Notes: generated by a model not told the origin, from the letters alone. A stretch of DNA of 64,000 nt from Narcine bancroftii (GCF_036971445.1 NC_091482.1:10292001-10356000), one strand, 5' to 3'; counted from the first letter of the stretch, positions 1 through 64,000 are shown. Made by a program: numbers and translations.

Positions 1-290
1 AACTAGAGGGCATGGTTTAAGATTGAAGGGGGAAAATTATAAGGGGAACATAAGGGGAAATTTCTTTACGCAAAGGGTGGTAGGGATGTGGAATGAGCTT
101 TTGGCAGACATAGTTGACACGGGATCATTGGTTACATTTAAGGATGGACTGGATAGTTACATGGAGAGGAGAGGACTGGAGGGGTATGGACCGGGTGCTG
201 GTCAGTGGGACGAGGTGGGTGTGGATTTGTTACAGCATGGACTAGTAGGGCCAAACTGGCCTGTTCTGTGCTCTAAGTGGTTATATGGTT
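1..290 (+). mobile_element. CR1 LINE 3' end (copy 1, cut by window edge)
   Basis: RGNFFTQRVVGMWNEL is the typical CR1 ORF2 C-terminus; ends in a short TGGTTA-type tail. Confidence 0.85.
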
Positions 291-743
291 AAAGGTCCCC
301 AACTTCTCAAGAACTCCTGAGGCAAATATTCTTGATTTACCTTGATTTACGATTTTCTCATAAAGGTTCAATATCAATTATTTATAAAAATTTGCTTGAT
401 TTAAGGATAACCTCATAAGTTAAGATCAAGAATGATTGGGAACAGGATTTGAATGTATAATTTTTGGATGAGGTTTCAGATTCGATTTGTAATCTGATTA
501 ATGCGACCTCCTTTGCGCTCGACCTTGTTTGTTGCAATTTAAAGTGGCCCATCGAGTTCACATGTGTAAAGTTAAATGATCTCATTTTTATTCAGATACA
601 AATACTCTTTTATGTGATAAACGCAACAAAAAAAAATTGATGCTTCATTGGACTTGCCCTAGTCTAGAAAAATTTTGATAATGTAATAGATAATGTAATG
701 TAATAGATAAGGTTTACATTATTTGCAGTTGAACAAAACAGTT

Positions 744-1536
744 AAGTGTGAGGTGTTACATTTTGGAAAGGGAAATCTAAATAGGTCATATGCATTAAAT
801 GGTAGGCTATTGAGATTTGCAGAGCAACAAAGGGATTTAGGAGTGATGGTAAATAGTACCCTCAAGGTCGATACTCAGGTCGATGGTGTGGTGAAGAAGG
901 CATTTGGAATGCTGGCCTTCATAAATCGGAGTATTGAATTCAAGAGTAGGGAGGTTATGATGAAATTGTACAAGGCATTGGTGAGGCCAAATTTGGAGTA
1001 CTGTGTACAGTTTTGGTCACCAAATTATAGGAAAGATATAAAAATAGAGAGAGTTCAGAGAAGGTTCACGAGAATGTTGACAGGATTTCAAGGTTTGAGT
1101 TACAGGGAAAGGTTGTGCAGACTACGGCTTTTTTTCTCTAGAGCGTAGAAGATTGAAGGGGGACTTGATAGAGGTTTTTAAGATTTTAAACGAGACAGAC
1201 AGAGTAAATGTGGATAGACTTTTTCCATTAAGAGTGGGGAAATTCAAACGAGAGGGCATGGTTTAAGATTGAAAGGGGAATATTATAAGGGGAACATGAG
1301 GGGAAATTTCTTTACGCAAATGGTGGTAGGGATGTGGAATGAGCTTCTGGCAGACATAGTTGAGACGGGATCATTGGTTACATTTAAGGATGGACTGGAT
1401 AGTTACATGCAGAGGAGAGGACTGGAGGGGTATGGACCAGGTGCTGGTCAGTGGGACTAGGAGGGTGGGGATTTGTTACAGCATGGACTAGTAGGGCCAA
1501 ACTGGCCTGCTCTGTGCTGTAAGTGGTTGTATGGTT
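744..1536 (+). mobile_element. 5'-truncated CR1 LINE (copy 2)
   Basis: KCEVLHFG, QRDLGV, LYKALVRPNLEYCVQFWSP, IERVQRRFTRM and FFTQxVVGMWN are CR1 ORF2 C-terminal motifs; frameshifted. Confidence 0.9.
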
Positions 1537-1990
1537 AAAGATCCCCGACTTCTCAAGAACTCCTGAGGCAAATATTCTTGATTTACCTTGATTTACAGTT
1601 TTGTCATAAAGGTTCAATATCAATTATTTATAACAATTTGCTTGATTTAATGATAGCCTCATAAGTTAAGATCAAGAATGATTGGGAACAGGATTTGAAT
1701 GTATAATTTTTGGATGAGGTTTGAAATTCGATTTGTAATCTGATTAATGCGACCTCCTTTTGCGCACGACCTTGTTTGTTGCAATTTAAAGTGGCCCATC
1801 GAGTGCACATGTGTAAAGTTATATGATCTCATTTTTATTCAAATACAAATACTCTTTTATGTGACAAACGCAACAAAAAAAAATTGAGGCTTCATTGGAC
1901 TTGCCCTCGTCTAGAAAATTCTTGATAATGTAATAGATAATGTAATGTAATAGATAAGGTTTACATTATTTGCAGTTGAACAGAACAGTT

Positions 1991-2783
1991 AAGTGTGAGG
2001 TGTTACATTTTGGAAAGGCAAATCTAAATAGGTCATATGCATTAAATGGTAGGCTATTGAGATTTGCAGAGCAACAAAGGGATTTTGGAGTGATGGTAAA
2101 TAGTACCCTCAAGGTCGATACTCAGGTCGATGGTGTGGTGAAGAAGGCATTTGGAATGCTGGCCTTCATAAATCGCAGTATTGAATTCAAGAGTAGGGAG
2201 GTTATGATGAAATTGTACAAGGCATTGGTGAGGCCAAATTTGGAGTACTGTGTACAGATTTGGTCACCAAATTATAGGAAAGATATTAAAATAGAGAGAG
2301 TTCAGAGAAGGTTCACAAGTATGTTGACAGGATTTCAAGGTTTGAGTTACAGGGAAAGGTTGTGCAGACTAGGGCTTTTTTTCTCTGGAGCGTAGAAGAT
2401 TGAGGGGGGACTTGATAGAGGTGTTAAAGATTTTAAAAGAGACAGACAGAGTAAATGTGGATAGACTTTTTCCATTAAGAGTGGGGAAATTCAAACGAGA
2501 GAGCATGGTTTAAGATTGAAGGGGGAAAATTATAAGGGGAACATGAGGGGAAATTTCTTTACGCAAAGGGTGGTAGAGATGTGGAATGAGCTTCTGGCAG
2601 ACATAGTTGAGACGGGATCATTGGTTACATTTAAGGATGGACTGGATAGTTACATGGAGAGGAGAGGACTAGAGGGGTATGGACCGGGTGCTGGTCCGTG
2701 CGACTAGGAGGGTGGTGATTTGTTACAGCATGGACTAGTAGGGCCAAACTGGCCTGTTCTGTGCTCTAAGTGGTTATATGGTT
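1991..2783 (+). mobile_element. 5'-truncated CR1 LINE (copy 3)
   Basis: Same motifs and the same 5' truncation point as copy 2, offset 1247. Confidence 0.9.
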
Positions 2784-3203
2784 AAAGATCCCCGACTTCT
2801 CAAGAACTCCTGAGGCAAATATTCTTGATTTACCTTGATTTACAGTTTTGTCATAAAGGTTCAATATCAATTATTTATAACAATTTGCTTGATTTAAGGA
2901 TAACCTCATAAGTTAAGATCAAGAATGATTGGGAACAGGATTTGAATGTATAATTTTTGGATGAGGTTTGAAATTCGATTTGTAATCTGATTAATACGAC
3001 CTCCTTTTTCGCACGACCTTGTTTGTTGCAATTTAATGTGGCCCATCGAGTGCACATGTGTAAAGTTAAATGATCTCATTTTTATTCAGATACAAATACT
3101 CTTTTATGTGATAAACGCAACAAAAAAAATTGATGCTTCATTGGACTTGCCCTAGTCTAGAAAAATTTTGATAATGTAATAGATAATGTAATGTAATAGA
3201 TAA
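2784..3203 (+). mobile_element. Decayed L1-clade ORF2 C-terminal fragment (also at 291-710 and 1537-1957)
   Basis: Broken reading gives KIKNDWEQDLNV, CLLQF.VAHRVHM, CDK and WTCPSLEK, resembling the L1 C-terminal zinc-knuckle region. Confidence 0.6.
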
Positions 3204-3534
3204 CTGTTTTGTTCAACTGCAAATAATGTAAACCTTAATAAAAATATTAAAGAAGAAAAGGAAAGAAAATTGTAAATGTTTTTATAAAAATAGTTTTTAT
3301 AACTTTCTTGAAAAGAATTTATAATTTCATTTCTTTCTTTCTCCTTTGAGTTGGGTTTGTTTTGATTTTATGCTCTGATGTACTATTATTAATGTGCTCT
3401 ATATTTTTGAATTATGTTCATATTTAGACTTTTTTTTCCTTTTATTTTAATTATGTTGCACATTGTATAATTACATTGTTCAATTGTTTATACTTTAAAG
3501 ATTAATAAAAATATTTTAAAAGTTCCTTCTGGTT

Positions 3535-3700
3535 CCTGAGCCCCATGCCTCCCAAATACCCCAACCTACAATCTTCGAACATTTTGAAAGGTGGTAGGAA
3601 ACCGGAGCACCTGGAAGAAACCCACACAGACATGGGGAAACAGCACCGGTTTCGAACTCGGGTCACTGGCACTGTAACAGCATTGTGCTAACCATTAACT
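3535..3700 (-). mobile_element. V-SINE-type tRNA-derived SINE, decayed
   Basis: Reverse complement of the V-domain core (gaaaccggagcacctggaagaaacccaca) and a B-box-like ttcgaactc. Confidence 0.65.
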
Positions 3701-4079
3701 AACTAACTAACGAACGTGCTGACTAGTTTACAGCATCATCTGTTTTTATTTCAGATTTTCAGCATCTGCGGTGTTTTTTTACTTTAAAACAAAGTTTTGT
3801 CTTGAGTGGTTGAAAATGAGAACAGGTTTTCCGTTATAAGGAAGGCACTGAACTTCTTTCCTGAGACTGCAAAGCTATGGCATAGAGTTAAAAGACAAGG
3901 TGTTCTTGGCTAGATTCAGATTGCATGAAACAAAGTGGGAAGTAGGGAGAAGAATGGAGAAGAGGGTATACAGGAGAAGGATCCACAATGAAATTGTCAA
4001 GCGGTCTGAAGCTTGGGATCATGAACAAAAGGAGGAAAGTGTCCTGTAGAGTGCATTGCTTCCACAATGTTCCAGAGTT

Positions 4080-4560
4080 AAGAGGTCATGTTGCAGCTCT
4101 ACAAATCTCTCATGAGACCACACTTAGTATATTGTGTTCTGATCAGGTCACCTCATTATAAGAAGGATGTGGAAGCTATGGAGAGAGTGCAGGAGATTTA
4201 CCTGGATTGGAAAATAATTCTTATGAGGCAAGGATAGCAGAGCTAGGACTTTTCTCTTTGGACCAAAGGTTGAGATAGGGGTCTTTAAGATTCTGAAGGG
4301 CAGAGATCGGATAGACAGCCAGAATCTTTTACCCAGGGTGGGAGTAGCAAACACCAGAGGTCATCTGTACAAAGTGAAGGGAAGAAAGTTTTAGGGGAGG
4401 CATCAGGGGGCAATTTTTAAAAAATATATAAACACAGAGTGTTGTGGATGCCAGGAATGCCTTGCCAGGGGCTGCAGTGGAGGCGAAAACATGAGGGGCA
4501 TTTAAGAGGCTCTTAGACATGTAGATGAAAGAAAGAGGGCCTGCACTTTGCTGTAGTTTT
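4080..4560 (+). mobile_element. Old CR1 LINE 3' fragment
   Basis: Nucleotide similarity to the CR1 copies at 744-1536 (LYK.L.RPHLEYC and downstream region); many lesions. Confidence 0.7.
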
Positions 4561-5599
4561 CTCTGTAGAGAAAATAGTATTGCGGGCATTGAAGACAGAA
4601 TACTGAATTGGAGGTCCAACAAACAAATTCCTCCTTCATCTGGAAAGAATATTTGAGAGTTTAGAGAAAAAGAGGGAAGAAAGTGGGACAAAGTGCTCAG
4701 CTGTGTCTCCTACACTTGCTCAGGAAAGATGTTGCTGATCTCCGATGATTTATCGGCCTACTGACACTGGGTGTGCAAGTCAATTAGAACCAGGTTGGAG
4801 TAATCAATTAACAGCAGTTTTGGATTGAACATAATCATTTTCAATCTCAATGTAAAATGTTATCATGTCATGATCATTCTTCACCGACAGAAAGGTTATC
4901 AATCTCTTGCACAAAAGGAGATCCAAAATAGCCTTCTCCCAATACTGTATTCTTTCACAACATAGAAGGTGATATTCATCCCATCAAGTCCATGCTATCT
5001 CGAAGCAATCCCATTCCTGCATCTATTTCTCAGCAATCCATATTCTATTCCTTGATTTTTCCACAACCCAAGAGATAGTTAATAGCAGACAATTAATATA
5101 CAAACCAGCAAGAGGAAACTGGAGTACACTTAAGGAGTACATGCAAACTTCAAACATCACCTCCTGGAGGTGAGGATCTAAGGCAGCAAAACTGTGACAT
5201 CCTCTACTTAGTGAGCTGGAAGACATTCCGTGTTAGAACACCAAATCTGAATGATAAAACTTCACAGATGTGCTTATAATCTTCTCTTTCAAATTATTGC
5301 ATTTTTCTTTTCTATATCCAGCTGCTCCTTTTTAAAATAATTGCTAGCTTGACAACTTTGCTCTCTGCCCCATCACAGACATTATCTCCAATCCTAGCCC
5401 TCTCCAAAACTTAAAACATGCTTGTTTCACATTCGGATTTCCAGAGTCCACTTCAAATGGGTGTTAGGCTCTTCGCCACATTAACTATTAACAACCATCC
5501 TTAGCTGAGCTGGGATTCAACCATGTTGAAGATGATTTGCCAGTTGCTAGTATTAATCTTAACTACTGCACTGTGCACTTCATCCAGGTATTACCTTTT

Positions 5600-5800
5600 A
5601 AATTTAGACCTACAGCACGGTAACAGCCCCCTTTGTCCACGAGCCCGTGCGGCCCAATTACACCCAATTGACCTACACCACCTGTACGTTTTGAAGGGTG
5701 GGAGGAAACAGGAGCCTCAGACAAAAAACCACACAGAAACAGGAAGAACATACAAACTCCTTACAGACAGCGATGGATCTGAACCCCAGTTGCCATCCTT
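5600..5800 (-). mobile_element. V-SINE-type SINE
   Basis: Shares tagacctacagcacggtaacag / ggaggaaac / caaactccttacagacag blocks with the other SINE copies in the window. Confidence 0.65.
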
Positions 5801-5963
5801 AATCCACTGACTATATAGTACATACAATAATTAATCTAGCCTTCATCTCTACCAGATTAGCTCTGAAGACTAAAGTTTTCCTTGATTTTCTGCTAATATA
5901 ATACATTCCAAAAATATTCCTCCACATTCAATACTGGTTAATTAATCAAAATTCGCAACTTAC

Positions 5964-6302
5964 GCATAATCTCCAGATTGATGGTGTGCGTGCCAAAGAG
6001 AGGAGGAACATATACCAAACAGGTGTAGGGGCCTTCGTCGTTCATTCCAATATTTTTTATGCGGAGGGATGCATTCCCATTCTTGATCTGGTCCAAGAAT
6101 GGTTGAACTCTCTGATCGATGTGTTCAATCTGCTCATTCCACCCATTGTAGATAAACAATTTTTTCTTGACTCCCCTGTATTGATATCTCCAATCAATCT
6201 TAAAGCCTGTACTGTGATCAATCTTGTAGCCACAATCCAGGATGAAGTCTTGCTTCAGTTTGGTTCTGACCGATGGAGTACTTGTATGGATAATATAGCT
6301 CA
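5964..6302 (-). CDS. Tapasin-family gene, IgV-domain exon (VSYIIHTSTPSV...LDCGY...IDWRYQ...GNASLRI...DEGPYTCLVYVPP...INLEIM)
   Basis: 339 bp, phase 1-1, acceptor ttttcctattag and donor gtaagt. Canonical V-set C-W-DxGxYxC motifs; HTSTPSV and WRYQ resemble tapasin THTPAP/WRRQH and TAPBPR TQTQSL/WRLQH. Confidence 0.9.
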
Positions 6303-8269
6303 CTAATAGGAAAAAGAGAAGCAGCCATATTACAATGGTTAATAATTGTTTCATACAAATTTCATTTATTTCAGGCACTTACCATTTTGATTTACCCGTT
6401 TGTATACATACTGTACTTTCATTCTTTTTAATATTGTTGGAAAAGGTAACTTTTTAAATATTTCTGCACAACACCTTGCTGGGGCCAAATATACAAGAAG
6501 GAATTAAAATATTTTTTAAAGTTGCCAATTTTAATTAATTAATCAAAGGGAGATAGCAGGAACAGGGTATGAATTTGGACAATCAATGTTCAAATTTATT
6601 GTCAGAGTGCATACATGACATTGTAGGAGTGTAATGTAAATATTGTATTTAAAAATAAAGCAAACACTCAAAGTTTTAACATCCATAAAATGGCCGTCTG
6701 CCTTCCTTTATTTCGCTCTCCAACCATTCTCAATGCCTCCTTTCTTCCTCCCAGCATGTCTCTCGCACCACCCCTCTTGCCCCAACGAGCATCATCGCAA
6801 CCCCTCGCTCTGACAGCGCGTGCATGTTACCAATGGCCGCCAGCTTGCGCGTGCGCGCCACCTCCCGCGCACATCACCCAAGTGAAGCCTCGCGCCGCCC
6901 GGTCCAGGTGGGTACACGACTGCGACAAGCCTGAGATTTTTTTTTCTTTGTGGGACAGGCAGAATTTCTAAAGAACTGTAAACCAACTGACTGTGCAAAT
7001 ACAGAAATTATAAATATTCAGTAATAATGGATGAAATACAAGTCCTTAAATGAGGTCAGCACAACATTGTGGGCCAAAGAGCCTCTGAATGAGTCTACTG
7101 TTCCGGCATCTGATAGTTGATACGTCCTGATCATATTAAAATCACATAGTAGGATCAAAGAGCTGAAATACCAATTCCTTCTCCTATTCTCTACATTTCT
7201 AAGATATTGCCTTGAAATTACATGCACATCGAACAGTCTTCAATTTTGGATCTGCTTTTATAGTCATTACCATTATTTGACAATAGAGTACTTTAAAAAA
7301 AAAACTGCAGGCAAACACATCAACTTTTGGTTTCAATAATAAACGCTAACTAAATTGTTAAAGTCAACAAGAATACCTGGATGTTAAACAGCTCTCCCCT
7401 ACCTCTAAGCTGATTCAGTTATGATTCTGGAGGGACATCTGTCCATGCAACCAGCTGCCACAGGGAGAGATAAAGGCAGGTACAATTACTACAATGGGAA
7501 GACTTATGGACAGGTATATAGGATCAAAAGGTTTAGAGGAATATGGGCCAAGTGCATTCAAATGGGTCTAGCTCAGATAGCCAACTTAGTCAACATGGAC
7601 CTTAGGGCCATGCTGTGTTCTAGAACTCTAAATCCCTGGTATTCAGCACCTATGGGAACCAGTAGATGCCAGATAAGTGTATTTTCCAGTTGCTTGAGTT
7701 TGCGTGAATGCCAAATTAACGGTGAGTAGCGGCAATTCTAAACTTACGTATTTTTACCGATTTATTTTCTCAGCCTGCTTGAGGCTGTCAGTTGCTTTAA
7801 TGCCAGATACCAATGCAATTTGTTGGTAGGCTATGAACAGTTACATGATGATATCTAAATTCTTTTAAAAAAAATGTATGATTGGTATTATAAAACTTTT
7901 TTTCAGAGTTTTAATGGTATCCAAAAGAATAAGAACAAATTCTTTTTCCCCTCAGAGATCTTAAAACCCAGTCTTCCCTTGTACCATTTTGAGCAAATTA
8001 TTTCCAAGGATATTGAGACTGTTGAATGACCAATGAACTGCTCATATAAACCTTCTGAAACTCTACTAGATACTTAATTAACAATATTTATTTATTCTTA
8101 TACATATAAAAAGGGCTGCATAGGTATTGCTTGTCTGCATGCATACTACGTCTGGATGGGTGCTTGTGCGTTTTTGCACTGAGGACCAGAGAACGCTGCT
8201 TCATCGGGTTGTTCTTGTCCAACTGGATGATGATAAACATGAACAAAATTAGAAGGGTTGGATTATTAC

Positions 8270-8560
8270 CTTGAACGAGTAGAGTGTCTGTGTTTCCAAT
8301 AGGCGAATCTTCATCCTCAGTTGGTGTTTGACTCTTCCCATTGTCCTCTTGGTCAGGTGCTTTTAATTTCCTTAGGAAGCTAGTTACAGTGAACTTGCCA
8401 TGCTTGTGCTTCATAGTCACCATAAACCATACGTCCTCACTGGACCCCTCACCCTGGTGAGGCCAGGGAACGTAGATGTCACCGGTAGAATATCGGCTAA
8501 TTTCACACTCCAAGTCATTAGGTTGCATATCGACATACTGCAATATGTCCAAAGAAGATT
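8270..8560 (-). CDS. Tapasin-family gene, second N-domain exon (ESSLDILQY...LECEISRY...PWP...VWFMVTM...TLLVQ)
   Basis: 291 bp, phase 1-1, acceptor ttttcatttatag and donor gtaata. CEISRY and WFM match TAPBPR (TCEISRY, AWFM) and tapasin (CEMSRF, AWLM). Confidence 0.9.
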
Positions 8561-8671
8561 CTATAAATGAAAAGAAAGGTTCAGGCTTCCATTAGATAAA
8601 AAGTAGGAACCTGCACTTCTCTCCAATATTGATAAATAAGGAAATCTGCAGACAATGGGGCCAAGTGGAAT

Positions 8672-8773
8672 ACACAAATGTGCAGGAGAAATTCAGCAGG
8701 TCACGTTTTAGTAAGGCCCAATGCTTCCTCTGGATGTCGCGCGACCTGCTGAGTTTCTCCAGCACTTTCGTGT
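8672..8773. repeat. Short inverted-repeat element (about 34-bp arms) made from Penelope-type terminal sequence
   Basis: acacaaatgtgcaggagaaattcagcaggtcacg is the near reverse complement of cgcgacctgctgagtttctccagcactttcgtgt; the same motif ends the element at 9580. Confidence 0.65.
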
Positions 8774-9579
8774 TTTGCCTCTTCCTTACGTCACTAACTA
8801 GTTTTAGTTGCAGCATGTCATTCCCAGAAAACTTACCGCATTGAAATATCACTGTAACAAGCCATTCTGGCTCAGGGCCTCTACACAGTCTCCTGATGCC
8901 CTGAACCTTGAACGATGAAGGATGTCGAGAGCCGAAGGGGTTACGTCCCCACAGCCTATGAAGGTAGATGTGCGAAGGAGTGGGCAGCAATTATGTGCGG
9001 AGGGCTGAGTCCCGCACAACCCAACCAGTCATCAGAGCGTCATTTGGGCTCCCTGTCCTTCTGGACAATAATCAAACACATGATTTTTTTAAAAATTTGA
9101 TTTGGTCCACTGCATCATTGAAGCATTCCATGAGGCCATTCAGCCCATCACATCAATGCATCTTGCCCACACTACAGCCTGAAAGAGAGATCCCCTGAGG
9201 CATCTCAAATTTTGGTCTCATTTCTCAAACAAGAATTCTATGGATTTGGTTAGAATGTCTAGCTTACACCCTATTCCATTCCAAAGGCAGTACATCCAGA
9301 TAAATTGCACTCGATACAAAACTTGCCTTAATGCCAAATGATACCATTCACCAATGTGAAGGTGACATAAAAGAATTTGTTTTTTTACCTTATAAATCAG
9401 TGGCCCAACTGGGTTACCAAGAGACATGCCATTGGAAATCTACAAGTGAAATAAACTTAACTGGCCTCAATTTTCTATTGTAAGCAACTGTTGATGTTTA
9501 AGACAGTGGAAAGACAACTTCAAGTGTTTTGAATCATGATGTTACAGAAGAAATTGACCACAAATAATTAATTGCCAAG

Positions 9580-10080
9580 TAAAAACACAATGCTGGAGAA
9601 ACTCAGCAGGCCAGACAGTGTACTTTATGCAGTAAAGATAAAGATACCTAACCAACGTTTCAGGCTTGAGCCCTTCATCAAGCAAAATGTAGACAGGCAC
9701 CCAAACAAAATGGAGGGGAAGAGCACAGGCCCAATGGAAGGAGGTAATAGGTGGATGAGGGAGGGAGGGCACACAAACAGGTGGGGGGGGGGGGGGCAAT
9801 GGTCTGTGAATGAAGAAGGGGTGGAGAGCTGGAAAAAAGACAAAGGGATGAGGAAAAGAGGGAGAATGGGGAATGGGTTGGAAGAAAATCATTGTTTATG
9901 TCATCCAGTTGGAGAATGTGCACACGGAATATTAGGAGTTGCTCTTTCAATATACGGGTGGCCTTGGTTTGACAGTATGAGGCCATAGACAGCCATGGCA
10001 GAATGGGAGTGGGGAGCAGAATTGAAGTGGCTGGCCACTAGGAGATCCCTTTCATGAATGTGGACAGACCGAAGGTGCAT
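9580..10080 (-). mobile_element. Penelope-like element 3' fragment (GIY-YIG C-terminal remnant plus terminal repeat)
   Basis: Minus-strand remnants VASHFNSAPHSH and CQTKATRILKEQLLIFRV...DDINNDF resemble the PLE endonuclease C-terminus; followed by a pyrimidine-rich tract and a hammerhead-like terminal repeat. Confidence 0.75.
9654..9682 (-). ncRNA. Minimal hammerhead-ribozyme-like motif with a core variant, in the PLE terminal repeat
   Basis: Minus strand reads TTGATGA-A-GGGC-TCAA-GCCT-GAAA-CGTT: CUGAUGA box with C changed to U, a helix II hairpin, a GAAA box and palindromic AACGTT. Confidence 0.6.
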
Positions 10081-10114
10081 TAATTGCTGAGCTTGTTTGA
10101 TGTTCTCAGGTTAC

Positions 10115-10291
10115 CTTTGACTTTAAAAATAATCGCTTTCTCGTTTGTGTCGACATCACCAACCAGCAGTAATGCCTTTCTCGTGATAACTATGGGCCCA
10201 AACGCACCAACCCCTTCATTGGGCCTCTCCTCTCGAAAGATGCAGTCCAATTTGGTTGGAATTATATGTCCATTCTGAGCCAGCACAATTC
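10115..10291 (-). CDS. Tapasin-family gene, first N-domain exon (GIVLAQNGHIIPTKLDCIFREE...RKALLLVG...IIFKVK)
   Basis: 177 bp, phase 1-1, polypyrimidine acceptor ending taag and donor gtaacc. LDCxF...ALLL...IIF parallels TAPBPR LDCFL...ASLVL...IIFE; splices in frame to 8560. Confidence 0.85.
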
Positions 10292-11944
10292 CTTAAAAAA
10301 AAGAAAAGTCAAAAAATTTTAAACCAAAGCTGAACAATATTACACCACCACTTCATTGAGAAAAAAAAAAGTTTGCATTATAGTGAATGTTTTTAACACA
10401 TAAAACAACTTTTTTTTCCCAAATGTCAGTCATAACTCCATCAGTAACAACCTTACCTTAGTCAAAAAGTTCTCCATTCAAACCCTACTCTGAAGATCTA
10501 GTCAAAGGGAAAACAAACAAAACCAACACTGCTGCACCCCCTCAGTACTGTTGTGCAATGCAGATCTTTGGAAACAAAGGTGAATGCTTGAGGGGCTGAA
10601 TGGCCTACTGATCTGCTGTTGTAGACTTTCTATGAAAGAGGTGGCCAAGCTTATTTAACATAAGAGCCACATAAACAGATGTTTGAGTTGCAAGACATGA
10701 AAAATATTACTTACACATTTTTACTCTTACATGCACATTTTATTACAAAAATGTATGCAAACATTAAGAAATAAGTGTACATAATAATATTTATTCATGT
10801 ACATAGATTTTAAACTGCTAATTTCTATTAGTTTAAATAATCAAAAAGTTCACATATAAACCAAATATTTTGTTTATACCGGTAAATCCGTGTTCAGACT
10901 CAGATGTGCGGGCAGCTGGCCGCGAAGCAAATTTGAGTTGAGGGCATCAGGAGCTTTTGATGACCAGGTGGCCAAGGCGTTGGGACCTCAGATGGGAGGG
11001 CAACTGGCCAGGGACAAGTGGCAAGTTTGAGTTCGGCTTGTCGGGAGCTTGGATGAGTGAGAGGCCAGGGCCTTAGTGAGAATCCGTGTTCGGGGCGTCC
11101 GGAGTTCCGGAGGGAGAGTGGCATGGATCACACTAACACTCCGCTGTTTTCACAGCTAGCAGCCCAGACACACACACACACACACACAACAATCATTAGC
11201 CATGAACTACCACTGTGAGCACCAGCTCATACAATTCCTGTCTCAGCCAACATATTTCTGCGAAACCCTGACATGTTGCACCATGGAGCCCTACTTAATT
11301 TCACATGCAATGAATGAGATGGGCTGATGTCTTTATCTGGATGCACGTCACAGCCTTCCTTTGTAAAGCCACAACCAGTAATGAAGTGAATGACCAGATA
11401 ATCTATTTTAAGGGTTAGGAAAGCAGCTACCTGCCCCCAACCACTCTATGCTAAACCTTTGCTCCATTCAGGTCTCCTCTCATCTTTCAACATCTAACTT
11501 GATCACCACGTTCCTCTATTTCTTTCTCTCTTTGTCCAGCCACTCCAAAAATCTATCAATGGCATTCCATGACACTCAGATCAGGATGTTTCGTCCTGGT
11601 TCCCTGATGACTATCTTACACTAATGACCTCTACATTTCCTAATTAAAGGAAAGATTTGCATGCACTGTGAGGTTAAAAACCCTACACTGAACTTACAAA
11701 ACTTAAACAGGACTTGAAGGCTGGAATAGAGTGGATGTTTCTCTCACCTGAACCAAGGTAATAAGAGGTTGGTTATTTAAGAGGAGATTTCTGCACTCGG
11801 AGGGTTTGAATCTTTGGAGTTCTCTACCCTTGAGGATTGTCGAGTCACGATTGAGTACATTCAAAGCAAAGCTCAATTATTCTTCCGATATTTGGGGAAT
11901 CAACAGAGACAGGCAGAGTGGGAAAAGGGTTTGCAATTTTTAGA

Positions 11945-12155
11945 CATTCAGCACGTTAACAGTTTCGGACCTCGAGCCTGTGCCACCCAAATACCCCAAT
12001 TAACCTACAACTTCTGTGCATTATGAAGGGCAAGAGAAAACCGAAGCACCTGGAGGAAACCCACACAGGCACAGGCAGCAACTTCAAACTCCTTCAGACA
12101 GTGCCGGATTCGAATCACAAATGGCTGACGCCGTGGCAGTTCTGCGCTTAACCAT
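11945..12155 (-). mobile_element. V-SINE-type SINE
   Basis: V-domain core (aaaccgaagcacctggaggaaacccaca) and ggattcgaatc B-box in reverse orientation. Confidence 0.65.
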
Positions 12156-13435
12156 GATCTTGATGAATGCTGGAACAGGCTCGAAGCCCTGGAGGATATG
12201 TTGCTGCTCTTGACATTCATGATTTTAATAACCTCTTGTAGATTACCCCTCACCTTCCTCACTCCCTCAGCTGATCCGAAGAAGCAAAGGTTAGCCTGGA
12301 CAACAAGGAAACCCCTCTACCCCTCTGAACCACGAACTGAGATGACCGTGGCAAAAGCATCCACAGAGAATCCAGACTCAAAATATTGACTGACCCTTTC
12401 TCTCCACGGATGCTGCCTGACTGACCTGCTGAGTCCCTCCATTGTTCAGTCGGAGGTGACTGTCACAGAAAGAACTGTGGCTGCAGCAGTGCGTTACAGG
12501 TACAGCTCAACTGTCATGAAAAGACAGAAATGCTGGACGAACTCAGCAGATCTTGCAGCATCCAGAGGAGGTCAAGATGTATTAGAATCCTTCTTCAAGG
12601 TAGGAGTAAAAAAGCAGGCAGGCACTTGGGGGGGTGGACCACAGGGGGTGACACCAAAATGACTGTTTAGAAAAACTTTGTGCAGTGTTTCAGCAGAAAT
12701 GTATTATTTTTTATCAAAACATCCCTGTTGTTAGTCAAAACAGCAAAAACTTTTTTCGGAACATGTATCAATAGCCCCACAAGACTAAAACCCGACACCC
12801 AGGTACTTTTTGAACCTTCTAATGCGCCAATTACGACATTTTGAATCTGCTAGTGTTCTTCTAGACGCGGCTTTAGTCACATTTTCCGGTGTTTTAGCTA
12901 CAATATTGTGGCAATTAGTATTTGTGAACCAATATCCATAACTTTTTTTGAGCATTAAGGGGGAGAATTTTTTTTAACGGCTTCATGGGGAGGGGGGGGT
13001 TTAAACACCAATCCCGCTGCTTGAACCGACTTCCCCTGCTGTTTAATTCAGGCGCCTGTCTACTTTTCACTCAGACCTCGAAGGCAGCTCAGGGCTGAAA
13101 CGTCTCTCCCACTCATGGGCGCTGCGAGACCTCCAGCAAACTCAGATGCTGCAGGCACCAGACTCTAATAGATCAGCTCAACTCTGACTTGTCAGAACAA
13201 ACCCGGAGAGATGCTTCCTGCCGGTATCTTCTTTCCAAATGCATCAGACAGAGCGATTCATCTGTCCAGGTCTGGGGTCCCATCCACCAAGCTCATGCCT
13301 GCACCTGAAGCGTCTTCTCATGGTCGGCGCATCCCAGTTTGAGGCCTGAGATCGCGAGTAAACGCTTGAACTTTCGAGATTCAATTCCAGGAACTTGCTA
13401 CTTACAACAGCCATTCGGCCCTGAATACAAAGTGT

Positions 13436-16400
13436 AACCAGCCGAATACAATGCGTCCGGAGGTCTTCCCGGCCACGAGAAAGGCGAGAACCAGCCTCAA
13501 CGCGTCCGGTGGTCTTCCCTGCCACGAGAAAGGCGAAAACCAGCCTCAACGCGTCCGGTGGTCTTCCCTGCCACGAGAAAGGGGAGAACCAGCATCAACA
13601 CGTCCGGTGGTCTTCCCTGCCACGAGAAAGGGGAGAACCAGCCTCAACGCGTCCGGTGGACCTCCCTGCCACGAGAAAGGGGAGAACCAGCCTCAACGCG
13701 TCCGGTGGTCCTCCCTGCCACGAGAAAGGGGAGAACCAGCCTCAACGCGTCCGGTAGTCCTCCCTGCCACGAGAAAGGGGAGAACCAGCCTCAACGCGTC
13801 CGGTGGTCCTCCCTGCCACGAGAAAGGGGAGAACCAGCCTCAACGCGTCCGGTGGTCCTCCCTGCCACCAGAAAGGGGAGAACCAGCCTCAACGCGTCCG
13901 GTGGTCCTCCCTGCCACCAGAAAGGGGAGAACCAGCCTCAACGCGTCCGTTGGTCCTCCCTGCCACGAGAAAGGGGAGAACCAGCCTCAACGCGTCCGGT
14001 GGTCCTCCCTGCCACGAGATAGGGGACAACCAGCCTCAACGCGTCCGGTGGTCCTCCCTGCCACGAGAAAGGGGAGAACCAGCCTCAACGCGTCCGGTGG
14101 TCTTCCCTGCCACGAGAAAGGGGAGAACCAGCCTCAACGCGTCCGGTGGTATTCCCTGCCACGAGATAGGGGAGAACCAGCCTCAACGCGTCCGGTGGTC
14201 TTCCCCGCCACGAGAAAGGGGAGAACCAGCCTCAACGCGTCCGGTGGTCTTCCCCGCCACGAGAAAGGGGAGAACCAGCCTCAACGCGTCCGGTGGTCTT
14301 CCCTGCCACGAGAAAGGGGAGAACCAGCCTCAACGCGTCCGGTGGTCTTCCCTGCCACGAGAAAGGGGAGAACCAGCCTCAACGCGTCAGGTGGTCTTCC
14401 CTGCCACGAGAAAGGGGAGAACCAGCCTCAACGCGTCCGGTGGTCTTCCCTGCCACGAGAAAGGGGAGAACCAGCCTCAACGCGTCCGGTGGTCTTCCCT
14501 GCCACGAGAAAGGGAAGAACCAGCCTCAACGCGTCCGGTGGTCTTCCCTGCCACGAGAAAGGGGAGAACCAGACTCAACGCGTCCGGTGATCCTCCCTGC
14601 CACGAGAAAGGGGAGAACCAGACTCAACACGTCCGGTGGTCCTCCCTGCCACGAGAAAGGGGAGAACCAGCCTCAACGCGTCAGGTGGTCCTCCCTGCCA
14701 CAAGAAAGGGGAGAACCAGCCTCAACGCGTCCGGTGGTCCTCCCTGCCACGAGAAAGGGGAGAACCAGCCTCAACCCTTCCAGTGGTCCTCCCTGCCACG
14801 AGAAAGGGGAGAACCAGCCTCAACGCGTCCGGTGATCCTCCCTGCCACGAGAAAGGGGAGAACCAGACTCAACACGTCCGGTGGTCCTCCCTGCCACGAG
14901 AAAGGGGAGAACCAGCCTCAACGCGTCCGGTGGTCCTCCCTGCCACGAGAAAGGGGAGAACCAGCCTCAACGCGTCCGGTGGTCCTTCCTGCCACGAGAA
15001 AGGGGAGAACCAGCCTCAACGCGTCCGGAGGTCCTCCCTGCCACGAGAAAGGGGAGAACCAGCCTCAACGCGTCCGGTGGTCCTCCCTGCCACGAGAAAG
15101 GGGAGAACCAGCCTCAACGCGTCCGGTGGACCTCCCTGCCACGAGAAAGGGGAGAACCAGCCTCAACGCGTCCGGTGGTCCTCCCTGCCACGAGAAAGGG
15201 GAGAACCAGCCTCAACGCGTCCGGTAGTCCTCCCTGCCACGAGAAAGGGGAGAACCAGCCTCAACGCGTCCGGTGGTCCACCCTGCCACGAGAAAGGGGA
15301 GAACCAGCCTCAACGCGTCCGGTGGTCCTCCCTGCCACGAGAAAGGGGAGAACCAGCCTCAACGCGTCCGGTAGTCCTCCCTGCCACGAGAAAGGGGAGA
15401 ACCAGCCTCAACGCGTCCGGTGGTCCTCCCTGCCACGAGAAAGGGGAGAACCAGCCTCAACGCGTCCGGTGGTCCTCCCTGCCACCAGAAAGGGGAGAAC
15501 CAGCCTCAACGCGTCCGTTGGTCCTCCCTGCCACGAGAAAGGGGAGAACCAGCCTCAACGCGTCCGGTGGTCCTCCCTGCCACGAGAAAGGGGAGAACCA
15601 GCCTCAACGCGTCCGGTGGTATTCCCTGCCACGAGATAGGGGAGAACCAGCCTCAACGCGTCCGGTGGTCTTCCCCGCCACGAGAAAGGGGAGAACCAGC
15701 CTCAACGCGTCCGGTGGTCTTCCCCGCCACGAGAAAGGGGAGAACCAGCCTCAACGCGTCCGATGGTCTTCCCTGCCACGAGAAAGGGGAGAACCAGCCT
15801 CAAAGCGTCCGGTGGTCCTCCCTGCCACGAGAAAGGGGAGAACCAGCCTCAACGCGTCCGGTGGTCTTCCCTGCCACGAGAAAGGGGAGAGCCAGCCTCA
15901 ACGCGTCCGGTGGTCCTCCCTGCCACGAGAAAGGGGAGAACCAGCCTCAACGCGTCCGGTGGTCCTCCCTGCCACGAGAAAGGGGAGAACCAGCCTCAAC
16001 GCGTCAGGTGGTCTTCCCCGCCACGAGAAAGGGGAGAACCAGCCTCAACGCGTCCGGTGGTCTTCCCTGCCACGAGAAAGAGGAGAACCAGCCTCAACGC
16101 GTCCGGTGGTCTTCCCTGCCACGAGAAAGAGGAGAACCAGCCTCAACGCGTCCGGTGGTCCTCCCTGCCACGAGAAAGGGGAGAACCAGCCTCAACGCGT
16201 CCGGTGGTCCTCCCTGCCACCAGAAAGAGGAGAACCAGCCTCAACGCGTCCGGTGGTCTTCCCTGCCACGATAAAGGGGAGAACCAGCCTCAACGCGTCC
16301 GGTGGTCTTCCCTGCCACGAGAAAGGGGAGAACCAGCCTCAACGCGTCCGGTGGTCCTCCCTGCCACGAGAAAGGGGAGAACCAGCCTCAACGCGTCCGG

Positions 16401-19400
16401 TGGTCCTCACTGCCACGACAAAGGGGAGAACCAGCCTCAACGCGTCCGGTGGTCCTCCCTGCCACGAGAAAGGGGAGAACCAGCCTCAACGCGTCCGGTG
16501 GTCCTCCCTGCCACGAGAAAGGGGAGAACCAGCCTCAACGCGTCCGGTGGTGTTCCCTGCCACGAGAAAGGGGAGAACCAGCCTCAACGCGTCCGGTGGT
16601 CCTCCCTGCCACGAGAAAGGGGAGAACCAGCCTCAACGCGTCCGGTGGTCCTCCCTGCCACGAGAAAGGGGAGAACCAGCCTCAACGCGTCAGGTGGTCT
16701 TCCCCGCCACGAGAAAGGGGAGAACCAGCCTCAACGCGTCCGGTGGTCCTCCCTGCCACCAGAAAGAGGAGAACCAGCCTCAACGCGTCCGGTGGTCTTC
16801 CCTGCCACGATAAAGGGGAGAACCAGCCTCAACGCGTCCGGTGGTCTTCCCTGCCACGAGAAAGGGGAGAACCAGCCTCAACGCGTCCGGTGGTCCTCCC
16901 TGCCACGAGAAAGGGGAGAACCAGCCTCAACGCGTCCGGTGGTCCTCCCTGCCACGACAAAGGGGAGAACCAGCCTCAACGCGTCCGGTGGTCCTCCCTG
17001 CCACGAGAAAGGGGAGAACCAGCCTCAACGCGTCCGGTGGTCTTCCCTGCCACGAGAAAGGGGAGAACCAGCCTCAACGCGTCCGGTGGTCTTCCCTGCC
17101 ACGAGAAAGAGGAGAACCAGCCTCAACGCGTCCGGTGGTCCTCCCTGCCACGAGAAAGGGGAGAACCAGCCTCAACGCGTCCGGTGGTCTTCCCTGCCAC
17201 GAGAAAGGGGAGAACCAGCCTCAACGCGTCCGGTGGTCTTCCCTGCCACGAGAAAGGGGAGAACCAGCCTCAACGCCACGATAAAGGGGAGAACCAGCCT
17301 CAACGCGTCCGGTGGTCTTCCCTGCCACGAGAAAGAGGAGAACCAGCCTCAACGCGTCCGGTGGTCTTCCCTGCCACGAGAAAGGGGAGAACCAGCCTCA
17401 ACGCGTCCGGTGGTCCTCCCTGCCACGAGAAAGAGGAGAACCAGCCTCAACGCGTCCGGTGGTCTTCCCTGCCACGAGAAAGGGGAGAACCAGCCTCAAC
17501 GCGTCCGGTGGTCTTCCCTGCCACGAGAAAGGGGAGAACCAGCCTCAACGCGTCCGGTGGTCTTCCCTGCCACGAGAAAGGGGAGAACCAGCCTCAACGC
17601 GTCCGGTGGTCTTCCCTGCCACGAGAAAGGGGAGAACCAGCCTCAACGCGTCCGGTGGTCTTCCCTGCCACGAGAAAGGGGAGAACCAGCCTCAACGCGT
17701 CCGGTGGTCTTCCCTGCCACGAGAAAGGGGAGAACCAGCCTCAACGCGTCCGGTGGTCTTCCCTGCCACGAGAAAGGGGAGAACCAGCCTCAACGCGTCC
17801 GGTGGTCTTCCCTGCCACGAGAAAGGGGAGAACCAGCCTCAACGCGTCCGGTGGTCTTCCCTGCCACGAGAAAGGGGAGAACCAGCCTCAACGCGTCCGG
17901 TGGTCTTCCCTGCCACGAGAAAGGGGAGAACCAGCCTCAACGCGTCCGGTGGTCTTCCCTGCCACGAGAAAGGGGAGAACCAGCCTCAACGCGTCCGGTG
18001 GTCTTCCCTGCCACGAGAAAGGGGAGAACCAGCCTCAACGCGTCCGGTGGTCGTCCCTGCCACGAGAAAGGGGAGAACCAGCCTCAACGCGTCCGGTGGT
18101 CTTCCCTGCCACGAGAAAGGGGAGAACCAGCCTCAACGCGTCCGGTGGTCTTCCCTGCCACGAGAAAGGGGAGAACCAGCCTCAACGCGTCCGGTGGACC
18201 TCCCTGCCACGAGAAAGGGGAGAACCAGCCTCAACGCGTCCGGTGGTCCTCCCTGCCACGAGAAAGGGGAGAACCAGCCTCAACGCGTCCGGTAGTCCTC
18301 CCTGCCACGAGAAAGGGGAGAACCAGCCTCAACGCGTCCGGTGGTCCTCCCTGCCACGAGAAAGGGGAGAACCAGCCTCAACGCGTCCGGTGGTCCTCCC
18401 TGCCACCAGAAAGGGGAGAACCAGCCTCAACGCGTCCGGTGGTCCTCCCTGCCACCAGAAAGGGGAGAACCAGCCTCAACGCGTCCGTTGGTCCTCCCTG
18501 CCACGAGAAAGGGGAGAACCAGCCTCAACGCGTCCGGTGGTCCTCCCTGCCACGAGATAGGGGACAACCAGCCTCAACGCGTCCGGTGGTCCTCCCTGCC
18601 ACGAGAAAGGGGAGAACCAGCCTCAACGCGTCCGGTGGTCTTCCCTGCCACGAGAAAGGGGAGAACCAGCCTCAACGCGTCCGGTGGTATTCCCTGCCAC
18701 GAGATAGGGGAGAACCAGCCTCAACGCGTTCGGTGGTCTTCCCCGCCACGAGAAAGGGGAGAACCAGCCTCAACGCGTCCGGTGGTCTTCCCCGCCACGA
18801 GAAAGGGGAGAACCAGCCTCAACGCGTCCGGTGGTCTTCCCTGCCACGAGAAAGGGGAGAACCAGCCTCAACGCGTCCGGTGGTCTTCCCTGCCACGAGA
18901 AAGGGGAGAACCAGCCTCAACGCGTCAGGTGGTCTTCCCTGCCACGAGAAAGGGGAGAACCAGCCTCAACGCGTCCGGTGGTCTTCCCTGCCACGAGAAA
19001 GGGGAGAACCAGCCTCAACGCGTCCGGTGGTCTTCCCTGCCACGAGAAAGGGAAGAACCAGCCTCAACGCGTCCGGTGGTCTTCCCTGCCACGAGAAAGG
19101 GGAGAACCAGACTCAACGCGTCCGGTGATCCTCCCTGCCACGAGAAAGGGGAGAACCAGACTCAACACGTCCGGTGGTCCTCCCTGCCACGAGAAAGGGG
19201 AGAACCAGCCTCAACGCGTCAGGTGGTCCTCCCTGCCACAAGAAAGGGGAGAACCAGCCTCAACGCGTCCGGTGGTCCTCCCTGCCACGAGAAAGGGGAG
19301 AACCAGCCTCAACCCTTCCAGTGGTCCTCCCTGCCACGAGAAAGGGGAGAACCAGCCTCAACGCGTCCGGTGATCCTCCCTGCCACGAGAAAGGGGAGAA

Positions 19401-21690
19401 CCAGACTCAACACGTCCGGTGGTCCTCCCTGCCACGAGAAAGGGGAGAACCAGCCTCAACGCGTCCGGTGGTCCTCCCTGCCACGAGAAAGGGGAGAACC
19501 AGCCTCAACGCGTCCGGTGGTCCTTCCTGCCACGAGAAAGGGGAGAACCAGCCTCAACGCGTCCGGTGGTCCTCCCTGCCACGAGAAAGGGGAGAACCAG
19601 CCTCAACGCGTCCGGTGGTCCTCCCTGCCACGAGAAAGGGGAGAACCAGCCTCAACGCGTCCGGTGGACCTCCCTGCCACGAGAAAGGGGAGAACCAGCC
19701 TCAACGCGTCCGGTGGTCCTCCCTGCCACGAGAAAGGGGAGAACCAGCCTCAACGCGTCCGGTAGTCCTCCCTGCCACGAGAAAGGGGAGAACCAGCCTC
19801 AACGCGTCCGGTGGTCCACCCTGCCACGAGAAAGGGGCGAACCAGCCTCAACGCGTCCGGTGGTCCTCCCTGCCACCAGAAAGGGGAGAACCAGCCTCAA
19901 CGCGTCCGTTGGTCCTCCCTGCCACGAGAAAGGGGAGAACCAGCCTCAACGCGTCCGGTGGTCCTCCCTGCCACGAGATAGGGGACAACCAGCCTCAACG
20001 CGTCCGGTGGTCCTCCCTGCCACGAGAAAGGGGAGAACCAGCCTCAACGCGTCCGGTGGACCTCCCTGCCACGAGAAAGGGGAGAACCAGCCTCAACGCG
20101 TCCGGTGGTCCTCCCTGCCACGAGAAAGGGGAGAACCAGCCTCAACGCGTCCGGTAGTCCTCCCTGCCACGAGAAAGGGGAGAACCAGCCTCAACGCGTC
20201 CGGTGGTCCTCCCTGCCACGAGAAAGGGGAGAACCAGCCTCAACGCGTCCGGTGGTCCTCCCTGCCACCAGAAAGGGGAGAACCAGCCTCAACGCGTCCG
20301 TTGGTCCTCCCTGCCACGAGAAAGGGGAGAACCAGCCTCAACGCGTCCGGTGGTCCTCCCTGCCACGAGAAAGGGGAGAACCAGCCTCAACGCGTCCGGT
20401 GGTCCTCCCTGCCACGAGAAAGGGGAGAACCAGCCTCAACGCGTCCGGTGGTCTTCCCTGCCACGAGATAGGGGAGAACCAGCCTCAACGCGTCCGGTGG
20501 TCTTCCCCGCCACGAGAAAGGGGAGAACCAGCCTCAACGCGTCCGGTGGTCTTCCCCGCCACGAGAAAGGGGAGAACCAGCCTCAACGCGTCCGATGGTC
20601 TTCCCTGCCACGAGAAAGGGGAGAACCAGCCTCAACGCGTCCGGTGGTCCTCCCTGCCACGAGAAAGGGGAGAACCAGCCTCAACGCGTCCGGTGGTCTT
20701 CCCTGCCACGAGAAAGAGGAGAACCAGCCTCAACGCGTCCGGTGGTCCTCCCTGCCACGAGAAAGGGGAGAACCAGCCTCAACGCGTCCGGTGGTCTTCC
20801 CTGCCACGAGAAAGGGGGAGAACCAGCCTCAACGCGTCCGGTGGTCTTCCCTGCCACGAGAAAGGGGAGAACCAGCCTCAACGCCACGATAAAGGGGAGA
20901 ACCAGCCTCAACGCGTCCGGTGGTCTTCCCTGCCACGAGAAAGAGGAGAACCAGCCTCAACGCGTCCGGTGGTCTTCCCTGCCACGAGAAAGGGGAGAAC
21001 CAGCCTCAACGCGTCCGGTGTCCTCCCTGCCACGAGAAAGAGGAGAACCAGCCTCAACGCGTCAGGTGGTCTTCCGTGCACGAGAAAGGGGAGAACCAGC
21101 CTCAACGCGTCCGGTGGTCTTCCCTGCCACGAGAAAGGGGAGAACCAGCCTCAACGCGTCCGGTGGTCTTCCCTGCCACGAGAAAGGGGAGAACCAGCCT
21201 CAACGCGTCCGGTGGTCTTCCCTGCCACGAGAAAGGGGAGAACCAGCCTCAACGCGTCCGGTGGTCTTCCTGCCACGAGAAAGGGGAGAACCAGCCTCAA
21301 CGCGTCCGGTGGTCTTCCCTGCCACGAGAAAGGGAGAACCAGCCTCAACGCGTCCGGTGGTCTTCCCTGCCACGAGAAAGGGGAGAACCAGCCTCAACGC
21401 GTCCGGTGGTCTTCCCTGCCACGAGAAAGGGGAGAACCAGCCTCAACGCGTCCGGTGGTCTTCCCTGCCACGAGAAAGGGGAGAACCAGCCTCAACGCGT
21501 CCGGTGGTCTTCCCTGCCACGAGAAAGGGGAGAACCAGCCTCAACGCGTCCGGTGGTCTTCCCTGCCACGAGAAAGGGGAGAACCAGCCTCAACGCGTCC
21601 GGTGGTCTTCCCTGCCACGAGAAAGGGAGAACCAGCCTCAACGCGTCCGGTGGTCTTCCTGCCACGAGAAAGGGGAGAACCAGCCTCAAC
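13436..21690. repeat. 49-bp GC/CpG-rich satellite, about 168 copies, AACCAGCCTCAACGCGTCCGGTGGTCYTCCCTGCCACGAGAAAGGGGAG; runs into the assembly gap
   Basis: Directly visible periodicity; 4 CpG per unit; patterned single-base variants; degenerate first unit at 13436-13488. Confidence 0.98.
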
Positions 21691-21890
21691 NNNNNNNNNN
21701 NNNNNNNNNNNNNNNNNNNNNNNNNNNNNNNNNNNNNNNNNNNNNNNNNNNNNNNNNNNNNNNNNNNNNNNNNNNNNNNNNNNNNNNNNNNNNNNNNNNN
21801 NNNNNNNNNNNNNNNNNNNNNNNNNNNNNNNNNNNNNNNNNNNNNNNNNNNNNNNNNNNNNNNNNNNNNNNNNNNNNNNNNNNNNNNNNN
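21691..21890. other. Scaffold gap (200 N)
   Basis: Run of exactly 200 n, so the true size is unknown. Confidence 0.99.
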
Positions 21891-22729
21891 TAATCTGAAG
21901 CGAAACGCAATCTACTGGAGAAACGGTGGATTGAGTCACATCAGTGGGAGAAGAATGGTCAATGTTTCAGGCCAAAACCCTGGTTTTGCAGTTTCAGCCT
22001 GAAGCATTGACCATTCTTTTCTGATCCTGCTTGCATTCCTCCAGCAGCTAATGTTTAATTGAATCTCAATAACCATTTATGTCCTTTTACCTGTATACAT
22101 ACCCTTTGAAGATGAACACCTGTCTTGCATGGTGAAATAGTACAATTTGTTTCATGTCTGCACATTGCAAATTCCCCGTTGAAGTAAGTGCCTGACGAGA
22201 ATTCAATCTAGGGTCACACTCGGCTGTCTGCAAAAAGAAATTCAGCATTTCCAAGCATCACAATTCAGAGGGAACTAAGATGCTAGTTTACATGATCAGC
22301 AAATGGATGCAAATACTGCATGAACTTGAGAGAAAGGAAATAATGCAAGTTAATATGGCTCCACAGGATCGGTGTCGTCGTACTGTAACTAGTTGAGTAA
22401 CAGCATGTCCAGATTTATCCAGCAACTTTTTGTGTCTATTTCCTGATTATGTTTATGCCATATCAGTATACAGAGTGAAAGTTAATGAGAAAATGTTCAG
22501 TGATAAAATTCACCCATGAAAAGTCTATTCAAATCTATTTATAAAAACATCAAGTTGTAATTGTCTAATTCTTGTAACATTAGTCAATTTTCACCCTAAA
22601 TCAATGTAGTTCTTCCTTATCACAGTAGAGCTGATTCCAGCAATCTACCTGATAAATCAAACACCTCAAAATACTATTGCTTTTTAAAATCAGTCAATGA
22701 CTTGCAACTCTCATTTCCTGTCTCTCCAG

Positions 22730-23096
22730 CTCATAAACGTGGAAAAAGCAGCAAACGCCATAATTCTGCAACATCTCCAAGCTCGGAAACACCAGCTCAT
22801 CAAGGGGATACAAGCCATATCCAGGACCCCTGAAAAAAAGTGATAAGTCGGATGAAGATTACACCGAAACATCCACCATAGATCAACTTTCTAACTCTGT
22901 AAACGAATCTCTACGGTGGGATGGAATTCTTGAAGACCCTGTGGCAGAAGAGGAAAGGATCAAACTTTACAAACTAAATCGACAGTTGAGGTATTTGGCA
23001 GCTCAGAACAACATGTGCAAGGAGATCCAGTTCTGCCAAAAGGACCTTTCTGATACAGAATCGGAAAAGAGAGAATCCATACATCATTACCAGTAA
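22730..23096 (+). CDS. LIAT1: LIAT1 (C17orf97, ligand of ATE1) coding exon with the Liat1 domain; 1-bp frameshift near 22827-22833
   Basis: Acceptor tttcctgtctctccag at 22729. 22899-22994 encodes VNESLRWDGILEDPVAEEERIKLYKLNRQLRY, which I recognise as the conserved Liat1 domain. Convergent with RFLNB as in human. Missed by the ORF track; C-terminal end uncertain. Confidence 0.8.
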
Positions 23097-23566
23097 ATTG
23101 TACCGGCAACTTGCCTCAAAAGATCCTGGCAACTCTTATTTTATGGGCCATAGAACATAGGGTCCAAAATGCATTGAAGCTGATGCAACCAGAGTGAGAG
23201 GCACTAATCATATAATGTGAATTGGATATAAAATTCCATCAACATCTGATGGTTTCTGCAAATACGAGAAATTCCTTAAAATGAAGCAACCAAAATTAAG
23301 TTTGCAGGCAGCATCTTTTTTTTAAAAAATTATTAGGTTTAGAAATTGACGTGCAGTTCCAATTTTGAAGCAATCTGGGTGAGATGATTTAAAATTTCTC
23401 AGGCACTGCAAACTAATTAGGTTGAATATGATTGAACTTTTGAAAAAAATGTAATTGTTTCTTTGAAAGTGGGCACTGATTTTATTCCAATTTTCATCAC
23501 AAATGTGACCACACGATGGAACATGGAAATGCAGAGCTGCATTCCCCTGGAGAAAAAATAATCACA

Positions 23567-26500
23567 CTCAATCTAAGGAAGAAACGTGACACATTCGTTA
23601 GAGGGTGGCAATCTTACTTGAAATATTGGCGCACAGATGGATTACACCCCCCCCCTCAATCTAAGGAAGAAACGTGGACACATTCGTTAGAGGGTGGCAA
23701 TCTTACTTGAAATATTGGCGCACAGATGGATTACACCCCCCCCCCTCAATCTAAGGAAGAAACGTGACACATTCGTTAGAGTGTGCAATCTTACTTGAAA
23801 TATTGGCGCACAGATGGATTACACCCCCCCCCCTCAATCTAAGGAAGAAACGTGACACATTCGTTAGAGGGTGGCAATCTTACTTGAAATATTGGCGCAC
23901 AGATGGATTACACCCCCCCCCCTCAATCTAAGGAAGAAACGTGACACATTCGTTAGAGGGTGGCAATCTTACTTGAAATTTGGCGCACAGATGGATTACA
24001 CCCCCCCCTCAATCTAAGGAAGAAACGTGACACATTCGTTAGAGGGTGGCAATCTTACTTGAAATATTGGCGCACAGATGGATTACACCCCCCCCCCCTC
24101 AATCTAAGGAAGAAACGTGACACATTCGTTAGAGGGTGGCAATCTTACTTGAAATATTGGCGCACAGATGGATTACACCCCCCCTCCCAAACTAAGGAAG
24201 AAAACGTGACACATTCGTTAGAGGGTGGCAATCTTACTTGAAATATGCGCACAGATGGATTACACACCCCCCCCCTCAATCTAAGGAAGATAAACGTGAC
24301 ACATTCGTTAGAGGGTGGCAATCTTACTTGAAATATTGGCGCACAGATGGATTACACCCCCCCCCTCAATCTAAGGAAGAAACGTGACACATTCGTTAGA
24401 GGGTGGCAATCTTACTTGAAATATTGGCGCACAGATGGATTACACCCCCCCCCCTCAATCTAAGGAAGAAACGTGACACATTCGTTAGAGGGTGGCAATC
24501 TTACTTGAAATATTGGCGCACAGATGGATTACACCCCCCCCTCAATCTAAGGAAGAAACGTGACACATTCGTTAGAGGGTGGCAATCTTACTTGAAATAT
24601 TGGCGCACAGATGGATTACACCCCCCCCCCTCAATCTAAGGAAGAAACGTGACACATTCGTTAGAGGGTGGCAATCTTACTTGAAATATTGGCGCACAGA
24701 TGGATTACACCCCCCCCCTCAATCTAAGGAAGAAACGTGACACATTCGTTAGAGGGTGGCAATCTTACTTGAAATATTGGCGCACAGATGGATTACACCC
24801 CCCCCCTCAATCTAAGGAAGAAACGTGACACATTCGTTAGAGGGTGGCAATCTTACTTGAAATATTGGCGCACAGATGGATTACACCCCCCCCCCTCAAT
24901 CTAAGGAAGAAACGTGACACATTCGTTAGAGGGTGGCAATCTTACTTGAAATATTGGCGCACAGATGGATTACACCCCCCCCCTCAATCTAAGGAAGAAA
25001 CGTGACACATTCGTTAGAGGGTGGCAATCTTACTTGAAATATTGGCGCACAGATGGATTACACCCCCCCCCTCAATCTAAGGAAGAAACGTGACACATTC
25101 GTTAGAGGGTGGCAATCTTACTTGAAATATTGGCGCACAGATGGATTACACCCCCCCCCCAATCTAAGGAAGAAACGTGACACATTCGTTAGAGGGTGGC
25201 AATCTTACTTGAAATATTGGCGCACAGATGGATTACACCCCCCCCCTCAATCTAAGGAAGAAACGTGACACATTCGTTAGAGGGTGGCAATCTTACTTGA
25301 AATATTGGCGCACAGATGGATTACACCCCCCCCCTCAATCTAAGGAAGAAACGTGACACATTCGTTAGAGGGTGGCAATCTTACTTGAAATATTGGCGCA
25401 CAGATGGATTACACCCCCCCCCTCAATCTAAGGAAGAAACGTGACACATTCGTTAGAGGGTGGCAATCTTACTTGAAATATTGGCGCACAGATGGATTAC
25501 ACCCCCCCCTCAATCTAAGGAAGAAACGTGACACATTCGTTAGAGGGTGGCAATCTTACTTGAAATATTGGCGCACAGAGATACAGCGCTGGCATATTAC
25601 CAACTGAGATCCTACTTGAAAGATAAATTAGGAAGCAACTTGAGTTTACCAGAGGGAAGTAACCTTGAATATGTGATTACAGATACAATGTTAATCAAAA
25701 GATTTATAAAAAATATGTATATTAAACTGCAAGAAAAGGAAAATGAGGAAACAAATGGTAAAACTAAACAAAAATGGGAACAAGATTTAAATATAAAGAT
25801 AAAAAAGGAAACATGGGAGAAGTTATGCTCTGGAACGATGAGAAATACAATAAATACGAGGCTGCGTATGATACAATATAATTGGTTACACAGACTATAC
25901 ATTACACCGCAAAAGTTAAATAAATGGGACCCAACAGTATCTGATAGATGTTTTCGATGTAAAAAAGAAAGGGGAACAACAATTCATGCAATCTGGACAT
26001 GTGAGAGAGTAGAAAAATTTTGGGATGATCTCAATCAGATATTAAATAAAATAACAGAAAACAATATACCAAAGAATCCAGAGATCTTTCTCCTAAGTAA
26101 CATAAAAAATAAAGAATTTGGAATTGACTTGGAGGATGCACAAAAAAGATTTGTTAAGATAGCCCTAGCTGTAGCAAAAAAAATGTATTATGTCAACCTG
26201 GAAATTGGAAGATAATTTGAAAATACAACAATGGTATATAGAAATGAATAAATGTATTCCATTAGAAAAAATAACATATAGTTTAAGAAATAATATTGAA
26301 ATATTCGAACAAGTATGGGAGCCTTACATTAAATACAATAGCGAAAACCTACCGGGAACAAACATTACCTAAGTTGATGGAAGGAGAAGAGAAGAAAAGA
26401 ATGGACTCAGTAGAATTTCTGGTGTATTTTTGTTGAATGACAACATTGTCTAACTGAATTAATGCAACCTAGATTGTATAACTAAAATGGATGAGAGGGG

Positions 26501-26937
26501 GGGGGATGGGGGGGTGGCTTGGGAGGAGGGAGGGGGGAGGGAGAAAAAGTCACTGTAAATGTGTGGAAAAGAAAAAGTGTATATCATGGCTATTGTGATT
26601 TATGGTGTGAAAAATAAAAAATTAAAAAAAAAAAAAAATATTGGCGCACAGATGGATTACACCCCCCCCCCTCAATCTAAGGAAGAAACGTGACACATTC
26701 GTTAGAGGGTGGCAATCTTACTTGAAATATTGGCGCACAGATGGATTACACCCCCCCCCCTCAATCTAAGGAAGAAACGTGACACATTCGTTAGAGGGTG
26801 GCAATCTTACTTGAAATATTGGCGCACAGATGGATTACACCCCCCCCCCTCAATCTAAGGAAGAAACGTGACACATTCGTTAGAGGGTGGCAATCTTACT
26901 TGAAATATTGGCGCACAGATGGATTACACCCCCCCCA
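23567..26937. repeat. 87-90-bp minisatellite with variable poly-C, about 26 copies, interrupted by an L1 at 25580-26635
   Basis: Unit ctcaatctaaggaagaaacgtgacacattcgttagagggtggcaatcttacttgaaatattggcgcacagatggattaca(C)n. Confidence 0.97.
25580..26635 (+). mobile_element. 5'-truncated L1-clade LINE with 3' UTR, AATAAA, poly(A) and 17-bp TSD
   Basis: ORF2 C-terminus with CCHC knuckle CFRC...H....C; one extra A in an A-run near 26180; G-rich 3' UTR; TSD aaatattggcgcacaga at 25563-25579 and 26636-26652. Confidence 0.93.
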
Positions 26938-29900
26938 CTTCAAAATAGGGGTATGATAACAGTCTGTCCTAGAGAGAAACAACGGTTACCAAGAAAGTGG
27001 GACATGGTGCATGCAACTTGCTTTTTTTTTTAAGTTTTAATTCTACTTTAGGCTTTATTAATATTTTTTTTCAATAGGTTAAGAAGTGGAGGTGGGGGGG
27101 GATAGAAATAAACACAAGACTATGTTGGAAAATTATACTGTTTGAATTTTGAAAGTCTATCAAAATATTCAAAAAAATTATCACAAATGATAATTAGAAT
27201 AAAATCAGTGGCCACTTTTGATGTTTTAACAAATAGTTTTCTTCCTCCTGTCAATTCAGACCAAATCAAACTCTATATAGTTATTTGAACAGGTGTGTGT
27301 AATTCAAGCATCCTTTCTTGCCTTGAACTTCAGCAAGAGATGTTATGAAATGGTGATAATCTGACTTTAAGGTGGAGTAAAATCTTATCTTCTCACGAAA
27401 GTCATGGATCCTTCCAGTGGCAGCCACAGTATCCGCTTCTTTGCAAAACAGGGAGCAGGAACAGCAGTCAGAAGCTTCCATGTCCTGTGTGTGGTCTTTC
27501 AATAGCCCCTAAATTTTAGTGAATGATAGTTGATGAGACCAATTCTGAGATTTCTCTTAAATTTCAAATGACTGAATATTAAGTTGTTGCTGCATGGCGG
27601 AGCTCTGGCTGCTTCCCCCCACACCCAATTTTGAGTGGCCAATCAAGGTCCAACATTTTCACTACTCTGAAATCTATTTGGCTTGTAAATAGTGCATTTA
27701 ATAGCAATGTTTTAACTAAGTTTCTGAATGGGAATTTAAAGCTACAATTTCCATAAAAGTCTTCCAAAAAGTCATTTTCAATTTTACAAAGATAGTAATT
27801 TGTAATCCGGTTTTCTTTTCATTTTGCCTTATTTGTGCACGTTAAATTGCAAATTTAGTGCATGAACAAACATCCAAATTACTTTCATAAGTTGCTAAAA
27901 TTCCTTTGGTATATGGAACTACAGTATTAGCAAAACAAAGCCCTGATTTAATGATTGAAGAGCAAAATTCTGCAGCTGCTGAATAGTCTCAGCAGGTCAT
28001 ACAGCATTCAGAGAATCAGAATGTCTCAGACCAATGACCTTTGGGTGGGGGTGTTAGTGGAAGAATTCTGATAAATGGTCATGGATGTGAAAGGCCAGTC
28101 CTTTTCTGCACAACCTCTGCCTTGGAGTACTTCAGATTTAATATTTGCCTGTTTGGTGGTTTGAGATAACAATCACAGATCACAGCAAAAACAAAAAATA
28201 GTTCCATTGATGCACATGGTCAGTTTCTGGAAAAATTTAAAAATACTTACAAATCTATTAGCAACATTGAAACAAAAAGCGGCATAATTTTAAGACCCTC
28301 TGGAGCCCTGCCAACACACTAGTCGGAAACTCGAGCTAAAAGTGGCCAGGGCCAGGTTCAAACAAGGCAAGTCAAGCCAAGAGGTCATAAACTAAACCTG
28401 TGTGGCAAAAATTTTTGAAATTCTTCCCTCCTTTGCATCTATTTAGCCTACATGTGCAAGTTGCAGTACAAAAATCACCATCTTGCAGCCTCCAGACCCT
28501 CACACTTCAGATTCTTGTTACCTTTTAAAAATTGAAAAACATTAAATGTTAAAAGAATTTACGTTATTGTAAATCTTCCAACTTCAGTACTGTTCATAAA
28601 TATCACAGCAAATCAGTAGAAATGCAGAGTCCCTATAAATAGGGACCTGATGATCCGACACTAGCTAGTTTAGCTTGTGTAAACAGCAAAACTGCAGCTA
28701 TTGGAAATCCGAAGCAAAAAGAGAAAAACTAAATGCTTGAGTTCTGCCACATTCACAGGACACAAATGACAGCACTTACTATCCATTTATGCACTGGAGA
28801 GAGTTAAGAGTCAACCCCATTGCTACGTATGAAATGACAAGCAACAGATTTAGTACAGAAAACCACAAGACATTTGTGAACCAGCACCCACACAGTAGAT
28901 TCATGGTTACCATCGACGTGTATTTGAAATTCTCTCAACTACCGCGGTGAGATAGAAACACTCGTCTCTGAATGAACGATCCATGCCTTTGGATATCTGT
29001 CAGAGATATACATCCAGTACAAGCACCATGTTAAGCAGAATTCTGATCACTGTCAAGAGACCAATTTGGAGCTTAATTACTTGATTGTATTTCCATGGTT
29101 GTTTAAAGTGGGCAGGTTCACGAATACAGAACGCAAGATGGAAACTACCACCATTTGTACAGAAGAATAATGACAAATCATTCCTCGAAATTTTGATTAA
29201 AGAACAGGTTTAATTTTGAACCCCTCTGCTGAACTTTGGTTCACATCAAGGAAAATGTTTGTTTCGGGTGTATAAATGACTCTTAGAGGATTCAAAGCTA
29301 TCACTACCTTTGCTGTGTGCATAACTTCAAGTCAAGAATATATTGATTTAAAGTTTCCCCCCCAACCAAAAATACATGGCTGTCTTTTGCTACTTAATGT
29401 GCTTGGGGTAAATTAAGCTGGCTGAGTGGAAGGTTTGACATGGTGTTGTAACTTTACACCAAGGCACAAAATTAGCAGCTTAGTTTGTTGCAAGACTGCT
29501 TCAATGATGAGCAGAATTGAAAATATTGCCCTGGGACTGGCTCAATGGGGCATTAGTACAACAGAAAATAAAATTTCATCCCTCAACCGGCATCTTTATT
29601 TCCTTATTCTCTGACTCAATTGACAAGTAACATTACTTGCTAACTCTGTATCCAAAATTTAGCTCCACTTAACATAAGCTAGAGCAGCAGCTCCCAACTT
29701 TTTTTTTTGGCTATGACGACACCATTTGAAGCTCGAAACTTAGTCCATGATCCATCTTCAGAGAGATGAACAAAATACATGGGGCATCTCAAAACACTGA
29801 TCAACATCACTGCAAAACCGTAATGAGTCAGGGTATCAAGGGATATTGGGGAAACCCTGGAAATTTTGTGAATGCTGAACTGTGGCAAATTAATTCTTAG

Positions 29901-30979
29901 GAATATGCAAACTAATGTCAGCATCTTCTCTCACAACACAGTGGTGCTTTACATTTACTAATAGTTTTTAAATGGCATAAAACAACCAAGGCAGGAAACA
30001 CTTCAAAGATGTTCCCAAAGACCCCTTGTGGGCAAGAGAAATGTTATCTCATTCAACTGATGTAAAGCACAAACTAGGCACAGAGAAGAGTTTTTAAACT
30101 CAGTAAAGAACAAGGCCAGCAAAAACATCTACTGGTAGTTTTCAGGAAGTTTCAGTCACAGCAGTAAATTCACACTAACGCATCACATTCCCACCACTCT
30201 GCCCAGATTCTACAACTCAAATACACATCAAGGTCAATATTAAAGCAGCCAATTAACCTACCAAACCATTTCTTTCAGATATGGTAGGGAACTAGAGGGA
30301 GAAGATGCAAACTCCAGAGGTCAGAACTGAACCCAGGCCACTGGAGGGGTCAGCTGCATGTCTACACTCCCAATTAGCCTATTGCATTTATCCCAAATGT
30401 TGCAATTCAAAAATCCCAGATGGACTTCAGCCTCCTCGGAATAAAGATGGAATAGAATTAAGTCATCCTTGATGACAGGATACTTGTTAATGTGTACAAG
30501 ATTCATCAAATCCCACTCTCCCCATCCCCCTCCAATCCAGAGAACGAGAGATTTTTTGCATCTTGCACCAAGATGTGAAATAGTACTGCAAATTCATGTT
30601 TTAATCCAGCATTATTTCAGTTAAGGGCATTAAAGGGAATTTCCATTTCCATCATTTAAAATTCCAATAACCAAATGCAATTTTGTTTTGTTGAAATCCA
30701 GCCTATTCAACCTCAAAACAGTAAAAGAAAATGGCATTTTAAATCCAAAGGAGTCAAACAAGGGGTGAACAATAGTAAAGGATTCAGATGCTCAAATGCA
30801 AGACTCTAGTGAAACATCTCCTCAACCCCCCCCCCCCCCCTCCCAACATTTGAAACAATGGTTCTTCATTGCACATTCACTCATGTGATCCTCTTGCAAC
30901 TTCCACTTGTGTCAACCAGATTGGGACCTTCTCAATATGCTGCTATATCCACTTTAATGATTATAGACTGAGCTTTTAA

Positions 30980-31155
30980 ATTTAGACATACTAACAAGCC
31001 CTTCTGGCCCACAAGCCTGTGTTGCCCACTTACACCCCTCATGTGGAAGGAAACCAGAGCACCCAGAGGAAACCCACGGAGACACCGTACAAACTCCTTA
31101 CAGACAGCACCGGATTCGAACCGGTCACTGTTTCTGTAACAGCGTTGCGATGACC
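30980..31155 (-). mobile_element. V-SINE-type SINE
   Basis: gaaaccagagcacccagaggaaacccac and ggattcgaaccgg. Confidence 0.65.
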
Positions 31156-32286
31156 ATGTTTTCTTTGGAACTGTTCCATTCATTTCCCCTCCAGAGCTTT
31201 GAAGTCACCCAACCACTGTAGACACATGGCCATAACCCATGCTCATTTCCTCAACGTCATTCCATCAAGTAAGCTCTGGACAGAGTTGCAAGTTAGCATT
31301 ACTTCCTCTTCAACATGGATCCCAAGCCAGAATCCAGTGGAGTGATGGAATGTATGACCTGTGGACCAAGAAAACTAGAACCTTCCCATTGGCATAAAGA
31401 TGCCAAATACTATTTCCATACACAATAGGTCATGAGGGATGAACCAGACTGGTGAGATTTATGAACAGCCGTAGATCAGGGATTTGTTTAGCATGGCCGG
31501 TGTTAAAATATTCAGCACAGCTCAGACATTAAAGCAGATTTCACTAACCTTGGGAAAAAAACATTTAAAGGAAACAAATTATTCCTATCTGCCACAATCC
31601 TTTTGTCAGAGGTGTAATCGCAGGGTTTCAACACTCTAATGTTTGTATAGCCCATTCATTCTGCAGAAACCATGTACTCAAGCTCCAGATAACTTTTGCA
31701 CGTAGCCTTTCGACTTGATCAAAAGCTACACACACCAGAGATTGGGAACTGATTTAAGAACAGCCAATTTTTTTTTAAATGAAAGAGGCTACTATTTGGC
31801 ATCAAATTGACATCCCCTTCCTTTTAAGACTAATGATTTTAATCATTTTCAGTTACTAAACATGTATCAGCAGAGCCTGTCTGCTTCACGGATTATCCAA
31901 ACTATTTCAGGGCCAGTGTCACATTTCACAAACTGCCAGAATCGTCTCTACCCCACCCCACCGCCCACTTAAATCGCTGTTGGAAAGCCTAGCCAAGTAT
32001 CCAGTATGCAACACCACATTTGTCAAGTCAACTGTGCGTGCAAACTTGAAACACACACACAGTTGGTTACATTTAGTATGCATCTCAACACGCGCTCTAC
32101 AACCAGGTTTAATTCCCTTTCTCAATGCGAGCTTGAGTCAACATCGAGCACTGCTCCAGAGATCCTTAAAGGACAGACCAAATCAAGTTTCTCCAGCATT
32201 TTTGAGTACTGAGCCAAATCAATAGTTGCACACCATCTTAACTTTAAAAAAAAAATAACATTACAAACATATTAAAAGAATCCACA

Positions 32287-32292
32287 TTTATT
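32287..32292 (-). promoter_or_regulatory. Candidate RFLNB polyadenylation signal (would give a 3' UTR of about 2 kb)
   Basis: AATAAA on the minus strand followed by a GT/T-rich tract; other AATAAA sites exist nearer the stop. Confidence 0.4.
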
Positions 32293-34275
32293 GAGCCAGC
32301 TATACACACATGTACACAAGACCTATACAGTTTTTGGACACTGCTTGGGCTGAGTTAAAGTTTATGTGCAAACATTTGTGGAACCACATTCTAAACAAGT
32401 GCCGAGTGGAGACTGCTCCTCCTCTTGGTCTTTTTAATCCCATGTAAAAAAAAAATAACCCAAACAATTCAAAAGCAGTTTCAACATTACCTTACTCTAC
32501 ATTAAGCACTTTAAAGTGGCCAAATCATCCTTACCATTTCCCCAGCTCACTGCGGGGATGTGGAGAACACCGTTTGTTGCAAATGTGGCTCTTACAATGG
32601 GCTGGCAACCTATTCCCTCTTTCTTTTATACCATGATCACAGACTTATCCAGACCAACAAATCTTACACCTACGTATCCCAAACCTTCACACTCCTGTAA
32701 TTCAAAGTATTTTCACCATCTATATTCTGAAATATCATTGACCCCCCCCCCCAAATGTTTATTTTCTTTTCCATATAATATCAATGAATTTGTGGAGCAT
32801 TTCCAACAACGTTTCAGTTGACAAACATGGGTTTTGTTTCAAAGGCCACCATCTTTCCTACCCATCTGATCCAAACTATCCTATTCCATCTCTTACCCCC
32901 TCCCCAACCTCAAGATCAACCTTACACAAACCACACCAAGATTGGATGGACTCCACCCCCTCCCACCTCGTTCAAAGCCCGTTCTTATTGGACAACATCC
33001 TCACAGGTTTTCAGCAACTAATTAAATCAAAATGTCCTTAAATTAACCAGAGTTGAACAACATTATAGGCCTTGGTTCATTCTCCAATATTTACATACAA
33101 ATGGGTCAAAAGCTCAGAAGGAAATTAGCCACAACAGAAGCACAGTTGGTGGAATTATTAACGACAAGCAAGGCAAATAGCAATGGAAGAGATGGGAAAA
33201 TGAAAATAAGCAAGATTCCTTCTTCCAAGAAACAGCTAGATAACATCGGGTCATGGTAGGTACAGGCCTTTTACATACATTTTGTCTCATTCATTTCACG
33301 ACAGGAAATCCTCTAGTCATTAAAACACACACACATGGTTTCCATAATGTCAAGCTGCTTTTAGTTGAAATACCAGAAGTGGGCAACATGCATCAAACCA
33401 TAAATGTTTTCTTTTCAAGGAATGAATAGACAGCAATATCTTACAAGGCAGTAAATTAAACATACTTCATGGGGCAATGCTGATAGCAGGCACCATTCCA
33501 TCGGAAGCTGCTCCACCCCTCATGGAAAGGAATTCTCAAATCCAGATTGGGGCAGGTGCCTTTAAGAATATTACCCATTACCTGGTTCCATACTTTCATG
33601 AGGCGCCCACGCAAGGGATGTTAGGACACCCAAAAAGTGCTCACATTAACATCCATTTGCCATAGGATGATGGTGCAGGCTGAGAATTACAACCTCCAGA
33701 GTGGATTGTAATTTGACTAATTTCTTCAAAGCAGGATTTGTTTCTCAAATCCAAAAGTGATATCAACAGTGCCAAGTTATTTTCAGGTTTGTAACCAAAA
33801 CTCCAGCATGTGCAGTGCAAGTTTATTTGAGTTGTGCCTTGGATTCCAGCCTAGGTCCCCCAGAGCAACTCTTGTCTCTGCAATAGTCTAGGCACAGCAG
33901 CCAAGTTTGCAAATGTACCCCTCCCACCCCCAAAAGAGCACCTCATGTTAAACATCAAGAGCAACAGATTTAAAACCTGGGTTCAGTGGTCGATTGCTTC
34001 AAATTCAGCCACTCTTCCCCCCACCCCCCACACACAATCTTTAGTCCAAACAGACTAAAATGAATAAAAATCAAATGAATCCTGCCTTATACACATTAAT
34101 GGCATTAAAATCTCTAAAATTCCTAAAGGTGATTAAAAATAGTTAGGAGACTAAGATGCAAGGGGGTAAAGAAATGCAGTTTTGAACAAGTTCAAAAGCC
34201 ACCATAGGTCAGAAGCAAGTGAACAGTCAAGAGAACCCAGTCCGTGAAGGGAACCACATTGCTGGAGAGCACCAT

Positions 34276-34585
34276 TTAACTGGTCATGTAGTCCGTGACT
34301 TCAAGTTCAACACTGGACAGAAACCTCCGAGCTGCCTTTCTGCAGTTGTAATCCACTGTGGTGGTGTAGACAGTCTTTGCGTACTTTGGGTAGACGATGA
34401 CTGCGCTGAGGAATCGCAGCGGTTTGTGTTGAAGCTCAAATTTCAGCTCCGTCTTGTAGTTCCGCCATGTGCAGTCGGGAACACAGATGACTGTCTGACT
34501 GCAGGAGCCAACACCCAAAGTGTGTTGCAGGAACACATTATTGATGTAATGTCGGTCGGAGTCATACTTCACTGAGGATGTGTAC
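34276..34585 (-). CDS. RFLNB: Refilin-B (FAM101B) last coding exon
   Basis: Acceptor tgcag; encodes RYTSSVKYDSDRHYI...SCSQTVICVPDCTWRNYK...YPKYAKTVYTTTVDYNCRK...RRFLSSVELE, closely matching human refilin-B; stop TAA at 34276-34278. Confidence 0.93.
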
Positions 34586-34857
34586 CTGCAGATACAAAGT
34601 CAAAGGGCTATTTACTCATTGACTTGTCAAAACCAGTAAGGATGAAAGACGATGTGCCCAAGTCAATGATTCATTGCCAAAAGATGACCCTGCCATCCTA
34701 TCAGTAAAGGGCACAGTCACCCAGCTAAGTCATTGTTTTTGAAAGCTCACTCACCAAAAGAAAAACAAGCTTTGCCATGCATTCCGAGCTAATCACATTT
34801 TAAAATACAATGATTCTGCTCATCTCCACACCAAATATACACAGCAAGCCTCCAGGT

Positions 34858-35072
34858 CAGCCATTCTCAACAAGGGCTGAATATAGGGTTGATTTTTTTT
34901 GGGTGGGTGGGGGGTTATGACCTTCGGACTGAAATCATAAAATATTTATGTAGTTGGTAAGAGAGAAGTAGACAAGAAGCCAACTAAATTTGACTGCTTC
35001 ACAGGGAAGGGGCCCCATAAACTGAGCAGAATTCCAAGGGAGCCATAGCCAAAAAATGGTTGAGTATGGCTG
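34858..35072. mobile_element. hAT-like MITE (second copy at about 35950-36170)
   Basis: TIRs cagccattctcaac / gttgagtatggctg; internal ttgactgcttcacagggaag shared by both copies. Confidence 0.6.
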
Positions 35073-36166
35073 CTCAGGGGGACAGTTTCTCAACCCTCCC
35101 ATTGACTGGGAAGAGAGATTAAGCAAAGCCCACAAACATAATTGAAAATTGAAAGACGTCACTCCAGAATCGATAACAGTATGGCACAGGGACAAACCCC
35201 TTTAGCTTGTACAGGGCGTATCTTGGTGTTGCCCAATATATTGATTACCCAAAAAAATGTACTGCAAATGCTGGTGCAAGAACAAAAACTGGGCTGGAAT
35301 CCAAATCTTACTGCATTATTTTTTTTTTAAATGTGGACCTCTGATTTCAATAGCTATTGGTCTTTAACCTTTCTACTTATAAATAGAACAACAAGCAGTA
35401 TTCTTGTTTGGTCAGTGGTTTACTAAGTGCTACTTTGTGTTCAGTTTTAAAAGGTGGCAATTTTCTACAGAAATTGTCTGCAATGGTAGGCACAGACTTG
35501 AGGATTGCTGATGGACAACGCAGCTCAACCAGCAGAAAAGATTTTGTCATGCATATTTTTCAGCTCAGAGGTGAACAGGAACTAGCGGCTCACAGAATAC
35601 TTGAACTGCACAGCCCATGGCACCCATTCTGTTACAACACCCACAGGGACAAGCAATTCAAGAGCCATGCTGGGCTCGATGAGTGAGAGGGAGAGCGGAA
35701 GAGGTGTTCTATTACTTCATCAGAAAACAGCTGATGGCTGTGGCATGAGAGAACTGATGCACAAAATGAGACAGGATTTAATCAGGCTCACACTCATTGG
35801 ATATCAGAAGAATGAAAGGACATTTCAGAAACCTATAAAAAACACTCTCACTGGACCAAGGAAAAGATGTCCCCAACATCTGAGATCACAACTTCAGGGA
35901 ATAGGATTTACCATTCAGAACAGATCACAAGAAATTTCTCCATCTAGATCAGCCATTCTCAATGGGGGCCCTATGCCCCCCTCCACCCCACCGGGATCCA
36001 CAACACATTTAAGTAAAAACCTTTACTTTTCACCTCAAGCATCACAAATTTTTTTTAATGTAATTGCTAGAGGAGAAGTATGGAAGAAACCATAAACTTG
36101 ACTGCTTCACAGGGAAGAGGGCCCATTATCTTTAAGCAGAGACCATACCCAAAAAATTGTCAAGAA

Positions 36167-36396
36167 TGGCGGTGCGGTTGCATAGCGGTTAGCGCAACAC
36201 CTTTACAGCAAGAGCGATCAGGTCCTGCACTGTCTGCAAGGAGTTGTACATCCTCCTCATGTCTGCATGGGTTTTCTCCAGGGGCTCCAGTTTCCTCTCA
36301 CTGTTCAAAACATACTGGGGGTGGAGGTTAATAGGGTGTAAATTTGGCGCCACAGACTCATGGGCCAAAATGGCCTGTTACCGAGCTGTATGTCTA
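36167..36396 (+). mobile_element. V-SINE-type SINE
   Basis: tRNA-like head tagcggttagcgc plus V-domain gggttttctccaggggctccagtttcctc. Confidence 0.65.
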
Positions 36397-37588
36397 GAGG
36401 GTTTAAAAAAGCTGATCTAGAGGGCAGGGTCACCCCCTGGGAAAGCAGAGGAGAGGAAGGAGGAGGTAGATATTTCTTAGCGCAAAAGGGAACTGGATAC
36501 ACAGAAAAGTCTGGAATAGGGAAATGAAGTGGATGACAACCCATGATTATGTTGAATCGTGAAGCACATCCAAAGGGTCAGATGTTCTGCTCTTGCTTTG
36601 TGTTTCCATGTAATCTGGTGGATCTCGTCATTGTGTATTCTGAGAAACCATTTAATGAATGTCACACAAATAAATGGCTGGTTATCAAAATGAGGTCAGT
36701 GCCTGTGCAAATAAGAATTGGCTCAAGGATAACAAAACAAATTTACCACAATTTAGTTCTATATATAGAGCTGTCTAAAATCCACAGGTGTCAGCACTGG
36801 AATGTTAATAAACTGAAATGTTGCTGTAGTCTCAGCTGGAGATGAGGCAGTCAAATGCAATAGGAAAAATGGACTGAAAGCATGGGCAGACAGTGGAAAG
36901 TGGAATTTAATAATGAATTGCAAAGGGAATGAACTTAAATGGTCCAAGTCTGGAGAAGAGACATGGAGGCCTACGTGAACAAATAATGGGCAGGAAGGAA
37001 GTCATTGAAAATAATCAGTTGATCTTGGGTTCCAAAAAGTGGTGTCTTTCTCGGTCTCTCGCCCTCCCTTGATGCCTAGAAACCTGTCTCTAAATAAAAG
37101 AACAAAGGAGGTCATGTTAGAGCAGCAAAAGACAAAAATTTCACTCTGACCACAGTTCTGATTGCCATCCTACAAGACTTGATAGCTCTCGAGGATGCAG
37201 AGATTTACAAGATTGCATCAAGTTTGTCTCTTTGCAATGGAAAGGGCCAGAGGAATATTGGAACCAAATGTATAAATTTACAAGGTGCCCAGTCAAGGTG
37301 TATAGCAAGGACCCATTTCTGCACCCCCCCCACCCCCCAAGAGGACAATAACTGGTGGTTAATCGGTGGATGCTTCTGAAGGGGAAGTTGAGAAAAGCCC
37401 CAGTCAGTGAATAGTGTGGATCTGAAGCTTGATGCTTGAAAGGATGGAGGCAACAACCAGACACCTGCCTCAACGAGAAACATATCCAACATGACCCTAG
37501 ACTCAGAGCCGGGAAGCGGGCTGCCTCCAGCATACAATTCCACAAATGACAGACAGCAAACCTCAACCAGACAGAATCCATTAATTAC

Positions 37589-37695
37589 CTAATCTCTTTC
37601 GGCGGCAGAGGGTCAACTTCAACGCCTTCTCCAAACGATAGTGGGTGCAGCCTCGGCCCAAGCCCGGCGATCTGGAAAGGGGAAGTAAGAGGATC
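37589..37695 (-). CDS. RFLNB: Refilin-B penultimate coding exon (DPLTSPFQIAGLGPRLHPLSFGEGVEVDPLPPKEIR)
   Basis: 107 bp, acceptor (T)n-cag and donor gtaatt; phase 2 joins in frame to 34585; matches human RLCPLSFGEGVEFDPLPPKEVR. Exon 1 not found in the window. Confidence 0.92.
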
Positions 37696-40600
37696 CTGAA
37701 AAAAAAAAATAATTGACATACAAACACGAGTAGCCACTCGACCCCGATCAGTCCGTGAAAAAGTGGCTCACGAAACTGCCCTCTATTTTACATCCCCGAC
37801 CACCTCCAATAAAGATTCATCTAATGAATATTGTTGCCAACATATTTAAATATTCTGCCATCACTCTCCTTTGAGTGGCCCAAAGACTTTAGACTCCCAA
37901 AACTAAATAGATGATCCTTATGTTGAAAGACAAAGCTTTGGCTATATTTGGCTATATTTTCACCCCCCCCCCCACCCCCCACCCCACACAGTAAGCTCCA
38001 GGTGCCTTTGATCAAATAAATCTCTTCATCTCAAGTTGCAAAGCCTCAAGTAATCACAATATCTCCATACCCCATTTTGACAATTTGTAGATCCTGAGGT
38101 AATGAAGGCTTTGTTTGTCATCTCGGTTCACTACCAGGTTCAAGAGGACTGCAAAATTAATCACCTTTTCCATCCAAAGATGTGATCAGAATTCCTCTAT
38201 TCTGCCTTCAAAGAGTAGTGACACATAACTAAGAACTTTTGAAATATAGAAACAAGATGCAAGGTGATCAAATGCTCAGAGGTCATGCCAGTATCACAGG
38301 CGAAGGTTACCAACTAATCAAGGACAAAAAGTATTTTTTGTTGGGTTAATTACAATGGAATATCTTGTGACAGCAGAAATTGTGTTACAACATTGCAAGT
38401 GAGAACTGAAAATCAAGAGGTTTGACACATACTCTATATGTACAAATATCGCTGTACTTGAGGCACGAGACAGTCCCTTGGAGCAGAACTAATGGCTTTG
38501 CAGGGCCTCTTGCTGCAATGGGATACTCAAGCTTTGCAAAGCAATAAAGGTGTTTGACATGGAACAGCACAGTACGGGGCCCTTTGGCCTTTGATATTAT
38601 GCTGATCCATGTATTCTTTCCTTTAAAAAAAGTACTAACCCCTCCCTACCCCATAACCCTCTTTTTCTTTCATCCATGTTTCTAAGAGTCCAGTGTTTCA
38701 GCCTCCACCACCATCCCCTGCAAGGTATTTCCAGGCACCCACAATTCTATATGTAAAAAAAAAAATTACGCCAGATTTCTCCCCTATTTACGCTGGTCCT
38801 GAAAATGCATTTACAAGTCCAGCGAGAGAATCGACTGCAGCTTTATGACCAGGCTTCCAAAATGGCTATTTGAAGTGGATATTGCAATGAAGGCTGGAAC
38901 ATAGCTGGCCTCCCACCCAATATTCTGGGCATTCCCAGTGCTCTGAACGCCCACTGGCTCGCACATTCAAAACCAGGAACAAGCAGCAAACGGCGCAAGT
39001 GTGAAGTGCAGCATTCACCAAAAGGGATAACAAATAATTTTATTTGTACATCTTGGTCACCTGCTAGTCCAGATCCATATTGAAGTTCGGTCCACCTTGG
39101 GACATCAGATGCATTCTGTAGAATCACAAACTTACGTTTTAATGTAGCTAAACTGGATCAATTTACTCCCTTCTCCTGCCTCAAGGTTTTGGGACATTAA
39201 CACCTAAGAAAACCCATTTCATCTGAAGATCTGGTTCTACCAGAAGTCAAAAAGCTGCTTAAAATAAGACACGGCATGAGTTAAGCATATACATATTGGT
39301 GTCTTGGTGAAGATGTCCATCTATTTTCCACCTTTTACTCTTCTTATATTGAGTTTCTAAAAGAATGTGAAGTGTCTGAGGGTTTATTTCAGAGACCCCA
39401 TTACTGATAGCCATCCTCTACTCATGGTTGCGTTCTAAGGTCCAAGTACAGGTCATGTAACATTGCGGTCACAAGGGGATACTGGGAGAACCAGCAAAGT
39501 TTTTACATTTCCTGGGATCAGAATTAATGTTTCCCTTCAACTCATCTTAGAATCCACCAATCACAGGGAAGGGCACTGGATGAACAACCCAGAAGGTTTA
39601 GAAGCTTGAAGCAAAAGGTTCAGACAACAGAATAAGAGGGAGGAACAGGATCGCAAGGAAAGGTGACAGGCTAGAGCTGCTAGCATTAGGACAAGCGCTG
39701 AGATACGAGCTGGGTTTGGTCCCACTGGGCTCTGGTTTTGCTAACTTTCCTTCCATTAATGGGCAGAGTGATGGAGTACTCCCTATTTGGGAGGCTTCAG
39801 GTTCACACAAATCATCTTTCGTACAACCACCATTATAGCCACAACAAGCCCCCGGTTTTCAACAAGGAGCATCTCAGCACAAGGCCATTAAACAGTATGT
39901 ACATTTAGTGGGAAGATTGTACCAGTCTGTCACAGCTCAAAATTGATATGCCAAATAGCCTTTCTAGATCCATTTCATATCCCTTGTTCCAAAGGAGATG
40001 GTATAGTTAATGCCAAGAACAATTTCAGCCATTCCATTTTCAACAAGCAATAAAAACACAACTCCATTGTGTTTACAGCTAAACCCAATTGATTAAATTC
40101 TTTAAAGCATAATTACTAGTTTGTTGCTTTTCATTCCTGACAACAGACAATTAACTGTAATTCAAAAGCAGTTTCCTCCCCCCCAACCAAGATAAACACA
40201 CCAGCAAGCCTCAAGTTTCCCCTTAATTATCAAACTTGCTATTTATCTATCAGTAAAACTGTCAGCCTGTGATATTAGTCATCTGCTGTGCTGCTGGCTG
40301 TTTCTGCAGGTCAGTAATTGAGTCATTTGAACTGCTTTTTCTGTTTGCTGTTCTCTGGGCCAAGAGGAGCCAGTTTTAAGTTCCCATCCAATAAACCCAT
40401 TAAAGGATCCCCAAGGAAACGATCAGCTGAAGACACTGAAGGAGCATTGATAACTCTCTGCTGCACCATCACGCAAAATCCAGGTGAAGACCTCCTCAGA
40501 GAGCATCCACAAGTCCTTCCTCAATGCGACACAAACTGTGCAAGCCATCAGGAAGATGCAAAGTCATTTCCTCCCTTCTATCAATTTCTCCAAGTCTGTG

Positions 40601-41764
40601 TGATCAATGTTGCAATTGTCATCTTCGACCCATTTTAAATTAGTTATCCATTTCCAACTTTGCTCCCGAATATTAGAGGATGCAATGAACTTGGGTTTTA
40701 AACTGCTCTCCAATTCAGAGCAGGATGGGAGCATCTGTGGAAACTAACGTCAGGTGAATAACCCTTCAGAAATGGAAGGGAGAAAGCAAGTGATTGACAT
40801 TGTCCCCGTCTCCACTCCTTTCAAACAAAGAAAGAATGTTGTTAACAGTGTACGCATCACCTGGACAAACTCAGAACTGAGCCGGTGTTGTCAGTGGAAC
40901 CTGGATATTTGAGCTGGGGATACTGAGTCATTCCACTGGAAGGCTTTGCTCTCCCCAAGCATTTAAATGACTTACTGTACATATCATCTTATACAGGATC
41001 ACTCGGAGCCCCAGCTCCAGGAAACAGTCAAGTGACCTCCTGGTAATAAGATAGGGAGGTTTGGGAGGGGGGGGGGGGGGAATTGTTGGCCTCAATCTTG
41101 GGAGCTGTCAGATGGTAGCCCCTCTTCAAGGGGGTAAATAAATTTTACACAAGTCCTACATTAACTGTGTTTAATAAAGATCGACAAATTGAAAACCAAA
41201 CAAAAATAAAAAGCAAGATCTGCATTAAGACCACCCACTTAAAGTAGCCCACAACCATGCCACACCCCTAGATGGTGAGAGCAGGACCTGGTTCAGGTCA
41301 GGGCACGTCTACGAGCATGATTGGGTACAAGTTGGGTCAGGCAAAGTAGCAGAGATCGATACAAGAACCATACCCCTCCAATGGTACTGGATCGAGAAAT
41401 TCCCTAGTCGACTGCAGCAGTTTACATGCTGTTAAACACCCCAGTAAAACACCAGCCCCACACAATTCTTCAATTCTCTGTGCTTCCTTTCCACCCAACT
41501 GCCCAGAAGGTGGTCAGCAAAGATGTGGTGGACACAAGGTTTGACAGAGGTAATATTTGACAAAGAACAAAAAACAGAACGTCAAGATGTTATGGGGGGG
41601 AGAAGGGAACCAGAGTGAGAGGAAGAACTCAACCTTGTGGAAAAAGTAAATAAAACTGCCCCAGTCCAACCAATTCACAAAAAGGTCAGAAAATAATCAG
41701 TTATTTCCTGACATGATTTTATTAACAGACTCTAATTATTGATATTTCAAAATAGCTACCCATT

Positions 41765-43172
41765 CTTTTCTTTGGCTTGGCTTCGCGGACGAAGATTTAT
41801 GGAGGGGGTAAAAAGTCCATGTCAGCTGCAGACTCGTTTGTGGCTGACAAGTCCGATGCGGGACAGGCAGACACGATTGCAGCGGTTGCAGGGGAAAATT
41901 GGTTGGTTGGGGATGGGTGTTGGGTTTTTCCTCCTTTGCCTTTTGTCAGTGAGGTAGGCTCTGCGGTCTTCTTCAAAGGAGGTTGCTGCCCACCAAACTG
42001 TGAGGCGCCAAGATGCACGGTTTGAGGCGATATCAGCCCACTGGCGGTGGTCAATGTGGCAGGCACCAAGAGATTTCTTTAGGCAGTCCTTGTACCTTTT
42101 CTTTGGTGCACCTCTGTCACGGTGGCCAGTGGAGAGCTCGCCATATAACACGATCTTGGGAAGGCGATGGTCCTCCATTCTGGAGACGTGACCCATCCAG
42201 CGCAGCTGGATCTTCAGCAGCGTGGACTCGATGCTGTCGACCTCTGCCATCTCGAGTACTTCGACGTTAGGGATGTAAGCGCTCCAATGAATGTTGAGGA
42301 TGGAGCGGAGACAACGCTGGTGGAAGCGTTCTAGGAGCCGTAGGTGGTGCCGGTAGAGGACCCATGATTCGGAGCCGAACAGGAGTGTGGGTATGACAAC
42401 GGCTCTGTATACGCTTATCTTTGTGAGGTTTTTCAGTTGGTTGTTTTTCCAGACTCTTTTGTGTAGTCTTCCAAAGGCGCTATTTGCCTTGGCGAGTCTG
42501 TTGTCTATCTCATTGTCGATCCTTGCATCTGATGAAATGGTGCAGCCGAGATAGGTAAACTGGTTGACCGTTTTGAGTTTTGTGTGCCCGATGGAGATGT
42601 GGGGGGGCTGGTAATCATGGTGGGGAGCTGGCTGATGGAGGACCTCAGTTTTCTTCAGGCTGACTTCCAGGCCAAACATTTTGGCAGTTTCCGCAAAGCA
42701 GGACGTCAAGCGCTGAAGAACTGGCTCTGAATGGGCAACTAAAGCGGCATCGTCTGCAAAGAGTAGTTCACGGACAAGTTTCTCTTGTGTCTTGGTGTGA
42801 GCTTGCAGGCGCCTCAGATTGAAGAGACTGCCATCCGTGCGGTACCGGATGTAAACAGCGTCTTCATTGTTGGGGTCTTTCATGGCTTGGTTCAGCATCA
42901 TGCTGAAGAAGATTGAAAAGAGGGTTGGTGCCAGAACACAGCCTTGCTTCACGCCATTGTTAATGGAGAAGGGTTCAGAGAGCTCATTGCTGTATCTGAC
43001 CCGACCTTGTTGGTTTTCGTGCAGTTGGATAATCATGTTGAGGAACTTTGGGGGACATCCAATGCGCTCCAAGAAAAATGCAGAGAACAAAACAAAGGAC
43101 TCTACATCACCTTTGTTGACCTCACCAAAGCCTTCGACACCGTGAGCAGGAAAGGGCTTTGGCAAATACTAG
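41765..43172 (-). mobile_element. RTE-clade LINE, 5'-truncated, with an inverted 5' segment and TSD
   Basis: Open RT (GVKQGCVLAP, LFADD) and C-terminal CxxC...H...C; short-repeat tail; 43067-43172 inverted (FVDLTKAFD on the plus strand); flanks tagctacccatt at 41753-41764 and 43170-43181. Confidence 0.95.
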
Positions 43173-43779
43173 CTACCCATTACCGTCACAAAATAAAACC
43201 ATTACATTTTAATCTTTCAAATTATCCAAATTTCTGAGGGATTCCAAGAGGGAAAAAAATGACTAAACTCCCCAGCATCATCACAATGGGCATTTAAATG
43301 AGGCACCCCTCTCACCCTAATGAAGCTGGGTTCCCAGAGAGGAAGGAAAACCCATTCATGTCATCTCAGATTCATAGTTTAAATTTCCCCTTGATGGCAA
43401 ACAGTTTCAGTCGCACCTTGGAGGCTTCCTTCGCAAGCCTTCAAGCTTTGTTGTTCTATAGTCCAGTTATGGCTCCCAACAGGGCTCTGCTCAAGTTTAC
43501 AGGCCTTATCCGCCCCCCCCCCCAACGAGTTGCGGCCCTCAGGGTGGGTGGGGCATATATTGAAAATGGCTGCTTTTGAACTCATGGCTATTAACTGCCT
43601 CAAACATGCAATGAATCCAGTTTATCCCAGTATGGAAATCGCACTTTGCGGACTTTTATCTGGATTAGATAAAATATTGTTGAGGATCAACACAAAACAA
43701 CCAATTTTCCAAAATTTACAACAACTGGACAAGGAAGGGGCAGTGAATGTTCTGCAGAAATTTCTGACTCCAGCAGGAT

Positions 43780-44136
43780 TATAAAACACCTTCAGACAGC
43801 TGTTAACTCGGCCTGCGACATCAAGGACATCGACAAGAGGTGGTGTCTTTAAAAAGCAGCCTTTGTCCTGAAGGATCCCCACCACCCAAGCCATGCCCTC
43901 TTCATTGGGGAGGAGGTACAAGAGCCTAAAGACGAGCACCAAGCAAAGCGGCACAAGGACAGCTTCTTCCCCTCGGTCATAAGATTCCTGAATGAACAAT
44001 GAACCACAGACACTACTTCATCTTATCCTATTTTTTTTAAAATTTATTTTGGAAATGTAATTTATAGCAATGTTTGCACAGTTACGCCACCAAACAAACA
44101 ACAAATGTCGTAGCATGTTCATGACAATAAATTCTG
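43780..44136 (+). mobile_element. Rex1/Babar-type LINE 3' fragment, decayed
   Basis: Broken reading KKAA...KDP.HP.HALF..GRRYKSLKT.T...SFFP..IRFLN, then a 3' UTR with AATAAA. Confidence 0.65.
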
Positions 44137-44278
44137 AAAGGCATTGCACACTTCCTATTTCTGACGAGGTGTAGCATGTAATTCAGAGCACAAAGGCACT
44201 CGAGGCCTGGTCAGCTCAGCTTCACTGCAGCAATAAAACACATTGTCATTGGGCTGAAATATCAAACACGTCCAAGGG

Positions 44279-44506
44279 TGTAGAGCTCGTCGAAAGAATC
44301 AAAGACTTGTTGATCCAAACCAAGGCTTTTATTAGCAAAAGACAGCTCTTCACAGGTGGCCCACCAGTCCAAAATGATCCGACCTGGCTAGGGACACAAC
44401 CCTTTAAGGCCCAAGCAGTAGGCGTGGCTTAGCTCTCAGCCAATCGCTATAAGCACAGTCTAGATACTGTAACTATATACATTGGTGATCGATCTATACT
44501 ATCACA
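44279..44506 (-). mobile_element. Probable solo LTR (228 bp)
   Basis: TG...CA termini, minus-strand AATAAA at 44328-44333, CCAAT and TATA-like motifs, flanks aaggg/aagag. Confidence 0.55.
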
Positions 44507-44754
44507 AAGAGCAAATGCAAAAGCATCAAAACCTTTGATTCCCATTAAGTTAACCGTGCAGGTGTACTAGTGCACCTACCCGTTCCACTCATTAACTAGC
44601 TTGAAGATGCATGTTGGACCAAGTCATTTATTTAAAGCCTTCCAAATGAGAGCTATCCAATAAAGCAGAGAGCTCAGGAAAAGCTTTCATTTCAACCAGT
44701 GGATGGCTGGAATCTAGAACTCATTGCCCGAGAGAGATCAGTATTTAAGTACTG

Positions 44755-45305
44755 CAGGTATGCGCCGCTTAATGTCCACGATACATTCTGTGAAACTGGG
44801 CATTATGCGATGTGGAGGTTGTGCAGACACCATATATACTATATGGGATACTGAGCTTATGCCAAATTAAACTAATTTTTTTTTCACTTTTTATATAAAC
44901 ACTATTAGCTTGTTATCATACACAACTTCAGAAAGAGGATCAGGATCATCTACTTCACTGTCCTCAATCTTCCACTGGAAGAGATTCGGGTCGAATAACC
45001 TCCATTGATGAACTGTCACTCTGTAAGGCCTGAAGGACCTGGCTGAGGCTCTTCTAGGGGAGGTGTTGCCTTCCTCAGGAATATGTCCAGAGTTGTTTGA
45101 CTCGTTTGCTTTCTCTTTCTTCATAAATTTCTTTATTTGCAGCAAACACTGCAGGAGGATTCCTCTCTATCAGTGAAAAGCGTACGAGCAGTTCCATCCT
45201 GTTTTCCGATCAGGACTTCTAACTCTATTGTAACCTTAGGGGACCATGGACGTCTACGCAGTCAGACATTGTCTGAACAGACATTCAGCAGTGCGCGCGT
45301 ACCTG
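44755..45305 (-). mobile_element. Tigger/pogo-type non-autonomous DNA transposon
   Basis: Ends caggtatgcgccgctt and gcgcgcgtacctg|ta resemble Tigger3/MER7 termini; internal acidic transposase-tail-like remnant (DDPDP). Confidence 0.65.
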
Positions 45306-45749
45306 TACTGAAAGATTAGTACATGTGAGTAGGTATGGTAGTTGGCACAGACATGGAGGACTCAAGGGTGTGTTTCTGTGCTGTGTGACTATTGATTCAG
45401 TCTGTAAACAGGCAGCGGCCAGAGAAATTAGCCTCTGCCTTCAAGGGGAATGGTCATGAGCAAGAAACAATCACTTTCCATCTTTCACTAGTATCCTGTT
45501 ACCTCTGTACAGTGGAAATGTACAATTCAATAGGAATTCTGTCAATACAAATCAGAACCCACCCATCAAAAAATACACACAGGTTTCAATAAGAGTTATT
45601 TGGACAAACACCCATGCAATTCTAGTCTAGAATGACAAACCTATAGCCAATCAAAAGAGGACAATACAAAATGCCCAGGGTCATTTCAAGCCAATCACCC
45701 CTTCAAAGTTTTGGGGCTTTTGTTTGGCGACCCAAATGACTTACAAAGG

Positions 45750-46854
45750 TTGGCGAAAGAAGTTGAAGCTTTTGGCGAAAGAAGTTGAAGCTTTTGGCGA
45801 AAGAAGTTGAAGCTTTTGGCGAAAGAAGTTGAAGCTTTTGGCGAAAGAAGTTGAAGCTTTTGGCGAAAGAAGTTGAAGCTTTTGGCGAAAGAAGTTGAAG
45901 CTTTTGGCGAAAGAAGTTGAAGCTTTTGGCGAAAGAAGTTGAAGCTTTTGGCGAAAGAAGTTGAAGCTTTTGGCGAAAGAAGTTGAAGCTTTTGGCGAAA
46001 GAAGTTGAAGCTTTTGGCGAAAGAAGTTGAAGCTTTTGGCGAAAGAAGTTGAAGCTTTTGGCGAAAGAAGTTGAAGCTTTTGGCGAAAGAAGTTGAAGCT
46101 TTTGGCGAAAGAAGTTGAAGCTTTTGGCGAAAGAAGTTGAAGCTTTTGGCGAAAGAAGTTGAAGCTTTTGGCGAAAGAAGTTGAAGCTTTTGGCGAAAGA
46201 AGTTGAAGCTTTTGGCGAAAGAAGTTGAAGCTTTTGGCGAAAGAAGTTGAAGCTTTTGGCGAAAGAAGTTGAAGCTTTTGGCGAAAGAAGTTGAAGCTTT
46301 TGGCGAAAGAAGTTGAAGCTTTTGGCGAAAGAAGTTGAAGCTTTTGGCGAAAGAAGTTGAAGCTTTTGGCGAAAGAAGTTGAAGCTTTTGGCGAAAGAAG
46401 TTGAAGCTTTTGGCGAAAGAAGTTGAAGCTTTTGGCGAAAGAAGTTGAAGCTTTTGGCGAAAGAAGTTGAAGCTTTTGGCGAAAGAAGTTGAAGCTTTTG
46501 GCGAAAGAAGTTGAAGCTTTTGGCGAAAGAAGTTGAAGCTTTTGGCGAAAGAAGTTGAAGCTTTTGGCGAAAGAAGTTGAAGCTTTTGGCGAAAGAAGTT
46601 GAAGCTTTTGGCGAAAGAAGTTGAAGCTTTTGGCGAAAGAAGTTGAAGCTTTTGGCGAAAGAAGTTGAAGCTTTTGGCGAAAGAAGTTGAAGCTTTTGGC
46701 GAAAGAAGTTGAAGCTTTTGGCGAAAGAAGTTGAAGCTTTTGGCGAAAGAAGTTGAAGCTTTTGGCGAAAGAAGTTGAAGCTTTTGGCGAAAGAAGTTGA
46801 AGCTTTTGGCGAAAGAAGTTGAAGCTTTTGGCGAAAGAAGTTGAAGCTTTTGGC
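45750..46854. repeat. 22-bp minisatellite TTGGCGAAAGAAGTTGAAGCTT, 50 copies plus 5 bp
   Basis: (46850-45750)/22 = 50; no variant unit seen; translations are perfectly periodic. Confidence 0.98.
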
Positions 46855-47839
46855 TCTGGCACAAAAAACTAAAGCACTCATGTATCTTCTTACCTTCCAG
46901 GGAGAAGATGATGTGTCAGATATGAAAGCAAATCGGTATGGTGCATTGGTAAGAGTGTGGCTGACAAATGTTAGAAAAATAACGGTATATACCACAAGAA
47001 ATTTAGGTAACAGTCACTACTTCTCAAAGTAATGCAATTTCTTCAACAAAATAATCACCTGGCAAACCATGAAAATGGAAGTGTGACCAGACATTTGCTC
47101 AAATTATTTCATCTGGTGCAGCTGGTGGAGGGGAGGGGGAAGGTTGCTTCAAGGAGTCTAGTCCACTGAGCCACAATTGTGGGTTGTAATGATTGGGAAC
47201 TGGACTCAGTTTGGCCTTTAGCTTATTAGACAGAAGCAGGATGCGTTGCTGTAGGAGTTTAGGAAGAGGGAGGGTCCAGTTCTTCCTGCCCCATCTGCCT
47301 CAGGAGCTGGACCAAGTGTCGAGGCAAGGTCACACACAAGGAGCTCCAGTTAGAATGAGAGCAAACATCAAAATCAAGATCAATTCCAGATGAGCAATCT
47401 CCACAGCTGAACCAGCACACGAGACAACTTCTAATCGTCTGCAAAATTAACTTGGCAGACAGTTCCTGCAAAAGCACACACCCAACACGCGCAGCTGGAC
47501 CAACACAAAAATCAAGAACCAGTTGTGCCATCAACCTCTCCCTACTGCTTTGATTAAACATGCTAAATAAATCCCCATCACTGAGGAAGCAAATTCATCA
47601 GAAACTGCAAATTGCCCTGCAGACTCCAAAGAAAAGTGCTTTTCCAACCATCATGCACCAGGATCAGTAAAGCACTGAGCACTGTGTGCAGTGTTTGAAC
47701 AAATCAATATTCATCTTTTCTAGTCTCATCATAAAAGGGTTCAAAATGGTGCCAGTTTATTTCAACTTGAGAGGTGGACATGTTTTGTACCATCACTCAC
47801 ATGGACATGCCACTTCCTCAATCTCACTTCACGAATTGA

Positions 47840-48035
47840 GGAGCGGTATGGTTAGCGCACTATTATTACAGCGCCAACGACCCGGGTTCAAATCCAGCAC
47901 TGTCCACCCGTGTCTGCACGGGTTTCCTCTAGGAGCTCCAGTTTCCTCCCACCCTCCAAAACATACAGGGGTTGTGGATCAATTGGGTGTAGTTGGGAGG
48001 CACAGGCTCATGGGCCTGTTAACATGCTGCCTAAC
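47840..48035 (+). mobile_element. V-SINE-type SINE
   Basis: ggttagcgc head, gggttcaaatcc B-box and V-domain core. Confidence 0.65.
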
Positions 48036-49188
48036 TAAATTTTTAAAAAATTAATTCCCTGATCTGGAGGGGCACAGATACTGCACAGGAAGTTCTTCAA
48101 ACCACCGAGTCTGTGGCAACCATCAGCACTCACGTCCACTGTTCCCGCTAAGCGGTGCGCGTGTCCGCACAGATGTTGCTCACAGTACACAAAGGAAATG
48201 AACGTACGTACAAAAGGTTAGTCACTTAAAATAATGTAGCAATTAATAATTATTGAAAATAATATCTTGGCTAACGGTTTCTGTTCAAAGTATAGAATAA
48301 AATCTTAACTAAATAGATTTCTTCATAGAATGCAATTCTATTTATATTAAAATAGGACAATACAGTTTTATCAGCCATGAGATAAGGTGGGCCAAAATTA
48401 TCTTAATTTCAAGTTTACATTTGCACAAGCATTCAGTGCTAACATACTTTTGTCACAGGAAGAAAACTACACAAGATTTCACGCACTGGCTACTAAACAT
48501 TAGAGGGAACATTGCTCATGTCCACCAATCCTACACTGATCTTTTTTTTTTAAAAAAAAACTCTCCCTGCATTCCTAACTTTTTCCCCAGGTTTTACTCT
48601 TCACCTGCACTCTCAGGGTAATTTTGTGAGCAATTAACCTGCCCTCCCACACATTTTCTGGGGACGTGGAAAGAAAGTGGAGGAACCGGAAGAACCCAAC
48701 ACAGCGACAGAGAGATTACGCAAACTTCACGAAGACCGATCCCAAGATCGCACCAGCTTTACTTAATATCCAGCAACTCCCTGTTCGATTCTGTCTGTAC
48801 AGATTTGAAGCAAAGAGATATCTCCAATTGTCTCACCCAGCTGTAAGCAAATACATTCAGCTCTCCTTAACCCATATTTGCAACTTCTATTGGCCCTGGT
48901 ACCTCCAGGGTTCCCATCCTGGAAAGGCTGCACATACACACATGCAGTTTAACCTCTCCAGAGGCAAATTTAACAACAAAAAATTAAAAACGTACAACAA
49001 AAGGCATCAAGTTCAACAGAAACTCAAGGCTTTTTTCCTCCTCTTAAAAAATAAAAAAGTTTAACAACTCAGCACAAAACTTCAATTTGGAATTACCTTC
49101 AACATGGAAGCTGGACTTCCAGATGGTGGGGAAATGACCTGGGAGAAAGGTTATTTGGCAAAGCATCATTAACAGGAGATTGCATCCT

Positions 49189-52100
49189 AAGTTCTCCATA
49201 CCTTGGCCTGGAAGTTCTCCATACCTTGGCCTGGAAGTTCTCCATACCTTGGCCTGGAAGTTCTCCATACCTTGGCCTGGAAGTTCTCCATACCTTGGCC
49301 TGGAAGTTCTCCATACCTTGGCCTGGAAGTTCTCCATACCTTGGCCTGGAAGTTCTCCATACCTTGGCCTGGAAGTTCTCCATACCTTGGCCTGGAAGTT
49401 CTCCATACCTTGGCCTGGAAGTTCTCCATACCTTGGCCTGGAAGTTCTCCATACCTTGGCCTGGAAGTTCTCCATACCTTGGCCTGGAAGTTCTCCATAC
49501 CTTGGCCTGGAAGTTCTCCATACCTTGGCCTGGAAGTTCTCCATACCTTGGCCTGGAAGTTCTCCATACCTTGGCCTGGAAGTTCTCCATACCTTGGCCT
49601 GGAAGTTCTCCATACCTTGGCCTGGAAGTTCTCCATACCTTGGCCTGGAAGTTCTCCATACCTTGGCCTGGAAGTTCTCCATACCTTGGCCTGGAAGTTC
49701 TCCATACCTTGGCCTGGAAGTTCTCCATACCTTGGCCTGGAAGTTCTCCATACCTTGGCCTGGAAGTTCTCCATACCTTGGCCTGGAAGTTCTCCATACC
49801 TTGGCCTGGAAGTTCTCCATACCTTGGCCTGGAAGTTCTCCATACCTTGGCCTGGAAGTTCTCCATACCTTGGCCTGGAAGTTCTCCATACCTTGGCCTG
49901 GAAGTTCTCCATACCTTGGCCTGGAAGTTCTCCATACCTTGGCCTGGAAGTTCTCCATACCTTGGCCTGGAAGTTCTCCATACCTTGGCCTGGAAGTTCT
50001 CCATACCTTGGCCTGGAAGTTCTCCATACCTTGGCCTGGAAGTTCTCCATACCTTGGCCTGGAAGTTCTCCATACCTTGGCCTGGAAGTTCTCCATACCT
50101 TGGCCTGGAAGTTCTCCATACCTTGGCCTGGAAGTTCTCCATACCTTGGCCTGGAAGTTCTCCATACCTTGGCCTGGAAGTTCTCCATACCTTGGCCTGG
50201 AAGTTCTCCATACCTTGGCCTGGAAGTTCTCCATACCTTGGCCTGGAAGTTCTCCATACCTTGGCCTGGAAGTTCTCCATACCTTGGCCTGGAAGTTCTC
50301 CATACCTTGGCCTGGAAGTTCTCCATACCTTGGCCTGGAAGTTCTCCATACCTTGGCCTGGAAGTTCTCCATACCTTGGCCTGGAAGTTCTCCATACCTT
50401 GGCCTGGAAGTTCTCCATACCTTGGCCTGGAAGTTCTCCATACCTTGGCCTGGAAGTTCTCCATACCTTGGCCTGGAAGTTCTCCATACCTTGGCCTGGA
50501 AGTTCTCCATACCTTGGCCTGGAAGTTCTCCATACCTTGGCCTGGAAGTTCTCCATACCTTGGCCTGGAAGTTCTCCATACCTTGGCCTGGAAGTTCTCC
50601 ATACCTTGGCCTGGAAGTTCTCCATACCTTGGCCTGGAAGTTCTCCATACCTTGGCCTGGAAGTTCTCCATACCTTGGCCTGGAAGTTCTCCATACCTTG
50701 GCCTGGAAGTTCTCCATACCTTGGCCTGGAAGTTCTCCATACCTTGGCCTGGAAGTTCTCCATACCTTGGCCTGGAAGTTCTCCATACCTTGGCCTGGAA
50801 GTTCTCCATACCTTGGCCTGGAAGTTCTCCATACCTTGGCCTGGAAGTTCTCCATACCTTGGCCTGGAAGTTCTCCATACCTTGGCCTGGAAGTTCTCCA
50901 TACCTTGGCCTGGAAGTTCTCCATACCTTGGCCTGGAAGTTCTCCATACCTTGGCCTGGAAGTTCTCCATACCTTGGCCTGGAAGTTCTCCATACCTTGG
51001 CCTGGAAGTTCTCCATACCTTGGCCTGGAAGTTCTCCATACCTTGGCCTGGAAGTTCTCCATACCTTGGCCTGGAAGTTCTCCATACCTTGGCCTGGAAG
51101 TTCTCCATACCTTGGCCTGGAAGTTCTCCATACCTTGGCCTGGAAGTTCTCCATACCTTGGCCTGGAAGTTCTCCATACCTTGGCCTGGAAGTTCTCCAT
51201 ACCTTGGCCTGGAAGTTCTCCATACCTTGGCCTGGAAGTTCTCCATACCTTGGCCTGGAAGTTCTCCATACCTTGGCCTGGAAGTTCTCCATACCTTGGC
51301 CTGGAAGTTCTCCATACCTTGGCCTGGAAGTTCTCCATACCTTGGCCTGGAAGTTCTCCATACCTTGGCCTGGAAGTTCTCCATACCTTGGCCTGGAAGT
51401 TCTCCATACCTTGGCCTGGAAGTTCTCCATACCTTGGCCTGGAAGTTCTCCATACCTTGGCCTGGAAGTTCTCCATACCTTGGCCTGGAAGTTCTCCATA
51501 CCTTGGCCTGGAAGTTCTCCATACCTTGGCCTGGAAGTTCTCCATACCTTGGCCTGGAAGTTCTCCATACCTTGGCCTGGAAGTTCTCCATACCTTGGCC
51601 TGGAAGTTCTCCATACCTTGGCCTGGAAGTTCTCCATACCTTGGCCTGGAAGTTCTCCATACCTTGGCCTGGAAGTTCTCCATACCTTGGCCTGGAAGTT
51701 CTCCATACCTTGGCCTGGAAGTTCTCCATACCTTGGCCTGGAAGTTCTCCATACCTTGGCCTGGAAGTTCTCCATACCTTGGCCTGGAAGTTCTCCATAC
51801 CTTGGCCTGGAAGTTCTCCATACCTTGGCCTGGAAGTTCTCCATACCTTGGCCTGGAAGTTCTCCATACCTTGGCCTGGAAGTTCTCCATACCTTGGCCT
51901 GGAAGTTCTCCATACCTTGGCCTGGAAGTTCTCCATACCTTGGCCTGGAAGTTCTCCATACCTTGGCCTGGAAGTTCTCCATACCTTGGCCTGGAAGTTC
52001 TCCATACCTTGGCCTGGAAGTTCTCCATACCTTGGCCTGGAAGTTCTCCATACCTTGGCCTGGAAGTTCTCCATACCTTGGCCTGGAAGTTCTCCATACC

Positions 52101-53818
52101 TTGGCCTGGAAGTTCTCCATACCTTGGCCTGGAAGTTCTCCATACCTTGGCCTGGAAGTTCTCCATACCTTGGCCTGGAAGTTCTCCATACCTTGGCCTG
52201 GAAGTTCTCCATACCTTGGCCTGGAAGTTCTCCATACCTTGGCCTGGAAGTTCTCCATACCTTGGCCTGGAAGTTCTCCATACCTTGGCCTGGAAGTTCT
52301 CCATACCTTGGCCTGGAAGTTCTCCATACCTTGGCCTGGAAGTTCTCCATACCTTGGCCTGGAAGTTCTCCATACCTTGGCCTGGAAGTTCTCCATACCT
52401 TGGCCTGGAAGTTCTCCATACCTTGGCCTGGAAGTTCTCCATACCTTGGCCTGGAAGTTCTCCATACCTTGGCCTGGAAGTTCTCCATACCTTGGCCTGG
52501 AAGTTCTCCATACCTTGGCCTGGAAGTTCTCCATACCTTGGCCTGGAAGTTCTCCATACCTTGGCCTGGAAGTTCTCCATACCTTGGCCTGGAAGTTCTC
52601 CATACCTTGGCCTGGAAGTTCTCCATACCTTGGCCTGGAAGTTCTCCATACCTTGGCCTGGAAGTTCTCCATACCTTGGCCTGGAAGTTCTCCATACCTT
52701 GGCCTGGAAGTTCTCCATACCTTGGCCTGGAAGTTCTCCATACCTTGGCCTGGAAGTTCTCCATACCTTGGCCTGGAAGTTCTCCATACCTTGGCCTGGA
52801 AGTTCTCCATACCTTGGCCTGGAAGTTCTCCATACCTTGGCCTGGAAGTTCTCCATACCTTGGCCTGGAAGTTCTCCATACCTTGGCCTGGAAGTTCTCC
52901 ATACCTTGGCCTGGAAGTTCTCCATACCTTGGCCTGGAAGTTCTCCATACCTTGGCCTGGAAGTTCTCCATACCTTGGCCTGGAAGTTCTCCATACCTTG
53001 GCCTGGAAGTTCTCCATACCTTGGCCTGGAAGTTCTCCATACCTTGGCCTGGAAGTTCTCCATACCTTGGCCTGGAAGTTCTCCATACCTTGGCCTGGAA
53101 GTTCTCCATACCTTGGCCTGGAAGTTCTCCATACCTTGGCCTGGAAGTTCTCCATACCTTGGCCTGGAAGTTCTCCATACCTTGGCCTGGAAGTTCTCCA
53201 TACCTTGGCCTGGAAGTTCTCCATACCTTGGCCTGGAAGTTCTCCATACCTTGGCCTGGAAGTTCTCCATACCTTGGCCTGGAAGTTCTCCATACCTTGG
53301 CCTGGAAGTTCTCCATACCTTGGCCTGGAAGTTCTCCATACCTTGGCCTGGAAGTTCTCCATACCTTGGCCTGGAAGTTCTCCATACCTTGGCCTGGAAG
53401 TTCTCCATACCTTGGCCTGGAAGTTCTCCATACCTTGGCCTGGAAGTTCTCCATACCTTGGCCTGGAAGTTCTCCATACCTTGGCCTGGAAGTTCTCCAT
53501 ACCTTGGCCTGGAAGTTCTCCATACCTTGGCCTGGAAGTTCTCCATACCTTGGCCTGGAAGTTCTCCATACCTTGGCCTGGAAGTTCTCCATACCTTGGC
53601 CTGGAAGTTCTCCATACCTTGGCCTGGAAGTTCTCCATACCTTGGCCTGGAAGTTCTCCATACCTTGGCCTGGAAGTTCTCCATACCTTGGCCTGGAAGT
53701 TCTCCATACCTTGGCCTGGAAGTTCTCCATACCTTGGCCTGGAAGTTCTCCATACCTTGGCCTGGAAGTTCTCCATACCTTGGCCTGGAAGTTCTCCATA
53801 CCTTGGCCTGGAAGTTCT
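49189..53818. repeat. 23-bp minisatellite AAGTTCTCCATACCTTGGCCTGG, 201 copies plus 7 bp
   Basis: (53812-49189)/23 = 201; no variant unit seen; all six frames are open and perfectly periodic. Confidence 0.98.
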
Positions 53819-54351
53819 TTTCCCCCCCATTTCCCAGAATTTGGTCAGGAGAATCACTCAGATCAATTTCAAGGTAGGTGTACTTGCTGATGATGCCCTC
53901 AATTAAGTGAATCTTAGACTCTTCCTAATCCAGAGCCTGGAATAGGAACTATTTTTTTTTTATATATATGTAAAAGCAAGGATATCAAACAGGGTAGCCA
54001 ATTCCCTTCTTTGAATACTAGGGTTCTGCCCAAACCCCTTAACCACTCCCTCAAGGTCAAGCATATCTAAGATCACAACAGGTTCTATATAACTGGGAAT
54101 ATGGACAAATGAATGGTAGATGAAATCTGGGTGATTTTTGGGAAGATAATCCAGGATTGGACACAGTGAATGCCAGGGAGAGTATCTCAACCAAAGGACT
54201 CTGATCTACAAGTACGTGGTTCTCTAAAAGTGGTGACACAGGTAGAGAGTGGTGAAGGTGCATGGTTTCATTAGAGGGTGCATTGACCACTGGAGTTGGG
54301 GCATCACATTACAAGATGTTGGTGAGACCGCATGGAAATTACTGCTCTATT

Positions 54352-54905
54352 AATATACCAAAAAACCCAGAGATCTTCCTCCTAAGTAACATAAAAAATA
54401 AAGAATTTGGACATGATTTGGAGGGTGTACAAAAAAGATTTGTTAAGATAGCCCTAGCTGTAGCAAAGTATTATGTCAAACTGGAAATTAGAAGATAATT
54501 TGAAAATACAGCAATGGTATATAGAAATGAATAAATGTATTCCATTAGAAAAAATAACATATAGTTTAAGAAATAATATAACATTATTTGAACAAATATG
54601 GGAGCCGTACATGGAATATAATAGAGAAAACCTACTGGGACATCTATCACCTAAAATGACAAAAGGAAAAGAGAATGGAAAGAATTGACTCAGTGGAAGT
54701 TTTTGTTCATTAATGTTGAGTGACAACATTGTTTGATGGGTTTGATGTATCTTGGACTCAGAGTTTTGAATGGATGGAGGGGGAGGTGGGGGGGGGGGGG
54801 GAGGGGAGATGGGGGGAGAAAACGACACTGTATACATTTGAAAGGAGAAATGTGTATATCTTGAATAATGTGATCTATAGTGTGAAAAATAAAAAATAAA
54901 AAAAA
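54352..54905 (+). mobile_element. 5'-truncated L1, same family as 25580-26635, nested in an old CR1 fragment; 17-bp TSD
   Basis: NIPKNPEIFLLSNIKNKEFG...QQWYIEMNKCIPLEK shared with the first copy; TSD gaaattactgctctatt at 54335-54351 and 54906-54922; left flank reads YKMLVRPH (CR1). Confidence 0.92.
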
Positions 54906-56156
54906 GAAATTACTGCTCTATTGTAGGATGGATGGGATCAAGTGAAATGATGCAGAATTCACAAGGTAGCTGCCAGGACCAGGCCCAGCGTCACGGGGTG
55001 GGGAGGGGGTGGCATTTGCAGGCCATGTTTCCCCAAAATGAGTTATTGTGCCCCCTACCCAGTCCAACACTTCTACCTCCACCAAGTCCAATGCTGCCAA
55101 CAATGAAAAAAAAATCACTGCACCCCTCCACCCCCCCCCCCCACGATTACCCTAATGCCCCTCAATTAGATTTGTTCTTTCGCCAACTCTGACCAAGACT
55201 GAGTCACAAGGAGAGATTAGATAAACCAGAAGTATAAGTTTCCCTGTAGCAAAAGTGCAAGGTGCAACCTTACACTGGGTTTATAAAACTAGGTGTCAAG
55301 TGAATAATTGCTGTCTTATTCTCAGGGAAGGGAAGCCAACAAACTAGAGGGCAGCATCATGGGCATTAGTTCACTCCATTAAGGACATCAATAAGCCCAA
55401 AGCCTCATTCTCTGGGTCCAGTAGCCAATCTGTTCTCCCTCCCGACTCCACTGCCCATCCCAGGGAAAAATAAACCTTCCATTCAGACTCAAATGCTCGG
55501 AATTACCACCTCCTCAAGTATTGTTCAGACACAAAGATTGCTGAACCAGTTTGACAAACTCAAGTATTTTGAAGTTAGCCATCGTTTAATGGAAAAGTTA
55601 ATTTTATATACAATGCCTCACGTCATCCTGTGGTAATTTATTGAAGATTAAGAATAGATACTTAGCCCTACCCCTGACTGATTAAAAAAGTCTGTTATTT
55701 CAACTTCTTTGAAAAGATAAGAAATTTTAAAACAGTAGCTGCCTCAAAAGAGCACAGGAGGCCTCACAGAAATCATTCCCACACGTTTCTCAACACCCTT
55801 CCCCCATGACCCTCAAAGTTCTTATTCCTCCAATTCCACCTTTGAGCACTTTTTGGATTTTAAAACCCAGCTTTAAATATATCAAAATTATTTGGAATTC
55901 CCTCTCTCCCTCACTGAAAACTAATCTCCATTCTTGGCTCCAATATCGCAATGTAGCATGGGTCAAGTTCTCTGAGAATACACCCATGCTATGAAAACAC
56001 TCCCAAGTGATTTTATTACATTTTATGATGCAAAGTGCTGTCGCAAAACATTGATGGGAAGTAGTGAAAAGCAGGCAACAAGTGTGCAGAGATGGTGGAA
56101 TGATTAGCAACGAGAGAAACATATATTTGGCAGGAAAACAAATGGGCTGGCTAGGG

Positions 56157-56277
56157 CAGTTGTTCTCAACCTTTTCCTTCCCACCTTAAGCAATCCCTTG
56201 TTAATCACATAGCACTGATGACGTAGGGATTACTTAAAGTGGTATGCGAGTGGAAAGAAAAAGATTGCGAACTCCTG
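56157..56277. mobile_element. hAT/Charlie-like MITE (121 bp)
   Basis: TIRs cagttgttctcaacctttt / aaaagattgcgaactcctg; 8-bp flanks ggctaggg / ggcgaggg. Confidence 0.65.
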
Positions 56278-56399
56278 GGCGAGGGCACTGAGTGTCTTTC
56301 TATCTCTCACACAAGATGCAAGAGAGTGGGGGGGGGGGGGTGAGGGAGATGCATTACTGATCAGGGAGAAGGTCACAGCGGCCCTTATAGTGGGCAACC

Positions 56400-56605
56400 T
56401 GGCGGGCTCAGTGCAGCACAGTTGCCATCGCAGCAGCGCACAAGTGTTATAGGGTTCAAATCCGGCTCAGTCTGTCAGGAGTTTGTACGTTCTCCCCATG
56501 GCTGTGTGGGTTTCCTCCCACCCTTCAAAATGTACCAGTGTTGTAGGTCAACTGGGTGGCACAGGCTCATGGACCGAAAAGGCCCGTTACCATGCTGCAT
56601 GACTA
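56400..56605 (+). mobile_element. V-SINE-type SINE
   Basis: gggttcaaatcc B-box and gagtttgtacgttctcccc V-domain. Confidence 0.6.
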
Positions 56606-58889
56606 CAATTTTTTAAATTAAATTTACCAATGGAGCTCAGAAAGGTGCAATCACCATGGCGGGTTCCTACTGGAGGCCCAATGTTCCATAGAAAAGATAT
56701 GCTGGTAGATTATGGAAAGAGGCAAAAGCAACAGGGTTGTTGTCGTGGGTGGAGGGACGCAGACCACGTGCAGGCAGATGGGGCGAGTTGAAAACGATAT
56801 CAGCTTTGACAAAAGCGTGCTGAAGGACAGTTCTCGTGTTGCCCAAAACATTGTCTATTGCCTGACCTACCGAGTTCCTCCAGCATTTTGTGAATGGCCC
56901 CACTTGTGGGCTTCAATCAGTGCCTGATCCACCAATCCCCCAAAGTGTCTGTATGGACTGAAATACCAGAGCAGAGTTTGCACCTCCAAACCTGCGAGTG
57001 AAGATTGTGTAACCAAGAGAAGCTTTAAACTTAAGATATAAACATTCCACAAGCCCCAGGTTTTTTTTTGTTTTTTTTAAAAAAGGACCCAAAGGGGAAA
57101 CCAGAACAGATTAGGCCCTTCATGCCTGTTCTGCTGGTAAATAAGGTCATGGCCAATCAATTTTTCCTTACACTGACCCCAAAAGTACTTAGCTTAAATA
57201 TACCAAGCCTCAGCAGCCCTCTTGGATCGAAGATTCCAACAATGAAAACCTACAGATTTTGGAAATTTGGATTTTTAAATATCCTGAAAAGTGGGTCAGG
57301 CAACCTTGATGGATAATGCTTTCCCTTGCTAGACATGCTGCCTGGTCAAAGACTTCCTTCAACTTTCTAGTTTTCTTCCAAAAGATAGATCCAGGTAATT
57401 TTTCTTGCTCCCACATTACATCTGTTTATGCCCCTTGCCACTCACATTAAAGTGAATGGAGTTAAACAGGAAAGTTTGAAGCTGCTGTGACTTTACTGCA
57501 ATACACCAAAGTGTTGGAGAATAATGTCCATAATGGTCTGCAACATTTATAGTTTTTTAGACTGCAGGCTTGTAATGGAACAATCAAGGAATTTTGCCAC
57601 TACACAGGCAGTCTAAAAAAGGAATTTTGAGTCAATTCCTGCCCCGCAATTTATCCTGCAGGGCCCCTACAACTTTTTGGGGGGGAAGCCTGCAGTGTAA
57701 GTCGCTCCGGAAAAATTCGTTGACTGTCATACACTCTGCTGCGCGTCCAACCACCAGGAATGTTGCACACAGGTACTTGCAGTCTAAAAAGGCGCCCAGT
57801 GCGAACAACCACACGGCCAGTAATTATGTTAATTTTTTTTCAGCAATTTTCCCAACATTGCAGTCTAAAAAAACATTGTTGCGTGACCTGCCGAGTTTCT
57901 CCAGCACTTTTGGGCATTGCATTAAATTGGACAGAAGATTGAATAGTTAAACATTTGGACAAGGCATTGCTCAGTTATTCCAATAATCAAGGCTACTTAA
58001 GCAATGCCACGAGCCCTCCACACTAACCTTCTTTAAATTGGGTGAAATGCTTTGGCAGCAACAACCAAAGCTCACCTCTTGTAACCAAATGCAGGCATCT
58101 TCCTTTTATTCTCTGACCAATTACAATTCTCCACCACCAACCAACCCCCTCCCCACAGGCCAAAAGATTTGCTTCCTGAAAAAACTGGAGAATATGAACA
58201 ACTCTGAGTTGAACACAAAGATAATTTCAGATTTGCTGTATTACGCAAGAAGTTGGAGAAACATTAAATTAACTTTTATTGAATTTAGCACTTTGCACAT
58301 ACCCGCTACAAATGGACAGGATGCATCACAGCTGTTGCAGCATTTTTGCTGTATTGAATCTTCCTGAAGACAATAAATGCTATTGTTAAGTACACTCACT
58401 GTGCTATAGCCTGGAGAACATGTGTATCAACATGCGTTCAATCTATATCAGTGTGTAATGCACAGCATCTGTATACAGCATGTGGGATGCTTTTTAGTTA
58501 TCTTTCTTGACTAAACATGCCCAGGTCTAATGCCACATTTGCATAGCACCTACACTGACATGCCTGGACTGACCAAAATGCTCGCTTTGAGGGGAATATG
58601 AGCTGACTTAAAATAAGACAGGAAATCACAAAATAGTCATATCTACAAAAAAAAACATGCGAGGGGAAAATTTGAAGTTAATTTTCATGATTGATCAGCA
58701 GCCCAAAATCCATAAAATGCACCCAAAAGTGTTCAGGAAGCAAATTCTTCGTTGTCCAGTGTTATTAAAGCAAATTAGTAGAAATCTAAAGCTTATGGGG
58801 CATAAAGCCCCTGTACTTCCAATGTGAATGCTCAATAACAAAATTAACAAGACACCCAGGACACTTTCCTGCTCAGAGAGAAATTCGCA

Positions 58890-59110
58890 GATTGCACAAT
58901 GCTATTACAACGCCAGCAACCCAGGTGCGAATCCAGAACGATCGGCAAGGTAAGTGTACGTTCTCCCCACGTCAACGTGGGTTTCCTCAGGACGTTCTGA
59001 TTTCCTCCCACCCTTCAAAAAAAAAAGACGGCGGTTGTAGGTTAATTGGTGTATTAGGGGCAGCACGGGCTCATGGGCTTGAAGAACCTGTTACCGTGCT
59101 GTACGTCTAC
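58890..59110 (+). mobile_element. V-SINE-type SINE
   Basis: gtacgttctccccacgtc...gtgggtttcctc core and the shared 3' block. Confidence 0.6.
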
Positions 59111-59449
59111 ATTGAAAAAGAACCTCAAAACTCCAAAGCCTGCAGCTGTGTATTAGACCAGGTCCTGCTCCAGATCTCAGGCTCCCTCCACTAAGGTACT
59201 TGGCTTATGCAAGAATTTTCCTTTTTAAAAATGACAGTAATACAATGGGATTGTTTGCATAAAGTTCACAATCAATATTGCTTAAAGTTATTAATCCCAT
59301 TACAATAGATTTTGCAAAGCCCAAGCTGTCTGTCAATGTTCCGATATGACAACATTGACCAACTCCAAATTAACCAAGTACTGTACAATTTACAAAAAAA
59401 ATTAAAACCCAAAGATTGTGCTTCGGCCTCAAGGTCGCAATTTAAAAAA

Positions 59450-59666
59450 AGACAAACCATGGTTACAGGCCCACAAATCCTTGCCGCTCAATTTACACCC
59501 AATTAACCTACACCCTGGTATGATTTGAACTGTGGGAGGAAACGAGCCCACAGGGAAAACCCACAAAGAATGTACAAACTCCTTACAGATATTGTGGGAT
59601 TCGAACCCCTGTCTCGATGGCTGGCAGTGTAACAGCTTTGGGCTAACTGCTATTCTAACCGTGCTG
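59450..59666 (-). mobile_element. V-SINE-type SINE, inverted relative to the copy at 58890
   Basis: caaactccttacaga, ggattcgaaccc and ctaaccgtgc in reverse orientation. Confidence 0.6.
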
Positions 59667-62600
59667 CGTAATTATGTGCAAGCTGATTTTTATTTCAACA
59701 TTACAAAATAAAACCTCAACTTTTAATTCAGCTCAAGTTAGTTTGGGGCATCTTGCCCCACTCAAACAGATCTCGAAGATTAATGCAGTCAAATACTTTG
59801 AATGAAGGCTGTCGTTTCAGTTGCAATAGAGGCGAAGGCTCCTACTTTCCATTCCTACCTGGTGCCTGCACTGATTACTCAGGCAGGGAGTGTTTGACCA
59901 ACACAGTCAGGGATTCTGTGTCATAACCTTTCAAAGGTACTTACTGTTAAGCTTCCTGTCTTAACCAATTTCAGTGCCAAGATTTTCAACGCCACATGGT
60001 GTGAATTGTGAAAGTTTCACAGAAAGTGTTCTGACAGGCAGGGTGGGGAAGGACATTCCTGAAGAGATTAGCAACTCTCATCTTTCTAAATGATCCAATT
60101 CAACATGAGCAATTTTAAAAACTGCAGTGTCATACAGGCCCAATATCTGTGTGGCAGTTAAAAAAAACTGTGTGTGCAATGATGCAATACCTCCCAAACC
60201 CACAGCTTCCACCTTGAAAAGGACAAGCCAGTGAAAACACCACCACCACCCCCCCTCTTCTTCCCCCATGATCCCTTCAGATCCCCAGTACCAACAAGCA
60301 CCAGTTCACTGTGGCCACAGCCACCATAAGTGAGTCAAGGCAAGAGAGGGCTACAAAGAAATTCCAATGTTTTAATTAACCCTGTGTAGCTGGGACTGAG
60401 TGAGGGCAGTGCAGGACCTCTGTGGAGACCGCAAAACTACTTTGATCTTTTCCAGCGGGGCCTGCACTCGCAGCCTTGCCTTTCACAGCAAAGCAGCCGC
60501 AAGATATTCGCAAGGGGTTAACATGCCAACATCCAGATGGAAGGGGGAGATGGGAAGGTAAAGATTTTGCCCTAAAAAGGGAAGAAAAATAAATTAAAAA
60601 CAGACTGGGCTGTCACCCAGCACCCTGAAGGTGGCCAGAATTCTCTGAGTGATACCCTACACTGGGATCACGAGGAAGTATCAGGAGCTCGGGAATGCCA
60701 ACGTCAACCAGCATCACCCAGGCTGGACCTGTCGGCTGCCAACAGAGGGCTGGGAAGAAAGTGTCTGATAGACATCAAAGTTTTTTTTCATTTGTAGAAG
60801 CCAAATAAGAGCCTGAATGACACTCATTTTAAGATGAGTGGGCACCCTGTTCCAAACAAACAGGCTCTCCTGAAGAGATCTGTGACCCAATTAGATAGAT
60901 AGGCTGGGAGACAATCCATTCTGTACAAAAGGAAGGGAGGAAAGTTTAGGGGAGGCATTGAGGTGGGGGGGGGGGGGTAAGGATTTTTTTAAAATGTAAA
61001 TAAGTTTTGGGTCCCTGAAATGCCTTGCCAGAGTGTGGGTGGAGAGTGGAACAATAGGGCCATTTTAGAGTCCCTTAGGCACATGGACGATAGAAAAACA
61101 TATTACGAGGTAGGAATGGTTTCGTAATTTTATTAGTAGGAATTAAGGGCCTTAACTGTGCTCTTATGTTGCATCTACTCGCTTCTGACAGACAGTTTAG
61201 GCTTAAATTTGCCTGGCACTTTTCTCTTCCACGGCTTCTAAAATTGTTTTTTCAGCCGAAGTTGACACAGTTGTTACAAAATGCAGTCGCCAATTCCTCC
61301 ACCCACCCCCTCCCCCCCAGAAAGCTCTCATGAGTCGATGCTCAATGGAAATTGGTAAGGACACTGGGAAGCCACCCCTTAGATTTTCTAAGCAGCATGC
61401 TCGGATCTAACACACCCGAGAGTAGACAAACTCCAGCTTTACATCCTGTCAGTACTGACAAGCACTCAGCATCTGTTGCAGGAGTTGAACACACGATCCT
61501 GTGGCTCAAACGAGACCATGCCACCAACCAACTCCCAGAGAACGTTGATCTCACATGCACAATACCAGACCCACAACCTTGGCATTAGCTGCATTTTGCT
61601 AACAGATTTTATTACATTCTTGGTTCTGAAGCTAAACAAGGTCTTGCTCCAGAGACGTCCCTCATTGACTGCTCAACCCCACCAATAAAAGAGGCCACAT
61701 ACCACTTATTCCATGAGCACAGCTCCTATCATCAGTAAAAGGCTGTTGCCCATTTATGTTATTTTGTCTGAGATGGGACCCGATCCCAAGATCTGTACAA
61801 ATAGAACAAACTGTCCTGATCAGTAAAACATTGTGGCTTTTCATTGAAGAGTCAAACAAAATCTGACACCAAGCCATCCAAGGAGAGGTGGTCAGGTGAC
61901 CACAGGCGAGCAAGAGGATTAGGTTTTCAGAACCATCTTAAAGTAGAAGCAAGAGAGGTGAAGGTGAAGAGGTTGAAGGTGGGGGGGGGGGGAGGGGAAG
62001 AAAAGGATAATACCAAAAAAGGGACCACAATCAATGAAAAATTAATGAAAACAGGAGGTATGAGGGAGTTCAGAACTGTACTAAACGGCACTGGACAAAT
62101 ACCAGCTTGATGCCAGGTTATTGAGCAAGTTTATATCCCTGTGTTAACCAAGACAAAAATGGCAGTAGGGAGGCCATTCAGCCCATCAAACATGCTCTTC
62201 CATTCTTTCCTGCCAAACCCAGCAACTCCTGTCATCTCCACACACTCAGCCCTGAATACCATCAGTGTCTCATTGCATTTGCCCTCAGCCCTCCAGATGG
62301 CGTGGCCCCAGGGAAATAGCAGGGAGAGTCACACAGGTCACCACTCCTAGACAATGAGATGGGCTTGGCCAAGGCTCCTCTTAATGGCCCAGTCACGTAG
62401 CAACCCTGCAACTCATCTCAGGTTTTTTGGAAGACTGCTGACTACCCAAAGCCCAATAGCAACAAGTTCCCTCAGGAAGGAGGAGGGATTGCTGCCCTGT
62501 CCTGAAATGAGGAAATAGAAGAGCTCAGCCTCCATTTCCAATAACACATCTCTGTGGCACCCACACTGGCAGGTCTAACCTAGCACAGAGCCTTGGTGGG

Positions 62601-64000
62601 CTTTAATGACACGTATTCCCCCATTTGGAGGAAGCAACACCTAGTTGGAGAGTGGGAAGTGGGTCTTGGGAACCTTGATCTTCAGTGCAAGATCACAAAA
62701 CATTTCTTCCCCCACCCCAAGAACAGGCCTTTTATCAGGAGGTAGATTCTTGCCAAATCGGTCAGGAACTACAACATCCAAGGGGAAAATAGTCCCAAAC
62801 ACAAGGAGTTTTTTTTTAAACTTTCACACAGTCTCTGGGGAAAGGACTGCATTTAAAAACAAGCAACTAAGTATTGTTGATGGGCAAGGAGTGAAACATT
62901 TCTGCTCTAGTTCAACATAATGACGAATACTCAATACTGCGAGAAATTCAAGTCCATGCCAAGAGAGTACATATAACCCCTGAGAGTCATGGCTTTAATG
63001 GTCATTAAAGGGCATTTAAACCAGAGTCAAAATGCGAAAAGGAGACCAAACAAGTTGAAGACCACCAAAACATCACCAACCCTGACGAACTGGAGACCAA
63101 TAACAACAAAAAAAAAACCCACTAAACATTGGGCATCAACTTGCTTTGAAGGTTAGTTCAAGTTAAGGCAGAGAAAGTAAGATCAGATGTGTCAGTATTT
63201 CGGTGGAGTAGATTACAGTGGCAGGAGAGAGGAACTGGTTCCATTACTGGAACGTAATACTGGATAATACGTGAAGTTCTGAAGGAAGACAAGGGTCGCC
63301 ACTTTGTCCAGCGCCCCTCGCAGAAACGAACCAACCAACCCAGCGAGGAACCAACTTGCCCCTGGTTTACAAGGGCAGTGCTCGAACCACTGAGCTCTTA
63401 GGGAAGATGCCAGAGCAGAAATGGATGGAGTGTCTGTCAGAAATGGGAAAGGTGCAAAAAGGAATGGAAATGTGTCCCAACTGTGGCTGGCCGGGGAAAT
63501 CAACCCCAACGTGAAAGCATCCCTCTTTACTCTACAGTGGACACTCTCCAAAGAAGCTGAGCTTCTCCTGCGTGGCGTTTTTACTTGAAAACAGCCCCTG
63601 TTCACCACCATGAACAATGCTCCTGGCCAGTTCCACCTGCGTTTCGCCCGCCGTCTTCTCCAGCGCCTGACAGTCTGCTGACTGTCCGCCTGGTCACCTC
63701 GTTCAGCCAACTCAACCCCACTCGCTCTCTGGCCACTTTCACTGGAAGAAGCGCCAGCAAACAGCTTTCAACCACATGCAGTGGGAAACTGACAGAGGAA
63801 GGGGGGGGGGGGGGGGTCACATTTCTAAAACACTATCAACCTTATTACCCAACAAGACAAGCTAGAAAAAGACACGGGAGCATCGCCTGCCCCTTTTTCG
63901 CAGCATTGAGTTACATTCTACTTAACCTGCTGGGGCGTCTAGTTATTCCAACTTCAAAGATTTGGTATCTCAGACACCAGCAACTTTCTTAAAATTGAAT

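Follow-up and report, generated by a model that had tools for sequence, protein, structure and literature searches.

The window analyzed here, a stretch of 64,000 nucleotides from the ray Narcine bancroftii (G000:C29:10292001-10356000), contains three exons of a gene of the tapasin family. This raises the question of whether they belong to tapasin, to its relative TAPBPR, or to a further family member, and of what the product does. A sequence-only reading of the window had proposed a third, "tapasin-like" lineage of non-placental vertebrates, with a design mixing tapasin and TAPBPR features. A third tapasin paralog lineage, TAPBPL, was published by Grimholt in 2018 (PMC5824609), and we use this name for the window gene and its relatives. 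The identical human gene symbol, by contrast, denotes TAPBPR.

The three window exons (Table 1) have AG/GT ends, are joined in phase 1, and form an open, stop-free frame of 807 nt, that is, 268 whole codons, in line with the exon plan that had been read from the sequence. The motifs LDC and CEISRY, the GNAS sequon, the IgV cysteine pair, and the acidic segment were each found where that reading had placed them, and the N-domain indeed holds two cysteines and no additional one. Pfam gave V-set and C1-set matches in the ray protein. Both joints, 8560/10115 and 6302/8270, were seen in assembled contigs from four of four runs of one study, which are probably RNA (this is the guess of the tool, no run being recorded as RNA, and contigs give neither level nor tissue). 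In three of the four runs, all three exons were present on a single contig record. The occurrence of both joints in assembled contigs indicates that the gene is spliced as read, and that the anticipated transcript probably exists.

Table 1. Features in and around the window. Positions count from the first nucleotide of the window; those preceded by C29 are genomic.
Feature	Position	Strand	Remarks
TAPBPL exon, N-domain, first part	10115..10291	minus	177 nt; first Cys and editing-loop region; joint in contigs
TAPBPL exon, N-domain, second part	8270..8560	minus	291 nt; CEISRY Cys, conserved Trp, acidic segment; without the bony-fish free Cys
TAPBPL IgV exon	5964..6302	minus	339 nt; disulfide pair, hairpin, N-glycan sequon, Thr at the Q261 position
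TAPBPL C1 exon	C29:10283984-10283658	minus	Left of window; genomic splice sites, phase fits
TAPBPL TM exon	C29:10282066-10281974	minus	Left of window; genomic splice sites, phase fits
TAPBPL 17-nt exon	C29:10277402-10277386	minus	Left of window; phase fits
TAPBPL last exon, with stop	from about C29:10274951	minus	Left of window; phase fits
49-bp tandem array	13449..21690		8.2 kb; separates LIAT1 from the first mapped TAPBPL exon
Assembly gap	21691-21890		200 N; directly after the 49-bp array
Probable LIAT1 last coding exon	22764..23093	plus	ESM Atlas feature match to LIAT1 clusters, 0.87; lead only
RFLNB (FAM101B) coding exon	34279..34599	minus	Pfam PF15068 (FAM101), E 8.5e-46

The C1, transmembrane (TM), and tail exons, expected to the left of the window, were all located there with compatible phases. 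The ray gene thus encodes an N-domain with its disulfide, an IgV domain, a C1 domain, a TM segment, and a short tail, and exons are at hand for all parts but the signal peptide. Read from canonical genomic splice sites, the last residues before the stop are KKKPY. In our alignment, a C-terminal KPY was present in 26 of the 32 TAPBPL rows versus none of the 19 tapasin/TAPBPR rows. Among the chondrichthyan TAPBPL rows it closed 12 of 14, the exceptions being P0013 and P0001, the NCBI model of the ray gene itself. P0001, which includes the window exons and is labeled "tapasin-related protein-like [Narcine bancroftii]", differs in its start, a 12-residue insert, and its C terminus; its 5' end is unlike that of the orthologs, and the insert and C terminus are absent from the nine other rows compared. 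We treated these last two features as presumable model artefacts, and the splice sites together with the KPY of the chondrichthyan rows point to KKKPY as the probable tail. In this genomic reading, from which P0001 departs, the ray protein has the (K/R/P)KPY tail of the ER-retention type and no TM lysine, as is characteristic of TAPBPL.

A scan for the signal-peptide exon on the minus strand upstream of 10291 gave no convincing candidate. One hydrophobic segment, at 10782-10731, was rejected, as its joint would create a stop. Two contigs extend 156 and 213 nt past the first mapped exon, indicating that a further upstream exon exists, and the signal-peptide exon may sit inside the assembly gap that follows the tandem array. 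A scan for promoter motifs, run without a control, yielded one GAS-like palindrome at 13385 and no ISRE.

The proposed neighborhood held in part: RFLNB is supported by its Pfam match and LIAT1 is probable from the Atlas lead (Pfam gave no match to its exon), while queries with rabphilin-type exons did not find RPH3AL within 180 kb to the left, a weak test. VPS53 lies on the same contig as TAPBPL, about 230 kb away. In human, LIAT1, RFLNB, and VPS53 lie together on 17p13.3. The ray TAPBPL gene is not MHC-linked, and we found no paper connecting tapasin with the RPH3AL/VPS53 neighborhood.

To place the gene in the family, we collected orthologs from rays, sharks, and chimaera, bony-vertebrate relatives, and shark tapasins; the trees omit P0010, P0016, P0018, P0025, P0027, P0029, P0030, and most of the 150-row bony-vertebrate set (partial, redundant, or multi-Ig sequences). 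In a 59-row tree, P0001 grouped among rays (100/100), within a chondrichthyan group (100/99), and within a 34-row TAPBPL clade (96/100) that extends to coelacanth, lungfish, ray-finned fish, amphibians, birds, and marsupials, with tapasins (100/98) and TAPBPRs (93/86) standing apart from it. A 30-row tree built from the window-coded part alone gave supports of 100/100, 100/98, and 100/100, with the TAPBPL grouping at 100/100. Trees constrained to place the window product within TAPBPR or TAPBP were rejected by the AU test (p-AU, 1.4e-7 and 1.6e-7) at a cost of 62 log-likelihood units, under the simpler LG+G4 model. As anchors we used Xenopus laevis P0040 and the chicken-like P0063, which match, by eye, TAPBPL sequences in the supplement of PMC5824609, and as judged from them the clade is the TAPBPL of Grimholt. 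Sequence identity points the same way, the ray protein sharing 45% with coelacanth TAPBPL, 30% with ray tapasin, and 26% with catshark TAPBPR. It has neither the orthology nor the MHC linkage of tapasin proper, and neither the orthology nor the free N-domain cysteine (human C94) of TAPBPR.

The same genome harbors both other paralogs. Ray tapasin (P0181; match to human tapasin, E 5e-50) is located at C5:187.72 Mb, about 2 Mb from class I genes, and a TAPBPR-like locus that keeps the free-Cys motif is found at C5:140.48 Mb. This second locus is divergent, and as assembled it is incomplete and has a frame break. Shark TAPBPR proved an insensitive whole-genome query, one search recovering a single weak exon of the locus and another none, so that its absent C1-domain exon is no proof of loss. 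A match at genomic position C1:268.56 Mb was rejected as TAPBPR and is a multi-domain B7-H6-like gene. With tapasin linked to the MHC and the TAPBPR-like locus distinct from both, the window gene is a third paralog. Trees, same-genome paralogs, and spliced contigs hence agree with the sequence-only reading on the lineage.

The mixed design, in contrast, did not stand, since the sequon, the IgV cysteine pair, and the absence of Cys95 are all shared with ray tapasin. The sequon was present in 14/14 chondrichthyan TAPBPL, 8/10 tapasin, and 6/9 TAPBPR rows, and CD276 bears the same motif. The IgV cysteine pair occurs in all 51 rows of the alignment; human tapasin, which is outside this alignment, lacks it. 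Cys95 was reported in no non-human sequence of Grimholt's alignment (PMC5824609). Because these features are common to tapasins, TAPBPRs, and ray tapasin, the pattern appears ancestral rather than chimeric, with human tapasin as the likely outlier. Two further traits, although real, do not set the ray protein apart: the loop after the first cysteine, described as long, has 24 residues, compared to 22 in shark TAPBPR and 22 to 23 in tapasins of cartilaginous fish, and the acidic insert is similar in the other cartilaginous-fish TAPBPL compared (P0002, P0003, and P0014), being variable or short in bony vertebrates. A free cysteine 11 residues past tapasin Cys95 was described by Grimholt as unique to TAPBPL (PMC5824609). 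This position is a valine in the ray protein and a cysteine in 0/14 chondrichthyan and 8/18 bony-vertebrate TAPBPL rows; moreover, frog, turtle, and opossum TAPBPL lack it in Grimholt's own alignment (PMC5824609). The free cysteine therefore marks a subset of TAPBPL and does not define the family.

We then asked whether the protein retains what is needed to engage MHC class I. An AlphaFold2 model (mean pLDDT, 82.1; pTM, 0.70) was confident over the luminal domains, and the best 12 Foldseek rows were exclusively tapasin and TAPBPR chains (best E, 2.8e-25). The alignment behind the model included tapasins and TAPBPRs, and the predicted tapasin fold is one that homology would lead one to expect and is silent on binding. 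Contact and mutagenesis positions of tapasin, taken from the mutant table and text of PMC10040737 and the text of PMC9474470, were mapped via P0181; E307, which aligns with T358, is left out of the counts below. Five of the 10 mapped positions are identical in ray TAPBPL (E72, S74, R187, Q189, and D337), another three (E185 to D, H190 to Y, and R333 to K) show conservative changes or the residue of shark tapasin, and two are replaced (Q261 and L250, both by threonine); the hairpin of the IgV exon aligns with tapasin E185/R187/Q189/H190. Q261 is a glutamine in 10/10 tapasins, 9/9 TAPBPRs, and only 1/32 TAPBPL rows. R187 is kept in 14/14 chondrichthyan, 4/4 coelacanth, lungfish, and basal ray-finned, 5/8 teleost, and 0/6 tetrapod TAPBPL rows. 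Nearly every cartilaginous-fish row retains R187, Q189, E72, and a basic residue at the R333 position. According to PMC9474470, the tapasin mutations R187E and Q261A lower class I surface levels to 55% and 65%, respectively. The absence of R187 from all six tetrapod rows suggests that this mode of binding may have been lost in at least some branches of the lineage.

The ray gene is an intact, spliced TAPBPL ortholog, and we consider it probable that its product is an ER-retrieved membrane chaperone, predicted to grip peptide-receptive MHC class I. The cradle of N-domain and IgV domain, together with the C1 domain, would hold peptide-receptive class I as in tapasin and TAPBPR, and the loop after the first cysteine would edit the peptide. 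Dilysine tails mediate ER retrieval (KKXX/COPI), and KKKPY would return the protein to the ER by this route. The sequon would be glycosylated. Lacking both a free cysteine to pair with ERp57 or UGT1 and a TM lysine to engage TAP, the protein likely has neither a disulfide-linked partner nor a TAP-binding helix, and the replacement of Q261 and L250 would shift which class I molecules it prefers. Helping MHC class I fold and load peptides inside the cell is the likely role of TAPBPL. Against this reading speak the replaced Q261 and L250, the loss of R187 in tetrapods, the different tail of P0001, and the signal-peptide exon that was not found in our scan.

That TAPBPL instead serves non-classical class I or other molecules of the MHC family as a chaperone in the ER, holding them but catalyzing no peptide exchange on classical class I, seems unlikely to us. 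Such a role would fit the lineage-wide replacement of Q261 and L250 with hairpin and C1 contacts retained, a loop after the first cysteine that is not Gly-rich, unlike that of tapasin and TAPBPR, and the location outside the MHC. However, cartilaginous fish have nearly all conserved R187, Q189, E72, and the basic R333 residue, and interferon gamma induces the salmon copies along with the class I pathway, by 1.5 to 3.0 log2-fold (PMC7573153). A function outside the MHC pathway, whether as an Ig-superfamily ligand (B7-like or other) or as the chaperone of an unrelated client, we regard as very unlikely: the IgV-C1 part scores equally against B7-H6, CD276, and TAPBPR, and the contact residues of the hairpin are gone from tetrapod orthologs, but the protein possesses a full tapasin N-domain, finds its best fold matches in tapasin and TAPBPR, and carries a dilysine tail conserved from chimaera to marsupial, and the hairpin motif kept in ray and shark copies is not shown by the CD276 and B7-H6 rows compared. 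That the window gene is simply the species' own TAPBPR or a translocated tapasin, as the NCBI label and the divergent TAPBPR-like locus, with its frame break in the assembly, might suggest, is practically negligible, as both placements were rejected by the AU tests, refuting orthology, separate loci for both genes are present, the free-Cys motif is kept by the TAPBPR-like locus and not by the window product, and identity to coelacanth TAPBPL is clearly higher.

Returning to the favored reading of an MHC class I chaperone, the ray protein could also act as a functional stand-in for TAPBPR. A wider scenario combines three paralogs in the jawed-vertebrate ancestor, a cartilaginous-fish TAPBPL that is retrieved to the ER and edits MHC-I independently of TAP and with a class I preference of its own, a hairpin later dismantled in tetrapods, and a ray TAPBPL that replaced a decaying TAPBPR; we deem this combination, taken jointly, quite unlikely.

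The lineage itself is already known, having been in print since 2018, and the ray gene is publicly annotated under a generic name. The function of TAPBPL is called unknown in PMC7573153, PMC9372762, and PMC9586880, and our literature search found no binding, editing, or other functional test of it in print. Nor did it find a description of a cartilaginous-fish TAPBPL; such genes may be listed in the supplements of PMC10751288, in subscription papers, or in a thesis that PMC9586880 cites. In PMC10751288, "tapbpl" appears among human MHC-paralog-12 genes, and we took it to be TAPBPR for that reason. The ray and shark copies extend the TAPBPL lineage to cartilaginous fish. Since the surface that contacts MHC-I is better preserved in them than in tetrapod copies, they are good first candidates for binding tests, and the lineage-wide loss of Q261 singles out a specific residue of interest for function.

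Compared with TAPBPL as described by Grimholt (PMC5824609), the ray protein shares the clade, the six canonical cysteines, the absence of Cys95 and Cys94 equivalents and of a TM lysine, the KPY tail, and the non-MHC location; the legend of Fig. 6 and Text S4 of that study contain no cartilaginous fish. Unlike tetrapod TAPBPL, the ray copy keeps the hairpin residues. With tapasin (TAPBP; PDB 3f8u, 6eny, 7qng, and 9rcv), it shares the predicted fold, the sequon at the N233 position, the PW motif after the second cysteine, most mapped MHC-I contact residues, and a lysine-containing tail. It differs from tapasin in its lack of MHC linkage, of the connecting-peptide/TM lysine pattern, and of Q261; Cys95 is absent as well, but this is also true of ray tapasin. 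With TAPBPR (PDB 5opi, 5wer, and 9c96), it has in common the predicted fold, the IgV disulfide, the CEISRY motif, the SH(K/R) motif of the C1 domain, the non-MHC location, and the absence of a TM lysine. In contrast to TAPBPR, it has no UGT1-binding cysteine and no glutamine equivalent to Q272, its segment before the second cysteine is shorter, and it carries the KPY tail, which was seen in 0/9 TAPBPR rows.

We compared the public NCBI model of the window gene (P0001, labelled "tapasin-related protein-like") with the genomic span C29:10272293-10305414. Its first and last exons appear to be wrong and a 36-nt exon appears to be superfluous, errors by which the KKKPY tail, the C terminus of TAPBPL as read from genomic splice sites, would be masked.

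The TAPBPR-like locus on contig C5 is highly diverged (30-36% versus shark TAPBPR exons), and its IgV exon is shorter by about 12 residues and carries a frame shift close to its end. No C1 exon of this locus was found within 140.46-140.50 Mb, but the assembly is interrupted by a 200-N gap 1.7 kb downstream. The locus may represent either a pseudogene or an assembly error.

Features in the window and on contig C5 of the ray genome (G000; L, sub-stretches of contigs)
Feature	Location	Strand	Remarks
LINE-derived block	window 1-3100		duplicated, period ~1.25 kb; called LINE by resemblance
Tandem array, 49-bp unit	window 13449-21690		large, highly uniform
Tandem array, 88-bp unit	window 23567-25579		large, highly uniform
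LINE reverse-transcriptase fragment	window 41825-43168		called by resemblance
Tandem array, 22-bp unit	window 45750-46854		large, highly uniform
Tandem array, 23-bp unit	window 49189-53818		large, highly uniform; 201 copies, 100% match
TAPBPR-like locus	G000:C5:140,484,246-140,485,337 (L048, L055)	minus	resemblance to shark TAPBPR exons
Class I gene	L063:6328-7300 + L064:222-485 (C5:189.776-189.780 Mb)		alpha1, alpha2, alpha3 exons

Long open frames inside the four window arrays were rejected as repeat artefacts.

All three exons of the C5 class I gene are of classical appearance. The alpha1/alpha2 joint, which lies at a G run, is apparently one base off, suggesting that the Narcine bancroftii assembly contains homopolymer errors.

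Other immunoglobulin-superfamily exons were observed in the genome. Downstream from the tapasin C1 exon, at a distance of about 10 kb, a V and C exon pair (G000:C5:187,704,708-187,706,334) is butyrophilin/B7-like, and a cluster of V and C1 exons at G000:C1:268.49-268.62 Mb (L003, L047, L049, L050) looks like multi-domain B7-H6-like genes.
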